Shown: piece by piece, positions 1 to 64,000 of the stretch | Layout: each line of letters starts with the position of its first letter | Position numbering within the stretch: the first letter of the stretch is position 1 | NCBI GenBank assembly: GCA_963543155.1 | Contig: CAUTZH010000003.1 | Coordinates: 13,628-77,627, forward strand | Direction: 5' to 3' | From: an uncultured Acholeplasmataceae bacterium | GTDB lineage: Bacteria; Bacillota_I; Bacilli_A; Acholeplasmatales; Acholeplasmataceae | Length of the DNA stretch: 64,000 bases | The notes under the pieces: model-generated | Database searches by the model: none | Told to the model about the DNA's origin: nothing | The model's input: only the letters and a program-made list of their open reading frames with translations | Position numbers and translations under genes: made by a program

Positions 1-564
1 AGTAATTCGGTAAATCGCTGGATCTCGCATATTCAAGTTAGGCGAAGACATGTCAATTTTGGCGCGCAGCACCATTTCACCAGGCGCGAACTTACCTGCT
101 TTCATTTCTAAAAATAAACGCAAGTTTTCCTCAACTGAAGTGTCTCTGTATGGCGAGTTAGTACCAGGTTTTTGGATGTTTCCGCGTTGCAGAGAAATCT
201 CTTCGGCTGTTTGGCGGTCAACATAAGCAAGTCCTTTTTTAATTAACAGAACGGCTTTTTCAAACATAAAGTCAAAGTAATCTGAAGCAAAAAAGACAGC
301 AGCTGGCTGATAGCCCAGCCACTTAATGTCTTCAATTGCGCTGTTTACATACTCCATATTTTCATTACTTGGATTGGTGTCGTCAAAACGCAGGTAAGTT
401 TTCCCACCAAAGGCTTTCGCTAGTTCAAAGTTAATAATGATGGCTCTAGCGTGTCCGATATGCAAGAAACCATTTGGCTCTGGCGGAAAACGAGTAATAA
501 TTTCTGTGTGTTTGCCTGATTTTATGTCGTTTTCAATAATAGTTTTAATAAAATTTGATTCCAT
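1..564 (-). CDS. glnS: Glutaminyl-tRNA synthetase, N-terminal part (3' end runs off the left edge)
   Basis: Own minus-strand translation from ATG 564-562: [48 protein letters not shown]... [15 protein letters not shown] is the GlnRS-type HIGH region. A later '[14 protein letters not shown]' is also GlnRS-like. Not in the ORF track because it is truncated. Confidence 0.85.
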
Positions 565-586
565 TTTTAAGTCCTCACTAGATAAA

Positions 587-1579
587 TTATAGGTTATTAA
601 CTGAGTAACCTTTTAAACGCAGGTCTTTGTTCGCCCCAAACTTTGTGACTTGAAAGTAAGCAGCTGCGCCAATCATTGCGGCGTTGTCGGTGCAGTATTT
701 AAACTCAGGAATTAAAACTTCAATTCCTTTGATTTCCTTGGCAAGCGCTGATCTTAGGCCTTTGTTTGCCGAAACCCCGCCACCAACAATTAGTTGTTTT
801 AAATCTGGGTATTTCTTCAAGGCTTTTTTAGTTTTATAAATAATGGTGTCCAGCACTGCTTTTTGAAAAGATGCAGCAAAATCTGCTTTGTTTAAATTAG
901 CTTTGTCTTCAATTTTAGCGTAAGCGTTAATAACTGCACTTTTTAGTCCTGAAAACGAGAAGTTAAAACCTTGTTTTAAAATTGGTCTTGGAAAAGAAAA
1001 AGCCTCAGGGTTGCCGGTTTGCGCAAGGTCATCAATAGTTTTGCCACCAGGATAAGGAAATCCTAGTACTCGGGCTACCTTGTCATAGCACTCTCCAACT
1101 GCGTCGTCCAAAGTTTGACCAATATGTTCAAACTCAAGGTGAGAACGCAAAATTAACAGTTCTGTGTGTCCGCCACTAACTAGTAGCACTAAACACGGAA
1201 ACTTAAGTTCTTTGCCAATAGCCGCAGCGTAAGCATGTCCAACTAGGTGATTAACTCCGATTAGCGGTTTGTCTAAAGCCAGGGCAAGGCTTTGTGCGGC
1301 GTTAATTCCGACAAACAAAGCACCAATTAGTCCAGGTCCTTGAGTGACTGCGATTTTATCAATTTCGCTTAGTTTTATGCTGGCATCTTTAAGGGCTTGG
1401 TCAACAACAAAGTTAATCGCCAAAACGTGGTCGCGAGCCGCGATTTCTGGCACCACTCCGCCGAACTTAGCGTGGGTCTTGATTTGACTGCGAACAGCGC
1501 ATGAAAGCACCTTGGTGCCGTTTTCTACAACCGCAGCACTAGTTTCGTCGCAGCTTGATTCAATTGCTAAAATTTTCAT
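587..1579 (-). CDS. tsaD: tRNA N6-adenosine threonylcarbamoyltransferase TsaD (Kae1/Gcp family)
   Basis: 330 aa with '[12 protein letters not shown]', 'SGGHTEL' and 'GGGVSAN' hallmarks. Last gene of the tsaE-tsaB-rimI-tsaD cluster; 4-nt overlap with rimI. Confidence 0.95.
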
Positions 1580-1992
1580 ATCATCTCTCCGTACATATAA
1601 GCAAGCCCATCTTCGTTTTCATAGTAGTTCTTAATTTCTCTAACTACCTTAAAGCCAACTTTTTCGTAAACAGAAATTGCTTGCTTATTTGATTTTTTAA
1701 CTTCTAGATAAAAAGTTTTAATGCCGGCTTGTTTAAGTGTGTCAATTGTGGCAAGAAGTAGAGCAGTGGCTTTGCCAGATTTGCGGTACTCGGGAAATAC
1801 GAACAAGTTTAAAATATCGGCAACATCTACTACTTTTAGCCAAACAATATAACCTAGTAATGTATCTTCGCTAAAAAAACCATAAACCTCTCGGTTTGAA
1901 AGCGACTTTATGTCTTCAGTTTGTCTAAAGTCTTCTTTTAAAGAAGTTAAAACTAAACCTAAAGTGAGCTCATCTGTTATTTTTCTGATCAT
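1576..1992 (-). CDS. rimI: GNAT acetyltransferase, RimI-like (ribosomal-protein-alanine N-acetyltransferase)
   Basis: 138 aa with a GNAT core ('FVFPEYRKSGKATALL', 'YEKVGF'). Sits in the conserved position between tsaB and tsaD. Confidence 0.75.
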   Translation of the reverse strand: MIRKITDELTLGLVLTSLKEDFRQTEDIKSLSNREVYGFFSEDTLLGYIVWLKVVDVADILNLFVFPEYRKSGKATALLLATIDTLKQAGIKTFYLEVKKSNKQAISVYEKVGFKVVREIKNYYENEDGLAYMYGEMI

Positions 1993-2578
1993 AGTTAATC
2001 TCGGCTTCAGTTTTTCTTAAGTAATTTGGCTCTAAAGCAAATGCGTCTACAGAAACTAAACTATTTTCAATTAGTTTTAAGTTAAACTCAACATTAAACT
2101 CAGTAATTCTACTTAGTTCAATTGCTTTAAAGTCAGGTTTATTAGAAATTAGTTCGTTTAGTTCATTTTCTTTAAGTAAGGCATCACTTTGCAGGGCTTT
2201 GTTTTCTTGAAACACCCCAACATAGTAGTTTTGGTTGCGAGCAGATTTATAAATAATTGTTTTTTCTTCCTTTAAAGCAGAGGCAAACAAAGCAAGCGAA
2301 GAAATAGAGTACGCCGGAATATTTAAGGCGTATGCCAAAGTTTTTACAATAGTAACCGCAACGCGGGTCCCGGTGTAAGAACCTGGTCCAACTCCAGCAA
2401 TCACAGCTGTTAAATCGCTTGGCTTTACTGAGTTGCTTTTTAAAAAAGTGTTAACCTGCTCTGCGGTGTTGGCAGAAAAGTCGCGAGTATTTAGGTCATA
2501 AAAACATTTAGTTTTGCCGTTTGGCCAAATTAACAACAAAATCAGAGCGTGGTTAGATGTATCTACAATTAGTTTCAT
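1970..2578 (-). CDS. tsaB: tRNA t6A biosynthesis protein TsaB
   Basis: 202 aa; 'GVGPGSYTGTRVAVT' is the TsaB/YeaZ signature. Operon context with tsaE and tsaD. Confidence 0.85.
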   Translation of the reverse strand: MKLIVDTSNHALILLLIWPNGKTKCFYDLNTRDFSANTAEQVNTFLKSNSVKPSDLTAVIAGVGPGSYTGTRVAVTIVKTLAYALNIPAYSISSLALFASALKEEKTIIYKSARNQNYYVGVFQENKALQSDALLKENELNELISNKPDFKAIELSRITEFNVEFNLKLIENSLVSVDAFALEPNYLRKTEAEINYDQKNNR

Positions 2579-3048
2579 TTATTTTCACCTTTAGTTAGTT
2601 TAGCAAAATCAAGCATCATGCCTTCGCCAACTTCCCTAATTTGAAAAACTCGCGAGTTTTCGCCGTCTTTTTCAATACTAATTTCAATTCGGTTTTTTGG
2701 AAGCAAATCAGTTGCCTGACCTGGCCACTCAATTACACAAATTCCTTGGTCTATGTAGTCTTGCAAGTCAAAGTCAGCACCAACTCCGTTTAACCTATAC
2801 AAATCAAGATGGTTAAAAGGCATGCCAGACTTTGTTTCGTATGAACGCATAATCGTAAAGGAAGGGGAATTGACAACCGCGTCAATTCCAAGACCTTTGG
2901 CTAGACCTTGTGTAAAAGTAGTTTTGCCAGCCGCTAAATCACCATACAACAAAACAACCGCAGGTGCTTTTAGACACTTTGCGATTTTTTTACCTAAGTT
3001 TTGGGTTTCTTTAAAGTTATTGGTAGTAAACTCTGTGTTTTTTTGCAT
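2575..3048 (-). CDS. tsaE: tRNA t6A biosynthesis ATPase TsaE
   Basis: 157 aa; P-loop 'GDLAAGKTTFTQG', 'SPSFTI' and 'HLDLYRL' are typical of YjeE/TsaE. Confidence 0.9.
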   Translation of the reverse strand: MQKNTEFTTNNFKETQNLGKKIAKCLKAPAVVLLYGDLAAGKTTFTQGLAKGLGIDAVVNSPSFTIMRSYETKSGMPFNHLDLYRLNGVGADFDLQDYIDQGICVIEWPGQATDLLPKNRIEISIEKDGENSRVFQIREVGEGMMLDFAKLTKGENK

Positions 3049-3051
3049 TAT

Positions 3052-3270
3052 TTAAACCTCTACGACCGAAATTACACCCTCTACGTTGTCTTTAAGCAGA
3101 GCTAGTAGACCATCAAATAAGGTTAAATCAATTAAATTACAACCAACGCAAGCGCCGTGCATTTTAACGTAGACTATTCCTTCCTCAACGGCCACTAGTT
3201 CAATATCGCCACCATCTGCTTGAATGTAGGGTTTTACTCGACCAATTAACGCTTTTACTTCTTCGTACAT
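3052..3270 (-). CDS. NifU C-terminal-domain-like Fe-S cluster protein
   Basis: 72 aa; 'IQADGGDIELV...VYVKMHGACVGC' matches the NifU-like CxxC domain pattern. Confidence 0.7.
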   Translation of the reverse strand: MYEEVKALIGRVKPYIQADGGDIELVAVEEGIVYVKMHGACVGCNLIDLTLFDGLLALLKDNVEGVISVVEV

Positions 3271-3629
3271 TTGTCTGGTAGACTATTTAAAAGGTCTGCG
3301 TATTTTTGGGTTAAACTCGCTAAAAACTCAGATTTTTTAGTTTTGATGTATTCAGAAAGTTCAGGGGTGTCTAGGCGTTTTAAGATAAAGTAGCCAGTGT
3401 TAAAGTTGCAAGTTGAGTTTAAGTAGTCTGGAATATAGGCAAAATTGGCCTTGCCTTCTTTTTTAGTAAAACCTTTTAGTCTCAGCATGTTTGCAGTTAC
3501 GTCGCCTACAATAAAGTCAAATTTATCATAAATTTCTGGAAAATAACGGTTTTGAAATTCTTCTTGTGAAAAAACTGACCTGTAGTCTTTAAGCAGGGTG
3601 AAGTTGCCGTAAATTGTTTCAATTAACAT
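3255..3629 (-). CDS. YutD-like (DUF1027-like) protein
   Basis: ORF 3255-3662. Start moved to the ATG at 3629 ('MLIETIYGNF'), 7 nt behind a GGAGG. Resemblance to the YutD family is from memory only. Confidence 0.45.
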   Translation of the reverse strand: MLIETIYGNFTLLKDYRSVFSQEEFQNRYFPEIYDKFDFIVGDVTANMLRLKGFTKKEGKANFAYIPDYLNSTCNFNTGYFILKRLDTPELSEYIKTKKSEFLASLTQKYADLLNSLPDKCTKK

Positions 3630-5251
3630 AGTTTTTCCTCCAAAAGTACTGTGGCCAAGCAACCAATTGCCTGGTTTTGGCCAATTAACCCATTTTTTTC
3701 AAAAGTAGTGGCTTTAACTGAAACCAAAGGGCAGTCAAGTGCTTGCATTAAGTTTTTTGAAATTAAAGTTTTTTTAAAGCCTAGTTTAGGTTGTTCAAGC
3801 ATCACGGTAATATCTGCGTTTTTCACGCGGTAATTTAAGTCGTTTGCTTTCTTTAAAGCAAACGCTAAAAATTCAAAAGAAGACCTGTTTTGATTGATTT
3901 TATCAGTTTCTTTGAAGTTATCGCCCAAATCACCTGAATTTAAAGCGCCTAGTATTGCTTCGGTTACAGAGTGTATAACCACATCTCCGTCTGAAACTGC
4001 TAAAAAGTGTTTATCTTTTTCAATCAAAACTCCGGCAAGAGTGAGTTCTCCACCTTTTTCAAAAGGGTGAATGTCAAAAGAACTGCCAACTAAACTAGGT
4101 TTTAAAAAGAATGATTTAGTTAGTGAAAAATCAGCAGGTGTTGTGATTTTAGGTAATCTGTTTTCAGAAAGCAACAAGGTAAAAGGTTCGCTTTGTTCTG
4201 AAAACAATTCAAACTCGTCTTGATAGTCGGTTTTTTTAGCAACGGATACACATTCTTTTAACTTTGTTTTTAAAAAAGCCTGTGGCGTAATTGTGGTGAA
4301 ATAGTTGGTTCTGTCAAGGGTTTCTCCGTTGTAGTTTTTTAAAGACGAATAAATTTGGTTTGCTAAAACAGCGCCTTGTTTAGTTTCTAAAACCGTTTTT
4401 ATGTTTTCAAGGTCTTCACCCAAAATTACTGGTCTGGCAGCATCATGAACATAAACATAAGTTCCAGTTGCTTGGTTAAGTCCGACTTTCATTGACAAAA
4501 ATCTAGTTTCTTTGCCGGTTAGCGTAAATACTGCTGGATTTTTAAACTCGGAGTTTGCAAAAGTATCAAATACTTCGTTTTGCGCAACCAAAATACACTC
4601 AAAACCATTTTTTAAAAAAGTGTTAACAGAATGTATAAAAACTGGTAAGTTAACAAGTTTTTTTAAGGCTTTATTTTCACCAAAACGAGAAGAGTTACCC
4701 GCTGCTAAAATTAGTGCTGTGTTTTTAAAAGGAGTGACGATATCTTTAGCCTTTACGTCGTGCGCTTCGGCTTCAAATGAAATCAAGCGGTCGGCTACAT
4801 GAATTAAGGCAGCCGAGTATTTAAGAGCAGCAAAATACCTGTCAATGTTGCCTTTGCCATAGCCTAATCTTTGGCTGTGTTCGTTAACTGCTAAGCATGG
4901 CACTAAAAACAAGTCAATTTTTTCTGAGTATACAGTAAAGTCAGCAGGTTCAAAAAAGTTGTAGCGTTTAATAAACTGAGTTTTGGGTTTTGGCAAAACA
5001 TATCTCAGTTCATTTTCCACAAACGCCGGAAACAAAAAAACTTTGTTGTTTTCTTTAGTTAAAGCAGTGATGTCTAGTTCTCCTTGAATTGGAAAGTAAA
5101 GCGCCACAGTTTTACTGTTTTGATATAGAGAATGTGCTTTGATTTTACTTAGCACAATATCGTTTCTTTGTTGTTTTTCGGTAGTAGTGTAGGTTTTGCG
5201 TTCAGCCAAAATATAGGATCTGGCCTCTGACTTACTAAACACGGTATTCAT
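3623..5251 (-). CDS. Tri-domain fusion: 5-formyltetrahydrofolate cyclo-ligase / IspD (MEP cytidylyltransferase) / IspF (MEcPP synthase)
   Basis: 542 aa. The N-terminal ~175 aa is 5-FCL-like ('IDLFLVPCLAVNEHSQRLGYGKGNIDRYF'). The middle is IspD-like ('ALILAAGNSSRFGENKALKKL'). The C-terminal ~160 aa is IspF-like ('GSSFDIHPF', 'VSDGDVVIHSVTEAILGALNSGDLGDNF'). Confidence 0.8.
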   Translation of the reverse strand: MNTVFSKSEARSYILAERKTYTTTEKQQRNDIVLSKIKAHSLYQNSKTVALYFPIQGELDITALTKENNKVFLFPAFVENELRYVLPKPKTQFIKRYNFFEPADFTVYSEKIDLFLVPCLAVNEHSQRLGYGKGNIDRYFAALKYSAALIHVADRLISFEAEAHDVKAKDIVTPFKNTALILAAGNSSRFGENKALKKLVNLPVFIHSVNTFLKNGFECILVAQNEVFDTFANSEFKNPAVFTLTGKETRFLSMKVGLNQATGTYVYVHDAARPVILGEDLENIKTVLETKQGAVLANQIYSSLKNYNGETLDRTNYFTTITPQAFLKTKLKECVSVAKKTDYQDEFELFSEQSEPFTLLLSENRLPKITTPADFSLTKSFFLKPSLVGSSFDIHPFEKGGELTLAGVLIEKDKHFLAVSDGDVVIHSVTEAILGALNSGDLGDNFKETDKINQNRSSFEFLAFALKKANDLNYRVKNADITVMLEQPKLGFKKTLISKNLMQALDCPLVSVKATTFEKNGLIGQNQAIGCLATVLLEEKLC

Positions 5252-6776
5252 CTCCTACATACAAAAAATTACTTACATAGTTTTCAGAAAAAGTAGTTTC
5301 AAGTGCAGTTCTGGTGGCTTTTAAAATAGTTTGCGCTGAGTTTAAGTTGTTTTCAACTAAAAACGCACCAGCTTTCGCGTTTAGCGTAAAACTTGAGCCA
5401 CCAAACTCCATTTTTAAGTTAAGATATCCACTTTGTCTGCTAGCGCCACTTTTCAAGGCACCAAAACGAACTAAGTCAGTCACTGTGTAGGCAAAAGTAG
5501 CCCCACCAATTCGGTAAATTGCACCTGTTTCTGTCACAAACGCTTTTTTTAAGTTATAGACATAGTGAGCCAGAGCCATGTTGCCAATTTCCCTGCCATA
5601 TTTTTTGTTAATATTATCAATATTGGCAACTTTGATAAAAACCAGTTCAAACTTGGTTTTGTATTTAATTAACTGCTCTAAGTCAAGCTCTAAGTCTGAG
5701 TAGTTTTTAAGTTCATCAAGTAGTTGGATGTTTGACTTACTGAAGTCAGCGGTTTCAATTAAATTAAAACAAGAAATCACGCAGTTTTCATTTTCTTTAG
5801 TTGCACCTGCGTTTTCTTTAAACCAGATGTATTTGTTTCCACTTTTTAGACGGTAGCGCTGAGTTTGATTGGAGTTTGGCTTAATTTCTGTGTATTTTTT
5901 AAGTACTTTAATGTAGTCATCTGGATGAATTAGTTTTTCGTATTCTGTAAACTTTAAGTTAGCGTAGTTTTTAGGGAGTTTAAGTAGTTCAAGCATTGAG
6001 GGTGAAAGCCAAATTTTGCCAAGTTGCTTATCATACATTGTGTAGCCAGACTCAGAGATTTCAAAAAAGCCCATTAGTTTTCCAGACATATCTTTTAAGT
6101 CTTCTTTTAGTTTAAACACGGCGTCTTCGTGTTCTATTGCAGACATACCTTTTAAAAGTTTGCCGGTAAAAATTAACTCAGAGCCATGGTGAAAAACACT
6201 TGCGTGCAGATAAACTCGCTCACCTGAATGGTTTTTAAACTCTAAATTAAAACTCTTTGTTTCTTCGTTGATAAAAAGTGGTTGAAAAAAGGCAGAAAAA
6301 GCGTGGTTAGTGCAGTCTTTGGTGTTAAGTTTAGCCACGCGCGAGGTTTTTAGAAATAAATCCAAAAATCGGTATCTTTTGGCTTTTAAAACCGAGCGGT
6401 TCAGTTCTAAGGCAAGATTTTTAGAAATTGACTTAATGTAGCCGTTTGGAGCCAAATATAGGTAAAAGTTGTTATCGGTGTTTTCATATCCTGCAAGCAC
6501 AGTATGCTCACTGAAAATCAAAATCAAGTTAGTTAAAACAAGGCAAAATAAAACTGCTTGCGCGGTAACTTGCGGATAAATTAGAAAGTTAAGCGAAATT
6601 GCTGAAATTAAAAAAACCAAAAGTGGAGCAGTTGCGAAAATTAAAATTTCGGCAAACAAAAATAACACAGCAGTAGTGTGTCGTTTTTTTCTAGTTACTG
6701 CAAGTAGTGCTAAAACCAAAGAAACTACTAACAGAACTGCAAATAAAGAAAGTAGTACGATGTGTAGTTTAGACAT
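5235..6776 (-). CDS. Multi-pass membrane protein with cytoplasmic sensor-like region and degenerate GGDEF domain
   Basis: 513 aa. The N-terminal ~100 aa is hydrophobic with 3-4 TM segments. The C-terminus 'FIKVANIDNINKKYGREIGNMAL...IYRIGGATFAY...ILKATRTALETTFSEN' follows the GGDEF fold pattern, but GGDEF is replaced by GGATF. Confidence 0.6.
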   Translation of the reverse strand: MSKLHIVLLSLFAVLLVVSLVLALLAVTRKKRHTTAVLFLFAEILIFATAPLLVFLISAISLNFLIYPQVTAQAVLFCLVLTNLILIFSEHTVLAGYENTDNNFYLYLAPNGYIKSISKNLALELNRSVLKAKRYRFLDLFLKTSRVAKLNTKDCTNHAFSAFFQPLFINEETKSFNLEFKNHSGERVYLHASVFHHGSELIFTGKLLKGMSAIEHEDAVFKLKEDLKDMSGKLMGFFEISESGYTMYDKQLGKIWLSPSMLELLKLPKNYANLKFTEYEKLIHPDDYIKVLKKYTEIKPNSNQTQRYRLKSGNKYIWFKENAGATKENENCVISCFNLIETADFSKSNIQLLDELKNYSDLELDLEQLIKYKTKFELVFIKVANIDNINKKYGREIGNMALAHYVYNLKKAFVTETGAIYRIGGATFAYTVTDLVRFGALKSGASRQSGYLNLKMEFGGSSFTLNAKAGAFLVENNLNSAQTILKATRTALETTFSENYVSNFLYVGDEYRV

Positions 6777-6785
6777 TTAAAAAGT

Positions 6786-6971
6786 TTATCTGGCTAAAAA
6801 GAACAGCAAAAGAAAACAAGTAGTGGCGGCCAGGAAAGCCAAGCCGAACGCAAATGTTTTGGATTTAAATAGCGTATATACCTTGGTTTGAGAAAGCAAG
6901 AAAGCCAAAGAAGAAATGGGCGAAAATAAGTAGACTGAGATTTTTTTAAATATTTTAATGATTTTTTTCAT
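6786..6971 (-). CDS. Small two-TM membrane protein (hypothetical)
   Basis: 61 aa with two hydrophobic stretches, wedged between cdaA and the GGDEF-like gene on the same strand. Confidence 0.4.
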   Translation of the reverse strand: MKKIIKIFKKISVYLFSPISSLAFLLSQTKVYTLFKSKTFAFGLAFLAATTCFLLLFFLAR

Positions 6972-6986
6972 GTTTTTGCCCTTTTT

Positions 6987-7754
6987 TTAAACGTATAAGT
7001 TTAAGTAACTTCTCAGTTGCTCAACATCTTTCATTTTAATCAAAACCCCGTTGTAGGCAATCGAAATATTGCCAGTTTCTTCAGAGACAACTAAGGTCAA
7101 AGCATCGGTTTCTTCAGAAATACCAAGAGCCGCACGGTGTCGAGAACCAGTGGTTTTATCTGCTAGTTCTGTTTTTGAAATTGTAAAATAAGCACCGGCA
7201 CAAATCAATGTGTCGTTTTTAATAATGACCGCTCCGTCGTGAAGAGGAGTGTTAGGTGTAAAAATATTTAAAAGCAGTTCCTTGTTGACAGTTGAGTTTA
7301 AAGGAATGGCTTTCTCGGCGTAATGGCTAAGTGAATTGTATTTTTCAAAGCAAATAATTGCTCCAATTTTACGGTAAGAAAGCACGACAGCTGCTGATAT
7401 TACTTCTTCTTTAGTTTCAATTGAACCGTGTGTAGTTGCACGCTCTTCTTTTGCTTTAAAGACTTTAGTGATTGCTTTTTGAACATCGGCAAGTGAATAA
7501 ATTAGATAGCCTATAAAAAAAGTAAAACTGAAAGACAAGGTCAAAGGCAGGGCTTTTTTTGAAAACACAGCACTACGGCTAAACCAAAAAAAGTAAAGTG
7601 GGACTAAAAAAAGCAGAGCCACTAAAAAATAAACGAAGCCAAAAAAGTTGCGTTTTGAAACAGACGCAATTCTGATTGTAAAGTAAACCAGTAAGAAAAA
7701 TAGAATTGAAATAAAGACTGTATCTGTGGTACTAAATTTTAAAAGTGTATTCAT
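6987..7754 (-). CDS. cdaA: Membrane-anchored diadenylate cyclase CdaA (DisA_N domain)
   Basis: 255 aa: three N-terminal TM segments followed by 'HDGAVII', 'GSRHRAALGISEETDALTLVVSEETGNIS'. Confidence 0.9.
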   Translation of the reverse strand: MNTLLKFSTTDTVFISILFFLLVYFTIRIASVSKRNFFGFVYFLVALLFLVPLYFFWFSRSAVFSKKALPLTLSFSFTFFIGYLIYSLADVQKAITKVFKAKEERATTHGSIETKEEVISAAVVLSYRKIGAIICFEKYNSLSHYAEKAIPLNSTVNKELLLNIFTPNTPLHDGAVIIKNDTLICAGAYFTISKTELADKTTGSRHRAALGISEETDALTLVVSEETGNISIAYNGVLIKMKDVEQLRSYLNLYV

Positions 7755-7784
7755 ATTTTTTGACCTCTTTATATAATATTATAT

Positions 7785-7819
7785 AAAAAAACGGGTATTT
7801 TCGCAAAGGAAATACCCGT
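7785..7819 (-). terminator. Rho-independent terminator after the 7847-8677 gene
   Basis: Perfect 10-bp stem acgggtattt/aaatacccgt (7791-7800 / 7810-7819), followed on the minus strand by a T-run (the plus-strand A-run at 7785-7790). Confidence 0.7.
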
Positions 7820-7846
7820 TTTAAGGCTGATTTTCTTTAGTTTTAG

Positions 7847-8677
7847 TTAGTCTAAAATTGCCGAAATTAGTATCTGAAGACCGTTGTACTCAGAGTTTAA
7901 AACTGAGTTAAAATCAACTTCAGGTTGATTTAAAAGTTGGAGTTCTAAAACATTTCTAGATTTCTTGTTTAAATTAGAGTTTTGTTTATCACCTTGAAAA
8001 AAACAGTTTGCACGGCTATCTAAAACGAAGTCTGGCTTCAGACCGTGTAATTTAAGTTGCATCGCCATTTGACTAACCCCGACTATACCAAAGTTCAAAA
8101 ACTCGCCTTGTCCAAGTTCATCAATATCAGTCATTCTAAGCAAAGCAATGTGTTTTATAAAAATCTTAAAATTACCAATTGCCCCTAAATTATTTAAATA
8201 AAAGTAAACTGGGTCAAAGTAAAGTTTGAATTTAAGTTTTTTGTCAATCAAGGTTTTTAAAGCGAGGTGGTCTTGGCTTTCTTTTAACTGAAAAATAATT
8301 TTAAAACCACGAAGTAGCCATTTTAGTTTAAGTAGTTCTTTTTTTAATTCTAGTTTAGTGTTTTTTAAAAAAATTGGGCGAATTAAAATGGTTTTGACAT
8401 TTAACTCTTTTAGTCTTTTTAAAAAAAGTAGACAAGACCGCTCTGTAAGTTCTGAGTAAGTGTCGTAAACTGCTAAATACACAGAATTGATTTTAAGTTT
8501 AAGTTCTTTTAGTTTACTGAACTTTTCTTCATTTAAGTTAGTCAACAAATCAAAAAAAGAAAGCAGACCTACTTGATTTAAAGTAATTTCTTGCTCTGAC
8601 TTAAACTGACTTAGTCTAGAGACTACTGTGGTAAGTGTATCTGTTTCAAAATAAGACAAATTTACAATTGTTTTCAT
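7847..8677 (-). CDS. Hypothetical protein, possibly xylose-isomerase-like TIM barrel
   Basis: 276 aa, 4-nt overlap with the upstream trmH-family gene. 'IKHIALLRMTDIDELGQGEFLNFGIVGV' loosely resembles the sugar-phosphate isomerase/epimerase fold. Weak call. Confidence 0.4.
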   Translation of the reverse strand: MKTIVNLSYFETDTLTTVVSRLSQFKSEQEITLNQVGLLSFFDLLTNLNEEKFSKLKELKLKINSVYLAVYDTYSELTERSCLLFLKRLKELNVKTILIRPIFLKNTKLELKKELLKLKWLLRGFKIIFQLKESQDHLALKTLIDKKLKFKLYFDPVYFYLNNLGAIGNFKIFIKHIALLRMTDIDELGQGEFLNFGIVGVSQMAMQLKLHGLKPDFVLDSRANCFFQGDKQNSNLNKKSRNVLELQLLNQPEVDFNSVLNSEYNGLQILISAILD

Positions 8678-9381
8678 TTGATAATCTCGTGCATCGCAAT
8701 AGACCCTGCAACTGCGACATTTAAACTCTCAACGCTTTGAGTGTTAATTTTAAAGTTAGTGTCTAAAAGTGGTTTTAAATCAACCGGTATCCCTGCGCCT
8801 TCGTTTCCTAAAACTAAAACTAGTTTGGAGTTAGTTTTTTTAAAGTTATGCGGTTCTGTGTGTTCAGTTCCAATAATTTCGTATTCTTGTTTTTTAAGTT
8901 CGGTGAGTTCTTTTACAAGGTCTGTGCGAATTGTTGAACATCTAAAAATACTGCCTTTGGAAACTCTGACCGCAGTTTCGTTAAAAGCATCTGCTGTTTT
9001 TTCTGAAAGCAAAACAGTGTTAAATCCAAAAGCCACCGCTGAGCGAATTAAGGCTCCGACATTTCTAGGGTCTTGAATGTCGGCTAGACAAAGAATTTTA
9101 TCTGAGTAAATCTTAGTTTCTGGAATCTCGCAAACCACAACAGGACTTAGTTCAGTTTTGGTTTCTTTAAATAAAGCAAACACAGGTTTACTGACCAAAA
9201 TTGTTGGAGAATCTGCAAGTTCACAAGATATCACTTCTTTGACTAAATTAGCCTCATAAGCCTCTTTTACAAAGTCAGGCCCGTAGGCTAAAAACAGTTT
9301 GTTTTCATCTCTGACTTTCTTTTTTAAAAGCGATAAATATAGTTTTATTTCTTTATTTTCTTTAGAAGTAATTTCACGCAT
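8674..9381 (-). CDS. SpoU/TrmH-family RNA 2'-O-methyltransferase
   Basis: 235 aa with SPOUT motifs 'DPRNVGALIRSAVAFG', 'LVLGNEGAGI' and 'ESLNVAVAGSIAMHE'. Confidence 0.85.
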   Translation of the reverse strand: MREITSKENKEIKLYLSLLKKKVRDENKLFLAYGPDFVKEAYEANLVKEVISCELADSPTILVSKPVFALFKETKTELSPVVVCEIPETKIYSDKILCLADIQDPRNVGALIRSAVAFGFNTVLLSEKTADAFNETAVRVSKGSIFRCSTIRTDLVKELTELKKQEYEIIGTEHTEPHNFKKTNSKLVLVLGNEGAGIPVDLKPLLDTNFKINTQSVESLNVAVAGSIAMHEIIK

Positions 9382-10635
9382 TTACTTGATTTCCTTTAAA
9401 ATTTCTGGATACACTGAACTAAAGTCAAGACCAAACTCAGATGGCAAATAAGTGTCTTCTGCTTTTATGGTCAGCGATAAAACAGATGAGTTTAAACAGT
9501 TTTCAATTAACATAGGTTTGTTAATTTTATCTTCATATTCTTTAGTTAAACTTAGTTTTGGCGAAGTTGTTGGGTTTTTAGGAAGATAAACAGTGCAGCA
9601 ATCTTCAAATGGTTTAATTGAAATTAAAAAAGTGTTAATTTGCTTAGAAATAGCAATTATTTCGTTTTTATCCATTCCAGCAAGTGGCCTAAAAACTGGC
9701 AGAGACACACCTTCGTTAATTGTGTAGATTGACTGCAAGGTTTGCGAGGCAACTTGGCCCACCGATTCTCCAGTAAACACCCCAAGTGCGCCGACATTTT
9801 GAGCAACGGCTTCTGTAATTTTATACATAAATCTACGCATCAGAGTAATAATGTATGCGTCTGGTACTTTTTTTAAAATTTCTTCGTGAATTTCTTTAAA
9901 AGCCACGACATGGATTTTAATTGAGTTTCCAGGCATGTATTTAGCCAAAACACGGGCTAATTGAAAGACTTTATCTAAAGACTCAACTGGAGTTAGCGGA
10001 GTCGACTCAAAGTGAATTAGTTCAACCAAACAACCCTTTTTAATTGCTGAAAACGCAGCAACTGGCGAATCTATTCCACCACTTAAAAGGGTTAAAACTT
10101 TGCCAGAAATTCCGGCAGGTAGTCCACCAATTAGCGGAAATTTTTTAAAGTAAATGTAAGTTTTATTTGGCTTAATTACGGCGTGCAAGGTGTTTAAAGG
10201 AGTGTGTACATCTACTTTTAAGTGTTTGGTTTGATGCTTTAAAATATAGCCAGCAAGTTCTTTACAAAAAGTTTGTGAATCAGGTGAAAATTGCTTATCT
10301 ACGCGCTTTACTACTACTTTAAATGTTGAATTTTGAATAGTTTCTTGTTCAACTACAGCCAAAGCTTTTCTTTTAATTTCGCTTGATTCGCTGTCTGCAA
10401 GGTGAATAAAACTAAAGGAAGAAAAACCAGTAAGTAGGTAAAGCGAGTCTACTACTTTTTGTCTATTTTCATCAAAAAACTCAAGTAAAACATGGTCATA
10501 TAAAAACTCAACTTTAACACAGTGTAAAGCCGTTTTTTCTTTAACCAAAAGGTTGGCTGCTTTTTTAAATGCTTTGATGTTTTTGCCTTTCAACATCAAG
10601 TCGCCATATCTAAGTAATATATATTGATTTTCCAT
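9382..10635 (-). CDS. thiI: tRNA 4-thiouridine synthase ThiI
   Basis: 417 aa: THUMP-like N-terminal half and PP-loop 'LLSGGIDSPVAA'. Confidence 0.9.
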   Translation of the reverse strand: MENQYILLRYGDLMLKGKNIKAFKKAANLLVKEKTALHCVKVEFLYDHVLLEFFDENRQKVVDSLYLLTGFSSFSFIHLADSESSEIKRKALAVVEQETIQNSTFKVVVKRVDKQFSPDSQTFCKELAGYILKHQTKHLKVDVHTPLNTLHAVIKPNKTYIYFKKFPLIGGLPAGISGKVLTLLSGGIDSPVAAFSAIKKGCLVELIHFESTPLTPVESLDKVFQLARVLAKYMPGNSIKIHVVAFKEIHEEILKKVPDAYIITLMRRFMYKITEAVAQNVGALGVFTGESVGQVASQTLQSIYTINEGVSLPVFRPLAGMDKNEIIAISKQINTFLISIKPFEDCCTVYLPKNPTTSPKLSLTKEYEDKINKPMLIENCLNSSVLSLTIKAEDTYLPSEFGLDFSSVYPEILKEIK

Positions 10636-10736
10636 AAATAATACACCTTTTTTGCAGTATTTTAATATAAAATTGTCTCTTTTTGTCTATACTATTATAT
10701 AATATAAGCGACGCAATTTAATGTTGTGGAGGAAAT

Positions 10737-12965
10737 ATGCCAAAAAAAATTATATATATTTTTACCCTAATTTTAACTGCTTTGGCGCTAGCATCATGTT
10801 CAACTTCAGACAAAGCAGCACTATTTGAATATAGGCTAAAATTAGCAAAAGGCGAAACTCAAAAAACCTTGAAATCTTCTTTTAACCTAGATTCACTTAT
10901 CAATGGCAAAACTGTTAAATGGGAACTAGATACACCAAATAAAAATGTAATTAGACTAGAGAAAACTACAGTGGTGGTTGAACCTGGTGACAGAGAAGTT
11001 GCTGCTATTTTAAAAGCAACTTACGAAGATTTTTATCGTGAGTTTGAGTTAGTTGTACCAAAAAGTTCAACACCCAATCCACAACCTGGTCCACAACCTA
11101 AACCAGATCCGGATCCAGATCCACAACCAAATCCACCAACTCCAAAACCAGAACCAGATCCAGATCCTACTGTAGAAGTTGAAGGCGATCCTGAACCAGA
11201 AGCACCACTAACTCCGCTAGTTGATTTAAAAGACAAATTAAGTCTACCTGCAAATGACCCTAAGTTTAAACCACACAGCACTAAATCTGATTTAAGGGGA
11301 CACAAAACCAGAATTAAAGGTAAATACATCACAAGTTCAAACGCACCTTTGATGGCCATTACTATGCTTGAAGAAGAGGTGCCTTATATTTCTGTTAAAA
11401 ACTTCTTTAAAGGTCTTGACGGTATTGTTGACTTTAACCAACACAAATATGAATACGTCTACCAAGGACACAAATATGAATTGGTTAAAAAAATGGAAGT
11501 TGAAGAAACTAAGACTAAAACTATTGTTAAACTAGTTATTGAAACTAACAAAATCAAACCAGAGTCTCCAGATTTAGCAAAAGAAGAATACACCTTTATC
11601 TACGAACACACAGCACAACGTTTCGTAATTGGTGATGCTAAATTTTTGGAAGAAGTGTTCGCCTACAACGAAGCGTGGAATGAACCTGAACCTGCTTACG
11701 CAAACTATAGGCGAACTAAACTAAGTTTAACTAATGCAAGACCTTTAACTTACGAACTTAACCGCTATAAACTGGGTTCTTATCAAACTAAAGACGACGA
11801 AGTTTTACTGCCACTGGCTATTCTTTCTTTAGTTTTAAACTCAGAGACAAATGAACGCGCAACCTACTACACAGGTTCACTAATTTATACCAATAATCTA
11901 GTAGGTAAAGGCAACGGTGCAATTGCACAGGCTGAGAAAGACGAAAACGTCTACGTGAACTCATTTAAAACCCAAATGCCAAAATCAGTTTCTGGCTTTA
12001 CATGGAAAACCATGGCTTTCTTTTTTAACACAATTTACGGAAACATTCCTTTACGTAAAGCAGCAAACGATGCGCTTGAAAAGTTTGCCGATAAAATTTT
12101 GAGTACCGAATCAGACGATGTCTATTTCGGGATGAGAGAAGTGATTAAAGCCTTGGATGACTTGCACACCGATGAAGATAAAAGCGTTTCTCTTTACGCA
12201 GATAACGAAGAACCTGAAAAAAGTAAATTTTTTATCGGTTTTTGGAATTTGTTAGAGGCAAAACAAAACCTTTCCGACAGAAAACTATACTCAGTTTCTC
12301 AAGACGGAAAAACTGCCATTATTAACTTAAAAGGTTTTGAAATTGATGGTGAAGATGAAAACGGAGACCTAATTTTAGGCACAGTTAAACAGTATATTAA
12401 GGCAGTTAAAGAAATTAAAAGCAAACACCCAGGTGTTGAAAATATCGTTATCAACATGGCTGCCAACGGTGGCGGTGTGGTAGCGGCTGCTGTAGACCTG
12501 GCTGCGTTAATTGCGGGACCTGGCAAATCTATTACCTACTCTGAATACCACCCAATTACTGGTCAACGCAGAACTACTACCGTTCAAACTAAATACACAA
12601 ATGCCGAAGTTCCTCGCTTTAAAAACTATTTCGTGCAAACTTCTGGCTCTACTTTCTCATCAGGTTCAATGTTTACAGGTATGTTTAGAGACAATAACTT
12701 AGGTAAAGTAATTGGCTTTAAGACTCAAGGCGGGGCGTCGGCTACTACTCCTGTACACTTCCCACTTGGTATGATTGCCTACTACTCTTCAAACAATGTC
12801 TATGTAACTGAAAAGAAAGACATAAGAGCTGCACACAGCGAGGCGGAACTTGGAATTGAACCAGACTATAAATATACAACCAAGGACAACAAATCAGGTG
12901 CAAAAAAACTATTTGACGCAACTTGGGTGGCTAGTCAGCTTAAATCAGCAGGCTATATTTCTTAA
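10737..12965 (+). CDS. Lipoprotein with Pro/Asp-rich linker and C-terminal S41-peptidase-like domain
   Basis: 742 aa. Signal peptide with lipobox 'LALASC'. Linker 'PNPQPGPQPKPDPDPDPQPNPPTPKPEPDPDP'. C-terminal 'INMAANGGGVVAAA...TSGSTFSSGSMF' resembles the S41 tail-specific protease core. Confidence 0.65.
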   Translation: MPKKIIYIFTLILTALALASCSTSDKAALFEYRLKLAKGETQKTLKSSFNLDSLINGKTVKWELDTPNKNVIRLEKTTVVVEPGDREVAAILKATYEDFYREFELVVPKSSTPNPQPGPQPKPDPDPDPQPNPPTPKPEPDPDPTVEVEGDPEPEAPLTPLVDLKDKLSLPANDPKFKPHSTKSDLRGHKTRIKGKYITSSNAPLMAITMLEEEVPYISVKNFFKGLDGIVDFNQHKYEYVYQGHKYELVKKMEVEETKTKTIVKLVIETNKIKPESPDLAKEEYTFIYEHTAQRFVIGDAKFLEEVFAYNEAWNEPEPAYANYRRTKLSLTNARPLTYELNRYKLGSYQTKDDEVLLPLAILSLVLNSETNERATYYTGSLIYTNNLVGKGNGAIAQAEKDENVYVNSFKTQMPKSVSGFTWKTMAFFFNTIYGNIPLRKAANDALEKFADKILSTESDDVYFGMREVIKALDDLHTDEDKSVSLYADNEEPEKSKFFIGFWNLLEAKQNLSDRKLYSVSQDGKTAIINLKGFEIDGEDENGDLILGTVKQYIKAVKEIKSKHPGVENIVINMAANGGGVVAAAVDLAALIAGPGKSITYSEYHPITGQRRTTTVQTKYTNAEVPRFKNYFVQTSGSTFSSGSMFTGMFRDNNLGKVIGFKTQGGASATTPVHFPLGMIAYYSSNNVYVTEKKDIRAAHSEAELGIEPDYKYTTKDNKSGAKKLFDATWVASQLKSAGYIS

Positions 12966-12968
12966 AAA

Positions 12969-13745
12969 GTGAACACACCTTTTATTGATTACCACGCACA
13001 TCTTGCTTCTATTGAGAAAGACCAAGATAAGGTGTGTGAAGAAAACGAAAAAAAATGCAAAGAAAATAACACTAAATACATAATTTGTGGAACCGGTGCA
13101 GACGACAATATGCGTACTGTTGAACTAGCTCGCAAATACAAAACTTATGCAACTATCGGAATTGATCCACAAAACTGCCAAGACAGTTTTGAGGAGTTAA
13201 TTGAACTTTGGCAAAAAAGTAAAGATATAGTTGTAGGTCTTGGAGAAATTGGAATTGACCTTTATTGGCGTCAAGATAATTTTGATTTACAAAAAGAGAT
13301 TTTTTTAAAACAAATTGAGTTTGCTTCTAAAAACAAAATACCAGTAGTTATTCACGGAAGAAGTGCTTACAGGGAAGTTTTTGACTTAATTTATCCGTAT
13401 CGCGGTAGATTAAAAGGCTCTATTCATTGTTTTGATGGTGATTTAGATATTGCTTTGAAATTTGTTGATGAAATGCAGTTTATGATAGGAATTACTGGGA
13501 TAGTTACTTTTAAAAATGCAGATGTTTTGAGAAAAGTAGTTAAAGGAATTCCACTTGAAAACTTATTGATAGAAACAGATAGTCCTTATTTAGCACCTGG
13601 TAAATATAGAGGAAAAAAATGTTTACCATATATGGTTGAAGAGACTTACAGGGCTATTGCTGAAATTAAAGAAGTTAGTATGAGTAAATTAAAAGAAAAT
13701 GTTAAAAATAACTTAGTGAAAATGTTGGGTGTGGAGTTATTGTGA
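12969..13745 (+). CDS. tatD: TatD-family metal-dependent hydrolase/DNase
   Basis: 258 aa, GTG start. 'IDYHAHL', 'GEIGIDLYW', 'PVVIHGR' and 'ETDSPYLAP' are TatD motifs. Confidence 0.85.
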   Translation: MNTPFIDYHAHLASIEKDQDKVCEENEKKCKENNTKYIICGTGADDNMRTVELARKYKTYATIGIDPQNCQDSFEELIELWQKSKDIVVGLGEIGIDLYWRQDNFDLQKEIFLKQIEFASKNKIPVVIHGRSAYREVFDLIYPYRGRLKGSIHCFDGDLDIALKFVDEMQFMIGITGIVTFKNADVLRKVVKGIPLENLLIETDSPYLAPGKYRGKKCLPYMVEETYRAIAEIKEVSMSKLKENVKNNLVKMLGVELL

Positions 13746-14395
13746 ATTTTGATATTTTATTTTCAAGATACTGTTCTTTACTTGAAAACAAAAAACAAAA
13801 GATGCCACTTAAAACTAAATTTGCCTTGGTCTTATTTGTTTTGTTTATGTTAGTAATCGCTACTCTATTTTTGTTTTACATCTTTAAAACTGAATTAGTT
13901 TATTTGGCGAGCTTTTTGATTTTATTAACTATATTTTTATTTTTTTTGCTTTTTTTGGCATTTAAAAATAAGGAAAATAATATTGATGCTGAAAATGAAT
14001 GCGAAAACTCAGAGAAATACATTAAAGAAGTGACTGAAGTTCTTGAAGGCTGCGGTGTTGATATTCAAAAAACCGATGTTCTTAATTTATTGATAGAAGA
14101 GGCCAAAGAAAAACAAAAGAGCAATTTTTCAGTTAGTTTAAACAAGGCAATAACGATACTTAGCTCTCTTTATTATTTGATTGTTACACTTGTCTGTAAA
14201 GCACTATACGATAAATATGGTTTTTGGAAACTGATTATCTTTTTAGTTTTTGCTGTGTTCTTCTTTTTTGTTATAAGTTTGTTTTTTCAATTTATAAAGT
14301 CTTTTACTAAACAACATTTTGAGTTTAAGTATATGAAACATAACAAGTTCATATATGATTTAAAGCAAATTAAAATTTTTTACAATACAAAATAA
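13742..14395 (+). CDS. Hypothetical membrane protein
   Basis: 217 aa, GTG start overlapping the tatD stop. Two TM pairs flank a charged E/K-rich loop. Confidence 0.5.
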   Translation: MNFDILFSRYCSLLENKKQKMPLKTKFALVLFVLFMLVIATLFLFYIFKTELVYLASFLILLTIFLFFLLFLAFKNKENNIDAENECENSEKYIKEVTEVLEGCGVDIQKTDVLNLLIEEAKEKQKSNFSVSLNKAITILSSLYYLIVTLVCKALYDKYGFWKLIIFLVFAVFFFFVISLFFQFIKSFTKQHFEFKYMKHNKFIYDLKQIKIFYNTK

Positions 14396-14539
14396 TATCT
14401 ATTCTTACAAAGTAAATGAAAAAAATTTTCTGTGTATTGTATTACTTTATAAGATTTAAATAATTTAACTAAAACAAAAAAATATAGTAAACTTTCAGTT
14501 AAAAATAGATTTGACTACAATTGAATATACTGATATTTT

Positions 14540-14566
14540 AAAAAACGCCTAGTTAGGCGTTTTTTA
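14540..14566 (+). terminator. Bidirectional hairpin terminator (left copy)
   Basis: aaaaaacgcct-agtt-aggcgtttttt. Arms are identical to the hairpin at 16703-16730. Confidence 0.7.
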
Positions 14567-14645
14567 ATGTTTATTTGTTCCTTTGTTGCGGGGGTTATAT
14601 ATTTTTATCAACTTTTAGATTTAAAAATGGCTTTTAGAACCTTAA

Positions 14646-14676
14646 AATAAAGAATTCCCAATTTCTACCACTATAT
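14646..14676 (-). repeat. ~31-bp islet repeat, copy A (inverted relative to B and C)
   Basis: Plus strand aataaagaattcccaatttctaccactatat. Its reverse complement, atatagtggTAGAAATtgggaattctttatt, matches copy B at 25/31. Confidence 0.7.
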
Positions 14677-14941
14677 GATAAATAATTGCTGACTACTACT
14701 ATTGTAATAATGAGCAAAACACGCAATTTTTAACCAAAAAGTAGAGTTTAAGGATTGTTACAACAATTATTTCTTTTCCCATCTGCATATTTTCCCATAT
14801 TTTACAATGTGGATTACTCTATAACTAATTAGGATTAAATACCTAAAAATTTATTCATTAGAAATATAAAATCGCAGTTTTAAGCTTAAATTTTACTAAA
14901 CTCGTGGTATTTGTTGCATTTTTACAATTTTGTAAATTTTT

Positions 14942-14972
14942 ATATAGTGGATGTGGCTGGGAATTCTTTATT
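14942..14972 (+). repeat. ~31-bp islet repeat, copy B
   Basis: atatagtggatgtggctgggaattctttatt. Forms an inverted pair with copy A around a 265-bp non-coding segment. Confidence 0.7.
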
Positions 14973-15052
14973 AAAATGATGCGTTAATGTGCTGTAAATA
15001 TCAAAATTAGCAAAATTATGTGGTTTATAACTTCGCTATCAATAAGTTAGTG

Positions 15053-16375
15053 CTATTTTAAAACTACCCAAATGCCTTTTTTGTCTGTACCTTCTCTTTT
15101 AATATAACCTTTTTCCTTTAGTCCTTTTAAATATCGTTCAGCAGTTCTCTTTGTTTTATGCAGTAATGTTGCGATTTTATCAGTTGTTAGCGTTGGTTCC
15201 TTTAAAAGCAGTAAAGTAATTTTTTGCTCAATCTTATTTAATTTTAAATCTGTTTCTAGAGAAACGTTAATACCTGTTTTAATTTCTTTAACAACTTTTT
15301 CGTTGAATGGTATAGATACAATAATGTAATTATCGCTAATTTCAAAAACACCTTTGCCATAGTTTTCAATAATAATCGGAATGCCGTGTCCTGTGTGGTC
15401 TACTATATCTAGATCTGAAAATATCTTCATTAGTTTAGCATTTCTAGGTTTACTAATACCTAGAAAAAAATCTTTTAATTTTAAGTTATAAGGAAGACCT
15501 CCATGCGATAAAATTTCAATTCTATCGCTAAAAAATGAAACTTGCGGCTCTGTAATAGACCAATCATTGTGGACTATTGCGTTAACAATAGCTTCATTTA
15601 CACTGTCGTAATGAAATAAAAATGTGTCTTTTCTTGGTCTAACTGAAGTATCAGAAAGACAAATATTTTCCGCAGCAATTCTGTTCATAAGTTGGCGATA
15701 TCCAAAAATTATTGATTTGTTTCCATAATTACTTCTTTGTGATAACGCGGCTTTAGTTTTCCCACTAAATTTTACAAATATTAAAGAAAATCGGTTATTA
15801 TCAGAAAGCAGTTCAGCCATTTTGTTGTATTTACCGCTACTGTTTATTAACGTTAGATTAGTTTCAAAAGTTTCTTCATTTAATTTATAGCCAAATTCTA
15901 AATAGGAGTTTTTTAAAGTTTGAAATGATAAAATTGGTAAATTAGTAGTAGAAGAGGCCAAAACATCGTCGTCAAAAAAATTTTGTTTATATCTTACTCT
16001 AATTTGTTCTGCATCCATTTCTCTTGAAGAAGAACCTACCCTAATTGCACATCCGCTTGTTGAAAAACCATACTTTTTTATACAATACAAAGGAGATATA
16101 CCTTTTTTTACAATTACCACTACAACAAGAATGCCGTTTATGCTTTCTAGTTCTGTTTTTACCATGTCTTGTGCGCTTGGTTCTATTTGTGTAGTGATAA
16201 TGTCACAAATTGATCTTAAAATTTGGTCAATATTAGAAACACCGACAACTTTTCCATCATTATCGACACCTATGTATATTTTTCCGCCCTCTGCATTCAA
16301 AAATGCTACAATTTCTTTTACAATTTGGTTAGTGTATTTCACCTTTAATTCAACTTTATTTGACTCAACCAGCAT
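15053..16375 (-). CDS. AlbA_2 (Schlafen-like, 'divergent AAA') domain protein with C-terminal winged-helix; putative regulator
   Basis: ORF 15053-16387. Start preferred at ATG 16375 ('MLVESNKVELK'), 5 nt after a GGAGG. 'ESNKVELKVKY...IVKEIVAFLNAEGGKIYIGVDNDGKVVGV' is the AlbA_2 signature. C-terminal 'LLLLKEPTLTTDKIATLLHKTKRTAERYLKGLKEKGYIKREG' is a wHTH. Confidence 0.7.
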   Translation of the reverse strand: MLVESNKVELKVKYTNQIVKEIVAFLNAEGGKIYIGVDNDGKVVGVSNIDQILRSICDIITTQIEPSAQDMVKTELESINGILVVVVIVKKGISPLYCIKKYGFSTSGCAIRVGSSSREMDAEQIRVRYKQNFFDDDVLASSTTNLPILSFQTLKNSYLEFGYKLNEETFETNLTLINSSGKYNKMAELLSDNNRFSLIFVKFSGKTKAALSQRSNYGNKSIIFGYRQLMNRIAAENICLSDTSVRPRKDTFLFHYDSVNEAIVNAIVHNDWSITEPQVSFFSDRIEILSHGGLPYNLKLKDFFLGISKPRNAKLMKIFSDLDIVDHTGHGIPIIIENYGKGVFEISDNYIIVSIPFNEKVVKEIKTGINVSLETDLKLNKIEQKITLLLLKEPTLTTDKIATLLHKTKRTAERYLKGLKEKGYIKREGTDKKGIWVVLK

Positions 16376-16393
16376 AACTACCTCCATAAATTT

Positions 16394-16422
16394 AAAATAT
16401 CACATCTAGCGACAAATTTCAA
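16394..16422 (-). promoter_or_regulatory. Putative sigma-A promoter of the AlbA_2 gene
   Basis: Minus strand TTGAAA (16422-16417), 17 nt, TATTTT (16399-16394). The -10 is weak and the predicted TSS lies just upstream of the GGAGG. Confidence 0.35.
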
Positions 16423-16430
16423 TTAAAATG

Positions 16431-16514
16431 CGACATTTACACCGACATTTACACCGACATTTACACCGACATTTACACCGACATTTACACCGACATATAC
16501 ACCGACATTTACAC
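16431..16514. repeat. Tandem repeat, 7 x 12 bp (CGACATTTACAC)
   Basis: Seven head-to-tail units. Six are identical and unit 6 is cgacatAtacac. There are no spacers. The array abuts the -35 of the AlbA_2 gene promoter. Confidence 0.95.
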
Positions 16515-16657
16515 AAAAAATACCTGAACTTTTTACAAAAATATAACTAATGCTGAGTTAAGAAATTTTTTTAAATTATTGTGTTAAATATGGGTTTATA
16601 GCCAAAAAATTTGTGCAATCTGCGAATCTGAATAAACAGAAATTTAAGACAGGTTTA

Positions 16658-16688
16658 ATATAGTAGATGTAGTTAAGAATTCTTTAAT
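16658..16688 (+). repeat. ~31-bp islet repeat, copy C
   Basis: atatagtagatgtagttaagaattctttaat (25/31 to copy B), 15 bp inside the right-hand terminator hairpin. Confidence 0.65.
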
Positions 16689-16702
16689 TTATCAAAAATA
16701 GT

Positions 16703-16730
16703 AAAAAACGCCTAATCAGGCGTTTTTTTT
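16703..16730 (-). terminator. Bidirectional hairpin terminator (right copy), terminates the aminopeptidase gene
   Basis: aaaaaacgcct-aatc-aggcgtttttttt, 17 nt past the stop of the 16747-17991 gene. Confidence 0.75.
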
Positions 16731-16746
16731 GAAAAAAAATACTTAT

Positions 16747-17991
16747 TTATTTTTGGCAGGCTAGCAACTTTTCAATTTTATCAGGGTCTTTTTCGATTCC
16801 TGAAGACAAGCAAACATGTCCGTCTTTAGTAATTAAAATATCGTCTTCTATTCTAACTCCGATTTTCTCATCTGCTATATAGAGACCAGGTTCACAAGTT
16901 AAATACATTCCTGCTTCCATGGGTTTAGTGTAGTCGCCGGTGTCGTGAACGTCTAGACCTAAAAAATGTCCGACTGAGTGGTAGTAATATTTGCCAATTT
17001 CTTCAGGCTTCTTAATTAAGCCAATTTTAAGGCTTTCTTCAATTAAGACGTCACGTGCAATTTTGTTATACTCAGGCCAAGTCAAGCCCGGTTTAAGTGC
17101 TGCCATTGCTTTAGTTTGGGCTTTTAGCACAATATTGTAAATTTGCTTTTGTCTTGCGGTAAACTTACCATCAACTGGATAAGTTCTGGTGATATCTGAA
17201 GCATAATTTTGAAAGTTCACACCCACATCGCAAACACATAAAGTATTTGGCTCAACTTTGTCTGAGTTGACCACGTAGTGCAGGGTAGTTGAGTTTTTAC
17301 CGCTTCCAATAATTGAAGCAAATGAAGTTCTAGTGTTATTTTTCTTAAGTACGTAGTTGTATTCTGCTTCAATGTCGTATTCATAAATTCCTGATTTAAT
17401 GTTTTTGCGAATTGCAGCAAGCGCGTCTGCTGTGACTTCAACTGCTTTTTGCAAGCACTTAATTTCTGCGTTGTCTTTAATCATTCTGAGACTCGCGATT
17501 TTTTGGTGTACGTTTTGAATTGTTAGTTGTGGCAGAGTTTGTTTAACAAAGTCTGCAAACTTATAACTATCTGAATACAAAAAGTCAGTTTCTAAGTTTA
17601 AGTAAAGAGTACTGATTTCGCCAAATACAGCAGAGCGAGTAGCCTCGGTTAAGCCTTGAATGTATCCTTTTAATTTAGAGATATTTAAAACTGCGTCAAT
17701 TTTCGCGATTTCTCCGGCGGCTTTTAAAGTCAAGCGTTCGCCTACCCATAGGGCAATTGTCGGATCAGTTTCTTCTTTAAATAAAATAGTTTGTGTTCTG
17801 TCTTGGCCTTTGACTAAACAAAGCACGCAGTTGTCTTCGTTAACTCCGGTTAAATAGTAAAAATCACGGTTTACTTCAAACGGAAAAGTTTGGTCAGCTG
17901 AGTACTTTAACTCAAAGCCAGAAAACACCAAAGTAATAGAACCCGCTGGCAGCAAGTTAAATAAATTAGTTCGTCTTTTTTGAAAATCCAC
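16747..17991 (-). CDS. Xaa-Pro aminopeptidase/dipeptidase (M24B)
   Basis: 414 aa; 'DVGVNFQNYASDITRT', 'HSVGHFLGLDVHD' and 'EPGLYI...GVRIEDDILIT' are the M24B metal ligands. Confidence 0.85.
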   Translation of the reverse strand: MDFQKRRTNLFNLLPAGSITLVFSGFELKYSADQTFPFEVNRDFYYLTGVNEDNCVLCLVKGQDRTQTILFKEETDPTIALWVGERLTLKAAGEIAKIDAVLNISKLKGYIQGLTEATRSAVFGEISTLYLNLETDFLYSDSYKFADFVKQTLPQLTIQNVHQKIASLRMIKDNAEIKCLQKAVEVTADALAAIRKNIKSGIYEYDIEAEYNYVLKKNNTRTSFASIIGSGKNSTTLHYVVNSDKVEPNTLCVCDVGVNFQNYASDITRTYPVDGKFTARQKQIYNIVLKAQTKAMAALKPGLTWPEYNKIARDVLIEESLKIGLIKKPEEIGKYYYHSVGHFLGLDVHDTGDYTKPMEAGMYLTCEPGLYIADEKIGVRIEDDILITKDGHVCLSSGIEKDPDKIEKLLACQK

Positions 17992-18004
17992 AAAATAACC
18001 TTTC

Positions 18005-19699
18005 TTATTTAATTTTCTTAATTTTTTTCAGAACTTGGCTCTTAATTGACTCAAGTTCTTCAACTGATTTGGCTTTTGAAGAAGTATGCACTGAAAAGTA
18101 GATTTTAATTTTTGGCTCAGTACCAGATGGGCGCACTGTTACCCAAGAGCCGTCTTCAAGATAGTATTTTAAGAAGTTTTGTTTAGGTAGAGTAATTTTT
18201 TCAACTTTGCCTTCTTGATAAGTTCTGGTTTGTGCTTTGTAGTCTTCTACTTTAACAATAGTGTGTCCTTTTAACTCAAGTCCAGTTTCGCGGAAGTTTT
18301 GAACAATTCTTTGGATTCTTTCGGCACCTTCAAAACCTTTTAAGACGATATTTTCAGTGTACTCAAGATAATATCCGTATTTTTCGTAAATTTCATCCAA
18401 ATAATCTACGATTGTTTGGTTGCGACCTTTTAGCCAAGATGCTAGTTCTGAAAACATGTAAGCAGCCTGAAGTGCGTCTTTGTCTCTAGTGTGTTCACCT
18501 AAAATAAAGCCGATTGACTCTTCGCAGCCAAATACGTATTGTCCTTCTTTTAGTTTATTCATTTCACCTGCAATAAACTTAAAGCCGGTTAAAGTGTAGA
18601 CAAACTTAAGTCCAAAGTCTTCAGTCATCACGCGAAGTAAGTCAGTAGTAACTACAGTTGAAATTACAACTCCGTCTTTAGGCAAAGTTCCTTTTTCTTT
18701 GCGTTGAGAAAGTGTGTAGTAAAGCAGAGCATGCGCCATTTGGTTTCCGTTTAAAAACACAAAGTCTTTGTTGTGTTTAACAGCAACACCTATGCGGTCT
18801 GCATCTGGGTCTGACATTAAAATCAGTTCGCAGTTTTCTTTTTGGGCGTAAGGATAAAGCCCATCCCAGGCTTTGATAAACTCAGGGTTGACAACTTTAA
18901 CATTCGGAAAATCTGGGTCAATTGTCATGTGAGGCAGGTATTTAATTACGTTGAAACCTTTTTGTTCCAAATAACGCGGAATTATAGTTGCGCCTGTTCC
19001 GTGAACTGGTGAAAACAAGACAGAAACTGGTTCTTTTGGTTTGTTTAACTGAATTTTGTCGCAAGCCTTAAAGAATGCTTTTTCAACGTCTTCAAGGACA
19101 TATTCAATTAGTTTAGAGTCGTGTTCAGTTTCAATTGAAAACAAGTCTTTAATTGCATTAATTTTCTCAACTACGGCATTAGCCTCGTCAACTTCCAATT
19201 GTGCACCTGTGTGATTGTAAACTTTATATCCATTGTATTCTTTTGGGTTGTGAGAAGCAGTGACCATTACACCAAATCCAGCGTTTAGGTAGCGAACTGC
19301 AAACGAAACCATAGGGGTAGGGCGAAGTTCTTTAAATAAGTAAACCTTGATGCCAGCGTGTGCAAGTACACTAGCGGCCTCTTCTGCAAAGTCTTTAGAG
19401 TGGTGGCGGTTATCATAACAAATCACCACGCCTTGGTCTTTGTAAGTTTTGGTTTCTAAAATATAGTCAGCCAGACCTTTTGAGCAACGTCTAACTGTAA
19501 AGATGTTCATACGGTTAGTACCAGGTCCAATTAGCCCGCGCAGACCACCTGTTCCAAATTCCAAGTCTTTGTAAAAAGACTCTTTGATTTCTTTTTTGCC
19601 AAATTTCTTTAATTCGTCTTGTAGGTATTGAGGAAGTTTTTCTTGGTTTAACCACTGTGTATAGACTTCCATTTCTAAACTTAATTTTTTATCAGCCAT
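18005..19699 (-). CDS. Phosphoglucomutase/phosphomannomutase-family phosphohexomutase
   Basis: 564 aa; active-site loop 'TASHNPKEYNGYKV' and metal loop 'DPDADR'. Confidence 0.9.
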   Translation of the reverse strand: MADKKLSLEMEVYTQWLNQEKLPQYLQDELKKFGKKEIKESFYKDLEFGTGGLRGLIGPGTNRMNIFTVRRCSKGLADYILETKTYKDQGVVICYDNRHHSKDFAEEAASVLAHAGIKVYLFKELRPTPMVSFAVRYLNAGFGVMVTASHNPKEYNGYKVYNHTGAQLEVDEANAVVEKINAIKDLFSIETEHDSKLIEYVLEDVEKAFFKACDKIQLNKPKEPVSVLFSPVHGTGATIIPRYLEQKGFNVIKYLPHMTIDPDFPNVKVVNPEFIKAWDGLYPYAQKENCELILMSDPDADRIGVAVKHNKDFVFLNGNQMAHALLYYTLSQRKEKGTLPKDGVVISTVVTTDLLRVMTEDFGLKFVYTLTGFKFIAGEMNKLKEGQYVFGCEESIGFILGEHTRDKDALQAAYMFSELASWLKGRNQTIVDYLDEIYEKYGYYLEYTENIVLKGFEGAERIQRIVQNFRETGLELKGHTIVKVEDYKAQTRTYQEGKVEKITLPKQNFLKYYLEDGSWVTVRPSGTEPKIKIYFSVHTSSKAKSVEELESIKSQVLKKIKKIK

Positions 19700-20459
19700 T
19701 TTTTCCTCCTAAAATTAAATTAGCCAGTTTAATCATGCCCTTAAAAACTAAAGTATCGTCGTATTTTAAAGGCAGATTTCCTTTTAGTTTTTTTAAAAAA
19801 AACTGAGCAGAACCACCAGTTAAATAAACTGATTTTATGGTTGGATTATCTTTATATATTATACGCAAAAATTCAGAAATTTCAAAACACGACGAGAAGT
19901 AAATCCCGCTATCTAGGCAATCTTTGGTGGTATTGCCAAGCAAACTTTCCGGAATTTTTGGAGTATGTTGAGAAAGCAAAGCACCTTTGGAAATCAGGCT
20001 GTATTTTAAATTGTAGCCAGGCGAAATTGCAGCACCTTCTATTTGATTTTTATATATCAGTAGATATTTATTAAAAGTACCAATATCGGCAATCAAAGTG
20101 CGTTCATTTTCTGATACCGAAAAAACTAAAGTCAAGAGGTCAGCACCAATATCGCTTGGGAAATTTTCTTTAATCTCTACTGGTAATTTCAAATAAGTTA
20201 GTTCTGTAAACTCGCATTCTTGTTCTTTTAAAACTGAGGTTAAAATTTCTGTTGCTTTTGGTACAACTGAAATAAAGTAAATTTGCGTTTTTTTAATTAC
20301 GCGGTCTTTAATTAAAGTATCAGCAAGTTTTTTATCAAAATCTTTAGTTAAAACTGAGGTTATCGCTTTTATTTTATTTTCAGAAAAAACTGCAGTTTTT
20401 ACTCTGGTGTTGCCAATGTCTATTAAAAAAATTTCACTCGCCATCAGTAATTGCTTCAT
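19692..20459 (-). CDS. coaX: Type III pantothenate kinase
   Basis: 255 aa; 'LIDIGNTRVK' N-terminal motif and 'ADIGT' (ASKHA fold). Confidence 0.8.
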   Translation of the reverse strand: MKQLLMASEIFLIDIGNTRVKTAVFSENKIKAITSVLTKDFDKKLADTLIKDRVIKKTQIYFISVVPKATEILTSVLKEQECEFTELTYLKLPVEIKENFPSDIGADLLTLVFSVSENERTLIADIGTFNKYLLIYKNQIEGAAISPGYNLKYSLISKGALLSQHTPKIPESLLGNTTKDCLDSGIYFSSCFEISEFLRIIYKDNPTIKSVYLTGGSAQFFLKKLKGNLPLKYDDTLVFKGMIKLANLILGGKNG

Positions 20460-21237
20460 CTAGATTTTCAGCCTTATTTAAAAAGTGTTCTTTGTAAGTA
20501 AATTGAACTACGGTGTAAATTGGCACACAAATTAACAGCGAAAGCAGGGTTTCCAAAACTGTGTTAAAAGAAATTATTGATAAAAATAACTTACCAGCAT
20601 TTGGCGGATAGAGTTTTTTGATATACAAATATAAAAATAGAGCTCCTAACACCATTGTTGAATAAATTATTTGACTTAAAATTACGGTATTGGTAATAAC
20701 TAAAGTTTGTTTTTTAAAAGTCAAGACAAACAAAATAAGCGAACCTATAAATAAAAAAGAAGTTAACGTAAATACAAATATTTTCATGCCAAGACTGTAG
20801 GTTTTAGTAAGTTGGACTAACGCAAAATAAACAACTCCAAAGAAAATAAGATAAAGCGCAAACAAAACTGCTTTTTTCCAAATTCTATCTTCACCGATTT
20901 TTCTAAATATAGCGTAGATAAAAACAGCAGTAAAACCGAAGAAAACTCGGGCAGGAACTGCGACTAAAAAGTTTTGAAACGCCAGGTCTATTGGAGAAGT
21001 TGCAAAAGCTAGGGCGTAAAGCCAGGAGTTTAGTCCAAAAATACTTGCAAGTAAAACTGTGTAGTACCACGGCAAAACACCTAAAGAAAGCAGCACAAAC
21101 ACCGGAATTATAGTTAGCGAAACCGGAGGGATTTGAATAAAACCGATTTGCGGAACCCAAGAAAACAAGACAATAAGTGCTGCAAATACTGCAAAAATAG
21201 TGGCATTTATCAATCTTTTTTTATTTTTTAAATTCAT
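20434..21237 (-). CDS. Polytopic membrane protein, ECF-transporter S-component-like
   Basis: 267 aa with ~7 hydrophobic segments. The N-terminus 'INATIFAVFAALIVLFSWVP' resembles S components. Overlaps coaX. Confidence 0.45.
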   Translation of the reverse strand: MNLKNKKRLINATIFAVFAALIVLFSWVPQIGFIQIPPVSLTIIPVFVLLSLGVLPWYYTVLLASIFGLNSWLYALAFATSPIDLAFQNFLVAVPARVFFGFTAVFIYAIFRKIGEDRIWKKAVLFALYLIFFGVVYFALVQLTKTYSLGMKIFVFTLTSFLFIGSLILFVLTFKKQTLVITNTVILSQIIYSTMVLGALFLYLYIKKLYPPNAGKLFLSIISFNTVLETLLSLLICVPIYTVVQFTYKEHFLNKAENLDEAITDGE

Positions 21238-21255
21238 TTAACAAGTTCTTTCTTT

Positions 21256-22275
21256 TTAGTAGATAAACATCGCATCGCCAAATGAAAAAAACATATAGTC
21301 GTTTTCAATTGCGTGCGTGTATGCGCGAAGAGTATCGACTTTAGTCCAAAAAGCAGATACAAGCATAATTAGCGTTGATTTCGGCAAATGAAAATTAGTA
21401 ATTAAACCAGATACCACTCTAAAGTGGTAGCCTGGATAGATAAAAATGTCGGTCTCGGCGCTAGTTTCCGCGAAACCTACATTTTCTTGGTAAGCCGACT
21501 CAAGAACCCGAACAGAAGTAGTGCCACAAGCCACAATTCTTCTTTTTTCTAAAAGTGCTTTGTTTAAGACACTAGCAGTTTCTTTAGTGATAAAGTAAGT
21601 TTCCTTATGCATTTTATGATCAAGCACATTTTCAACAGTAGGCGGGCGAAAAGTGCCAAGGCCAACGTGCAAAGTAACTTCAGCAATCTCAACACCTTTA
21701 TTTTTAAGTGCAGCAAGTAACTCTGGTGTAAAGTGAAAGCCAGCGGTAGGAGCTGCGGCAGACCCGTCAATTTTTGCGTATACCGTTTGGTAGTCTGCTT
21801 TGTTTTCGCATTTAGTTTTAATGTATGGAGGCAGCGGCATTTCACCGATTTCATCTAAAATTTCATATAAATTGCCAGTGTAGTTTAATTTAAGCGAAGT
21901 TATGCCTTCTTCTTTTAACTCAACAACTTCTGCAGTTAATTTCGCAGAAAAAGTAATAATTGTCCCAATTTTTAATTTCTTTTGTGGTTTTGCAAGTGCT
22001 TCAAATACGCTTTTTTCAGTGGGTTTGAGTAAAAGCACTTCTACCGCGCCACCAGTTTCTTTTTGGCCGTGTAGGCGAAAAGGCACAACTTTGGAGTTGT
22101 TTAAAACTAGAACATCACCTGGTTGAAAATAATTAAGAATGTCCGAAAAATTAAGATCAGTTAAACTGCCGGTTTCTCTGTTACAGACCAAAAGTTTAGC
22201 ATCGTCTCTTTTTTGATAAGGAGTTTGTGCTATTCTTTTGGGGTCTAAAATAAAATTAAATTCGTCAACTTTCAT
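21256..22275 (-). CDS. queA: S-adenosylmethionine:tRNA ribosyltransferase-isomerase
   Basis: 339 aa; 'MKVDEFNFILDPKRIAQTP', 'MPLPPYI', 'APTAGFHFT' and 'GTTSVR' are QueA hallmarks. Confidence 0.95.
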   Translation of the reverse strand: MKVDEFNFILDPKRIAQTPYQKRDDAKLLVCNRETGSLTDLNFSDILNYFQPGDVLVLNNSKVVPFRLHGQKETGGAVEVLLLKPTEKSVFEALAKPQKKLKIGTIITFSAKLTAEVVELKEEGITSLKLNYTGNLYEILDEIGEMPLPPYIKTKCENKADYQTVYAKIDGSAAAPTAGFHFTPELLAALKNKGVEIAEVTLHVGLGTFRPPTVENVLDHKMHKETYFITKETASVLNKALLEKRRIVACGTTSVRVLESAYQENVGFAETSAETDIFIYPGYHFRVVSGLITNFHLPKSTLIMLVSAFWTKVDTLRAYTHAIENDYMFFSFGDAMFIY

Positions 22276-22304
22276 AGTAAAAATTATAGCAACTAATTAG
22301 TGCT

Positions 22305-24191
22305 TTAAAGCAAATTGATTTGACTAACTTTTTCAAAAATAGTTAGTGTTGAGTTTTTCGCGATTTTGTTGATTTCTGCTTTTAATTCTGGGTGTTTTTT
22401 AAGTTTTCTCTGAATTAGTCTGCTCAGAACACTTTCTTTAATTTCAGCAGTTGGTTCAAACTCATCAACTCGCCAATCTGGAAACTCAAAATCAAAATCA
22501 GGAAAACCTAAAAAGTAATAAATTTGCTCAATTATTTGGCCTGCTTTATTTAGTATGTTTACCTTAACAAAATAGCCTTTTTTGTCAAAGCCGATAACTT
22601 CGCCTTTGCCAAAAAAACTTTCTTTAGTTTTTTTAAAAAACCTACTTTGCTCATCTTGAGGAAGGTCGCTAAACTGCTCGGCGTGAATGTGGTCTACGTG
22701 GTCAATTATATAGTTTTTGCCGTCAAAATAAGTAATTTCTTTTGCATCAAAAATTTCTGGATACTTGCTTAAAAAAGGAGTGTTGTTTAAAGTAAACGAA
22801 AGCACTCTGTTTAAGTAAGTGAATTCACTTAAACTATCGAACTTAGTGTTATTTAAATTAAGTTTTTTAATTGTGGTTTTACTTAAATTACTTTGAAAAT
22901 CAAAAGTAGTAAAGTTTGTTGAATTACTTAAATTTAATTCAGAAAGGTGGGTTAGTTTATCTAAAAAAGAAAGATTAAATAACTTATCTGAGTAAGTAAT
23001 TTCTAGATATTTAAGTTTACTTAAATTGCCCAGTAAAGCGAAATTATCGTTATTTAGTCCTTTAATTTTGCTTAGCATTAAGCCAGATAAACTTGTTAGT
23101 TTAGAGATATTGTCAAGAGAGTTTAGAGTAACTTTGTTTAGTTCTAACTTAGTGAGTTTGTTTCCAAAATCTACATTAGATAAATCAAAATTACCTTCAA
23201 TTTTAAGCGATTTTAGGTTACTGTTTTTTAAAACATTAAAGTCAAAAACTACTGGCTTAATGTCGGAGTAATTCAACTCAAGTTCATCTAAACTTACTGT
23301 ATTTAGTAAATTAAGATTTGTGATTATTGTGTTATTTTTTAGTACCAGTCCAGTAATGTTTTGGTGTTTTTTAAGTAGTTTTATAAGTTCTGTGTTGTCT
23401 AAATTTTTTGGGGAAACTAATGTTTTTAAATTAGTAAATTGTGAAATAAATAGATAGTCTTTCGCGGTATTTTTTTTATCAAAATAACTGGCGCTTAAGT
23501 TTACATAAGTTATCTTAGTTAAAAATTCAGATATCCCAAATTTATCTGTTTTAGGAGTTTCCGAAAAATAAATTAAATCGGTATTTTTAGCAAGTAAACT
23601 TACAGGTATATTTTTTTGAGTAAAGCCGGTTTTTAAATAATTGTATTGCGCAGCGTTTAAGTCTCTAACCGAAAAGTTGTTATCTTTTTCTTTACTAAAA
23701 GTAATAATTTCTGGGTAAGTTTGGAAAAATAAAGTCTTTCCGTCTTGAGAATATACTTCAGCAATCACCAAAGCGTGGTCATACTCATCAGTTAAAACTA
23801 TATTGCTCTTTGGAGTTTTTAAAGTGCCTGAATACACTAATCTATAGTTTTCATCTGCTGTTTTTTTAACTAAATACTTAAAAACGAAATCTCCTGGATA
23901 CGAAAAATTAGTGATATTTAGTTCAAGTGTCGAGTCTTTTTGATAAGTCTTAAAATAATCAAAGTTAACTTTTTCTTTATCTAACTTCTCATACTTTAAA
24001 ACAAAGCCATTTCGTTTTACTGAAAACCTACCGTTTTTTGTTTTAATTTCTTCGCCATATTTATCGTAAACTGCTTTAACTAACTTACCTGGTTTGTTAA
24101 AGTTATTTAAACTATATTCTTGTAGTGCGACGCAACTAAATAGTGTAAAAATCAAAAAAAGTGTAATTGTAAAAGAAAAGATTTTTTTCAT
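22305..24191 (-). CDS. Leucine-rich-repeat lipoprotein (internalin-like LRR)
   Basis: 628 aa; signal peptide with lipobox 'LFSC'. Roughly aa 250-470 are ~22-aa LxxLxLxxN repeats ('LKSLKIEGNFDLSNVDF', 'LTSLSGLMLSKIKGLNN', 'LSKLKYLEITYSDKLFNLSFL'). Confidence 0.75.
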   Translation of the reverse strand: MKKIFSFTITLFLIFTLFSCVALQEYSLNNFNKPGKLVKAVYDKYGEEIKTKNGRFSVKRNGFVLKYEKLDKEKVNFDYFKTYQKDSTLELNITNFSYPGDFVFKYLVKKTADENYRLVYSGTLKTPKSNIVLTDEYDHALVIAEVYSQDGKTLFFQTYPEIITFSKEKDNNFSVRDLNAAQYNYLKTGFTQKNIPVSLLAKNTDLIYFSETPKTDKFGISEFLTKITYVNLSASYFDKKNTAKDYLFISQFTNLKTLVSPKNLDNTELIKLLKKHQNITGLVLKNNTIITNLNLLNTVSLDELELNYSDIKPVVFDFNVLKNSNLKSLKIEGNFDLSNVDFGNKLTKLELNKVTLNSLDNISKLTSLSGLMLSKIKGLNNDNFALLGNLSKLKYLEITYSDKLFNLSFLDKLTHLSELNLSNSTNFTTFDFQSNLSKTTIKKLNLNNTKFDSLSEFTYLNRVLSFTLNNTPFLSKYPEIFDAKEITYFDGKNYIIDHVDHIHAEQFSDLPQDEQSRFFKKTKESFFGKGEVIGFDKKGYFVKVNILNKAGQIIEQIYYFLGFPDFDFEFPDWRVDEFEPTAEIKESVLSRLIQRKLKKHPELKAEINKIAKNSTLTIFEKVSQINLL

Positions 24192-24299
24192 TTCAAGTTC
24201 CTTTCTTTGTTAATTATATACCCTTGTAAAATAATTTGCGAATGATTTGCAAATTAAACTAAAAAGCCTAGATAAAGCCAAAAATTGTGCTATTTGCTG

Positions 24300-24308
24300 T
24301 GGTATAAT
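24300..24308 (+). promoter_or_regulatory. Extended -10 element (TGgTATAAT) for the coiled-coil gene
   Basis: tggtataat ends 11 nt before ATG 24320, so the 5' UTR would be only a few nt. A palindrome, atttgcaaat, lies at 24245-24254 in the divergent region. Confidence 0.4.
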
Positions 24309-24319
24309 TTTTAAGGAAT

Positions 24320-27226
24320 ATGTTAAACAAAGAAGATCTGATAAAAACATTTCAAAATATTTTTAAGTCAACCCTTGACTTTAAAAAGTACGAAAGTGTT
24401 TTTGACAAAATTATTAAAGAACTTGCAATTTCAACCAAAGAAATTCACAGTCTTGAAGAGAAAATCAATAGCCAAATTCAGGCTAATTTTTTGTTTATAG
24501 ACAAAAAAATTCATGAATATAAACTAAAGACTAAAGATATTTTTAAAGAAGTTTCAGAAAAACAAGCAGAGTTTAGTCAAAAACTTTTAGAAAAAGAAAC
24601 TGAAATAGAAAAGTTTGTAGACAGCGCTAACTTTAGATTGGTAAGCAAGAAAAATATTTTAAGAGAAGAAAATAAAAAAACTAATTTAGAGTTTGACGAA
24701 CAAATCATTTCTTTTACCGACAAAAAACTAAAAGATGAAAATATTATTTTAAAGTCTGTAAAAGACCAGACAAAACTGGCTGACCAAAATTTAAAATTGC
24801 GTCTAAACTTTATCAACACTAACTTTGAAACAAAGTCTAAAAACCTACAAGCCACATATCCAGAAACTAGTGAAAAAACTAATTTTGAACCAATTAGCGA
24901 GCAACCAGATGACACAATTTGGTTTAAAACCTTAGTTAATTTTTATAACGCCAAGGTTAAAAAAATTAACCAAGAAAAAGAGCTAGGCATTAAAACTATT
25001 GACACTTTTTTTAACGAAAAAATCGTCAGACAACAAAAAATAATTGAAACCATTGAAAACAATTATGCAAATATTTTAAAAGAGACTGAACTTGAGTATC
25101 AGGGTAAACTTACAAAACCTGCGGCTGAGTTAGATAATTTAGCCGAACTTAAAAGAACAGAATTAAAAAGTTTTGAAAAAGTTTACTTTGAAGACCTTAA
25201 CTCAGTATATATTAATGAGTATCCAGAAAGTATACAAAATCAGAAAGTCGCTAAAATAAAGGACAACTACAACAAACAAATTGCACAATACTTAAAAAAC
25301 TTTAGTCAAAAAGTGGCGGTAGTTAACGAAAAAATTACTAAAATTAAAGAACAAGCTGTAGAAAATAAAATAAAAATTGAACAAAAACGCGGCGCTAGTG
25401 TTTCAAAAAATAAAATTGCCATTCAAAAACTAGTTGAAACTAAGCGCAAATATCTTGACGAAATTAAGTCTTACTTTCAAAAAACTCTAGATACCTTTGA
25501 CAAGTATTTATTTATTTCTCGTGAGTTTTTTAACTTAAATGTTTTGATAAACAAGAACAAGATGGCAGAGTCTAACTTCATTCAAAACTTAATTCAACGA
25601 AACCAAGAAACTAATTTTAACCACTTAAAAGAAATTTTAAATATTAAACAAGAAAACTTAAATCAAGAAAAAGAAAACTTAATTTTCTCTGCTTTTTCTG
25701 ATACCAACTTAATTAAACAAGAAATAAATGTAGCAAAAGAACTTAAACAAACTCACTTAAACTACTACCACTCTTCACTGCTGAATAACTTAATTTTAAA
25801 GAAAAGTGAAAACGAAAAAGCACACTTGCAAAAACTAAACGCAATTGACCTTTCTTTTAACCTGTACTTTTTAAACTCTTTTTTAAAAAAGGAAACTGAG
25901 AACGCTAAGTTGTTTTTTTCAACTAACGAAAATAGCTTTGTTAAACTAATTCAAATTATTGAAGATTTTTTTACAATTTTTAATAAAAACGACATGTCTA
26001 AAATTCTGAATTTTGACTTTGTTTTAAATTACGCAAACTCTTTAAACAAACACAACTATAATATCGCTGTGTTGCTTAAATCAGTAATAACCGAAATTGA
26101 ACAGGACTTTTTTATAAAAGAACAAATCTCTGACTTTGAGTTATTTGAGTTCAATGCCTATATTGCCGAAACTATAGCGCTTGTTTTGTCTTTTCAGTTT
26201 AAAAGAACCCTTGACATTGTCAACCTGCAGGCTGAAAAAATCTTAAATAAAGTAATTCAGGAAACTGAAAATTGGTTGCTTGAAATTAAACAAAACCAAC
26301 TTAAAGTCGTGGCAATGCTAAAAACTAACCAAAAAGAATACGAAGCAACTTTAAAGCAAATCGTGGCTACCGCTAATGTTGACGAAATTAGTTTTCAGTC
26401 AACTAAAGAGTTTTTCGAGGCCATTAAAAAAGTTCAGGCGAACGCTGAACTAAAAATTAAGACAAACACCGCTTACTTTACTGAAAACATAGTTAGCAGA
26501 CTTTCTGAACTTAAAAAAATGAAAAGCAGTGATTTTTTTGATGCTTTTTATTTCTCTGACCACTTTAAAAACTTAAGTGACCAGTATTTTAGAAAAACCA
26601 TGCACACAACCGCGGTGCAGGCCAAAGCAGTTCGCGGTTTTCAGGCTAAGTTTACAGATGAGTTTAAGAATTTAAAAAAATGGTTCCAAGAACATCGCGA
26701 TAAAATTGTAAAAAAACAACACGACTACCTTGATTTAATTGCTAATTTAAAAACCGAAGTTACCTTAGCGCTAAGTGCTGCACAAGATGAGTTTCTTGAA
26801 GAAATTAAAGCAGAGAAGCGAGATTTGACTTACTTTAAAAAACAAAAGGCTAAAAGGCTGCGCAACAAAATTACTCGTGATTTTTTACGGAAGCAAAAGG
26901 CTTTAAATCAAAAAATTAAGGTTAGTATCGCAACTCTAAAACAAGAACCTTGCGAAAAGAAACGCCTTGAGCAACTGGTTTTTTTAAACAAAGTCCAGAC
27001 ACGCATGAAAATCAGTGCACAAAAAGAGGCAATTAAAGTAAATTATTTAAAAAAATTAAAACAAAAAAATAACGCATTTAAAGCTAAATTAACAGAACTT
27101 GAGCAGCAAAAACGCGCTTATTTAAACGAAGTAAACTCAGATAACGAAACTGCATTACTTAAATATTTAAAAAAATTCAAAGAAACTAAAAAATACATAA
27201 TTAAAATGAAGGGTACCCTTTCCTAG
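24320..27226 (+). CDS. 968-aa K/E/N/Q-rich coiled-coil protein, no signal peptide (hypothetical)
   Basis: Long uninterrupted ORF with heptad-like low-complexity composition throughout. No enzymatic motif recognised. Confidence 0.7.
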   Translation: MLNKEDLIKTFQNIFKSTLDFKKYESVFDKIIKELAISTKEIHSLEEKINSQIQANFLFIDKKIHEYKLKTKDIFKEVSEKQAEFSQKLLEKETEIEKFVDSANFRLVSKKNILREENKKTNLEFDEQIISFTDKKLKDENIILKSVKDQTKLADQNLKLRLNFINTNFETKSKNLQATYPETSEKTNFEPISEQPDDTIWFKTLVNFYNAKVKKINQEKELGIKTIDTFFNEKIVRQQKIIETIENNYANILKETELEYQGKLTKPAAELDNLAELKRTELKSFEKVYFEDLNSVYINEYPESIQNQKVAKIKDNYNKQIAQYLKNFSQKVAVVNEKITKIKEQAVENKIKIEQKRGASVSKNKIAIQKLVETKRKYLDEIKSYFQKTLDTFDKYLFISREFFNLNVLINKNKMAESNFIQNLIQRNQETNFNHLKEILNIKQENLNQEKENLIFSAFSDTNLIKQEINVAKELKQTHLNYYHSSLLNNLILKKSENEKAHLQKLNAIDLSFNLYFLNSFLKKETENAKLFFSTNENSFVKLIQIIEDFFTIFNKNDMSKILNFDFVLNYANSLNKHNYNIAVLLKSVITEIEQDFFIKEQISDFELFEFNAYIAETIALVLSFQFKRTLDIVNLQAEKILNKVIQETENWLLEIKQNQLKVVAMLKTNQKEYEATLKQIVATANVDEISFQSTKEFFEAIKKVQANAELKIKTNTAYFTENIVSRLSELKKMKSSDFFDAFYFSDHFKNLSDQYFRKTMHTTAVQAKAVRGFQAKFTDEFKNLKKWFQEHRDKIVKKQHDYLDLIANLKTEVTLALSAAQDEFLEEIKAEKRDLTYFKKQKAKRLRNKITRDFLRKQKALNQKIKVSIATLKQEPCEKKRLEQLVFLNKVQTRMKISAQKEAIKVNYLKKLKQKNNAFKAKLTELEQQKRAYLNEVNSDNETALLKYLKKFKETKKYIIKMKGTLS

Positions 27227-27248
27227 CGCCTAGGATTTTGGGTACCCT
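27211..27248 (+). terminator. Compound GC-rich hairpin overlapping the stop of the coiled-coil gene
   Basis: gggtaccc ... cctag-cgc-ctagg ... gggtaccc. The outer 8-bp palindromic arms can pair around an inner 5-bp stem. The following tract is only weakly T-rich. Confidence 0.45.
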
Positions 27249-27384
27249 TAAACATTTTTAGTATTTGTATTAAATTACTTTTAACAAAAAGTGTTTTATA
27301 TGAATTATTTAAATTCATTCTTCACTAAAAATCTATAAATATTTCGTTGCACAATGATTACTTTATAAATCTGTCCTTAACTTT

Positions 27385-27434
27385 TTTTCTATCCGTAATT
27401 TTATGTAATTTTACATATTTTTACGGATAGAAAA
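27385..27434. repeat. 50-bp nested near-perfect palindrome
   Basis: Outer arms ttttctatccgtaa / ttacggatagaaaa (14 bp, perfect). Inner arms tatgtaa / ttacata. Confidence 0.9.
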
Positions 27435-27502
27435 TTAAAATATATATTTTATGCTTAATTTTAAGCGAAATACTACTGTTTTTTGAAGCGAAACGACGTT
27501 TA

Positions 27503-27550
27503 TTTTCTATCCGCAATTTTCAGCATTTTTACACAAAAATACGGATACAT
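27503..27550. repeat. Degenerate direct copy of the 27385-27434 palindrome
   Basis: ttttctatccgCaatttt...tttttacaCaaaaatacggataCa. The left 18 nt match the first copy at 17/18. Confidence 0.75.
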
Positions 27551-27707
27551 CTATGCTAACACAATTAATGAAAGTTGACAGTCTAAAAAAATTTGAGGCA
27601 AACCCACGGGCTATTTAAAAGTTGAACACTAAATCATTTTTTGCAGTAGGACAGCATTAAAAAGTTTATAGAACTAGAAAAAACAATATGATGTTACCTT
27701 ATGCAAA

Positions 27708-30700
27708 CTACAACGCCATATACAAAATACATAGAAGCATAATTCGAATAGCCGTCAATAATTGCCCTTGCTGTACCATAAGGATATTCTTTGTTTTCTG
27801 AAGCAACCCACCAATTTTTTTCAAATACTGTTCTAACCATGGATAATCAGTTATATTATCTCCAAATTTAGACAAATCGACTCCTCTATACTTACTAACC
27901 TCTTCTGAGTATTGCCTATTAACTGCTCTGGCATAATCAGTTGCTTCTCTTTTAAGTTTTTTGTATAAACTAGAATCATATGTAGGTTTGACACTAAATT
28001 CACCTTCGTCATATGTAGGCATAAAAGTGTCAACATTTAAAATTTTGCCAATTTCTTTAACCATTGACTTAAAGATAGAATTTTTAACATGATTGTTGCC
28101 AGGTAAACGGGAATTGATATTAAACGGAGTAAAATCAATGATATGTCTAGTAATCCAAGTGTCTCTCTTTGGAATTTTTACAAACACAACATCTTCAAAT
28201 TTATAGTATTTGCCGTTGAATTTTTCATACATATTGTTTTCAGTATCTTTAAAGTAATAGCGTTTGAATTTAATTGTTTCTTCTTTGTTTTTTGGTGTAA
28301 ATTTAAGTTCGCGCTCATCTTCTTTAACAGGTTGAATACCGTTTGGGCTAATAATTTGAGTTTGCGGGTATTTACCTACAGTTCTAGTAAGTTCGTCTAT
28401 GTAGAGTTTTATTCGGTGGTTTTTTATGACTTTTAGATACTTAATTTCATCTTTGGTTTTTAAAACATCATCTAGTTCGATTTTGACAATCAACAGTTCT
28501 TCTGCTTTGTATTTACTATCGTCAATTTCACCGTGTTCAGCACCATGTAAAAACGTTTTATCAGCAATATGACTTGAATGACCAATAGCTCTGTATTCAA
28601 CAGTATGAGTTATACGGTTAAAATGAACAACTACTTTGTTTTGCTCTTCATCCACACTAACAACTAAACGTCTTCTGCTAAATATAGGTGATTTATATGT
28701 CGTCTCATCTGGGTTTTTGTATGTGGCATAGTGAGTTTGACCAATTTTTCCATATATAATTTCTGTTTTTTCATCATACTCACCGTCTACTTTTTGAGTT
28801 CTGATGGTGTATGTAATTTTTCTGTCTTGCACATCAGTCTGCGCGAATATTTGCAGATTACTATCACCTGCGATAAACTCACTTTGAGTAGTTCCAGTTT
28901 CAGATAAACTCCAACCAACAAATTTATATAGGTCTTTTAATTCATACTCTGGTAATACGATTCTTCTAGTTTTTTTAACTTTAATAGTTTCTGCTGTTTT
29001 AAAGTTTTTAATACCTTCAGTTTTCTTAAATTCAACGCTAATTTCTCTTAACTTATAGTATTGGCGAACTTCAGTTGTGTTGTCACCTGCTGAAAGTTGT
29101 GCATACAGCACATTATCAGGACGTGTTGTGTCTTTTTCATATAAGTTAGAGTCAAGAGCATAGTAATCACGGTAAGTTGCGCCGTCTTCTACTTTTTGAT
29201 TTGAAACAATTTCTGGAACTTCATCATATTTACCATCTAAAGAGCTGTATTTTCCTTGTTTTTCTAGTTTATGGACAATTTTATAGCGAACTGTTTCAAT
29301 TGTTTCTTTAAAGTATGCAACTAAAGTGAGATTATTAGTTACCTTGCTTAAAAAGTCGTAAGCGTTTTGTTCTGAGTAGGTTCCATTCATTGAAACTTCG
29401 GTTTGCCAGTGAATAAACTGATAAGTTCTGCCGTGTCTTGAAATAGTTGGGACTTGAGGTTGCTCAACCTTTCCTTCATACCTAACTTTTTGGGTTTGTG
29501 GAACTGGTGAAACAGTACCATCAAATTGGTTTTTGTAGTTAACTACAAAGTTAACATCAAACTCTCGGCGCTGATAAATTATTTCAAAAACAGTAGTTCC
29601 GTCTGCTTTTATAATTTCGCTTTGAGGCGGGATTTGTGCAATAAACCCGTTTTTGTTGTAACTACTGTATTCATGAGAGTTGTTTAGTTGGACTACTGAA
29701 TTAGTTTTAGCGGTCTCAACAGTTGTCTTTATATCATCTGGAATGTTGTCTTTTTCAATTCCTTTAAAGACGTGTCGAATTGTATAAGTAGTTTCAGCTG
29801 GCTCAAATACAGCCCAAACTTCTTTAGTGCCACGCTCAAAGTAAATGGTTTCAGCAGGGTTGCCTTCTGCTTTTGCCCAACCTACAAACTTCCAACCTTT
29901 TTTTACACTTTGTTGTGGATTAAAGTCAAACTTTGTTCCAACTTTACCATTTTGTGGTCTCCATGCACTTGCGTCTGCCTTATCTGTATCGCCAGCAGAT
30001 AATTTAGGAATTATTGTAGCTTGTGCGTCTTTTTCTGTGAACACTGGTTTGATTTTAATGTTTTGATTGTAAGCTAAGTTTTCATTAAAGTCTTGACCAG
30101 TTGTAGTTTCAACTAGTCTATCAAAAACATAATCGCTTGTAGCAGTTTGTTGCTTTTGGACTAACTTCATTTTGGCAATCAAATCACTTGGCACAGTTTG
30201 CGAATATTTTAAGGTAAGTATTTGTTTAAGTTCTGGCGAAACAGACGCTGGAACTAAATCAGTTCTGTCAAACTCAACTGTGTAAGTTTTTGCTTTAAAG
30301 TAAACTGTTATATAGTGTTTTTCTAAAGAAGTAGTTATTCTGACTTCTGTTGTAGAATTTGCTATGTCAAAGTTAGTTTCATGATAAGGACGAGGGTTAT
30401 TAGCAAGATATTGATTCAAGATATCTTTGACATCTTGATCTGAAAACTTCGCAGTATCACCAATTTCTCTTTGTTTTGCAAGCTGTCTTTCAACAACTGT
30501 GTCTGTTTGCTCATTTATCTTTTCCCAAATCATTTTAAGATAAACTGGACGGGTAGCAGTTGCTTCGGTCCAAGTTGCTTTAAGGTTTAGGTTTTTAGTA
30601 ACTTTTAAGTTTTTAGAAAAATCTACAATTTCTCCAGTTTCTATATTTTGCCAGCCTGCAAAAGTGTAAGTTTTAATTTGAGTTGGATCTGTTTTTTTAG

Positions 30701-32999
30701 GATGTTCAATATCTCTTAAATTTTCTTCAAATTTATAAGATTCAGCGCTTTTGCTTTCTCCGTTTAAAGTACCACCGTTGTAGTCATACTCAACCGAGTA
30801 AACTTTTCTTTCATATGTTAAAGTAAAAATAGTCTGGCCATTTGCGTTAATTGTTTTAGTTTCGTTTACTGGCTGAACTTCAAAACCTTCTCTTGTGCGG
30901 GCATCTGCTTCAGTTACTGTAACTTGTGAGCCAACTTGTGCTTGTTTAACTTCGGTTTCAACGATATCTTGAATTGAACCAAAACCCTTGTAGACATGTT
31001 TGATAGTGTAGTTTACCCTGTCAACTTTTTCTTCAAAATAAGCAACTAAAGTTGTGTTTTTAGTAATTTTGGTGTTAGCAAAATCAAACTCATTAACCTC
31101 TTTATAAACATTGCCCATCTCGTCTTTAAGTTGCCAATGTTTAAAGGTATAGGTATATCCTGGTTTAGTAATAGTAGGGTTTGTTGGTCTAGTTAATTTA
31201 CCTTCATACACAACAGTTTGGCTAGGTTCACTAGAAGTAGAGACTCCTTTAAAATGATTCCCGCTATAGTTAACTTCAAAGTCAACTTTGTAGCGGTTTC
31301 TTTTGTATTTAAGTTCAAATACCGTAGTTCCATCTTTTTTAATTTTCTTTTTTAGCACACTAGAATTGTCTAAAGCAAAGCCGTAAGGTGCATTGGTTTG
31401 AGTTGGCGACAACTCAACTTCTTGCCCTGGAGTTTGACCTTCAACAATCTCTTCATTTGTTTTGTCTTCAACAAAGTTACCAGCTTGGTCTACAGATTCA
31501 AAATATTTTTTAATTATGTATTTAGTTGTTGGTAAAACTCTTTTTCGCATAACAGCTTCAAGAGTAATGTCTTCGGTAATTGGAGTATTGAAGTCATATC
31601 TAGTGCGAACACCAGTTACTGGATCTACTAAATTCCAGTAATCCAGTTCAAGTAAATCACCATTGGCATCAAGCGCTGTCACAATTGATGGAGTTAAGTA
31701 ATTAGTTTCTAATTTTTGGCCGTGTGCTCGCTTTGTCGGAAGCAACTGATTGGCGTCATGCGGAGTAATAAAGTTTACTGTGTGATATTTAATTGGTTTT
31801 TCTGGTTTAGGTTGATTTTGCTTAATTGATTTTAAGTAAAGTATGGTGTGAGTGTTTGCAAGTTCCTTAGTAAAGTCTACTTTTTCAGTTAACGCGCTGT
31901 CCTTATACCAACCAGCGTAGGCATACCCTTCTTTTTGATAAACGTGTTCCTTTAGCGGACTTCCTTTTTTAACAATATCAAAAAATACTCTTTCAACTCC
32001 ATCAAAGTAAGAAACCGCAACTAGACCTTGTTTGTCTAGCTCTGGTCCTATCTTGTTGGTGACTGTAGTGATGTCATATCTAGCAATTAGTATAAGTTCA
32101 TATTTTACCCATTTTGGAATTTCAAACTCTTGGCCTGGATTTAAATCTACACGGTTACCAGCTGGGTCAATGTAGTACCAACCAAGGAACTTAGAAATAT
32201 AGAAAGGAGGAGTATTAAACTGAATTTCGTGTCCTTGTTTTTCAGGGTCTAGAGTTTTTGCTTTACCAACAGTTTTGTCAACAAGGTCATATACTTGAGT
32301 TTTTTGTGTTTGGTTTTTAAAAATACCTGGTAAAACAAAATCGTAAACTAAAGAAATATGTGTATTGTTGTTAACGATAAATGCTCGACCTTTTGCGTTT
32401 TCTTTGGTGAAAACCTCTTCTTTACTTACAGATTGTCCGCTAGCGATACCATCTTTACCAAACGCCACAAAACCTTTCATTTTATAGAGTTCTTCATATA
32501 TATGTTTGTATTCAGTTTGTAATTTAGAGTAAGGAAGAATTATCGGTTTGCGTGGAACTGTGCCGTCTTGTGATTCTGGGAATAATACACGAAGAAAGTT
32601 AGAGTAATCTACGATAACATCGTGTTCTCTTTTAATTCCAAACCAGTTTTTAGTGTAAATTGTAAAAACTTCAGAATCGTATTCGCGGTCTGTAAAATCT
32701 AGGGCTAAGTATTTTTTGGGTTTGGCTTTGATATCGGTAATTTTGCCCATTCTGCTAGTTGTAAACCAGTCTTGCTTAACAGAAATAAAAGTGGATTTAG
32801 TTACATCAACAGTTTCAGGCACCACAAAACGCAGTTTATTTTTACCTGCTTTAACGCCATCGTGTTGAGAAAAACCACTGGCTTTAGAAAAATAAACGTC
32901 AGGATGAATAAATAAAAAAATCAAAAATAGTGTTGTTAAAGTTAAAATTAGGATAAGTAAACCAGATATTAAATACCCATTTTTTTTGTTAATCTTCAT
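27708..32999 (-). CDS. Giant signal-anchored surface protein with alternating MucBP-like and Listeria-Bacteroides-type repeat modules
   Basis: ORF 27708-33041. Start preferred at ATG 32999 ('MKINKKNGYLISGLLILIL'), 6 nt after a GGAGG. Recurrent modules of two kinds: 'Y.V.F....G.......Y.G.....P..P...GYTF.GW' and 'YTI+H.......'. The C-terminal reading frame is doubtful (see findings). Confidence 0.8.
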   Translation of the reverse strand: MKINKKNGYLISGLLILILTLTTLFLIFLFIHPDVYFSKASGFSQHDGVKAGKNKLRFVVPETVDVTKSTFISVKQDWFTTSRMGKITDIKAKPKKYLALDFTDREYDSEVFTIYTKNWFGIKREHDVIVDYSNFLRVLFPESQDGTVPRKPIILPYSKLQTEYKHIYEELYKMKGFVAFGKDGIASGQSVSKEEVFTKENAKGRAFIVNNNTHISLVYDFVLPGIFKNQTQKTQVYDLVDKTVGKAKTLDPEKQGHEIQFNTPPFYISKFLGWYYIDPAGNRVDLNPGQEFEIPKWVKYELILIARYDITTVTNKIGPELDKQGLVAVSYFDGVERVFFDIVKKGSPLKEHVYQKEGYAYAGWYKDSALTEKVDFTKELANTHTILYLKSIKQNQPKPEKPIKYHTVNFITPHDANQLLPTKRAHGQKLETNYLTPSIVTALDANGDLLELDYWNLVDPVTGVRTRYDFNTPITEDITLEAVMRKRVLPTTKYIIKKYFESVDQAGNFVEDKTNEEIVEGQTPGQEVELSPTQTNAPYGFALDNSSVLKKKIKKDGTTVFELKYKRNRYKVDFEVNYSGNHFKGVSTSSEPSQTVVYEGKLTRPTNPTITKPGYTYTFKHWQLKDEMGNVYKEVNEFDFANTKITKNTTLVAYFEEKVDRVNYTIKHVYKGFGSIQDIVETEVKQAQVGSQVTVTEADARTREGFEVQPVNETKTINANGQTIFTLTYERKVYSVEYDYNGGTLNGESKSAESYKFEENLRDIEHPKKTDPTQIKTYTFAGWQNIETGEIVDFSKNLKVTKNLNLKATWTEATATRPVYLKMIWEKINEQTDTVVERQLAKQREIGDTAKFSDQDVKDILNQYLANNPRPYHETNFDIANSTTEVRITTSLEKHYITVYFKAKTYTVEFDRTDLVPASVSPELKQILTLKYSQTVPSDLIAKMKLVQKQQTATSDYVFDRLVETTTGQDFNENLAYNQNIKIKPVFTEKDAQATIIPKLSAGDTDKADASAWRPQNGKVGTKFDFNPQQSVKKGWKFVGWAKAEGNPAETIYFERGTKEVWAVFEPAETTYTIRHVFKGIEKDNIPDDIKTTVETAKTNSVVQLNNSHEYSSYNKNGFIAQIPPQSEIIKADGTTVFEIIYQRREFDVNFVVNYKNQFDGTVSPVPQTQKVRYEGKVEQPQVPTISRHGRTYQFIHWQTEVSMNGTYSEQNAYDFLSKVTNNLTLVAYFKETIETVRYKIVHKLEKQGKYSSLDGKYDEVPEIVSNQKVEDGATYRDYYALDSNLYEKDTTRPDNVLYAQLSAGDNTTEVRQYYKLREISVEFKKTEGIKNFKTAETIKVKKTRRIVLPEYELKDLYKFVGWSLSETGTTQSEFIAGDSNLQIFAQTDVQDRKITYTIRTQKVDGEYDEKTEIIYGKIGQTHYATYKNPDETTYKSPIFSRRRLVVSVDEEQNKVVVHFNRITHTVEYRAIGHSSHIADKTFLHGAEHGEIDDSKYKAEELLIVKIELDDVLKTKDEIKYLKVIKNHRIKLYIDELTRTVGKYPQTQIISPNGIQPVKEDERELKFTPKNKEETIKFKRYYFKDTENNMYEKFNGKYYKFEDVVFVKIPKRDTWITRHIIDFTPFNINSRLPGNNHVKNSIFKSMVKEIGKILNVDTFMPTYDEGEFSVKPTYDSSLYKKLKREATDYARAVNRQYSEEVSKYRGVDLSKFGDNITDYPWLEQYLKKIGGLLQKTKNILMVQQGQLLTAIRIMLLCILYMAL

Positions 33000-33219
33000 G
33001 TATATCCTCCATAAATATAGGAAAATAGAAATAAATTTCAATTTTCTAATAATATTATATTAAAATACAAGTGTGCAATAGATATACAGGTTTGATTGGT
33101 TTTAAATATTTCAATTTAAAAGCCTTATAAGCGCGTTTTAACAGTTTTTTTACTTTTTAATTCAAATAAGTCTTTTTGTTTACTTTATCAAACTAAGTAT
33201 TAAGAAGTATTTTTGAACC

Positions 33220-33235
33220 AAAAAAAAAAAAAAAA
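33220..33235. repeat. Homopolymer A16 (T16 on the minus strand)
   Basis: 16 consecutive A, ~220 nt upstream of the giant surface-protein gene, next to a weak AT-rich hairpin (cgatttta...ttaaatcg). Confidence 0.95.
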
Positions 33236-33406
33236 CGATTTTAAACAAGTTAAATCGCTTAATAAGACTATTTAGTTTATTTATCATAAACAACTTATTT
33301 TAATTTTTAAGTGTTCAGATTGTTTGAGACCTTAAATGATTTAAAAAAATTATCTGTGGTGTGTTTATTTTTGCATTTTTTGTCTCTCTTGAGTTTGCTA
33401 TGAAAT

Positions 33407-33439
33407 AAATTAACCCACAGTATTGCTGTGGGTTAATTT
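33407..33439 (-). terminator. Terminator of obg
   Basis: 14-bp stem aaattaacccacag / ctgtgggttaattt with loop tattg, immediately after the obg stop. Confidence 0.7.
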
Positions 33440-34696
33440 TTAGATTATAAAGTCAAAGTAAAAATCTTTTATGCGAACAACATCGCCATTTTTAGCGCCG
33501 TGTTCAAGCAGGGCTTCGTCAACTCCAAGTGACCTTAGTTGATAGGCAAAGCGTTTAACTGAAGAGTCGTTGTTAAAATCAACCTTGTAAAAAAGGTCAA
33601 AAATCATTTTACCTTCAATAACAAAACAATTTTCTTCTCTCTTAACTGCAAATAAATTGTTTTGGGTTTTTTCGGCTTTTGGTTTTAACTCAGTTTGAGT
33701 TTGCGTGTATACAGGTTCTGTAAGTGGTTTTACTCTAGATAAAACCAAGTCCATTTTAGCAATAACTTTGCTTGAGTCTAAGTAGTTTTTTGTAGAAATC
33801 ACGACTTTTGGTTTGTTTTTAAAACATTTAAGTGCTTCGTCTATTGTTGCCTGAACCACTAAGTCTGCTTTGTTTAAAATAATTAACTCTTTTTTCTTAA
33901 CTAATTGTTTTGAGTATTTTTTGAGTTCTGCCTTGATTTGCAAGTAAGCGGTTTTCGGGTCCTTAGTTAAATCCAAAACATGGGCAAGTACTTTGCAGCG
34001 CTCAATGTGGCGAAGAAAAGTAAAACCTAGACCTTCGCCAAGATGCGCATTTTCAATAATTCCCGGGATATCGCAAACTACAAAGTCTTTTTCTTTAGTT
34101 GAAACTACCCCTAGGTTTGGAATAAGCGTGGTAAACTCGTAATCCGCAATTTTGGGGTTAGCCCTGGAAATTAAGGCTAGGGTTGAAGATTTTCCAACAT
34201 TTGGAAAACCAACCAAGCCAATGTCTGCGATGTACTTTAAAATTAGTTTTGCTTGAACCTCTTCGCCAGGAAGGCCGTTTTCAGCGTAATCTGGGGCTTG
34301 ATTTCGGTTAGACTTAAAGGATTTGTTGCCCCGACCTCCGCGGCCGCCATGTGCCACAATAAACTCATCTTTATCGGTCAAAACTTCAAAAATTAACTGA
34401 CTGTCTACCCAAACTTGTGTGCCAAGTGGTACTCTGACCACGGTGTTTTCGCCGTTTTTACCATTGCAAGACTTCTCAGCTCCGTTTTGGCCGCCTTGCG
34501 CCTTAATTAAATTATTGTTTTTAAACCAAAGTAGGTTATTCAGTGCACTGTCACCAATGATTACAACTGATCCTCCGTTTCCACCGTTTCCACCAGCAGG
34601 TCCACCAAACTCCACATACTTTTCTCGCCTAAAGGCAACTTTTCCGTTTCCGCCTTGGCCAGCTTTAAAAACCACTTTCACTTCATCTACTAACAT
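33440..34696 (-). CDS. obg: GTPase Obg/CgtA
   Basis: 418 aa. Gly-rich Obg fold ('GGNGGNGGS', 'GGRGGRGN'), G1 'GFPNVGKSS', G3 'DIPG', and a C-terminal OCT-like domain. Confidence 0.95.
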   Translation of the reverse strand: MLVDEVKVVFKAGQGGNGKVAFRREKYVEFGGPAGGNGGNGGSVVIIGDSALNNLLWFKNNNLIKAQGGQNGAEKSCNGKNGENTVVRVPLGTQVWVDSQLIFEVLTDKDEFIVAHGGRGGRGNKSFKSNRNQAPDYAENGLPGEEVQAKLILKYIADIGLVGFPNVGKSSTLALISRANPKIADYEFTTLIPNLGVVSTKEKDFVVCDIPGIIENAHLGEGLGFTFLRHIERCKVLAHVLDLTKDPKTAYLQIKAELKKYSKQLVKKKELIILNKADLVVQATIDEALKCFKNKPKVVISTKNYLDSSKVIAKMDLVLSRVKPLTEPVYTQTQTELKPKAEKTQNNLFAVKREENCFVIEGKMIFDLFYKVDFNNDSSVKRFAYQLRSLGVDEALLEHGAKNGDVVRIKDFYFDFII

Positions 34697-34745
34697 ACTT
34701 TTTTTCCTTTAATATTAAAAAAGGTAACTAAGTTAGTTACCTTGG

Positions 34746-35027
34746 TTATTTAGCGTAGACAGAAACTTGTTTTTTAGTTCTGCTGATGCGTTCAAATTTC
34801 ACAATTCCAGAAATTAAGGCAAACAATGTATCGTCGCCACCTTTTCCGACATTGTTACCAGGATGCACCTTGGTACCGCGTTGACGGTAGATTATTGAGC
34901 CTGCTTGGCAATATTGACCATCTGATAACTTAGCACCTAAGCGTTTAGAAATGGAATCGCGTCCGTTTTTAGTAGAACCCACCCCTTTTTTAGATGCGAA
35001 TAACTGTAAATTTATGAGTAATAGCAT
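34746..35027 (-). CDS. rpmA: 50S ribosomal protein L27 with N-terminal propeptide
   Basis: [10 protein letters not shown]|[15 protein letters not shown]... Firmicutes-type extension ending at the F|A Prp cleavage site. Confidence 0.95.
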
Positions 35028-35029
35028 TT

Positions 35030-35326
35030 TTATTCCTCCTTGATGTTTAAAGGATATTGTCTAGACATATCCTTAAGAGTATAAACTAAGTTTTTAAAAA
35101 CAGCCTCAGTTGCTTTGCTAGACTTCGTGATTTTAAAACTAAATTCGGCTTCAGTTAATTTATACTCAATGTTTTTGGTTTCTTTTAGAAACTCAAGTAA
35201 ATTGATGTGAGATTGAAACAAAACAGAAACTCCGGCGCAAACTATATCTTGGCCAAAAGGTCCTGCCTCTGCGTGGCCTTTTGCGCTTATGCTCTGCTTT
35301 AATTCATCTACATTGAACTTAATCAA
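35030..35326 (-). CDS. Ribosomal-processing cysteine protease Prp
   Basis: 98 aa; '[20 protein letters not shown]' carries the His/Cys dyad. Lies between rplU and rpmA. Confidence 0.85.
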
Positions 35327-35340
35327 GTAATTAGTTGCGT

Positions 35341-35652
35341 TTAGGCAACAACGATGTCTTCAACCAAAACTTCTGTGTATGGTTGTCTGTGACCTTTTTT
35401 AACTTTATCATTGTTTTTATCTTTGTATTTAAAAACGATGACTTTCTTTTGTTTACCGTGGCGAAGCACTTTAGCGACAACTTTAGCGCCCTTAACATAA
35501 GGTGCACCAACTTTAACTTTATCGCCAGAAACAAGTAGCACTTCCTTAAACTCAACAGTTTCGTCAACTGCGTTTTCAAGTTTTTCTAAAAACAATTTTT
35601 GTCCTTTTTCGGCTTTAAATTGTTTGCCACCTTTAGCAAATATAGCGTACAT
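35341..35652 (-). CDS. rplU: 50S ribosomal protein L21
   Basis: Start moved to ATG 35652 ('MYAIFAKGGKQFKAEKG'), 5 nt behind AAGGAGG. The ORF-track start at 35691 adds a non-conserved extension. Confidence 0.9.
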   Translation of the reverse strand: MYAIFAKGGKQFKAEKGQKLFLEKLENAVDETVEFKEVLLVSGDKVKVGAPYVKGAKVVAKVLRHGKQKKVIVFKYKDKNNDKVKKGHRQPYTEVLVEDIVVA

Positions 35653-35775
35653 ATTTTCCTCCTTAAAAGACTCACTATGAAAGTAATGCAAATAAGCATA
35701 TTTAAAAACTTTTTCTATGTGGTAATAACAATTAATGTTAACACATTTGTGCGTTTTTTACCATTAAAACGCTAG

Positions 35776-37440
35776 TTAGCGAATTACTGAAATTATCGCG
35801 TTAACTATTGGGTTTTTGCGTTTTTTGGTGTAAATAAAGTTAGCAATGTGTTGGCGAAGTTGTTTCTTTAAGTCGTTTAGTTGCAGACCACGTTCGCCTA
35901 CTTTTGCATGGAAATTTACTAAAAAGGTCTTAGCGCTTTCAGTAATTTCTGAAATAAAGTCTGCATCCCGAGAAAAGCCTTTTGAAAATATATTAAAGTC
36001 ACCGTGAACTCTTCGGTCTTGAAACGAATATCTAAAGGCCAAGATAAAAATCCCGTCTTCAGCCAAATAAGCGCGTTCTTTGACGATAATATCGTTATTT
36101 TCGTCAATTGGCACCTCATCGATTAGTTTATCTGCAGCCGGCAACTCTTTTTTAGAGACAAAACCAGTTTTTTTGTTAAAGTGTGCGATGTCTCCGTTTT
36201 CCATTATCAAAATGTTTTTTTCCTTAAACCCAAAAGTTATTAAGGTCTCTTTTAGTTTAACTTGTTGGCTATACTCACCACGCAAAGGAATAATATAACG
36301 GGGATTTAAAAGCGAAAGCATAAAAGAAATGTCGGTGCTTGAAGCCAGGTCGTGGACAATTAAATTAGGCTTGTAGTAAGTTTTGCACTCTGTTTTAAAA
36401 AGTTCATCCAAAGTTGCTGCAAACATTGTCTCAACCCCTGGAATTGGTTTCATTAAAATACAAACTGCATCTTCCTTTGAAAGCGTTTGGCGGGGATTTT
36501 TAGACTTCGCGATGCTTTGTAGTTTAATAAGCGGTGTATTTAAGTTACCAGGGATAATCATGACGACATTCTGTATCCCGTTTTCATATACGTGTTTTTG
36601 TGAAACTAAAGATTTTAAATCAAGCGACAGGTAGCCTTTTTTAATTAAAGGAAGCAGTTTCATAAAAGATTTGCGGCTAGAGAAGCAAATTTTTCTATCT
36701 AAGCGCTCAGCCCAAGTAATAATTTCTTGAATTCGCTTAATGTCGGTGTCTGCGACTGCAAAAAACAATCTGCCTTCAGTGTTTTTAAAAACAGTGGTTA
36801 AAAACGCTTGGTATTTGTCTTGAGTGTATGAAGTGGTAAACTGAGAAACACCTGAACAGTCTGGAAGTAAGGCCAAAGTGTCTTTTGCCAAAGCGGCTTC
36901 CATTAGTGCGGAGAACTCAGTTTGGTAAAGTGGATGTGGGGTTTTGTTTAAAGAAAAAGAACCTGTGTAAATGATTTTGCCAAGTTCAGTCTGAGCAATG
37001 ATACCCACGCTTTCAGGAAGCGCTGAACTTGTGAAATAAAAAGAAAAAGAACAGTCTTTAAAATTGGCTTTAGTTCCTTTTTTAATTTCTCTAAACTCAA
37101 TTTCGGAAGCATCTATATCAGGAGTATCTTCTAAAGTTTGTTTAATTTGGTGAATAGTTAGCTCAGTTGCGTAAACTGGTACCTTGATTTGTTTTAGTAA
37201 AAAAGGCAAGGCTCCAATGTTTTCGTCTTTAAAAGACGACAAAAATATACCCTCAATTTGGTCTTTGTGTGGCAGCAGAGTTGAATAGTCTGCGATAATT
37301 GAGTCAATTCCAAACTGTTGTTGAGTTGGGTATTTTAGCCCTGCGTCTAAAATAAAGATAGAACGATTGACTTGTAGGCAGAAGAAGTTTTTGCCAATTT
37401 CTCCAAATCCACCAAGCCCAAAAATTTTAATATTAGTAAT
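35776..37440 (-). CDS. RNase J-family paralog with degenerate catalytic motifs; non-ATG (ATT) start inferred
   Basis: The track ORF starts at TTG 37242, but the frame stays open up to 37449. The extra N-terminus reads '..IKIFGLGGFGEIGKNFFCLQVNRSIFILDAGLKYP', the conserved RNase J N-terminus. Only ATT codons (37443, 37440, 37434) are available as starts after the GAGG. Total length is ~554 aa, typical for RNase J. Confidence 0.7.
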   Translation of the reverse strand: MTNIKIFGLGGFGEIGKNFFCLQVNRSIFILDAGLKYPTQQQFGIDSIIADYSTLLPHKDQIEGIFLSSFKDENIGALPFLLKQIKVPVYATELTIHQIKQTLEDTPDIDASEIEFREIKKGTKANFKDCSFSFYFTSSALPESVGIIAQTELGKIIYTGSFSLNKTPHPLYQTEFSALMEAALAKDTLALLPDCSGVSQFTTSYTQDKYQAFLTTVFKNTEGRLFFAVADTDIKRIQEIITWAERLDRKICFSSRKSFMKLLPLIKKGYLSLDLKSLVSQKHVYENGIQNVVMIIPGNLNTPLIKLQSIAKSKNPRQTLSKEDAVCILMKPIPGVETMFAATLDELFKTECKTYYKPNLIVHDLASSTDISFMLSLLNPRYIIPLRGEYSQQVKLKETLITFGFKEKNILIMENGDIAHFNKKTGFVSKKELPAADKLIDEVPIDENNDIIVKERAYLAEDGIFILAFRYSFQDRRVHGDFNIFSKGFSRDADFISEITESAKTFLVNFHAKVGERGLQLNDLKKQLRQHIANFIYTKKRKNPIVNAIISVIR

Positions 37441-37478
37441 AATACACCTCGTTTAAATAATTTTTTTAAATTTAATTT

Positions 37479-37515
37479 ATTTATCTTTGTATTTTCCTTA
37501 AAAATAAAGATAAAT
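37479..37515 (-). promoter_or_regulatory. 5'-leader hairpin of the RNase J-like gene, with an extended -10 upstream
   Basis: Perfect 10-bp stem atttatcttt / aaagataaat, downstream of a minus-strand TGgTAAAAT (~37.54 kb). Confidence 0.4.
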
Positions 37516-37645
37516 GATTTTTGCTGTTAATGTATTTTACCATAGTATAGCGTGAGTTTTTTTAGATAAGTAAGCCGTAAAAATCTCAAGACTAATGCTT
37601 TTTAACCTAATTTAAGTGATTTTATCCCTTTTCCCATAATAAGCA

Positions 37646-37676
37646 AAAATCCAGTAGAGTCACTCTACTGGATTTT
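37646..37676 (-). terminator. Terminator closing the SMC-like operon
   Basis: aaaaatccagtagagt-c-actctactggatttt: perfect 15-bp stem, 23 nt after the stop of the 1109-aa gene. Confidence 0.8.
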
Positions 37677-37698
37677 AAGATTAATTCAACAAAAAAAC

Positions 37699-40600
37699 TT
37701 AGTTAAGACTTGGGTTTTCTGTGCTTTCTTCTGCGCTTTGCTCAGCCTCAGGAGTTTCTGCAATTGTTTTAATTAGTGGTTCTTTTTGAAACTCTTTGAC
37801 AAAAGAAAGTTCTTTGTGTTTAACGACTGTCAGCGAAGTTGTAACGTATTGAATGATGTTAGCCACACGTTGTGGAGGAACGGCGATAAACAACTGAATA
37901 GCTAGTGAGTTATAGAAAGTCATCATCGCGCTGATTCTAGATTCATCCATATTGTTAAAAGCCTCGTCAAAAAGAACTAGACAGCCAGATCCTGCACCGC
38001 GGTTTCTTGAAAGCAATTGTTGGAAGGAAGCCGCAATTACGATATAGAAAGGAACTTGGGTCTCTCCACCTGATTTTTCGCGAGAAACTTTTGAAAAAAG
38101 CGAAACTACGTTGTCCTCAGAAGTAATTTCAATGTCGTATTTCATGTAGTTGCGGTAGTCAAGTAATCTTGCCGCAGTTTTTTCCATCGCAGGGTCAGTT
38201 GACGAAATTTGTCTAAATAAGTCATCTAAAATTGTAGTTTGAGTTTTGTTTAAGTTGTCTTGAAAAAGCGTGTTGTTTAACTCGTGGTTGCGAGTAAGTA
38301 GATTGTAGTATCGCTCAAAGTCTGGGTCTTCAGCGGCCTTGTAAATTAGTTTATAGGTATCTTTACCAAAGCGTTTGCCTTGAAGTGCAACATTCAGGTC
38401 ATCAATTTGCTGTTTAGCCTGCTCAATTGAAGAGGCAAGTTTATTTACAAACTCTTCTTTAAAAGTAGTTTCCGCTGAGTCTCTCAGTTCTTTGGCTTTT
38501 TGCTCGTAGACTATTAAGTTATGGTTCTTAATTTCGTTTTGTTCAGCCTCAAAAGCAGTTAAGTTCTCAATTAGCGGTTCTTTTGAAAAACTGTATCTTA
38601 AGCAGTAGTCAGACATTAGTTTTAAAACCATGACGCTTTGTCTTGAAACTGAGTTTGCGAGTTTAGTTTGACTGGTTTCAAGAACTTCAATTATCTTAGT
38701 CGGATCTTCGTGTCGTTTAAGCAGTGCACTGTATTTAGTGTTGGCAGCACTAAGCAGTTCTGGGTTGTTAATCTGAAGTTCTTCCAGTTCTTGTTTATAA
38801 ACCGCTTGAGTTTCTTCAGTTTGGTTGCGGCGAACTTCAACGTCTTGCAGAACTTGCTCAATTCTACCACGGCGAGTAATTAACTCCTCGTGCTGAGTAA
38901 GAATTTGGCTGCGTTCGCTTTCTGCTTTGTCAATTTGGGCCTCAATTTCTTTAATGTCGGTGCCTTTTGCTAGATTTTCTTTTTGAGCCTGTAATTCTTG
39001 GATTTTACCTGTAAAAATCTTGATATTGTCGTTTGCAGAAAAACGGTTTTCTTGAATAATTCGGGCAGCCGCTAGGCGTTCAGCAAGTTGGCGAGTATAA
39101 GTTGTTTCACCAATTTCTTTAGAAATTGTGGCAAGATTTTGAGTTTTTTGCTCAATTTCTCTTAAAATAATTTCTTTTTGTTTAGTGTTACCGGTGATAC
39201 CGATCTGTTTTCTTGCCCAAGATTGTGGGTTTAGTTGAGAGGCGGTGTAGTTTGAGTAAGTCATTCCAAGTGGCTCAACAGAGCGGCTGAAGTTCTTAAG
39301 TTCTTTTGGTGTAGCCACGCAAATTACATTGTTGTAAAGCATGTTAATGTAAGCGCGAGCATAGGTGTGGCTGGTATCAATCTTGCCAGCAAGTGAGTCG
39401 TCAGCAGTTTGGGTTTGTGGGATTTTGCCGGTGTTGACCAAACCTACTCCAAAAATATTTAAAGTAGTTCTAACTTCGTTGTAGACCTCTAGTGCGTCGT
39501 CAAAATACTCAGGGTCAACAATTATGTTGAACTTGTTTCTGCCGATATAACCTTCGGCTACATTTCGCCAAGTTTCATCGTTGACTTCAATTAAGTCACA
39601 AAGTGGACGGAAATTAAACTCACGACGGTATTTTTGGCTGAGTTTTTCATTAATTTTTTCAACTAAAGCCGTAGTTTGTGGTGGATACATCTTGATGTTT
39701 CGCTCAAGATTGTAGTGCTCTTCTTTAAGTTGAGCAATTTCTTTGCGAATTGCTTCAGACTGCTCATTTAGTTTGTAAATACGAGCATTTGCGCCTTCTA
39801 TCAGCAGTTCTTTAAACTCAGCGATAGCCTCTAGGTTTTCTTTGACTTTAGCAATGTCTTTAAAGGCAGTTTGGCTGTGCATTTTGGCGAAATTCTTTAA
39901 AATTTCGTTAGTTTTGATGCGTTTTGCCAGTTCTTGAGTGGTACCAAGTTCTTGAATTAATGAGTTTTCAAGGTCTTTAGCCTTGATTTTCTCAGCCTCA
40001 ATTTGTGTATTGGTACGCTGAATTTCGCGAGAAATTCCGTCTAGAGTTTGAGCAAGTGAGTTAGATCCACGAGCGCGATCTAAGTTCTTAATTGTCTCTT
40101 CTTTGGCCAAAATTTGGGTCTTTAGTTCAGTGATTTGGTCCAAAATTTCTGAAAGCAGAGCAGTATTTTGTTGTTTTTCTAAACTGCATTGCTTAATAAT
40201 TGCTTCTTTTGAATTAAGTTCAGTGATTTTTTTCGTAATGTCGTTGGCAGCGATTTCGTCTTTTTCTGCCTTAATTTCGGCAGAAGAGACACGGATTTTT
40301 TCAAGAGCCTCGATTTTTTCGCGGTCTTTTTTAATTTCTGCCTCTATTTTTTTAAGCTCAGCAACATTGTTTTTAAGCGAAGAAATGTTAACTTGTGTGT
40401 TGTCAAGCAGGAACTCAAAAATGAAACTTTGCAGGTCAATCGGCTTGAAAGCAAGGGCTTTGGGAAGCAGTTTACTGTATTTTAAGCCATCAATTCCAAG
40501 AAATACAGAAAGTGCTTCTTTGTATTGTTTGTTAGTGTCAAATGCTTCAAACTTAATTTGTGCGCTGTCCAGGTAGTCGCGCATTGACTTAAAGTTACGT

Positions 40601-41028
40601 GGACGCTTATCTTCAATGTACATCGCATCGTCAATTCGTGTGTTTTTAATACGGTAAAAACGCTCTTTTAGCGAAGAGCTTTGTGGTAGGTCTATGACTA
40701 CCCCAATAATTGAGTATTTTTCGTCTCTAGTGTCAAAAAACTCAAGAGCAATATGAGTAATTACGTCGCCTGGTCTGATAAACTGCTTGTTTTCACCACC
40801 TAATTTACCGCGAATATAGCCCTCAAGTGTACGTTTAGCCTCAGGGGTTGCCGCGATATTAAAGTGCGCGTTTTGACGGCCTCCAACCAAAACATACTGC
40901 ATGGCGTCTAGTAGTGTTGACTTACCAGAGCCATTTTCTCCACTTAAAAGGATGTTGTCTTTAATGTCTAGAGTGACGTTTTGAAAGGTGTGCCAGTTAA
41001 TAATTTTAATTTTAGTTAACTTCTTCAT
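37699..41028 (-). CDS. SMC-like ATPase, JetC/MksB-like
   Basis: 1109 aa. N-terminal head 'IKIINWHTFQNVTLDIKDNILLSGENGSGKSTLLDAMQYVL' (Walker A). Several hundred aa of coiled coil. C-terminal 'SGGETQVPFY' and 'GCLVLFDEAFNNMDESR' (Walker B). Confidence 0.75.
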   Translation of the reverse strand: MKKLTKIKIINWHTFQNVTLDIKDNILLSGENGSGKSTLLDAMQYVLVGGRQNAHFNIAATPEAKRTLEGYIRGKLGGENKQFIRPGDVITHIALEFFDTRDEKYSIIGVVIDLPQSSSLKERFYRIKNTRIDDAMYIEDKRPRNFKSMRDYLDSAQIKFEAFDTNKQYKEALSVFLGIDGLKYSKLLPKALAFKPIDLQSFIFEFLLDNTQVNISSLKNNVAELKKIEAEIKKDREKIEALEKIRVSSAEIKAEKDEIAANDITKKITELNSKEAIIKQCSLEKQQNTALLSEILDQITELKTQILAKEETIKNLDRARGSNSLAQTLDGISREIQRTNTQIEAEKIKAKDLENSLIQELGTTQELAKRIKTNEILKNFAKMHSQTAFKDIAKVKENLEAIAEFKELLIEGANARIYKLNEQSEAIRKEIAQLKEEHYNLERNIKMYPPQTTALVEKINEKLSQKYRREFNFRPLCDLIEVNDETWRNVAEGYIGRNKFNIIVDPEYFDDALEVYNEVRTTLNIFGVGLVNTGKIPQTQTADDSLAGKIDTSHTYARAYINMLYNNVICVATPKELKNFSRSVEPLGMTYSNYTASQLNPQSWARKQIGITGNTKQKEIILREIEQKTQNLATISKEIGETTYTRQLAERLAAARIIQENRFSANDNIKIFTGKIQELQAQKENLAKGTDIKEIEAQIDKAESERSQILTQHEELITRRGRIEQVLQDVEVRRNQTEETQAVYKQELEELQINNPELLSAANTKYSALLKRHEDPTKIIEVLETSQTKLANSVSRQSVMVLKLMSDYCLRYSFSKEPLIENLTAFEAEQNEIKNHNLIVYEQKAKELRDSAETTFKEEFVNKLASSIEQAKQQIDDLNVALQGKRFGKDTYKLIYKAAEDPDFERYYNLLTRNHELNNTLFQDNLNKTQTTILDDLFRQISSTDPAMEKTAARLLDYRNYMKYDIEITSEDNVVSLFSKVSREKSGGETQVPFYIVIAASFQQLLSRNRGAGSGCLVLFDEAFNNMDESRISAMMTFYNSLAIQLFIAVPPQRVANIIQYVTTSLTVVKHKELSFVKEFQKEPLIKTIAETPEAEQSAEESTENPSLN

Positions 41029-41635
41029 TTACATTACCTGTGTGTTCATCTAAAGCCATCGTTAAGTTCTTTAACTCTTGGATGTTAATTACATATAAAA
41101 TGCTTTTATAGATACGAATTGTTGAACTGTCTGGCAAATCAGGGTCTTTAAAGTCAATTAAGTTATACGATTTAAAGGTCTGTAGTACTGGTCTTAGTTC
41201 TTTTTTTGAAATTCTTTTATCTAAAAACCCAATTCTGGCAAGTTCATCGTGCACTTGCTTTAACTCAATTTCAATATCTTGAGAAATTGTGGCAGTTTCC
41301 AGCGCTCTTTGGAACAAAATTCGCAAAATTAAAAGAACTACAGTGTCGTTTTTCTTAAGTCTTAAGCGGTTGTAGCCAGAGGTGTTTACAATAAAAAGCG
41401 TTTCGGCTTCTCTTTTGATTTCCAAAGAAAAGTCAAGCAGCGCAAGTAGAGCACTGATTACTTCTTTGTTTTCCAAAATAAATAGATAGTCGTTTTTGTC
41501 TGATGCTTTTTGACAAGTTATGAAGTTAACTTGCAGAAGTTTATTGACAACTCTGGTAATTTCATGGCGTTCGCCTTCTTTGAGTTTTTCATATTCTTGC
41601 ATAAATTCTTTTGCTTTAGTTAGTTTTTCTGCCAT
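41012..41635 (-). CDS. Small subunit, JetB/MksE-like (DUF4194-like)
   Basis: 207 aa. Position and size match MukE/MksE/JetB. 'YNRLRLKKNDTVVLLILRILFQ' fits the family pattern as I remember it. 17-nt overlap with the ATPase gene. Confidence 0.55.
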   Translation of the reverse strand: MAEKLTKAKEFMQEYEKLKEGERHEITRVVNKLLQVNFITCQKASDKNDYLFILENKEVISALLALLDFSLEIKREAETLFIVNTSGYNRLRLKKNDTVVLLILRILFQRALETATISQDIEIELKQVHDELARIGFLDKRISKKELRPVLQTFKSYNLIDFKDPDLPDSSTIRIYKSILYVINIQELKNLTMALDEHTGNVNEEVN

Positions 41636-41638
41636 TTT

Positions 41639-43111
41639 TTACCTCTTTTTGTAGATTTTAAAGTCTTTGAAACGAATTCCGTTGATATCTACTTTTTCAT
41701 CACCTAGTTCCACTCGGAAGTGAACTTGACTGGAGTTAGAATACAGAAAAATTAAAATTAACTTAACGTATTCAACTTCGGTTGAAAGCGGCAAGGTTTT
41801 AGCCTGCATTTCAGGGCGTCCCGCTAAGTGAAATTGCACGTATTTATCGATTTCTGTCATTCCAAAATCAGTTTGTTTCAGCATTGATGCTTGAACAAGC
41901 TCGTATTTTTCAAACGGAAACTCAGCGTCTAGTTCCATCTCGGCGGCTTTGGCCTCAGTTCTCAAAACTCGTTCTTTGTAAAGAGACTCGTGGTCTAGGT
42001 TGCGCGCCTGAATTAAGTTAAAGATTTTAGTGGTGTCAATTTCTCGGTTAGGTTCGTTTAAAATTAAGTCAAATGCACGGTTAAAGATACCTTCAATGTC
42101 GTCAGAACGGTTAGTTAAATACAAGAACTTAGCGGTAGTTGCGCCAATATAGCGTTCGTTTCTAATGTCAATTTCCGAAATTAAGTTTTCAAGTGATGTG
42201 AAGTAGTCGCGAATTGCCTGGATTCTGTGCTCTAAGACTTGAAAAGCAAACTCTTTGGTAAACTCAGGTCTTTTTTTAAGTTCAACTAGTTGGTCTGCCA
42301 ACTTTTCCATAATTGGGTCTGAGGTTAAAATATCTCTTAAGTATTTAAGAATATAGACCTTATATTTAGGAATAGACTCAGTGGTTTTAAGTAAGTAGTA
42401 GGACTTGTCAAAGAAGTTATTTTTATAGTCATGTAGTAATTGATCTAGCACTTCATCAACCGAAATTTCTTCTTTGGCGTTAACTAACTTGTAGTAGTAG
42501 TTATAAATGTTGGCACCTAGAGTTTTTAGTTTATCAACTAAACGAGTTGTTCTTTCGTAACACTCGTTTATAGTTGGCAAACCTTGCTCAACTTCAAAGT
42601 TTTTAAGCAAAGTATAAATAGTGTAGATGTCGCTTGTGTATTCGGTTTCGGCAAAAATATCTTCGTCAAACACAAAGTCTTCAACATCTTTTTCAGTTTC
42701 ATCTTCTTCTTGGTTAATTTGAAATTTAAAGGAAGCAATGGCTTCTAAAATTGAAATTGAGTAAGGAAAAAAAGAAATCGCGCGTTTGTAGTCGCCAATG
42801 TCTTCTTCGCCAATCCAACCGCACTTAACTAAGTAATTTAAAGTGATGTTGGCTTTTTTTCTAGGGGTTAAATTTTCGCCTTCTTCTGTGTATTCACTTG
42901 GCAGTTCATCAACTGCAAACACAGCACTCGCTTCGTCTTCAAAATACTGAATTAGTCTGTGGACAATGTCGCTGCGCTCAAGTTGAAATGTTCCTTCAAG
43001 GTGTTTAAATTCATCGTAAATTATGAAAAGTGAGTCTAAATAAATTTGTTTATTTTTACAAGACAGGACATTAAAAAAGGCTGGATTTAAGTAATCAAAA
43101 ATTTTTTTCAT
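41639..43111 (-). CDS. Kleisin-like subunit, JetA/MksF-like
   Basis: 490 aa, acidic, first gene of the operon, 3-nt gap to the next gene. The assignment rests on size, order and composition, not on a clear motif. Confidence 0.5.
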   Translation of the reverse strand: MKKIFDYLNPAFFNVLSCKNKQIYLDSLFIIYDEFKHLEGTFQLERSDIVHRLIQYFEDEASAVFAVDELPSEYTEEGENLTPRKKANITLNYLVKCGWIGEEDIGDYKRAISFFPYSISILEAIASFKFQINQEEDETEKDVEDFVFDEDIFAETEYTSDIYTIYTLLKNFEVEQGLPTINECYERTTRLVDKLKTLGANIYNYYYKLVNAKEEISVDEVLDQLLHDYKNNFFDKSYYLLKTTESIPKYKVYILKYLRDILTSDPIMEKLADQLVELKKRPEFTKEFAFQVLEHRIQAIRDYFTSLENLISEIDIRNERYIGATTAKFLYLTNRSDDIEGIFNRAFDLILNEPNREIDTTKIFNLIQARNLDHESLYKERVLRTEAKAAEMELDAEFPFEKYELVQASMLKQTDFGMTEIDKYVQFHLAGRPEMQAKTLPLSTEVEYVKLILIFLYSNSSQVHFRVELGDEKVDINGIRFKDFKIYKKR

Positions 43112-43127
43112 TTAGTTCCTTTTTTTT

Positions 43128-43170
43128 CGTGTTTGAGTAACTAACACAAACACGCATAGGTATTTTAGCA
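43128..43170 (-). promoter_or_regulatory. Extended -10 (TGcTAAAAT) plus 5'-UTR hairpin of the SMC-like operon
   Basis: Minus strand tgctaaaat (43170-43162). 8-bp stem cgtgtttg/caaacacg (43128-43135 / 43147-43154), then AAGGAA and the ATG. Confidence 0.4.
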
Positions 43171-43452
43171 TATAACTTTTAGATATACAAAAGTAAAAAA
43201 GACATAACCAAAATATAGACAAATGGCTTAGTAAGGCTGTTTGTGTATTTTTCTAAAAATTGCTGACTTTAAGCAACTGATACACCAAAGTTTTGATTTT
43301 TTTATACAAGTGTACTGTGTTTTTTAAAGAAATTTTGCTGAGCAAAACGCCGCCAAAATAAAAAAACAGGTACTTAAAAAAATTTAAAATTATTTTTAAG
43401 TGAGTGCCTGTTTGGTTTTTATAAATTTAGGTAATTTAGTTTAGAGTTTAAA

Positions 43453-43528
43453 TGGCGGTAGCGAAAGGAATTGAACCTTCGACACCAAGTTTAGGAAACT
43501 TGTGCTCTATCCGCTGAGCTACGCTACC
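43453..43528 (-). tRNA. tRNA-Arg (anticodon CCU), CCA encoded
   Basis: Folded by hand: acceptor GGTAGCG/CGCTACC; D arm GCTC-AGCGGATA-GAGC; anticodon arm CAAGT-TTCCTAA-ACTTG; T arm GAAGG-TTCAATT-CCTTT; discriminator G; CCA. 76 nt. Confidence 0.9.
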
Positions 43529-43541
43529 GGCTATTTTTTCC

Positions 43542-44318
43542 CTAAAACTCAGATGCTAAGTTTTGCTCAACTATTTTGATGTTTGCAGCTAAATATCCTT
43601 TTTTAATTAAAGTGAGAGCTGTTTGTTTTTGCAGATTTTTTCTGTCTGAACAAAGCAGTGCGAACTTAGTAAAAACTTTGCGGTAGTCTTGCTCAAGTGA
43701 CTTTTTTTCGTCGTACTTAAGTAAGCGAGCTTTTGTTAAAACCAGGCGTTCTACAAGTTCCGCTGAAAACCCTTTTCTAATAAAATAAGCAATAGTTTTA
43801 GATTTATAAGTTAAAAAGGGTCCGGTGATTTGCGTAAGTTTTTTGTCAATCTGCTTGCTTAAAGTTTTCTCTTCGTCGTACTGAATTTTTAAAAAAGCAT
43901 CTTGGATAATTTTTCTGGCCACTCCTTTTTCAAGAAGCCTGGCCTCGATTATGCGGTTTGAATATTTACTGGATTTTAACTTAATAAAAAGTTCGGTGTA
44001 TCTTTCGTTAGAAACATAGTTTTTGCTTTTCAGTTCTGCAAGCACAGCCTGGGCGCAGTTTTTTGAAAAACCTTTTTTGCCCAAAAAAGCAATAACTTCA
44101 CCTTCAGTTAAATCTGAGCGGTCTAATCTGTGCATGACTTTTTCAAAGGCTAAGTGGAAGTTATTTGCCTCAAGTACTTCTTTAAGTTGCTCTTGATTTG
44201 TAGACAGGTCCGCAAAAAAATCTGGAAAGGCTGTCCAAGTTTTTATGTGAATTTCTTGCTTTGCCTTTGGTGTGATTAAATAAATTTTGGATTTAGTTTT
44301 TTGTAGTTTTAATTCCAT
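43542..44318 (-). CDS. recX: RecX-like regulatory protein
   Basis: 258 aa of repeated three-helix units ('EVIAFLGKKGFSKNCAQAVLAELKSKNYVSNERYTELFI', 'IIEARLLEKGVARKIIQDAF'). Confidence 0.6.
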   Translation of the reverse strand: MELKLQKTKSKIYLITPKAKQEIHIKTWTAFPDFFADLSTNQEQLKEVLEANNFHLAFEKVMHRLDRSDLTEGEVIAFLGKKGFSKNCAQAVLAELKSKNYVSNERYTELFIKLKSSKYSNRIIEARLLEKGVARKIIQDAFLKIQYDEEKTLSKQIDKKLTQITGPFLTYKSKTIAYFIRKGFSAELVERLVLTKARLLKYDEKKSLEQDYRKVFTKFALLCSDRKNLQKQTALTLIKKGYLAANIKIVEQNLASEF

Positions 44319-44402
44319 AATTAAAATAATTTAAAAACCTATCTTTATTATACAAATTTTAATTTTAAAAACTACTGCTTTTTCAGAAAAAAGTTTGTTT
44401 TA

Positions 44403-45392
44403 TTAAAAGTCATGGTTTTTAAAACCAGCACCGATTATATCGCAGTTTTCTTGAATATAACTAAAAGCGTGTGGGTCAAATACAGAAAGCAGTTCACGAA
44501 GAGCGTGAATTTGGGTTTTGTCAATTGTGAAAACTACCATGTTTTTAGCCTTGCCGGAATATCCACCTTTGACTGGAATTAAAGTGTAGGTGCGAGAGAA
44601 ACGTTTAAAGATAGCTGCTTCCAGGGCTTTTGAGTTTTCTGAAATAATGTAGGCAGTAAATGCTTTTTTGGCTCTAAAGGAAAAAAAGTCTATCAGGTAG
44701 CCAATTAAAAATATTGTAAAGAAACCAAAGAAACCAATGTATAGTCTAGTTACTCCGGTCAATATAGAAGAAAGCGCGATTATTCCGTCGGTTGCGTAAA
44801 TTGCCACAGAATATGGAACTTTAGCGTATTTGTGTGCAACTTTTTGAATAACATCAAAACCTCCGGTTGACCCGTTGTTTCTAAAGACAATGTAGAGACC
44901 AAAGGCAGTTAAAAAAGCACCTAGTGCTACGCAAATTAAAATGATAGAAGTTGGTAGTTGCGAAACATTAATTTGGTTGTTTACGATTGCCAGTGTTTTT
45001 TTATCAATTGAATAAAATAGTTTTTCAACAAAGTAAGTCGGTGAGACGGTCAACTCAAAAATTAAAATAAATAAAGGAAGAGTTAGGGAACCTACAATTG
45101 TTTTAAAGAAGTAGAACTTACCAAAAACTACTAACGCCAAAATTAGGGCAAAAATATTGCCAATCCAAAAAGTGTAAGAAGTTTTAAAAACTCCTTTAGT
45201 TAAAGATTCAATTACAATACCAACACCGCCAACTCCACCTGAGACTAACTTTATAGGATTGTAAATAAAGTAAATTGGTAAAGCCGTGATAAAAGTACCC
45301 AACACTACAAAGAAAATTTCTTTTAAGTTTTGGCGTGTAAAAAGTCTTTGCGTTAAAATTCTAAATTGTGAAGTAGTTTGATAGAATTTCAT
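44403..45392 (-). CDS. YitT-family membrane protein (DUF2179 C-terminal domain)
   Basis: 329 aa; 'LVSGGVGGVGIVI', 'STGGFDVI', and a soluble C-terminal ~80 aa. Confidence 0.75.
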   Translation of the reverse strand: MKFYQTTSQFRILTQRLFTRQNLKEIFFVVLGTFITALPIYFIYNPIKLVSGGVGGVGIVIESLTKGVFKTSYTFWIGNIFALILALVVFGKFYFFKTIVGSLTLPLFILIFELTVSPTYFVEKLFYSIDKKTLAIVNNQINVSQLPTSIILICVALGAFLTAFGLYIVFRNNGSTGGFDVIQKVAHKYAKVPYSVAIYATDGIIALSSILTGVTRLYIGFFGFFTIFLIGYLIDFFSFRAKKAFTAYIISENSKALEAAIFKRFSRTYTLIPVKGGYSGKAKNMVVFTIDKTQIHALRELLSVFDPHAFSYIQENCDIIGAGFKNHDF

Positions 45393-46483
45393 CTTTTTCT
45401 ATATTTTAAATACTCCTTTAAAAATGCAGAAATCTCGCCGTTTAAAACTTCATCAGCTTTTGCGGTTTCAAAATTAGTGCGCAAGTCTTTGACTAGTTTG
45501 TATGGATAGAGCACATAACTTCTGATTTGACTACCCCAGGTAGCCTGTAGTTTTTCACCTTGCAGTTTTTGTATATTTTCGGCTTGTTGGGCGATTTTAG
45601 CGGCAATTAGTTTGCCTTTTAAAATGCTTAAAGCGGTTTCTCGGTTTTGAATTTGTGAGCGCTCATTCTGACAAGTTACAACTAAGTTTAAAGGCAGATA
45701 AGTAACTCTGACTGCCGAGTCTGTAGTGTTTACAGACTGACCACCTGCACCAGATGAGCGAAAAACATCGATTTTTAGATCGTTTTTCGCGATTTCTAGG
45801 TCATAATTTTGTTCAATTTCAGGAGTTACTAAAACCGAAGCAAAGGTAGTATGCCTACGTTTGTTTGCATCAAACGGAGAGATTCTAACTAAGCGATGAA
45901 CTCCACTTTCTCCTTTTAAAATGCCGTAAGAATTAGTGCCAGAAATTTTTACAGAAATCGCCTTAAATCCTGTTGTATCGCCCTTTTGTAGGTCTAAGAT
46001 AGTTGTTTTAAAGCCGGCTATTTTGGCGTATTTTAGATACATATTAAAAAGCATTTCAACCCAGTCATTAGACTCAGTTCCACCGCTTCCTTGGTGAATT
46101 TCTAAAATACAGTTTGAGTCGTCGTACTCTTCATTTAAAAAAGTTAAGACTTCAAAGTCAGCGAACTCTTTTTCTAAGATACTAAGTTCTTTTTCTATTT
46201 CATCGCCTGTCTCTGAATCTGCCAGTTCTATAAATTCAACTAAGTCATTTAACTTAGAGTTAAGTGAGTTAAAAGTCTTTAACTTACTTTCTAGTTCTGT
46301 CAGTTGTTTTAAAACAACTTTGGCGTTGTTTTGGTTTTGCCAAAAATTTGTGGCTTCAGTTACTGATTTAAGTTCCTGAATTTGCTTTTCAAGTTCTGTG
46401 GGTTGTACAGTTTTACAAAGTTCTTTTAACTTACTTTCAAGATCAGCAAGTCTGCTTTTAAGTTCTCGATTTTCTATTGCCAC
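45389..46483 (-). CDS. prfB: Peptide chain release factor 2 (single uninterrupted frame)
   Basis: 364 aa, GTG start inside the secA 3' end. 'SPF' ('RISPFDANKRRHTTFA') and 'GGQ' ('SGAGGQSVNTTDSAVR'). Confidence 0.95.
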   Translation of the reverse strand: MAIENRELKSRLADLESKLKELCKTVQPTELEKQIQELKSVTEATNFWQNQNNAKVVLKQLTELESKLKTFNSLNSKLNDLVEFIELADSETGDEIEKELSILEKEFADFEVLTFLNEEYDDSNCILEIHQGSGGTESNDWVEMLFNMYLKYAKIAGFKTTILDLQKGDTTGFKAISVKISGTNSYGILKGESGVHRLVRISPFDANKRRHTTFASVLVTPEIEQNYDLEIAKNDLKIDVFRSSGAGGQSVNTTDSAVRVTYLPLNLVVTCQNERSQIQNRETALSILKGKLIAAKIAQQAENIQKLQGEKLQATWGSQIRSYVLYPYKLVKDLRTNFETAKADEVLNGEISAFLKEYLKYRKR

Positions 46484-48957
46484 GGTTTCTTTTTCTTAGA
46501 GGCTTTAGGTTGTTTTTGAGGACCTTTGTAGTCAGTTGCCTGATTAGTTTGTGCGTTTTTTACAACCTCTTCGCGTTCTGTATTTCTTTCAACAACAGCT
46601 CTTAAAATATATCTAGAAATCATTTCGTTGATTTGGTCAAGCATCTCTAGAAACATGCGTTTACCTTCGTTTTGGTATACAATAACCGGGTTTTGCTGAG
46701 CATAGCCTTGCAGTGAAACCGCCTGTCTAAGCCCTTGCATACGGTCAATGTGCTCCATCCAATAAGTGTCAATAGTTCTTAAAATTATTACTTTTAAAAA
46801 CTCATTGTACTCTTCAACTGAAGACTTTTCAATTTTGTCTTGAATTTCTTTGTCTGCCAGTTCTTGTAAATATTTTTCAATTTCGGTTAGCGATTGTTTT
46901 TGTTTTAAAGTATCAAAATTGATAGCATTTAATTTAAAGATGTTGCCATCTAAATATTTAAACAGCGGAGTGGTGTTTAGTTGACCTTTCTTTTGACCGT
47001 ATAGTCGATCAAAAGTAATGTCTTTTAAATATTGAATTAAAATCTTGTAAGCCAGTTCTTGTACATCTTGGTTTTTAATCACGGCCTCGCGCTCAGCGTA
47101 AATAGTCTCTCTTTGAATACGCATCACGTCGTCGTATTTCAAGACGTTTTTGCGAGAGTCGCAGTTCATACCTTCTACTTTTTTCTGGGCATTGGTTACC
47201 ATGTATGAAAACATCTTTGACTCAATTGGCGGCATGTATTCAGACTCTGAGTTTTTATCTTGTTGTAGGCCTTGCATGTAGGCAACTCGGTTTTTAAAAG
47301 TTTCAGATGAAAATCTTTGCAGAAGTTCGTCGTCTGCAGAAATGTAGAAACGAGAGTAGCCAGGGTCACCTTGTCGACCAGATCTACCACGAAGCTGGTT
47401 GTCGATACGACGAGACTCATGTCTTTCACTGCCAATTACCGCAAGTCCACCCAGTTCTTTAACACCAGGTCCTAACTTAATGTCGGTACCACGACCGGCC
47501 ATATTGGTAGCGATAGTTACAGCACCTACTAGTCCTGCGCTTTTAATAATTTCGGCTTCTCGTTCGTGTTGTTTGGCGTTTAAGACTTCGTGTTTAATTC
47601 CACGTCTAGTTAAAAGTTGAGATAAGTACTCAGAGGTTTCAACCGCGATAGTTCCGATCAAAATAGGTTGACCTTTTTCGTGTCGCTCTTGAACTTCGTC
47701 AAGTAAGGCTTTGAATTTATCTGAAGCAGATGCAAACAACAGGTCAGTTGCGTCAATTCGTTCAACCTTTACGTTAGTTGGAACTTCTACAACTAACATG
47801 TTGTAAATTTCTTTAAACTCTTCTTCTTCGGTTTTAGCGGTACCAGTCATTCCGGCTAGTTTTTTATACATTCTAAAGAAGTTTTGATAAGTTATTGTTG
47901 CAACAGTTACGGTTTCTTGTTTGATTTTAACGTTTTCTTTAGCCTCAAGTGCTTGGTGTAGACCTTCTGAAAACTGACGACCATCTAAAATACGACCAGT
48001 AAACTGATCAACTATCAGCACTTTGTTGTCAGCAACCACGTAATCTTTGTCTCTCGCCATGATGTAGTTTGCGCGCATTGCGTTGTTGATGCGGTGAAGT
48101 AGCGAAACTTGAGAAATATCGTATAAGTTTTGCACGCCAAAATAGCGCTCAGCCTTAGACATTCCGCTTTCAGAAAGTTCAACGGCTTTGTCTTCAATGT
48201 CAATAATATAGTCTTCGTCGTTTAAAGATTTTGCAAATGCGTCGGCTCTACGGTAAAGCGCAGTGTCGTCTTTTGCACCACCAGAAATAATTAAAGGGGT
48301 TCTTGCTTCGTCTATTAAAATTGAGTCAACCTCGTCAATAATCGCGAAGTTCAGACCTCTTTTTCCAACTAAGTCTTCCTTATATAAAGAGATGTTGTCA
48401 CGCAAATAGTCAAAACCAAGTTCTGAGTTTGTTGAATACAAAATATCGCAGTCATAAGCCGCTTGTTTTTCTGCTGATTCCATTTGCGATAAATTAAGTC
48501 CAACTGAAAGTCCCAAAAACTCAAATAATTTACCGATTTCACCTTTTGCTTCACGGGTCGCTAAGTATTCGTTGACCGTAACTATATGCACACCTTGTTC
48601 AGTTAAAGCATTTAGGTATGCCGGCATCACAGCTGTCAAAGTCTTTCCTTCCCCAGTTTTCATCTCAGCGATATTACCACCGTGAATAATATAAGCACCA
48701 GCGATTTGCACAAAGAAAGGAGTAAGGCCAGTAACTCTTGTAGAGGCTTCTCTAACTAAAGCAAAAGCAGGAACAACTAGTTCCTCAAGTGTAGTTTTGC
48801 CTGATTTTAAAGCAGCCTTGTATTCGTTTGTAATTCGCGGAAAATCTTCGTCTTTTAAGGCTTTATATTCATTTTCCAGGGCTAAAACTTTGTTTGCTAT
48901 TTTTTTGGCTTTCTTTAAAAGTTTACGAGAAGGGTCAAATAATTTTTTTAAAAACAT
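46474..48957 (-). CDS. secA: Preprotein translocase ATPase SecA
   Basis: 827 aa; 'MKTGEGKTL', 'DEVDSILIDEARTPLIISG', 'TNMAGRGTDIKLG'. Confidence 0.97.
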   Translation of the reverse strand: MFLKKLFDPSRKLLKKAKKIANKVLALENEYKALKDEDFPRITNEYKAALKSGKTTLEELVVPAFALVREASTRVTGLTPFFVQIAGAYIIHGGNIAEMKTGEGKTLTAVMPAYLNALTEQGVHIVTVNEYLATREAKGEIGKLFEFLGLSVGLNLSQMESAEKQAAYDCDILYSTNSELGFDYLRDNISLYKEDLVGKRGLNFAIIDEVDSILIDEARTPLIISGGAKDDTALYRRADAFAKSLNDEDYIIDIEDKAVELSESGMSKAERYFGVQNLYDISQVSLLHRINNAMRANYIMARDKDYVVADNKVLIVDQFTGRILDGRQFSEGLHQALEAKENVKIKQETVTVATITYQNFFRMYKKLAGMTGTAKTEEEEFKEIYNMLVVEVPTNVKVERIDATDLLFASASDKFKALLDEVQERHEKGQPILIGTIAVETSEYLSQLLTRRGIKHEVLNAKQHEREAEIIKSAGLVGAVTIATNMAGRGTDIKLGPGVKELGGLAVIGSERHESRRIDNQLRGRSGRQGDPGYSRFYISADDELLQRFSSETFKNRVAYMQGLQQDKNSESEYMPPIESKMFSYMVTNAQKKVEGMNCDSRKNVLKYDDVMRIQRETIYAEREAVIKNQDVQELAYKILIQYLKDITFDRLYGQKKGQLNTTPLFKYLDGNIFKLNAINFDTLKQKQSLTEIEKYLQELADKEIQDKIEKSSVEEYNEFLKVIILRTIDTYWMEHIDRMQGLRQAVSLQGYAQQNPVIVYQNEGKRMFLEMLDQINEMISRYILRAVVERNTEREEVVKNAQTNQATDYKGPQKQPKASKKKKPWQ

Positions 48958-48999
48958 AAATTAGGTACCTCAGTTTCTTTAAAATTTAGTCAAGATAAG

Positions 49000-50748
49000 T
49001 TAATTTTTAGGGTAGTAGTTGAAATACTCACCTTTTTTTAAAAGTAACTCACTGTGAGTTCCACTTTCTATAATTTTACCATCTTTAAGGACAAATATGC
49101 AGTGGCTGTTTTGAATTGTAGAAAGCCTGTGAGCAACCACGATTAGCGTGTATTTACCCTTGATTTTGTCAAGCGACGCCTGGATAATACTTTCGGTTTT
49201 AGTGTCAATGTTAGCAGTTGCTTCATCTAGTAAAATAAGCAGAGGGTCTTTACAAATTGTGCGGGCAAAAGAAATTAGTTGGCGTTCACCTGCCGATAAG
49301 TTCTTACCATTTTCTTCCAAAACATGGTCAAGCCCCTTTTCGTATTTCAAGACTAGGTCTGCGCAGCCTAGAAACTCTAAAGTTTCTATGACTTTTTCTT
49401 TGGTTATTTTTGGGTTATTTAGAGTAATGTTTGCAAAAATTGTGTCGTTAAACAGGTAAACGTCTTGTTGCATCACGCCAATTTTTTCACGAAGTGCGGA
49501 AAGCGAATACTTAGAAATATCGGCGTGATCAATTAAAATTTGGCCTTTTTGAATGTCAAATTGACGGGTAAGTAAGTTTAAAATCGTGGTTTTGCCAGAG
49601 CCGGTTTTACCAACAAACGAATAAGTTTTGCCACTTTCTAACTTAAAGTTAACACCTTTAAGCACAGATTCATTTAAAGCATACTCAAAATAAACGTCTT
49701 TAAACTCAATGTCAAATTTCTTCACTTCTTGAATTAGTTTGCCCGTGCTTTCTTTAATTTCAGGTTCAGTCGCAAGAATTTTGTTAATTTTGCTTGATGC
49801 AACCATGGTGGACTGAACTTCTACAAACTGTTCTGAAAACCACAAAATAGGGTGAAAGAAAGTTTCAATTAAAATAAAGAAAGGTGGAACTATGTAAATG
49901 TCTTGAATTGTTCCTTTTAAAATTAAGTTAAAAGCTACGTAAAACAGATAAACTCTAGCAACTGTAGAAACTCCAAAAATTATTGGTCTTAAAAAATTAT
50001 GCATCAGCATAATTTTTAAGTTAGCCTTCAGTAGTTTCCTTTCTTGCACGCAATACTCAGCGTTCTTTTTGGCTTGTTTGCCAAAAACTTGAGTAATTTT
50101 CATTCCACGGAAGTTTTCGGCCAAATAACCGTTGATTTTAGCCTTTTGGTTGTCTGAAAAATCAAAAGATTTTTTGGTAAAAAAAGTAGTTAAAATTACT
50201 AAAATAATTAAAACTGGGATATTTATCAACATGTAGAGCGTTAAAATTGGCGAAATTATTAACATGTAGATAAAAATAGAAACAAATAAAAAGATATTTT
50301 CAAGAATTCCTGGCAGCAGGGCTGAAAGAAAATAGTAAAGTTCTTCAGCAGACGAGCAAACTCGAGAGGTTAAAGACCCGGTTTGGTTTTTCTGCATATT
50401 GCCTGTGGAAAACGAAAGTATTTTTTTAAAAGTTTCTAGTCTAATTTGATAAACGTAGTCTTGCCCGATTTTATCCAGTTGCACAGAGTTAAATAATTTA
50501 GCCAGGGCTGTGAAAACCGAAAAGAAGGTCAAAACAATTAAAGCAATTAAAATAGCCCAAATACCAGCGGCCCCAAGAAAAGTGCCTTTGCCGTCAACTA
50601 CTTTCATGATTTTGCCAAAAATAGACTGAGGAAGTGCTGCAGAAAGCGAGAACAAAATAGACAAAAGAAAACTAGTAAGCAGAGTTTTTCTATGCTTACG
50701 AATTAGTTTTATGTTGTTTTTAGTAAAAGCATCTTTAAGTCTCGGCAT
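49000..50748 (-). CDS. ABC exporter, fused permease/ATPase (half transporter)
   Basis: 582 aa: 6-TM N-terminal half, 'GKTGSGKTT', 'LSAGERQL', 'ILLDEATANID'. Confidence 0.85.
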   Translation of the reverse strand: MPRLKDAFTKNNIKLIRKHRKTLLTSFLLSILFSLSAALPQSIFGKIMKVVDGKGTFLGAAGIWAILIALIVLTFFSVFTALAKLFNSVQLDKIGQDYVYQIRLETFKKILSFSTGNMQKNQTGSLTSRVCSSAEELYYFLSALLPGILENIFLFVSIFIYMLIISPILTLYMLINIPVLIILVILTTFFTKKSFDFSDNQKAKINGYLAENFRGMKITQVFGKQAKKNAEYCVQERKLLKANLKIMLMHNFLRPIIFGVSTVARVYLFYVAFNLILKGTIQDIYIVPPFFILIETFFHPILWFSEQFVEVQSTMVASSKINKILATEPEIKESTGKLIQEVKKFDIEFKDVYFEYALNESVLKGVNFKLESGKTYSFVGKTGSGKTTILNLLTRQFDIQKGQILIDHADISKYSLSALREKIGVMQQDVYLFNDTIFANITLNNPKITKEKVIETLEFLGCADLVLKYEKGLDHVLEENGKNLSAGERQLISFARTICKDPLLILLDEATANIDTKTESIIQASLDKIKGKYTLIVVAHRLSTIQNSHCIFVLKDGKIIESGTHSELLLKKGEYFNYYPKN

Positions 50749-52568
50749 TATTCAAGACCTTTCATGCTCTGGGTTTGCATTAGTTTGCTGTATTCTTGGT
50801 TTTTTAAAATAAGTTCTTGGTGTGTGCCAGCATCTGCAACTGTACCGTTTTTTAAAATAAAAATGTTGTCGGCAGCCATGATTGAAGAAATGCGGTGTGA
50901 AATTAGTATTACTACCATTTCAGGTGTTTTTAGTTTATTGATAGAATCAAGGATTTTTTGCTCGGTTTTCATGTCAAGCGCAGAAAGCGCGTCGTCTAAA
51001 ATTAAGATTTTAGGGTTATTTAGAAACGCGCGAGCCAGTGATATTCTTTGTTTCTCGCCACCCGATAAGTTTTTACCGTTTTCCAAAATCTTGGTGTTTT
51101 GTCCATGTTCTAAGTTAGCAAGGGTGTTTTTTAAATCAAAATTAGTGTATAGTTTATCAAGCACTACTTGGTCTGTAAATTTGTTTTTAAAGTTAATGTT
51201 GGCAGCAATTGTATCTGAAAACAAGAAACCGTTTTGAGAAACATAGCCAATTTGCTCAGCCAAAGTAATTTGAGATAGATTGTTAATGTCTACGCCTCCA
51301 ATTAAACATTTGCCGTTTTCAGAGCTATAGACTTTAAGCAATATTTCTCCAATTGTGGTTTTACCAGAGCCGGTGCGGCCAAGTATCCCAATAGTTTGGC
51401 CAGGTTTAATTTTTAAGTTTAAGTTTTTAAGCACAAGATTTTTAGGGTCATCTGGATAGGCAAAGTTAAAGTTTTTAAACTCAATTTCTGAAGTTAAATC
51501 GGCAGCCAGAATGTTATTGTTTGTTTTTAAGTATCTGGCAAACACAACTTCATTTGTTGGTTTAACTTCGGTTTCGCTTTCCTTGTTGAGAGCACTTAAA
51601 AACACACGGCGCGAAACCATAGTCTTGGAAAGCATTGTGACAAAATGACCGATGGCAATCAAAGGCCAAGACAGGGTAAAAACATAGGTAAAAAACAAAA
51701 TCATGTCTTCAGATTGCAATTTGCCAAAAACTTTGCTTGGATAAATTATGATTAAAGAAAGTGTAAAAATTAAAACAGTTAAGTTAAGCCCAGTAATCAG
51801 TTGGTTAAAAAATTGGTTTTTAAAACCAGCCTTTGCGCTTTTGGAGTAAGCCGTGCTGTAGTTTTTAGCAAGTACACCAAAGTGTGCATACGCCCAAGTT
51901 TCTCTTAAAAAAGCCTTAATTACTGCGTGTCCTTGAAAAGTCTCTTGCACAAAATCCTGCATTATCGTGTAGTTAGCACGAGAAGTCTTGAAGTGCATCC
52001 TTATTTGACGGCCAAAGTAAAGCGATACTAAAAATACAAAAATAAGTGGCACCAAAAAGGCAGTAGACGCAGTCCAAGACAGCGTAAACATTTTATAAAG
52101 CGTAAAGCCACCTAAAAAAATAATATCGGAAAGCATTAAGAAACTCAAAGCCACGGTCATTCTAATTTGGTTGATGTCTTGAGTAAAGTATGCCATTAAG
52201 GCACCGGTTTTCGTGGTTTTAAAGTGAGTTTGGCTTTGTTTGGTTTGCTTTTCAAACAGGTCTACGCGCATTTTGCTTTCAACTAATCTAGATGTACCAA
52301 ATAGTGCAAAACGCCAAATAAAACGACCTAAAATCAGAAGTCCAAGCAACATTAAAATAGAGGTGATATGGCTATACACCTCTATTTTTCTGCTGGTCAG
52401 TTCTGCTTTATTTGTTTTAAAAATCGCCAGAATTTCTCTAAAAAGTTCAGGGATTCTCAATTGATACCAGTTAATTACAACCAATACCGCTGCTCCAAAA
52501 AACAAATAAGGACTAAAACGAACAATTAGTTTTAAAAAATAAAATTTATTGTTTTGGTTTTTTTTCAT
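50748..52568 (-). CDS. ABC exporter, fused permease/ATPase (partner half transporter)
   Basis: 606 aa; 'GRTGSGKTT', 'LSGGEKQR', 'LILDDALSALD'. Abuts the downstream half-transporter gene. Confidence 0.85.
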   Translation of the reverse strand: MKKNQNNKFYFLKLIVRFSPYLFFGAAVLVVINWYQLRIPELFREILAIFKTNKAELTSRKIEVYSHITSILMLLGLLILGRFIWRFALFGTSRLVESKMRVDLFEKQTKQSQTHFKTTKTGALMAYFTQDINQIRMTVALSFLMLSDIIFLGGFTLYKMFTLSWTASTAFLVPLIFVFLVSLYFGRQIRMHFKTSRANYTIMQDFVQETFQGHAVIKAFLRETWAYAHFGVLAKNYSTAYSKSAKAGFKNQFFNQLITGLNLTVLIFTLSLIIIYPSKVFGKLQSEDMILFFTYVFTLSWPLIAIGHFVTMLSKTMVSRRVFLSALNKESETEVKPTNEVVFARYLKTNNNILAADLTSEIEFKNFNFAYPDDPKNLVLKNLNLKIKPGQTIGILGRTGSGKTTIGEILLKVYSSENGKCLIGGVDINNLSQITLAEQIGYVSQNGFLFSDTIAANINFKNKFTDQVVLDKLYTNFDLKNTLANLEHGQNTKILENGKNLSGGEKQRISLARAFLNNPKILILDDALSALDMKTEQKILDSINKLKTPEMVVILISHRISSIMAADNIFILKNGTVADAGTHQELILKNQEYSKLMQTQSMKGLE

Positions 52569-52585
52569 CTAAAATTTTAAATAAA

Positions 52586-53134
52586 TTATTTTTCTTTAAT
52601 TTCAACTCCGTAGTTTTGACGAAGAGATTGCTCTAAACCGAAAGCAAAGTCCTCGAATCTAGCGATTTCTGCAAACATCAAAGCCTGTGCTTTCATAATA
52701 TCTTCAATGATTTTCTTAAAATCAGGTGTGTCACCTTTATTAAAGACTAAAAAGTAAAGTACTGCTTCTAAATAAGCCTCAAATTTCGCAGATTCGTCGT
52801 CTTCTAAAAGACTTGATAAAAAAACGCATTCTACCAAGGAACCTAAAATATAGACTTCTTTTTCTTTTTCAGAAAGATAAGAATCAGGGTGTTTAACTAA
52901 AATTTCTTTAAAAGCCTCAACTTGACGCTCTAAATAATTCATTAAACCGAAAGCATCTTCAATTTCTTTTTTTGTAAAGTCAACAGGAGCTAAATACAAT
53001 TTTAAGCAAGAAACTACATTTTCAAAAAGTCCCGCGACTAAGTAATTTTTTTCAATGAAACGATTTAAAACAACAAAGTCATCTGACTGCGTAAACTCTC
53101 TGATTTGAGTAAGTTTAGAATCTTCTTTTAGCAT
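52586..53134 (-). CDS. Hypothetical acidic helical protein
   Basis: 182 aa, overlaps the fba stop by 7 nt. No motif recognised. Confidence 0.45.
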   Translation of the reverse strand: MLKEDSKLTQIREFTQSDDFVVLNRFIEKNYLVAGLFENVVSCLKLYLAPVDFTKKEIEDAFGLMNYLERQVEAFKEILVKHPDSYLSEKEKEVYILGSLVECVFLSSLLEDDESAKFEAYLEAVLYFLVFNKGDTPDFKKIIEDIMKAQALMFAEIARFEDFAFGLEQSLRQNYGVEIKEK

Positions 53135-53991
53135 TTGCCAACTGAACCAAAAAACTGCATTTTTTGGCGAACTATTTCTTTGGCGCGTTCAACTCCTGGT
53201 TTTAGAATTTTACGAGGGTCGTAGCCTTTGCCAACTTGATCAAGTCCTGCTTGAAAGTATTCATGAAGCCCATCTCTAAATGCTTGCTGTAGTTCAGTGT
53301 TCACGTTGATTTTAGCAATTCCAAGTTTAATGGCTTTTTTAACTTGGTCTTCCGGAATTCCGGTTCCACCATGTAGAACTAAAGGAAAGTTTTTAGTTTC
53401 CTTAGAAAGCAGTTCAATTTGCGCAAAAGATAGCCCTTTCCAGTTAAGGGGATATGGCCCATGGATGTTGCCGACACCTGCGGCTAGAAAGTCAATACCA
53501 AGTTCTTGCATTAATTTGGCTTCTTTAGGATCGGCTAGTTCTCCGTTTCCGACAACTCCGTCTTCTTCGCCACCAATAGTTCCAACTTCTGCTTCAAAAG
53601 AAATGTTTTTGGCTTTAGCGAGTTGTATCAGTTCTTTAGTTTTTGCGTAGTTTTCCGCAAAGGTAAAGTGAGAACCGTCAAACATTACAGAAGTAAAGCC
53701 AGCGGCAATTGCTTTTTTGGTGCCTTCGTAAGTTCCGTGGTCAAGATGCAAAGCAACAGGTACGGTAATTTGAAGGTCATCGTGCAAAGCATATACCATT
53801 TGCGCAACTGTTTTAAAGCCACCCATGTAGCGAATGGCGCCTTCTGAAACTCCGATAATTACTGGACTTCTTAGTTCTTCTGCAACTTCTAAAACTAAAC
53901 GAGTCCATTCTAAATTATTAATATTGATATGAGCAATAGCGTAGCCGCCTTGACGTGCTTTGTGTACCATATCATGTGCATTTACTAACAT
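53128..53991 (-). CDS. fba: Class II fructose-bisphosphate aldolase
   Basis: 287 aa; 'PVALHLDHG', 'VMFDGS', 'LVLHGGTG'. Confidence 0.9.
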   Translation of the reverse strand: MLVNAHDMVHKARQGGYAIAHININNLEWTRLVLEVAEELRSPVIIGVSEGAIRYMGGFKTVAQMVYALHDDLQITVPVALHLDHGTYEGTKKAIAAGFTSVMFDGSHFTFAENYAKTKELIQLAKAKNISFEAEVGTIGGEEDGVVGNGELADPKEAKLMQELGIDFLAAGVGNIHGPYPLNWKGLSFAQIELLSKETKNFPLVLHGGTGIPEDQVKKAIKLGIAKINVNTELQQAFRDGLHEYFQAGLDQVGKGYDPRKILKPGVERAKEIVRQKMQFFGSVGKC

Positions 53992-54041
53992 AGCTAAATT
54001 AAATACTCCTTAAATCAAGATTTATTTTAAGTTAAAAAGAT

Positions 54042-54989
54042 TTATTTTTTATTAACTTGGCGATCAATGATGTCTTTAAGTACTTTGTGTGATTTTTGAA
54101 TTGCCTTAGTTTCGCGTTCATCTAGTTCAAGTTGTAGAACTTCGCGAATTCCGGAAGCATTTATCACACAAGGAGTTCCAAGATATACGTCTTTTAGACC
54201 GTATTCACCTTCAAGGTAGGCAGAAACTGAAAGAATAGCGTTTTCGTTTGAAAGAATGGCTTTACAAATTCTGGTCATTGCAGTGCCGATTCCGTAGTAA
54301 GTTGCTCCTTTGCGGTTAATAATTTCATATGCCTTGTGTCGCACACAGTCTTCAATTTCCATTAGTTTATCGCATTTAACTCCGCATCTTTTTTCAAGGA
54401 ATTTACCAAGTTTAAGGCCAGCAACAGAAGCAGCGGAAAATGCTGCGAACTCAGAGTCGCCGTGTTCGCCCATCACGTATGCGTGTACGTTTCTAGGGTC
54501 AACTTCAAGGTATTCAGATAAAGCGTAGCGTAGACGTGCTGAGTCTAGAACTGTACCTGAACCAATTACTCTTTCTTTTGGAAAACCTGAGAATTTCTTA
54601 ACAGCGTAAGTCATGATATCTACTGGGTTTGAAACTACTAAAAAAATTCCGTTGAAACCACTTTTCATGATTTCCTTAACGATACCTTCCATAATTTTTA
54701 GGTTGATGTCAATTAACTCAAGACGAGTTTGACCTGGTTTTTGAGCAGCGCCTGCGGTAATTACCACAATTTCTGCGTCATGGCAATCTTTGTATTCTGC
54801 TGCATAAACTTTTACATGAGGTCCGTGTACCAACACGTCTTGCAAGTCTAGAGCGTCTCCTTCAGTTCTGGCTTTGTTGATATCAACAATCCCGATTTCT
54901 GTGCCTACTCCTAAAATTGTTGAGGCAAATGCGAAAGACGAACCTACTTGACCGTCTCCAACTAAGATAATTTTATTTTTTTTAATCAT
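54042..54989 (-). CDS. ldh: L-lactate dehydrogenase
   Basis: 315 aa; '[16 protein letters not shown]', '[16 protein letters not shown]', 'GEHGDS'. Confidence 0.95.
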
Positions 54990-55161
54990 TTCTTGCTCCT
55001 TAATTATCTTTTTAATTATAATATAAATAAAGAGTTTTTTCTATCGTTTTCTTTAGATTTTAGGCAGATAACTGACTGCTTTAAGGGTGGTTTCTTGCAA
55101 ATTTAAAACTCTTTGAATAATTTTTAAATAACTTAAATATCGGCTTAAAAACGCGTAGCCG

Positions 55162-55170
55162 TGTTATAAT
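55162..55170 (+). promoter_or_regulatory. Extended -10 (TGtTATAAT) upstream of secG
   Basis: tgttataat lies 24 nt before ATG 55195, with a GAGG RBS in between. Confidence 0.45.
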
Positions 55171-55194
55171 TTAATAGTTAAATGAGGTACACAA

Positions 55195-55431
55195 ATGCTT
55201 TGGAGTGATTGGCTAGTTTTTATATTATCTATCTTAATGGTTGCAAATGTATTGCTGCAACAATCTAAAGATGATTTGCAAGATGCTTTTTCTGGTGATA
55301 AATCAGAATTATTTAAAAATAAAAAAGCACGAGGACTTGAGGCTGTTTTAAATATTACAATGGCTGTGTTTTCGGTTTTATTTGTAATATTCATCATCGT
55401 TAGTCGTGTACTAATTACAAAAGGTTTCTAA
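55195..55431 (+). CDS. secG: Preprotein translocase subunit SecG
   Basis: 78 aa with two TM segments; 'VLLQQSKDDLQDAFSG' matches the SecG 'LLQ.gKg.g...fgg' pattern. Confidence 0.6.
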   Translation: MLWSDWLVFILSILMVANVLLQQSKDDLQDAFSGDKSELFKNKKARGLEAVLNITMAVFSVLFVIFIIVSRVLITKGF

Positions 55432-55455
55432 GTAAACCTTTTTTTATTTTTCAAA

Positions 55456-56127
55456 ATGCACCGTTTTTTTACCAAAAACTGGGAGTTTGGGCCAGAAATT
55501 AAACACCAAATTAAAAATGTGTTAAGACTACGCGAAGGAACGCAAATTGAGGTTTGTGCAAACCAAGAGTGTTTTTTAGGGGTAGTTTCTTATCGTGAAA
55601 AAGAACCTATTTTTATCAAACAAACTAAGTTAACTCAAAGCAAGGTTTTTAAAGTTGATATAGTTCAAGGTTTAACTGTTCCAAAAAAATGTGAGTTTGC
55701 TGTTAAACACCTAACTTTATATGGTGCAAGAAAAATTATGTTTGCACCCTTTCACAGAAGTGAAAGAAAACTTAAACCTCTTAACTTAAACAGAGCAGAA
55801 ACTATTGCCAAAGAAGCCGCTGAAATCGCTAAACGTTTTGAAGTTCCAGAAATTGAAGTATTTAGTGCTTTATTTGAAATTGATTTTACTAAGTATGACT
55901 TGGTGTTGCTAGCCGACGAAGAGGCTGAGTTTGAAAAGAAGTTTAAGTTTACTGACTTTAAAGAGAAAAATATTTTACTCGTAATTGGACCAGAAGGTGG
56001 TATTGATATAAGTGAGCGCCAGTTTTTTGAAAAACTTTCAAACTGTAAAATAGTTTCACTTGGCGAAAATATTTTAACCACAGAAAGTGCAGCTATTGGT
56101 ATCCTTTGGGCTTTAAATAATTTATAG
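55456..56127 (+). CDS. rsmE: 16S rRNA (uracil1498-N3)-methyltransferase RsmE
   Basis: 223 aa; 'MHRFF' start, 'LLVIGPEGG', and a C-terminal 'LGENILTTESAAI' SPOUT knot. Confidence 0.85.
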   Translation: MHRFFTKNWEFGPEIKHQIKNVLRLREGTQIEVCANQECFLGVVSYREKEPIFIKQTKLTQSKVFKVDIVQGLTVPKKCEFAVKHLTLYGARKIMFAPFHRSERKLKPLNLNRAETIAKEAAEIAKRFEVPEIEVFSALFEIDFTKYDLVLLADEEAEFEKKFKFTDFKEKNILLVIGPEGGIDISERQFFEKLSNCKIVSLGENILTTESAAIGILWALNNL

Positions 56128-56173
56128 TTTTTAAGTATTTTAAGCACTTCATGTTAACTATATTGACGTTAAT

Positions 56174-56545
56174 ATGAAGTGCTTTTTATGTTTAGAAGAA
56201 ATTGAAAACGAAATAAACTTTTTTACCTTTTTTAAGTTAAATAGAAATATTTTTTGCAAAACTTGTATACAGTCAAACGACTTTTCTTTAGTGCATGAAA
56301 CTTTTCCAACAGCACAAAACTCTGTGTGTAATTTATATTATTTTGAGTACTACAGCCCAGAAATACCTGAAGACATCTACCTGCAATTTTTTGCGCCAAT
56401 TTTTACACAAAAAATCAAGACAGGCATTCCTATTTTCTTCTTGTTAGAGTATAATATACATGTAGATAAGGTTTTGAAAAAAGTTTTTAAAACCGATGTC
56501 ATTATTCTCAGTTTAAGAAAGGTAGGAACAAATAATGAACATTAA
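56174..56545 (+). CDS. Small zinc-ribbon protein, ComFC N-terminus-like, without a phosphoribosyltransferase domain
   Basis: 123 aa; 'CFLC...FCKTC'. In other Firmicutes the position just upstream of hpf is held by comFC. Weak call. Confidence 0.3.
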   Translation: MKCFLCLEEIENEINFFTFFKLNRNIFCKTCIQSNDFSLVHETFPTAQNSVCNLYYFEYYSPEIPEDIYLQFFAPIFTQKIKTGIPIFFLLEYNIHVDKVLKKVFKTDVIILSLRKVGTNNEH

Positions 56546-57083
56546 AGTACAAGGCAAAAACGGATTTATTCCAAGTGAAAGTATTGAAAAATACTCTGAG
56601 AAAAAACTTGAAAAGGTTTTAAAACTAATTCCAGAAGACGATGTAAAAGTCAGAGTTGTCTGTAAAGTTTACAACGATGTGCAAAAAGTAGAAATTACTT
56701 TAACTCTACCAAAAATTACTATGCGTGCAGAAGTTGAACAAAAAGATATTTATGCTGCAATTGATTTAGCAGTTGATAAACTACTTCGTCAATTAACTAA
56801 ACAAAAAGATAAGTTTGCTCTGCGTTTTTCTAAAAACAAAAACCGTGGTATCAAAGAAGAAAATGCCAAATTAGCGGATGCTATGGCAAAAACCAGTATT
56901 TACGGTGAAGACATTGTCAGAGTTAAATCTATTGCACTTGAGCCAATTACTGTAGATGAAGCAATTTTTAAAATGGAAACTCTAGATCACTCTTTCTATA
57001 TCTTTAAAAATGTAGAAAACGACAAAGTTTGCGTAATTTACCGTCGTAATGAAGGCAATTTAGCAGTTATTGAAACTGAATAG
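56535..57083 (+). CDS. hpf: Ribosome hibernation-promoting factor, long form
   Basis: 182 aa: N-terminal S30AE fold ('MNIKVQGKN...EKYSEKKLEKV') and a C-terminal dimerisation domain ('DEAIFKMETLDHSFYIFKN'). Confidence 0.9.
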   Translation: MNIKVQGKNGFIPSESIEKYSEKKLEKVLKLIPEDDVKVRVVCKVYNDVQKVEITLTLPKITMRAEVEQKDIYAAIDLAVDKLLRQLTKQKDKFALRFSKNKNRGIKEENAKLADAMAKTSIYGEDIVRVKSIALEPITVDEAIFKMETLDHSFYIFKNVENDKVCVIYRRNEGNLAVIETE

Positions 57084-57122
57084 TTAAAACTTTATCATTT
57101 TAATAAATAGCTTAAATATAAG

Positions 57123-57149
57123 GCTAGCGTATGTTTGCGTTGGCTTTTT
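57123..57149 (+). terminator. hpf terminator
   Basis: Stem gctagcg/cgttggc (two G-U pairs) followed by tttttatttt. Confidence 0.55.
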
Positions 57150-57181
57150 ATTTTATTATTGATTTAAATTAAGGAGATCAC

Positions 57182-58750
57182 ATGACTGATTTAACTAACT
57201 CAAACAAAGAAAACGAACAAAGAACGGAACTACATCGTAAAATTTGGGCTATCGCTGACAAAGTTCGTGGTGCTGTAGATGGTTGGGATTTTAAGCAATA
57301 CATTTTAGGGATTTTATTTTACCGTTTTATTTCAGAAAACCTGACAGAATATTTCAATAGCGCAGAAAGTAAAGATTTTGATTATACAAAAATTACAGAC
57401 GATTTGGCCTTAGAAAATTTCAAACCAGGTACAGTTGAAGAAAAAGGTTTTTTTATCTTACCAAGCCAATTGTTTCAGAATGTCGTTAAAACTGTTCGCA
57501 GCAACGAAAACCTAAACATAGATTTGGCAAACACATTTAAAGCAATTGAAAATAGCGCAATTGGCCATGAGTCTGAAAATGACATTAGAGGTTTATTTGA
57601 AGACATAGACACCACAAGCAACAGATTGGGCGCTACTGTTGCCGAAAGAAACAAAAGGCTTACAGACATTTTAGAAGGGATTGCTGAAATTAACTTCAAA
57701 AGCTTCCAAGATAACGAAATTGATGCTTTTGGCGATGCTTACGAATACTTGATTTCAAACTACGCGAGCAACGCTGGTAAATCTGGTGGCGAGTTTTTCA
57801 CTCCGCAAACTGTTTCTAAACTTTTGGCTAAAATAGTGATGTTGGGGAAAACTAAGATAAACAAAGTATACGACCCGACTTGCGGAAGTGGTAGTTTACT
57901 CTTGCAAATGAAAAAACAGTTTAAAGAACATATTATTGAGGATGGCTTTTTTGGCCAGGAAATTAATATCACTAACTTTAATCTAGCCAGAATGAATATG
58001 TTTTTGCACGACATAAACTACAGTAAATTCTCAATTAAAAGAGGGGATACTCTTTTAAACCCACTTCACAAAGAAGAAAAGCCTTTTGACGCAATTGTTT
58101 CAAATCCACCTTACTCAATTAAATGGATAGGAGATAATGACCCTACTTTGATAAATGACGAAAGATTCGCACCAGCAGGGCGTCTTGCTCCCAAATCAAA
58201 AGCGGACTTTGCGTTTATTATGCACTCGCTGGCTTATCTTTCTAGTAAAGGAAGGGCTGCCATTGTGTGTTTTCCAGGTATTTTTTACCGTAAAGGAGCG
58301 GAGCAAACAATTCGCAAATACCTAGTTGACAACAACTATATAGACTGTATTATTCAACTTCCTGATAACTTATTTTTTGGAACAGGTATACCGACCTGTA
58401 TTTTAGTAATGGCTAAAAATAAAACTGAAAGTAAAATACTTTTTATAGACGCTAGCGCTGAGTTTAAAAAAGAGCCTAATAACAATATTTTAGATGACAA
58501 AAACATAGAAGTAATTTTAAAAGAATTTAAAGAAAGAAAAGAAATTAAGTATTTCTCTAGATATGTTGACATAAAAGAAATTCAAGAAAACCAATATAAT
58601 TTATCGGTTTCTTCATATGTTTCTAAAAAAGACACAAGAGAAAAAGTTGACATCGCTGTTTTAAATAAAGAAATTAAAGAAACTGTCACAAAAATAGATG
58701 CACTTAGAAAATCCATAGATGAAATTGTTAAGGAGTTTGAAGATGAATAA
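57182..58750 (+). CDS. hsdM: Type I restriction-modification methyltransferase subunit
   Basis: 522 aa; HsdM N-terminal domain ('[14 protein letters not shown]'), '[10 protein letters not shown]' (AdoMet) and 'SNPPYS'. Confidence 0.95.
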
Positions 58751-59363
58751 GATTGAAGAACTGCTTAAAAATGAAAAAGTTGAATGGAAGAAATTAATTG
58801 AAGTAGCAACTATAGTCAAAGGTGTTCAATTTAATAAAAGTAATATGCAAAATGTAGGAAAATATCCAGTTATAAACGGCGGTATTTTGCCATCTGGTTA
58901 TATTGATATATTTAACTGCAACGAAAACACTATTACTGTTGCACAAGGTGGTTCTGCTGGTTTCGTTAGTTTTTTAGAAAGTAAGTTTTGGTTAGGAGCA
59001 CACGCCTATTCTGTTATTCCAACTCAAGATACTTTAAAAAAATACGGGTATCAGTATAACACATTTAACAGACTAATATTTCACGTCTTAAAAAATAAAC
59101 AATATGACTTGCAACAATCTAAAGTCGGCGTTTCAATACCTAGTATATCCAAAGATTTTCTTGGTAATATTAAAGTGCCTTTAATCGCAAAAAATATTCA
59201 AGAAAAAATTGTGAAAATACTCGACAATTTTACAAATTATGTTGCTGAATTGCAGGCTGAATTGCAGGCTAGAGTCAAACAATACGAGTATTATAGAGAA
59301 TTACTATTAAGCGAAGAATACCTAAACAAATTGGCCGCCGTGCGAGAGAGAGAGAGAGAGTAA
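58743..59363 (+). CDS. hsdS: Type I specificity subunit, N-terminal half (TRD1 + central conserved helix), terminated just after a (GA)8 tract
   Basis: Start at ATG 58743 (AAGGAG 7 nt upstream, ATGA overlap with the hsdM stop). '..[38 protein letters not shown]' is the HsdS conserved-region pattern. Ends '..AAVRERERE*'. Confidence 0.85.
59244..59267 (+). repeat. 12-bp tandem duplication (gctgaattgcag x2, encoding AELQ-AELQ) in the hsdS central conserved region
   Basis: Exact direct duplication 59244-59255 / 59256-59267, followed by a partial third 'gct'. Confidence 0.95.
59344..59360 (+). repeat. Dinucleotide repeat (GA)8G inside hsdS
   Basis: gagagagagagagagag. The upstream and downstream hsdS reading frames overlap across it. 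Confidence 0.95.
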
Positions 59364-59364
59364 G

Positions 59365-59904
59365 ATTGAGTTTAAGAGTCTTGGCAGTCTTCTTGAATAT
59401 ATTCAACCGTCTAAATATATTGTTAATTCCACTGAATACAACACAAGTTTTAAAATTCCTGTTTTAACAGCGGGGAAATGCTTCATTTTAGGCTACACAA
59501 ATGAAAGCAATAATATCTATCTTGCAAATTCCGACAATCCAGTTATCATCTTTGACGATTTTACTGCTGCAAACCATTTAGTTGATTTCGACTTTAAAGT
59601 AAAGTCTTCTGCTTTAAAGATATTAAAACCTAAACAAGGTGTTAATTTAAGGTATTGCTATTACTTTATTAACACACTTAATTTAGATACAACAGAACAC
59701 AAACGCATGTGGATTTCAAACTTATCAAAAGTAAAAATGCCTGTTCCTTCTATTGAAATACAAACTAAAATCGTAAAGATTCTAGATAAACTAAACTCTA
59801 TGCAAGCAGAAACTAAAGGGCTACTCCCACAAGAAATCGCTCAACGCCAAAAGCAATATGAATACTACCGTGAAAAGCTGCTGGCTTTTGACACAATGGG
59901 GTAA
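59365..59904 (+). pseudogene. hsdS: hsdS C-terminal half (TRD2 + distal conserved helix), out of frame with the N-terminal half
   Basis: Frame open from 59326-59904 with no upstream start. Reads 'IEFKSLGSLLEYIQPSKYIVN...[47 protein letters not shown]'. One extra GA unit would fuse it to the 58743 ORF, giving ~387 aa. Confidence 0.8.
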
Positions 59905-60575
59905 ACTCTAGCCAGTATCTGCTATTTTTAAAAACTGCGGCGAAAGTCGCTGGTTTAAACCTATTTAGCGTTGAATACAAAACTATTGGCGAAATTGGTG
60001 AACTATACGGCGGAATAACTGGTAAATCTAGAAATGATTTTGTAAACGGCAACGCAAAATTCATCACTTACAACAATATACACGCAAACCCGGCGACTGA
60101 CTTAAATACAACAGAAAAAGTCAAAATACAGCCAGGTGAAAAGCATATGAAGCTAAAATTAGGAGACATTTTGTTTACAGGTTCATCTGGGACACTAGAT
60201 GAGTGTGGACTGTCCTCAGTTATCACCACAACCTCTAGTGAAGATATCTATTTAAACAGTTTTTGTTTTTTTCTTAGATTACATGACCCAAGCATGCTAC
60301 TACCAGATTTTTCTAAACATTTATTTAGATCAGCAACGATGCGCCAAAAAATTATTAAAACAGCAGCTGGTGTTACTAGAAACAATGTTTCTAGAGAATT
60401 GGTCAAAAAAATTCAAATTCCGCTGCCAAGCATCGAAACACAAGAAAAAATTGTAAAAACTCTAGATAAATTTGAAAATTTAATATCTGAAGCAAAAGGT
60501 TTACTGCCAAAAGAAATCACTCAACGTCAAAAACAATTTGAATACTACCGTGAAAAACTTCTATCTTTCAATTAG
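59892..60575 (+). pseudogene. Third, start-less TRD + conserved-helix cassette (orphan half-hsdS)
   Basis: Frame open from 59892: '..VEYKTIGEIGELYGGITGKSRNDFVNGNAKFITYNN...IETQEKIVKTLDKFENLISEAKGLLPKEITQRQKQFEYYREKLLSFN*'. The first ATG/GTG/TTG is at 60147, inside the TRD, and I see no RBS. Confidence 0.7.
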
Positions 60576-60623
60576 TTTAATTTAAAGTTATACGGTCATC
60601 ATTATAAAAAGGAGAGAATTTAT

Positions 60624-63600
60624 ATGCCAGCAGAAAAAGAAGAATTTAAAACTTCAGTAATCGCCGAAATGACCAATGGTATTATTTTAGCTGAATATAA
60701 AAAAGCCGAAAAACTAGATCCCGCTTATCAAACAGAGGCTGAATTAGAAAAACAATTGCTTAAAAATCTTTCTGAACAAGGATATGAAATTCTTGACATA
60801 AATACACCAGATAAACTAAAGCAAAACTTAAAAAAACAAATTGAAACTCTAAACAATGTAGAGTTCAGTGAAGCAGAATGGCAAAGATTTTTACAAGAAT
60901 ACATAGACTCTCCAAACGACGGAATACTTGAAAAAACTAAAAAAATTCAAGAAGACCATATTTATTCTTTTAAGTTTGACGACGGAAACTTAAAAAACAT
61001 TAAGATAATTGACAAAACTAACATTCACAATAATCGCCTGCAAGTTGTCAGCCAGGTTGAAGTTCAAGGGGAATACAAAAACCGCTATGATGTTACAATT
61101 TTAGTAAACGGTTTGCCGCTTGTTCACATAGAACTAAAAAAGAGGGGTGTTAATCTACACGAGGCTTTTAACCAAATTCACAGATACTCAAGAGAAAGTT
61201 TTAACTTAAAAGATTCACTTTACAAATATGTCCAAATTTTTGTAATTTCAAACGGCACTTACACTAAATACTTTGCAAATACCACAGCTACTGATAAAAA
61301 AGCCTATGAGTTTGTCTGCGACTGGTCGGACGCAAAAAATAATAAAATATCTGATTTAGTTGATTTTACTAAAACTTTTTTTGAAAAAAGAGTAATTTTA
61401 GAAATTTTGACCAAATATTGCGTGTTTGATGCAAACAATACTTTACTTGTGATGAGACCTTATCAAATTGCTGCAACTGAACGCATATTGTGGAAAATAA
61501 ATTCAAGCCACGAAAATAAAAAAGCAGGAAAACCAGACGCTGGCGGATATATCTGGCATACTACTGGTTCTGGCAAAACTCTAACTTCTTTTAAAACCGC
61601 CAGACTTGCAACTGAACTTCCTTATATTGACAAAGTTTTTTTTATAGTAGATAGAAAAGACTTAGACTACCAAACAATGAAGGAATATCAAAAATTTAAA
61701 CAAGACAGTGTAAATGGTAGTAAAGACACTAAAGAACTTAAAAAAAATATTGAAAAAAATGATGACAAAATTATCGTTACCACAATTCAAAAACTAAATG
61801 AGTTTATTAAAAAGAACCCAAAACACGAAATTTACACAAAAGAATGCGTACTAATTTTTGATGAGTGTCACCGCTCACAATTCGGCGAGGCTCAAAAAAA
61901 TATACAAAAATCCTTTAAGAAACATTATCAGTTTGGTTTCACCGGCACACCTATTTTTGCAGAAAACTCTCTGTATGGCAACACTACTCAAGATGTTTTT
62001 GGAACACAACTTCACAGCTATGTAATAACTGATGCGATACGCGACCAAAAAGTTTTGAAATTCAAAGTTGATTACAACAATATTGTTCCTAAATTTAAGT
62101 CAGCAGAAACAGAAAAAGATGATATTAAGCTAAAAGAGTTGGAAAACAAAATGTTTTTACATCCTGAGCGCATTCACGAAATTTCTAAACACATTTTTAA
62201 GGTATTTAACACAAAAACTAAGCGTAATGAATATCTTAGTTTAGCAGAAAAAAGAAAAAACGGATTTAACGCAATGTTTGCGGTTCAAAGTATTGAAGCT
62301 GCTAAATTATACTACCAAGAACTAAAAAAACTACAAGACCAATCTCCCGACGAAAAAAGACTAAAAATAGCTACAATTTTTAGTTTCAATCCTAATGAAG
62401 AATCTAAAATAATTGGCGAAATTCCTGAGGAAAGTGCAACAATTTCTGCTTTGAACTCTACAAGCAAAGAATTTTTAAGTGAAATAATTTCTGAATATAA
62501 CCGCGACTTTAAGGTGAATTTTTCATTAAATGACAACGATTTTCAAAATTATTACAAAGACCTTTCAAAAAAAGTTAAAGAAAGCGAAGTAGACTTACTA
62601 ATAGTGGTTGGAATGTTTTTAACTGGTTTTGATGCACCAAGATTAAATACGCTTTTTGTTGACAAAAATCTAAGATATCACGGTCTTATTCAGGCGTTTT
62701 CTAGAACAAACCGAATTTTAAATGAACTAAAAACTTTCGGTAATATTGTGTGTTTTAGAGACCTTGAAAACGCGACTAAAGACGCAATCAAGGTTTTTGG
62801 TGATGAAAACAGCACAAAAATTATTTTAGAAAAAAGTTTTAACGACTATATAGATGGTTTTAAAGACAGTGAAAGCGGAAAGATAAAAAAAGGATATAGA
62901 GATACTTGCGAGGAAATTTTAACTAAATTTCCCGAACCAACTGAAATCGCTTTAGAAGTTGACAAAAAAGAATTCGTTCGTCTTTTTACTGAACTAATTA
63001 AATTAGAAAACATCCTTAAAAATTTTGATGAGTTTGGTAATTTTGAAAAAATTATTACAGATAGGCAGATGCAAAATATGAAAAGTGTCTATGTTGAGAT
63101 TAGAGAAGAATATTTAAAAGCTCAAAAAAATGAAATTAACCAGACTAATCAAATTGATTACTCTGATATTGAGTTTCAAATTGCTTTACTTAAGTCAGAA
63201 GAAATTAACCTGGATTATATATTAAATTTAATATTTGAAAAAACAAAAGAAAGTAAAAATTTAGTCGACATTAAAGCAGAAGTTATCAGACTAATTAAAT
63301 CTACAATAAGCTACAGAGCAAAAGAAATTCTAATCTTAAATTTTATAGATACTGCTAACTTCTTAGATTTTAAAGACAAAGACGACATCATAAAGTCTTT
63401 TTACAATTTCGCAAGAAATGAAAAAGAAATGGAAATAAATACATTGATAAGCGAAGAAAATCTAAAAGAAGGCGCAAAATACGCTATCGAAAAGGCTATT
63501 CAAGATGGTTGTTTTGAACGTGCTGGTGATACACTTGACCGAATAATTCCAAATGTTTCTCGCTTAGATGGCCAAAGAGAAAAATTCAAAAATAAAATAC

Positions 63601-63644
63601 TACATGAAATTAACAGAATTGCAGAAATTTACAACGGAATTTAA
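60624..63644 (+). CDS. hsdR: Type I restriction endonuclease/translocase subunit
   Basis: 1006 aa; 'TTGSGKTLT', 'FDECHRSQ' (DEAD/H box), 'FTGTPIF', 'VGMFLTGFDAPRLNTLFVDKNL'. Confidence 0.95.
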   Translation: MPAEKEEFKTSVIAEMTNGIILAEYKKAEKLDPAYQTEAELEKQLLKNLSEQGYEILDINTPDKLKQNLKKQIETLNNVEFSEAEWQRFLQEYIDSPNDGILEKTKKIQEDHIYSFKFDDGNLKNIKIIDKTNIHNNRLQVVSQVEVQGEYKNRYDVTILVNGLPLVHIELKKRGVNLHEAFNQIHRYSRESFNLKDSLYKYVQIFVISNGTYTKYFANTTATDKKAYEFVCDWSDAKNNKISDLVDFTKTFFEKRVILEILTKYCVFDANNTLLVMRPYQIAATERILWKINSSHENKKAGKPDAGGYIWHTTGSGKTLTSFKTARLATELPYIDKVFFIVDRKDLDYQTMKEYQKFKQDSVNGSKDTKELKKNIEKNDDKIIVTTIQKLNEFIKKNPKHEIYTKECVLIFDECHRSQFGEAQKNIQKSFKKHYQFGFTGTPIFAENSLYGNTTQDVFGTQLHSYVITDAIRDQKVLKFKVDYNNIVPKFKSAETEKDDIKLKELENKMFLHPERIHEISKHIFKVFNTKTKRNEYLSLAEKRKNGFNAMFAVQSIEAAKLYYQELKKLQDQSPDEKRLKIATIFSFNPNEESKIIGEIPEESATISALNSTSKEFLSEIISEYNRDFKVNFSLNDNDFQNYYKDLSKKVKESEVDLLIVVGMFLTGFDAPRLNTLFVDKNLRYHGLIQAFSRTNRILNELKTFGNIVCFRDLENATKDAIKVFGDENSTKIILEKSFNDYIDGFKDSESGKIKKGYRDTCEEILTKFPEPTEIALEVDKKEFVRLFTELIKLENILKNFDEFGNFEKIITDRQMQNMKSVYVEIREEYLKAQKNEINQTNQIDYSDIEFQIALLKSEEINLDYILNLIFEKTKESKNLVDIKAEVIRLIKSTISYRAKEILILNFIDTANFLDFKDKDDIIKSFYNFARNEKEMEINTLISEENLKEGAKYAIEKAIQDGCFERAGDTLDRIIPNVSRLDGQREKFKNKILHEINRIAEIYNGI

Positions 63645-63679
63645 TTTTATTTTTAAATTCAGCACAATTTAAAAAAAGT

Positions 63680-64000
63680 AGGTGAACATATGATAGATCT
63701 TGAAATTAAAAAAATTATTGAAAAAGAAATGTTGCGTCAAAAAGACGGACTTGAACTAATTGCTTCAGAAAACTACGTTTCTAAAGATGTACTTAGTGCA
63801 GTTGGTTCTATTTTGACTAATAAATACGCAGAAGGATATCCTTCTGCTCGCTACTATGGTGGTTGTGAGTTTGTTGACGAAATTGAGGCACAAGCGATTG
63901 AACGCGCAAAAAAACTGTTTAATTGTAAGTTTGCCAATGTTCAACCACACTCTGGTAGCCAAGCAAACGCAGGTGTATATCTTGCTCTTTTAAAACCAGG
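63680..64000 (+). CDS. glyA: Serine hydroxymethyltransferase, N-terminal part (runs off the right edge)
   Basis: Own translation from ATG 63680: [66 protein letters not shown]... Confidence 0.95.

Follow-up and report, generated by a model that had tools for sequence, protein, structure and literature searches.

The RNase J paralog and its locus

The stretch of DNA analyzed here, referred to as the window, comprises 64,000 nt of contig CAUTZH010000003.1 (positions 13,628-77,627; assembly GCA_963543155.1) from an uncultured Acholeplasmataceae bacterium, a relative of the phytoplasmas. Its minus strand carries a gene for an RNase J2-type paralog, preceded by an extended -10 element, a 5' leader hairpin, and a Shine-Dalgarno sequence (Table 1). 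The encoded protein is 554 to 555 aa long, depending on the ATT codon taken as the start. All peptides quoted in the initial annotation were present in the minus-strand translation of 35776-37545, both those given as RNase J-like (FGLGGFGEIGKN, ILDAGLKYP, LLPDCSG, and GRLFFAVADTDIKRIQ) and those given as degenerate motifs (SSFKDEN, TSSALPE, YTGSFSLN, HDLAS, and PLRGE). The TAA said to close the frame upstream also exists but lies at 37455-37453, not at 37452-37450 as first reported.

Table 1. Coordinates of the paralog gene and associated features in the window
Feature	Position	Strand	Remarks
Extended -10, TGgTAAAAT	37534..37542	-	TG 37542-37541, TAAAAT 37539-37534
5' leader hairpin	37479..37515	-	10-12 bp stem, AU-rich loop; ~12 nt past expected transcript start
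In-frame upstream TAA	37453..37455	-	Closes the frame
Shine-Dalgarno, GAGGTG	37445..37450	-	Invariant in 20 orthologs
ATT, alternative start	37441..37443	-	3 nt past GAGG
ATT, likeliest start	37438..37440	-	6 nt past GAGG
RNase J2-type paralog CDS	35776..37440	-	554 codons + TAA stop
TTG, first canonical in-frame start	37240..37242	-	Codon 68 counting from ATT 37443
Motif II (HxHxDH) remnant	37219..37236	-	S70 F71 K72 D73 E74 N75
Motif III remnant, TSSALPE	37012..37032	-	His -> S140
Motif IV remnant, YTGSFSL	36949..36969	-	Asp -> S162
Beta-CASP domain, residues 223-348	36400..36777	-	Pfam PF22505, 50.2 bits, exceeds cut-off
Beta-CASP motif B / 5'-phosphate pocket remnant, HDLAS	36340..36354	-	His -> L366
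Motif C remnant, PLRGE	36274..36288	-	His -> R388
RNase J C-terminal domain, residues 453-552	35788..36087	-	Pfam PF17770, 38.4 bits, exceeds cut-off

The likeness to RNase J that had been claimed along the whole protein was borne out by the alignment to the TIGR00649 HMM, which covers residues 5-551. The score of 346.4 bits is below the family cut-off of 400, and that for NF047419 (RnjA) is 319 versus a cut-off of 820. The paralog deviates in 22 of the 77 family-conserved columns, several Arg/Lys positions among them. Besides the two domains in Table 1, the Pfam search gave a match below the cut-off for RMMBL, the RNA-specificity domain, and no match for Lactamase_B. When PDB chains were searched with HMMER, the top matches were staphylococcal RNase J2 (6k6w, 8yy*) and B. 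subtilis J1. When an AF2 model of the paralog (pLDDT 86.1) was compared by Foldseek with the 9a5v RNJ2-RNJ1 model, the TM value was 0.89; with 3zq4 and RNase J structures it was 0.87-0.90. The C-terminal domain, which in RNase J1 is the dimer interface, was modelled as beta-beta-alpha-alpha-beta. According to the model, the three-domain architecture of RNase J (MBL, beta-CASP, and C-terminal) and its fold are kept.

Loss of the metal ligands and the 5'-phosphate pocket

In MAFFT alignments, seven metal ligands of seven were found to be replaced, along with the motif B His, and the replacements are identical in 20 of 20 orthologs. Motif B reads IVHDLA in the paralog versus HASGHA in J1, and two former metal-ligand positions are occupied by the invariant residues Lys72 and Arg388. 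The degenerate MBL and beta-CASP motifs had been described earlier with the proviso that the register might be wrong and the ligands conserved; MAFFT and HMMER alignments, the latter against PDB chains, confirmed the register and the replacement of the ligands.

Because all of the metal ligands and the 5'-phosphate pocket are lost, the paralog should not be capable of acting as a metallo-nuclease, and any residual activity would be expected to be absent. It is very unlikely that the protein remains a nuclease by relying on other residues or on only one metal. Such activity would be compatible with the retention of motif I Asp33, the motif A Asp, and Glu74, and with the ability of staphylococcal J2 to operate through an altered site that has one Mn (PMC7864078 for S. 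epidermidis; PMC11815676 for S. aureus). However, four of four His ligands are gone, the only two critical residues of S. aureus J2, H80 and E166, correspond to Glu74 and Ser162 here (PMC11815676), and the Pfam results for Lactamase_B and RMMBL also argue against it.

An intact RNase J1 and the J2-type clade

A search of the genome for a catalytically intact RNase J, as had been suggested, found one on a separate contig (G000:C2, L002 1480-3141) with the motifs HGHEDH, SHSIPD, TGDFK, HASGH, and PIHGE. Among the 41 genomes of the order that were searched, all except two yielded two paralogs, as did 16 of 18 sister genomes; the exceptions for which no second paralog was returned, G021 and G040, both come from incomplete assemblies (72-77%). 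Phylogenetic trees separated a J1 clade (support 100) from a J2-type clade (support 98-100) that contains the window gene together with proteins from Streptococcus (HGHADA/PIQGE type), the Izimaplasma 'Ribonuclease J 2', and the phytoplasma J2 proteins. Some members of this clade are named 'ribonuclease J2' by their sources. The trees left out the named B. subtilis and S. aureus J1 and J2 proteins, and orthology therefore rests on the Streptococcus, Izimaplasma, and phytoplasma members. The combination of ligand loss, an intact modelled fold, an intact J1, and a position in the J2-type clade supports the original proposal that the paralog is a J2-like dead pseudoenzyme.

Throughout the order, the motif C His is always missing from the J2-type clade, and erosion of the ligand set is complete in every phytoplasma examined and partial in several metagenomic members. 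The lineages in which ligand loss occurs are under extreme genome reduction. The first tree joined the window's genus with Ca. P. australiense and carried a long-branch warning; this join was not kept in a denser tree built with a site-heterogeneous model. Since the best tree groups the genus with partly eroded metagenomic proteins and not with the phytoplasmas, the ligands may have been lost independently in these two groups, and a single loss in both was not rejected (p-AU 0.42).

Selection on the paralog

The paralog is carried by 18 of 18 sister species, all uncultured Acholeplasmataceae with genomes of ~0.7 Mb. Compared to the window copy, dN/dS was 0.032-0.073 when calculated over the whole gene and 0.024-0.091 over the 68 N-terminal codons; the values for J1 were 0.013-0.032. 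Of 20 species, 19 have the entire frame open, at dS values of up to 1.2; in one species (G009), the first 20 codons contain 8 changes and an in-frame TAA, which is at codon 20. By these measures, the paralog is not a pseudogene and is under strong purifying selection. The alternative of a decaying gene, which the initial annotation had put forward, was rejected on the dN/dS values of 0.03-0.07 and the frames that are open across the genus. Within the genus, 35% of columns are variable in the C-terminal domain versus 14-16% in the catalytic domains. The C-terminal domain is thus the least conserved part, and the bulk of the constraint falls on the core, a hint that the core may have a function of its own, for example in binding RNA.

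Initiation of translation

As had been observed earlier, the conserved N-terminal strand lies upstream of the first ATG, GTG, or TTG, which is TTG 37242, and 19 of 20 orthologs have none of these codons ahead of the conserved N terminus. Three ATT codons had been put forward as possible starts; those at 37443 and 37440 are indeed ATT, but 37434 is AAT, the remaining ATT being located at 37431. At 37440, 19 of 20 orthologs have ATT and the other has ATA. The neighboring ATT at 37443 is ACT in two species, and ATT 37440 aligns with the ATG or GTG of J2-type orthologs from 11 other genera. The proposed AUU initiation is thus upheld by the lack of a canonical start in 19 of 20 orthologs, the 6-nt distance from the Shine-Dalgarno sequence, and the fact that other genera have ATG at the codon homologous to this ATT, and the sequence evidence makes AUU 37440 the most likely translation start. 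In the host genome, ATH starts were found only for the paralog gene and for infC (ATC). The retention of ATT at a single Ile-type codon is not unusual; 38% of Ile columns likewise keep ATT, and the conservation of this codon is thus no demonstration of selection for a weak start. The GTG at 37447-37445, which overlaps the Shine-Dalgarno sequence, was also considered as a start and rejected because it is out of frame and meets a stop after four codons. Public gene callers give a 500-aa version of the protein in the window's genus, since the AUU start leads them to omit ~55 residues.

We consider decay of the gene into a pseudogene extremely unlikely, and likewise an N-terminal truncation of its product by initiation at TTG 37242, an outcome the initial annotation had also considered. 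The absence of a canonical start ahead of the conserved N terminus, the 500-aa gene-caller version, the stop in codon 20 of G009, and a GAGGG located 7 nt before the TTG in the window would each fit such a scenario. However, this GAGGG is not conserved in relatives, the frame is open in nearly all species at the low dN/dS values given above, and the 67 codons upstream of the TTG are equally constrained (dN/dS 0.02-0.09) and encode five core beta-strands, strands 1-5 of the modelled fold. TTG 37242 was rejected as the main start on these grounds.

Promoter and leader hairpin

Both elements that had been described upstream of the paralog were recovered, the extended -10 at 37542-37534 and the perfect 10-bp leader hairpin with arms at 37515-37506 and 37488-37479. 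The extended -10 was not picked up by a simple -35/-10 scan, and no good -35 was found at this promoter; the promoter string TGGTAAAATA is invariant in 20 of 20 orthologous loci. The hairpin has a fold z of -3.0, and across 20 orthologs 92.9% of cells were paired versus 36-60% in slid controls, with 3 pairs changed on both sides. Two species have a register-shifted, GC-richer stem of 12-13 bp followed by U7. A search of the 5' leader against Rfam returned nothing.

The conserved AUU at 37440 would have replaced an ancestral AUG, and synthesis from it would be low and sensitive to IF3. It is doubtful that the AUU start and the hairpin together constitute a dedicated control of the amount of the dead J2 by IF3 level or growth state. 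If they do, the substrate choice of J1/J2 and global mRNA decay would be tied to IF3 level or growth state, and J2 would have evolved into a purely regulatory subunit.

Probable function of the paralog

The best explanation, to which we assign a probability of about 0.72, is that the paralog is a non-catalytic J2-type subunit that pairs with J1, shapes its activity or substrate choice, and is made from a weak AUU start. The rnjB-like gene of this genus with ~0.7-Mb genomes would have kept its fold and lost every metal ligand, and strong purifying selection would maintain the dead J2 beside the intact J1. By pairing with J1 as a non-catalytic subunit, the dead J2 would alter J1 activity or substrate choice. 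Both the J1 heterodimer and a regulatory meaning of the AUU start and hairpin are what we infer. Points that weigh against this explanation are the variability of the C-terminal domain, through which J1 dimerizes, the 22 deviating family-conserved columns, the stop and changes in G009, and the ordinary frequency at which ATT is kept at Ile columns. The salt-bridge residues at B. subtilis positions 449 and 544, when mapped by alignment offset only, correspond to about E448 and K543, with their charges kept.

It is less probable, and on balance unlikely, that the paralog acts on its own, independently of J1, as an RNA-binding or ribosome-biogenesis factor and uses its dead core as an RNA clamp or chaperone. 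The stronger constraint on the catalytic-core domains than on the C-terminal dimerization domain and the invariant Lys72 and Arg388 at former ligand positions would suit such a factor, but the paralog no longer has the 5'-phosphate pocket or several of the conserved basic residues. The location of the gene directly upstream of the rplU-ysxB-rpmA-obg cluster throughout the genus would also suit it. However, that cluster has its own promoter-like site and an L21 leader, and co-regulation is therefore not implied. The rplU synteny is also absent in Ca. Phytoplasma australiense, where the gene downstream of the J2-type gene is DegV-like, and a regex search found no rplU beside the J2-type gene in 11 other genera, so the linkage is genus specific. 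In addition, the J2 proteins studied so far all act with J1 (PMC3937233; bioRxiv 10.64898/2026.05.27.728192).

Comparison with known systems

The closest experimental counterparts of the proposed non-catalytic subunit are the RNase J2 (RnjB) proteins of B. subtilis, S. aureus, and S. epidermidis (6k6w and 8yyk; 9a5v model), each of which, like the window protein, is a paralog beside an active J1. The three-domain fold is shared (TM 0.89), neither RnjB nor the window paralog has the motif C His, and the HxHxDH motif of RnjB is degenerate too (HGHDEN in B. subtilis, HGHEHA in S. aureus), with the DEN tail recurring in the window paralog. Experiments on RnjB found that its catalytic site is dispensable and that the protein itself is needed. 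In S. aureus, a J2 active-site mutant had no phenotype and a deletion did (PMC3937233); in B. subtilis, H76A left target half-lives unchanged, and J2 acts via contact with J1 (bioRxiv 10.64898/2026.05.27.728192). RnjB differs in that it keeps three or four His ligands, metal, and weak activity, whereas the window paralog has neither a ligand nor the 5'-phosphate pocket, falls under the RNase J cut-off (346 versus 400 bits), and has an AUU start. A literature search found no description of a ligand-free RNase J2. The S. aureus (2014) and B. subtilis (2026 preprint) studies suggest that J2 matters as a partner of J1 and not as a nuclease, and the window locus and the phytoplasma proteins would be the natural counterpart of the J2 active-site mutants. 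That all ligands are lost and selection is yet nearly as tight as that on J1 argues that a non-catalytic role is selected.

The phytoplasma proteins named 'ribonuclease J' or 'J2' (for example, those of Ca. P. australiense, Ca. P. solani, and Ca. P. pruni) are also from Acholeplasmataceae and belong to the J2-type clade, and these organisms, like the window's genus, have reduced genomes and an intact J1. The HxHxDH motif is wholly lost in them (SAFETH/N, SSLESH), and the His is missing from motifs B and C as well. They are ~31% identical to the window paralog and differ from it in their replacement residues, in genomic context, and in their starts; those with alignable N termini have an annotated Met start, the codon having been checked for Ca. 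P. australiense alone (GTG). As a practical matter, phytoplasma genomes list their J2 proteins as 'ribonuclease J' or 'Zn-dependent hydrolase'.

The classical AUU-start genes are infC and pcnB, whose initiation is discriminated by IF3. The window paralog resembles them in having a near-cognate AUU start after a good Shine-Dalgarno sequence; the host infC itself uses ATC. Unlike infC, the paralog has no functional link to IF3 itself.

CPSF100 and IntS9 are the non-catalytic partners of CPSF73 and IntS11. In these cases, an inactive MBL/beta-CASP paralog is kept as an obligate partner, which is the kind of pairing inferred for the window protein. These eukaryotic proteins are remote (TM ~0.55 of the window paralog to CPSF73), and the resemblance is one of mechanism and not of membership; in that sense, the dead J2 would be a bacterial parallel to CPSF100 and IntS9.

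RNase J fold and catalytic motifs

An initial annotation, made from the sequence, had described the minus-strand frame studied here as a whole-length RNase J relative with degenerate catalytic motifs and only ATT codons available as a start. All of the peptides quoted in that annotation were present in our translation, and its coordinates were reproduced except for those of the upstream TAA (see the table) and of the third ATT, which is at 37431, each off by three bases. The translation from ATT 37443 (P0001, 555 aa) matched positions 1 to 545 of 546 of the RNase J family model NCBIfam TIGR00649 at 346 bits, short of the 400-bit cut-off. Pfam detected in it the beta-CASP and C-terminal domains of RNase J and no Lactamase_B domain. 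Among PDB sequences it was matched best by RNase J2 entries from staphylococci (244 bits) and by Bacillus subtilis RNase J1 (243 bits), with alignments running the full length, which upholds the whole-length relationship. An AlphaFold2 model with 68 homologs as input had a mean pLDDT of 86.1 and a pTM of 0.77, and Foldseek gave it TM scores of 0.89 to 9a5v (the RNJ2-RNJ1 integrative model) and 0.87 to 0.90 to 3zq4; from these values the three-domain RNase J fold is judged intact.

The protein was compared with the genome's second RNase J and many homologs in MAFFT alignments. At motifs II, III, IV, B, and C, where intact J1 reads HGHEDH, SHSIPD, TGDFK, HASGHA, and PIHGE, it reads SFKDEN, SSALPE, TGSFS, IVHDLA, and PLRGE, so the described degeneracy is real. 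The equivalents of all seven ligands of Staphylococcus epidermidis J1 (His74, His76, Asp78, His79, His142, Asp164, and His390; PMC7864078) were replaced, and the positions of H80 and E166, the only critical residues of Staphylococcus aureus J2 (PMC11815676), are Glu74 and Ser162. Of 77 columns with conservation of 85% or more among 67 homologs, 55 were kept and 22 were changed; several Arg/Lys positions, as well as the ligands, are among the changed ones. Across 20 orthologs, none of the eight replaced ligand positions varied. Ligand loss in this J2-type paralog is thus well supported by the alignments.

Features of the J2-type gene and its surroundings (window positions)
Feature	Position	Strand	Remark
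Open frame of the RNase J paralog	TAA 37455-37453 to stop 35778-35776	-	sequence read
10-bp inverted repeat (leader hairpin)	37515-37506 / 37488-37479	-	sequence read
Extended -10, TGgTAAAAT	37542-37534	-	sequence read
Strong terminator of upstream gene, 14-bp hairpin	37676-37646	-	just upstream of RNase J2 promoter
Extended -10-like site, TGgTAAAAA	35755-35763	-	directly after RNase J2 stop
L21 leader match, RF00559	35658-35734	-	just before rplU; 27.8 bits, below gathering score 36; E 0.013

Selection on the gene and presence of an intact J1

The host assembly (718 kb, 84% complete) uses the standard genetic code, as TGA terminates 78 of its 522 long ORFs. A search of it for a catalytically intact RNase J found one on contig C2 (locus L002, 1480-3141), a protein of 553 aa with all motifs intact and with scores of 495 bits against TIGR00649 and 639 bits against the RnjA model. 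A J2-type ortholog was present in 18 of 18 species genomes of the genus (87 to 99% identity), and both paralogs were returned in 16 of the 18. In an order-wide search of 41 genomes, two paralogs were found in all but two, G021 and G040, which are 72 to 77% complete. Nei-Gojobori dN/dS against the window copy was 0.032 to 0.073 for the whole J2-type gene, with dS up to 1.2; intact J1 gave 0.013 to 0.032. Selection on the J2-type gene is therefore well supported by sequence comparison, and the decaying gene that the initial annotation had offered as an alternative is ruled out by the presence in all 18 genomes, the low dN/dS, and the invariance of the replaced positions.

The first ATG, GTG, or TTG of the frame is TTG 37242, preceded by 67 sense codons. 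The 68 N-terminal codons before it had dN/dS of 0.024 to 0.091, and in the AlphaFold2 model this segment supplies five beta-strands and one helix to the core; it must therefore be both translated and required, and a product that begins at TTG 37242 is ruled out. One ortholog is exceptional: in genome G009 (locus L017; contig G009:C6, also L065), an in-frame TAA at codon 20 replaces the Lys of GKN, with eight changes in 18 codons near the N-terminus and an ACG-to-ATG change upstream. Strong purifying selection still acts on the other 535 codons of this ortholog (omega 0.039), and the N-terminal changes may be an assembly artefact or real.

Start codon, leader, and neighborhood

The codons following the upstream TAA are ACG AGG TGT ATT ATT ACT AAT ATT AAA ATT TTT GGG. 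In 19 of 20 orthologs, the stretch from the in-frame stop to the conserved N-terminus contains no ATG, GTG, or TTG. Two ATT codons come after an invariant GAGGTG: 37443, 3 nt after GAGG and ACT in two species, and 37440, 6 nt after GAGG and ATA in one species. In J2-type orthologs from 11 other genera, the start codon is ATG or GTG and lies eight codons ahead of an ALGG motif, exactly where ATT 37440 aligns, which indicates that an ancestral AUG became AUU in the genus at this codon. The proposed ATT-only initiation, and with it an AUU start, is well supported by these comparisons. Public gene calls for the genus (P0002 and P0003) start at an internal TTG (500 aa) and, since the true start is evidently ATT, lose about 55 conserved N-terminal residues. 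Because ATT was kept in at least 19 of 20 orthologs at 38% of Ile columns, its conservation here is statistically not unusual, and selection for a weak AUU start is plausible, no more.

Two genome-wide screens set this start apart. In the first, the J2-type gene was the only full-length gene with at least 40 sense codons before the first canonical start. In the second, for a Shine-Dalgarno sequence followed by ATT, ATC, or ATA, just two cases close to the 5' end of a frame were convincing: the J2-type gene and infC (contig C17, ~3807-3809, L084), whose apparent ATC start lies 7 nt after GAAAGGAG. A terminator-like hairpin was seen just upstream of this ATC. Elsewhere, at window 59326-60575 (G000:C3 72953-74202, +), two adjoining frames of 192 and 227 codons without a canonical start for 85 to 127 codons resemble pieces of a type I restriction specificity (hsdS) gene.

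The leader inverted repeat and extended -10 of the initial annotation were both found exactly. The -10 was invariant in 20 of 20 loci, and 92.9% of hairpin cells were paired, with three pairs changed on both sides (slid controls, 36 to 60%). In the two most divergent species (L005 3755-3795 and L022), the hairpin, between promoter and start codon, is register-shifted and GC-richer, with a 12- to 13-bp stem and then U7, and looks like an intrinsic terminator or attenuator. An Rfam search of the 5' leader gave no match; candidate roles for the hairpin are those of a stabiliser, a protein site, and an attenuator. Upstream lie JetB and JetC, a Wadjet-type SMC operon (37646-41028, -) that ends in the tabulated terminator. 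Downstream, the TGgTAAAAA site and the subthreshold L21 leader precede rplU, the Prp protease gene (prp), rpmA, and obg, so this cluster is apparently served by a promoter and leader of its own.

Ligand loss across the J2-type clade

Trees placed a J1 clade (support, 100) apart from the clade containing the ligand-free protein, which also held a Streptococcus protein (J2-type HGHADA/PIQGE), Izimaplasma "Ribonuclease J 2," second Acholeplasma paralogs, and phytoplasma proteins. Throughout this clade the motif C His has given way to Ile, Gln, Lys, Met, or Ser, and HxSGH has lost its first His. HAHEDH persists in the Acholeplasma paralogs; erosion is partial in several metagenomic members (HAHEDN, NAHEEH, HAYEES, and SGHDDF) and complete in all 22 phytoplasma-clade proteins examined (e.g., SAFETH/N and SSLESH). 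In every phytoplasma J2-type paralog examined (proteins P0122-P0145; L034 1498-3183), HxHxDH is missing, as are the histidines of motifs B and C, yet the source annotations read "ribonuclease J," "ribonuclease J2," or "Zn-dependent hydrolase." Stem lengths in the LG+C20 tree were 2.04 substitutions per site for the genus and 0.96 for the phytoplasmas. This best tree grouped the genus with partly eroded proteins, and a clade of the genus plus phytoplasmas was not rejected (p-AU, 0.42), so that complete loss may have occurred once or twice.

Proposed role

The protein has discarded all of the J2 ligands and retains the fold, and its gene stays under selection beside an intact J1. On these grounds we read the protein as a non-catalytic partner of J1, with a probability of roughly 0.7, in keeping with the J2-like partner suggested initially; the partnership itself is inferred. 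A stand-alone RNA-binding role seems improbable. It would fit the invariant Lys72 and Arg388 at two former metal-ligand positions and the lower within-genus variability of the core (14 to 16% of columns) versus the C-terminal domain (35%), a trend that J1 shares more weakly; this pattern agrees less well with the partner reading, and the constrained function may accordingly reside in the core, for example in RNA binding.

Such a protein is an outcome that evolution could reach under the model of J2 suggested by two experimental studies. An S. aureus J2 H76A/H78A mutant grew like the wild type, the deletion was nearly as sick as a J1 deletion, and a structural role in the J1+J2 complex was proposed (PMC3937233). 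In B. subtilis, J2 (motif HGHDEN) is ascribed the role of specificity cofactor to J1, H76A left target half-lives unchanged, and R544E at the J1 contact mimicked J2 deletion (bioRxiv 10.64898/2026.05.27.728192). Our literature search found no paper noting a ligand-free RNase J2. That J2 can be a partner with weak or no activity is already known; what is new is a J2 without any ligands, the repeated occurrence of this state in reduced Acholeplasmataceae (among them all phytoplasmas examined), and an AUU start throughout a genus.

Follow-up and report, generated by a model that had tools for sequence, protein, structure and literature searches.

A conserved jetABC operon without a JetD nuclease in the Acholeplasmatales, a candidate chromosomal condensin

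Organization of the locus

The operon lies in a 64-kb window, by which we mean the whole stretch of DNA that was analysed, from an uncultured Acholeplasmataceae bacterium. When the open reading frames of the window were re-read, three coupled minus-strand genes were found between 43111 and 37699, corresponding to jetA, jetB and jetC, with a 3-nt gap between the first two and a 17-nt overlap between the last two. Their coordinates and lengths are exactly those given in the original prediction, which was made from the sequence alone. The features of the locus are collected in Table 1.

Table 1. Features of the jetABC locus in window coordinates
Feature	Position	Strand	Description
tRNA-Arg(CCT)	43453-43528	minus	
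Promoter-like site	43162-43190	minus	-35 TTGTAT (43190-43185), 17-nt spacer, extended -10 TGcTAAAAT (43170-43162); read by eye
5'-UTR hairpin	43128-43154	minus	8-bp core stem CGTGTTTG/CAAACACG, upstream of the jetA RBS AAGGAA
jetA	41639-43111	minus	490 aa; kleisin, MksF/MukF analogue
jetB	41012-41635	minus	207 aa; KITE subunit, MksE/MukE analogue, DUF4194
jetC	37699-41028	minus	1109 aa; SMC/MukB-like ABC ATPase, long coiled coil
JetC Walker A	40941-40915	minus	GENGSGKST, residues 30-38
JetC larynx Phe922	within 38277-38254	minus	
JetC signature	38073-38056	minus	SGGETQ, residues 986-991
JetC Walker B	37980-37963	minus	LVLFDE, residues 1017-1022
Intrinsic terminator at operon end	37646-37676	minus	14-bp stem, 3-nt loop, T-run; terminator scan

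The operon had been credited with an extended -10 element of its own. This motif is visible in the sequence, but the consensus promoter scan did not list the site because its -35 hexamer matches at 3 of 6 positions, and we regard TTGTAT-17 nt-TAAAAT as a plausible promoter for jetA on a by-eye reading. The hairpin expected in the 5'-UTR is supported by RNA folding (dG -12 kcal/mol, z -2.95, with 3 of 200 shuffles equally good). The terminator is also real, with a dG of -18.4 kcal/mol and a z of -4.22 (0 of 200 shuffles equally good), though its stem is shorter by one base pair than the perfect 15-bp stem first described.

The tRNA-Arg gene is 341 bp upstream of jetA, in agreement with the earlier estimate of about 340 bp, and its proximity had been taken to fit an acquired module. 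That idea did not survive comparison with the relatives. The tRNA gene as a neighbour of the operon is peculiar to the species of the window, a search for att-like direct repeats flanking the operon found none, the flanks in the window are housekeeping genes, and the operon is inherited vertically, in conserved synteny, across the Acholeplasmatales, as detailed below. The next gene past jetC encodes an RNase J-like protein with its actual start at about 37440. Defence genes also occur in the window, for a type I R-M system and for a Schlafen/AlbA_2 protein.

Identity of the three subunits

Profile searches with Pfam and PADLOC matched all three proteins to the JetA, JetB and JetC families, as the original prediction had proposed for the operon, and they corrected its suggestion that the 490-aa and 207-aa proteins might represent divergent or previously undescribed subunit families. 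JetA matches Pfam PF18982 (DUF5716) at 3e-69, with 234 bits against a cut-off of 26.2, and PADLOC JetA1 (PDLC00442) at 1.6e-82, where residues 2-489 align with positions 3-466 of a profile of 467. Its match to an Acholeplasmatales JetA profile is 9e-195, and it carries an acidic insert of 28 residues at residues 131-158. JetB matches Pfam PF13835 (DUF4194) at 1.7e-24 (86.8 bits, cut-off 32.7) and PADLOC JetB1 at 3.7e-52; against MksE (PF21980) it scores 21.5 bits, under the cut-off of 27. The Pfam search gave no MukF match in the operon proteins.

The 1109-aa protein had been described as an SMC/MukB-type ATPase, and the Walker A, signature and Walker B motifs were all located in it. It matches PADLOC JetC1 (PDLC00519) over its full length at 5e-296 and 983 bits, residues 1-1085 aligning with positions 1-1090 of 1097. 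Its Pfam matches are AAA_29, AAA_23, SbcC_Walker_B and MukB_N, the last (PF04310) being borderline at 23.4 bits against a cut-off of 23. A JetC profile of the clade matches the JetC structures 8DK2 and 8AS8 as well as the MukB head. A second profile, of the C-terminal head, was built from 8 sequences of the acholeplasma-type clade and 3 plasmid JetABCD sequences, and its match to MukB (6e-14) is no weaker than that to E. coli JetC (2e-10). On the family matches, the operon encodes a complete set of full-length type I Wadjet-family JetA, JetB and JetC. The larynx phenylalanine that docks JetD in E. coli JetC (F919) is invariant in the clade as F922. Since MukB has this residue as well, we treat its retention as neutral evidence.

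An ATPase with these motifs could in principle serve DNA repair, as a RecN/SbcC/Rad50-like protein in a pathway with the neighbouring recX and recA, but we consider this very unlikely. The generic SbcC_Walker_B and AAA_23 matches would suit such a role, as would the presence of recX close upstream of the operon in many genera. However, a tRNA gene and further genes lie between recX and the operon, and the loci of A. palmae, A. laidlawii and the phytoplasmas have no recX. The scores against the recF (29.9, cut-off 172) and Rad50 (30, cut-off 700) equivalogs are, like that against Smc given below, far under their cut-offs, and JetC has kleisin and KITE partners, which RecN and SbcC do not. The family assignments of all three subunits contradict a repair ATPase, and membership of the RecN, SbcC, RecF or Rad50 families was rejected.

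Absence of the JetD nuclease

JetD is a Toprim nuclease (PF09983/PF11795) whose gene is expected directly after jetC. Here jetC is separated from the RNase J-like gene by about 260 bp containing the terminator and a promoter region, which leaves no room for jetD, and a JetD profile found no match when the entire window was translated in six frames. The claim that the locus has no JetD therefore stands. We extended the search to the 86 relatives' loci first fetched and to Haloplasma contractile, with flanks of up to 10 kb, using profiles built from bona fide JetABCD loci with three and then five seeds. The best match over the window and these loci was E = 0.09 with the three-seed profile and above 1 with the five-seed profile; true JetD proteins give 1e-158 to 1e-209 with the same profiles. 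The gene 3' of jetC varies among the relatives (RNase J-like, PepC, PtsI, DEAD helicase) and is JetD in none of them.

The named matches among the 120 best JetD homologues belong to Erysipelotrichales and other Bacillota and include no Acholeplasma or Mycoplasmatota; JetC searches at an equal level of identity do recover many Acholeplasmataceae. The nearest relatives with JetD are Thomasclavelia cocleata and a gut Bacillota MAG, both Erysipelotrichales with a JetC identity of 31-32%, and in both of them jetD overlaps jetC. The T. cocleata jetABCD genes adjoin Gabija-like and Cas9 genes in a defence island.

These results bear on the possibility that the system is still a Wadjet directed against plasmids or other mobile elements, its effector being unlinked: either a distant JetD or an unrelated nuclease that binds to the larynx of JetC. 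Such a system would account for the full-length type I subunits and the retained F922, for the other defence genes in the window, and for the HD and NERD genes that follow jetC in Haloplasma contractile. We nevertheless find it unlikely. About 80 loci lack JetD within up to 10 kb, the named matches among the best JetD homologues come from other groups, the gene downstream of jetC is not conserved, the surroundings are housekeeping genes, and the docking phenylalanine is shared with MukB, which has no nuclease.

Distribution, inheritance and selective constraint

Searching species-representative genomes gave 479 relatives. The best 80 of these 479 loci are all from Acholeplasmatales or Haloplasmataceae, and every acholeplasma-type locus fetched has the jetABC operon without JetD. 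The best 80 include 14 phytoplasma loci, which retain jetB-jetC in genomes as small as about 0.5 Mb; among them are the complete genomes of Ca. P. oryzae (511 kb), P. fraxini (599 kb) and P. rubi (762 kb). The Acholeplasmatales JetA profile did not find jetA within 10 kb at the phytoplasma loci, which is awkward for an essential SMC-kleisin machine.

The gene order secA-prfB-yitT-recX…jetABC is frequent and recurs across genera. The JetC tree agrees with taxonomy, with the Acholeplasmatales and phytoplasmas monophyletic in 200 of 200 bootstraps, and pairwise identities of JetC follow those of PrfB (Spearman 0.89 over 45 pairs, with means of 58% and 63%). Identity to plasmid-borne JetC is 22-25%. 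The operon is a core chromosomal one, vertically inherited across the Acholeplasmatales.

Among conspecific MAGs, dN/dS is 0.02-0.03 for jetA, 0.02-0.06 for jetB and 0.025-0.06 for jetC, as low as for the flanking housekeeping genes (0.05-0.12 for prfB, obg and recX). The open reading frames are intact across about 80 genomes and the ATPase motifs of JetC are invariant. The jetABC genes are under strong purifying selection. The missing JetD, together with the phytoplasma loci that also have no jetA, could suggest a non-functional Wadjet remnant in decay, but this is contradicted by the selection analysis, and retention in 0.5 Mb genomes, which shed non-essential genes, also argues against it. 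We regard such a remnant as extremely improbable.

Proposed function

Taking these lines of analysis together, we think that jetABC is probably a domesticated, nuclease-free, loop-extruding condensin with a chromosomal role rather than one in plasmid restriction. The original prediction had offered a JetD-less condensin-type complex and a Wadjet derivative with an unlinked effector as alternatives; the former is now the best supported and the latter is disfavoured. Wadjet-group complexes without JetD, namely MukBEF and P. aeruginosa MksBEF, do work on chromosomes (PMC10586767; PMC7617805). We infer that the nuclease was lost, as opposed to being primarily absent, and no later than in the last ancestor shared by the Acholeplasmatales, and that the remaining three (or two) genes would have been kept since then as a core chromosomal operon.

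The mechanism can be outlined from homologous complexes, namely JetABC of E. coli and P. aeruginosa, and MukBEF. JetC would dimerize at its hinge, JetA would bridge the JetC heads, with its N-terminal domain pairing two units into a dimer of motors, and JetB dimers would be seated on JetA. JetC, whose Walker A, Walker B and signature motifs are intact, could then extrude DNA loops by binding and hydrolysing ATP at these sites. As there would be no JetD for the complex to engage, neither stalled nor finished extrusion could lead to DNA cleavage, and the complex would thus act as a nuclease-free loop extruder on the cell's own chromosome, presumably compacting the 0.5-1.9 Mb chromosome and individualising the sister chromosomes.

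The circular plasmids pAL1 and pNZ18 replicate in Acholeplasma laidlawii 8195, a strain with an intact jetABC; both were re-isolated from transformants and verified by restriction digestion (bioRxiv 10.1101/2022.09.21.508766). The maintenance of small plasmids in this strain argues against restriction in that relative, and also counts against an unlinked effector, as does the retention of the operon in plasmid-carrying phytoplasmas. Plasmids transform A. laidlawii poorly (bioRxiv 10.1101/2022.09.21.508766), so a partial anti-plasmid effect could still exist. JetABC might sense small circles by extruding them totally and then silence, sequester or mis-segregate them in the manner of Smc5/6, or it might partition the cell's own plasmids or PMU circles. 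Canonical shape and size sensing is indeed done by JetABC alone (PMC10586767), and phytoplasmas frequently carry plasmids and also circular PMU forms (PMC3322544). However, such nuclease-independent control has no bacterial precedent, stable plasmids are recovered from A. laidlawii 8195, and the order-wide conservation, with dN/dS values no higher than those of prfB and obg, better suits housekeeping; we judge it quite unlikely.

A stronger form of the chromosomal proposal can be put forward only tentatively. JetABC may be the sole and essential chromosome-folding SMC complex, having replaced Smc-ScpAB in the ancestor of the Acholeplasmatales in an independent repeat, on the Bacillota side, of the domestication of Wadjet to MukBEF. 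Phytoplasmas would then use JetB-JetC, the canonical kleisin gene having left the operon or given way to an unrecognised substitute.

In the SMC field it has been proposed that MukBEF and MksBEF derive from plasmid-cutting Wadjet systems that shed their nuclease. Another such case, independent and spanning a whole order, would make this transition from defence to housekeeping testable by comparison, particularly as the nearest relatives in the Erysipelotrichales still have JetD. Phytoplasmas are unculturable crop pathogens whose segregation repertoire has been described as sparse, and JetABC is a candidate for their missing chromosome-organisation machinery. Apart from spoVG and questionable PMU 'smc' genes, a review names no segregation proteins for them (PMC3322544). 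The hypothesis is within experimental reach in A. laidlawii 8195, which is culturable and transformable and combines replicative plasmids with the intact operon. Annotation pipelines and defence finders should avoid scoring such loci as incomplete Wadjet or as 'hypothetical ATPases'.

Comparison with known systems

The closest likeness is to type I Wadjet JetABCD, known from E. coli GF4-3 (PDB 8AS8/8BFN) and P. aeruginosa PA14 (PDB 8DK2). The families of JetA, JetB and JetC are the same, as is the order of the overlapping genes, subunit sizes are similar, the ATPase motifs are intact and the larynx phenylalanine is kept. The acholeplasma operon differs in having no JetD at the locus, in its housekeeping neighbourhood as opposed to a defence island, and in order-wide vertical inheritance where type I Wadjet is patchy and horizontally mobile.

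With Smc-ScpAB the complex shares the general SMC-kleisin-KITE architecture and a presumed chromosomal role. Membership was rejected: JetC scores 33 bits against the Smc equivalog TIGR02168 (cut-off 567), the Pfam search found no SMC_hinge domain in it, and its partners are JetA and JetB, a kleisin and KITE of other families.

Enterobacterales MukBEF is likewise a vertically inherited, nuclease-free member of the Wadjet/Mks group, and it is the chromosome-folding complex that replaces Smc-ScpAB there (PMC7617805). JetC is shorter than MukB (1109 against about 1480 aa), the MukE/MksE and MukB Pfam models match the acholeplasma proteins only at or below threshold, and the partnerships of MukBEF with MatP, topoisomerase IV and AcpP are not known for acholeplasma JetABC. 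P. aeruginosa MksBEF and the mycobacterial MksB condensin are similar in being operons of an SMC-like ATPase, kleisin and KITE without the nuclease (MksG). P. aeruginosa retains Smc-ScpAB beside MksBEF; the acholeplasma complex, unlike MksBEF, forms a separate lineage in Bacillota/Mycoplasmatota and is conserved throughout its order, including in obligate parasites with minimal genomes.

Identity and layout of the jetABC operon

The three minus-strand ORFs of the original prediction were recovered from the ORF list of the window with the same coordinates and lengths, with 3 nt between jetA and jetB and an overlap of 17 nt between jetB and jetC. The 490-aa protein matches the Pfam JetA profile at 3e-69 and PADLOC JetA1 end to end at 1.6e-82, the 207-aa protein matches DUF4194/JetB at 1.7e-24 and PADLOC JetB1 at 3.7e-52, and the 1109-aa protein matches PADLOC JetC1 at 5e-296 over residues 1-1085. 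It is virtually certain that these are the JetA, JetB and JetC subunits of type I Wadjet and that JetD is absent from the locus; the family assignment is unambiguous, and the suggestion that the first two proteins could be new families was wrong. In JetC the Walker A motif occupies residues 30-38, the SGGETQ signature 986-991 and Walker B 1017-1022. Scores against the Smc, Rad50, RecF and DndD equivalogs are far under their cut-offs, so the ATPase does not group with RecN/SbcC/RecF-like proteins.

Single-sequence phmmer searches with JetA, JetB and JetC gave zero matches among the PDB sequences. Only clade profiles reached the JetC structures 8DK2 and 8AS8 as well as MukB structures, and the profile of the C-terminal head matched MukB slightly better than the JetC structures. 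Residue F922 of JetC, which is invariant in the clade, aligns with F919, the JetD-docking Phe of E. coli, but it is also conserved in MukB and thus does not discriminate between the functional readings. The window species (the organism of the window and its conspecific MAGs) has a JetA with a 28-residue acidic insert, QINQEEDETEKDVEDFVFDEDIFAETEY; at 490 aa it is longer than other JetA proteins of the Acholeplasmatales, for which A. laidlawii, H. axanthum and A. palmae give 457-462 aa. Its JetC carries an acidic C-terminal tail, and all 10 of the other aligned Acholeplasmatales JetC sequences stop short of this tail.

The predicted terminator is well backed by its fold (dG -18.4 kcal/mol, z = -4.2, with 0 of 200 shuffles equally good). 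The hairpin proposed for the 5'-UTR has moderate support (z = -2.95), and the proposed promoter, TTGTAT-17-TGcTAAAAT, is recognizable by eye but falls under the -35 threshold of our consensus scan. A separate hairpin between the tRNA-Arg gene and this promoter has a terminator score on the plus strand, and on the minus strand, too, a T-rich run comes after it; it may insulate jetABC against read-through from recX and the tRNA.

Coordinates of the jetABC operon and other features of the window
Feature	Position	Strand	Remarks
jetA	43111-41639	-	490 aa
jetB	41635-41012	-	207 aa
jetC	41028-37699	-	1109 aa
Acidic insert of JetA	42638-42721	-	residues 131-158
Acidic tail of JetC	37702-37760	-	roughly 20 residues
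Operon terminator	37676-37646	-	14-bp stem and T-run
Hairpin	43219-43244		11-bp stem
tRNA-Arg(CCT)	43453-43528	-	same strand as jetABC; as predicted
RNase J-like gene	35776-37440	-	beta-CASP and RNase J C-terminal domains
Type I R-M system	57182-63644	+	hsdM, hsdS, hsdR; defence-type
Schlafen AlbA_2 / HATPase_c_4 / wHTH protein	15053-16387	-	defence-type
Three-domain fusion ORF	3623-5251	-	542 aa; 5-formyltetrahydrofolate cyclo-ligase, IspD, IspF (YgbB)
968-aa ORF	24320-27226	+	zero Pfam matches; conserved in conspecific MAGs
Repeat-rich protein	27708-33041	-	1777 aa; beside the 968-aa ORF

Pfam searches of 43 further ORFs of the window describe a housekeeping region with tsaBDE, cdaA, thiI, queA, obg, rpmA, rplU, recX, prfB, secA, fba, ldh and hpf. 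The window also holds the two other defence-type entries of the table. IspDF fusions are known, and the N-terminal addition of a 5-FTHF cyclo-ligase domain, as in the 542-aa ORF, is unusual. The 1777-aa protein, a homologue of which gives faint Flg_new matches, is probably surface-exposed.

Conservation and inheritance

An exact-sequence look-up of the JetC of the window gave no identical entry. The closest database protein is 98% identical and comes from conspecific contigs, and the next-best matches, at 42-46% identity, are from the Acholeplasmataceae genera Haploplasma, Mariniplasma and Alteracholeplasma. Scanning a single genome for each species gave 479 JetC relatives. The best 80 of these 479 loci include 16 conspecific "uncultured Acholeplasmataceae" MAGs at 92-99% identity, cultured acholeplasmas (among them the complete A. 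laidlawii 8195), complete MAG chromosomes, one Haloplasmataceae MAG and 14 phytoplasma loci at 35-39%. Wherever an acholeplasma-type locus extends upstream of jetC, the gene order is jetA-jetB-jetC, often with secA-prfB-yitT-recX ahead of it as in the window.

The neighbor-joining tree of JetC tracks taxonomy, with the phytoplasmas as a single clade with the expected subgroups, and the Acholeplasmatales and phytoplasmas are together monophyletic in 200 of 200 bootstraps, although from modest samples. Pairwise identities of JetC and PrfB correlate with a Spearman coefficient of 0.89 (45 non-independent pairs), and with mean identities of 58% and 63%, respectively, JetC evolves nearly as slowly. 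Among members of the window species jetA has a dN/dS of 0.02-0.03, jetB of 0.02-0.06 and jetC of 0.025-0.06, values equal to or under those of prfB, obg, recX and the RNase J-like gene. We are thus confident that jetABC is a vertically inherited core operon.

The alternative is that the operon was acquired as a module beside a tRNA gene. However, the tRNA-Arg(CCT) gene is peculiar to the window species at this position, there are no tRNA-derived, att-like direct repeats around jetABC and the base composition is unremarkable, so a genomic-island origin was rejected. Many Acholeplasmatales instead have a tRNA-Arg(CCG)-tRNA-Ser(GGA) pair 1.4-8 kb downstream of jetC (L003, L005, L025, L026, L059, L061 and L063), which is a further sign of conserved local synteny. 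A. laidlawii and the phytoplasmas each have an upstream "547-aa gene", but the two are not homologous, and it was rejected as a shared gene.

Phytoplasma loci

All 14 phytoplasma loci (L065, L066, L070, L072-L074, L076, L077 and L079-L084) have jetB-jetC, at about 8300-10020 in each, with Ca. P. oryzae (511 kb), P. fraxini (599 kb) and P. rubi (762 kb) represented by complete genomes. A six-frame search with the JetA profile, at E up to 1, found no jetA within 10 kb in any of the 14, and directly upstream of jetB is a gene for a Cof-type HAD hydrolase. The pair could be an SMC-KITE complex with no kleisin, or the kleisin could be relocated or unrecognizable. The known partitioning repertoire of phytoplasmas has been called "sparse", with only spoVG and doubtful 'smc' genes borne on PMUs, and none of these listed in two of four genomes (PMC3322544); later phytoplasma papers use 'smc' only for the PMU protein. 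Such a sparse list fits JetBC/JetABC being the SMC complex of phytoplasmas and acholeplasmas, but is not proof of it.

Absence of JetD from the locus and its origin

As had been predicted, no jetD follows jetC; the spacing to the RNase J-like gene is only about 260 bp, which leaves no space to hide one. Five genuine JetABCD loci served to build JetD profiles: three on plasmids (Cohnella, Rossellomorea, Butyrivibrio) and two on the chromosomes of closer relatives (Thomasclavelia cocleata and a gut MAG). The profiles were run with all speed filters off. They score true JetDs at 1e-158 to 1e-209. JetD is absent from all six frames of the 64-kb window, from the first 86 loci of relatives that were fetched and from the Haloplasma contractile locus, with a best match of E = 0.09 for the three-seed profile and >1 for the five-seed profile. 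Additionally, Pfam found no Toprim nuclease among the 43 further ORFs of the window. Neither Acholeplasma nor Mycoplasmatota occurs among the named sources of the 120 best JetD homologues, all of which are Erysipelotrichales or other Bacillota; as most entries are nameless, this does no more than suggest an absence from these groups.

The gene downstream of jetC varies. The window species has the RNase J-like gene there, many MAGs have PepC, A. laidlawii and A. palmae have PtsI, and H. axanthum has a DEAD helicase; in none of the mapped relatives' loci is it JetD. The gene of about 440 aa often found 3' of jetC was rejected as JetD, because its GRCW active site and Peptidase_C1_2 domain identify it as the PepC aminopeptidase. 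The RNase J-like gene could be thought of as a surrogate nuclease, but the terminator separates it from jetC, its place after jetC is specific to the window species, and it has SSFKDEN in place of the catalytic HxHxDH. Its conserved N-terminus begins from about 37440 at an ATT codon after a GAGG RBS, with no usable ATG, GTG or TTG. With the catalytic motif replaced, the protein is probably an RNase J paralogue that has lost its activity; its gene is under purifying selection (dN/dS about 0.03-0.045). In H. contractile, which has jetABC without jetD, three genes follow on the same strand (L092, 11385-13342), encoding DUF6199 (66 aa), a protein of 214 aa with an HD domain and one of 250 aa with a NERD (nuclease-related) domain; they may supply an alternative effector or be there by coincidence.

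With a Haloplasmataceae JetC as query, both Acholeplasmataceae and Erysipelotrichales proteins (e.g. Thomasclavelia) are found at 36-40% identity. T. cocleata and an abundant gut MAG have jetABCD with jetD overlapping jetC. In T. cocleata (L090, 2069-19210) an OLD-family Toprim ATPase and a UvrD helicase (Gabija-like) lie upstream and Cas9 and Cas1 downstream, which is a typical defence island. The JetD-linked Erysipelotrichales JetCs, at 31-32% identity to the window protein compared to 22-25% for the plasmid-borne systems, are its nearest nuclease-associated relatives. A single JetD-less clade including Haloplasmatales is recovered in only 99 of 200 neighbor-joining bootstraps, thus JetD may have been lost once or twice.

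Functional implications

In canonical systems JetABC uses ATP to extrude DNA loops and senses small DNA circles, after which JetD docks on the JetC larynx and cuts (PMC10586767; bioRxiv 10.1101/2023.11.03.565488). Here jetABC is inherited vertically across the order, lies in a housekeeping context, shows very low dN/dS and is kept in parasite genomes of 0.5-0.8 Mb, all of which accords with a domesticated chromosomal condensin. Plasmid restriction, the role of the four-subunit system, is harder to reconcile with the hosts. The operon is intact in A. laidlawii 8195 (L057), where the circular plasmids pAL1 and pNZ18 replicate and have been re-isolated from transformed cells and examined by restriction digestion (bioRxiv 10.1101/2022.09.21.508766), and plasmids and circular PMU forms are frequent in phytoplasmas (PMC3322544); that these hosts keep plasmids argues against restriction. 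The fetched loci contain no SMC-like large ATPase other than JetC and no ftsY by which rnc-smc-ftsY synteny could be recognized, and the comparative-genomics papers and supplements found do not mention smc/scpAB. We consider a function in chromosome maintenance reasonably likely, with a mechanism proposed by homology.

The observation behind the original prediction is therefore confirmed, and its interpretation is supported in part. We found no literature linking Acholeplasma or phytoplasmas to Wadjet, JetC or MksB, and the supplementary text of Bürmann et al. names neither. Nor did we find a description of the lineage in the searchable literature. With a conservation that extends to the phytoplasmas, the complex is of more biological interest than an "incomplete defence system" would be. 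It is itself of a known kind, a nuclease-free member of the Wadjet group, in which JetD-less members are already recognized (PMC7617805, PMC10586767).
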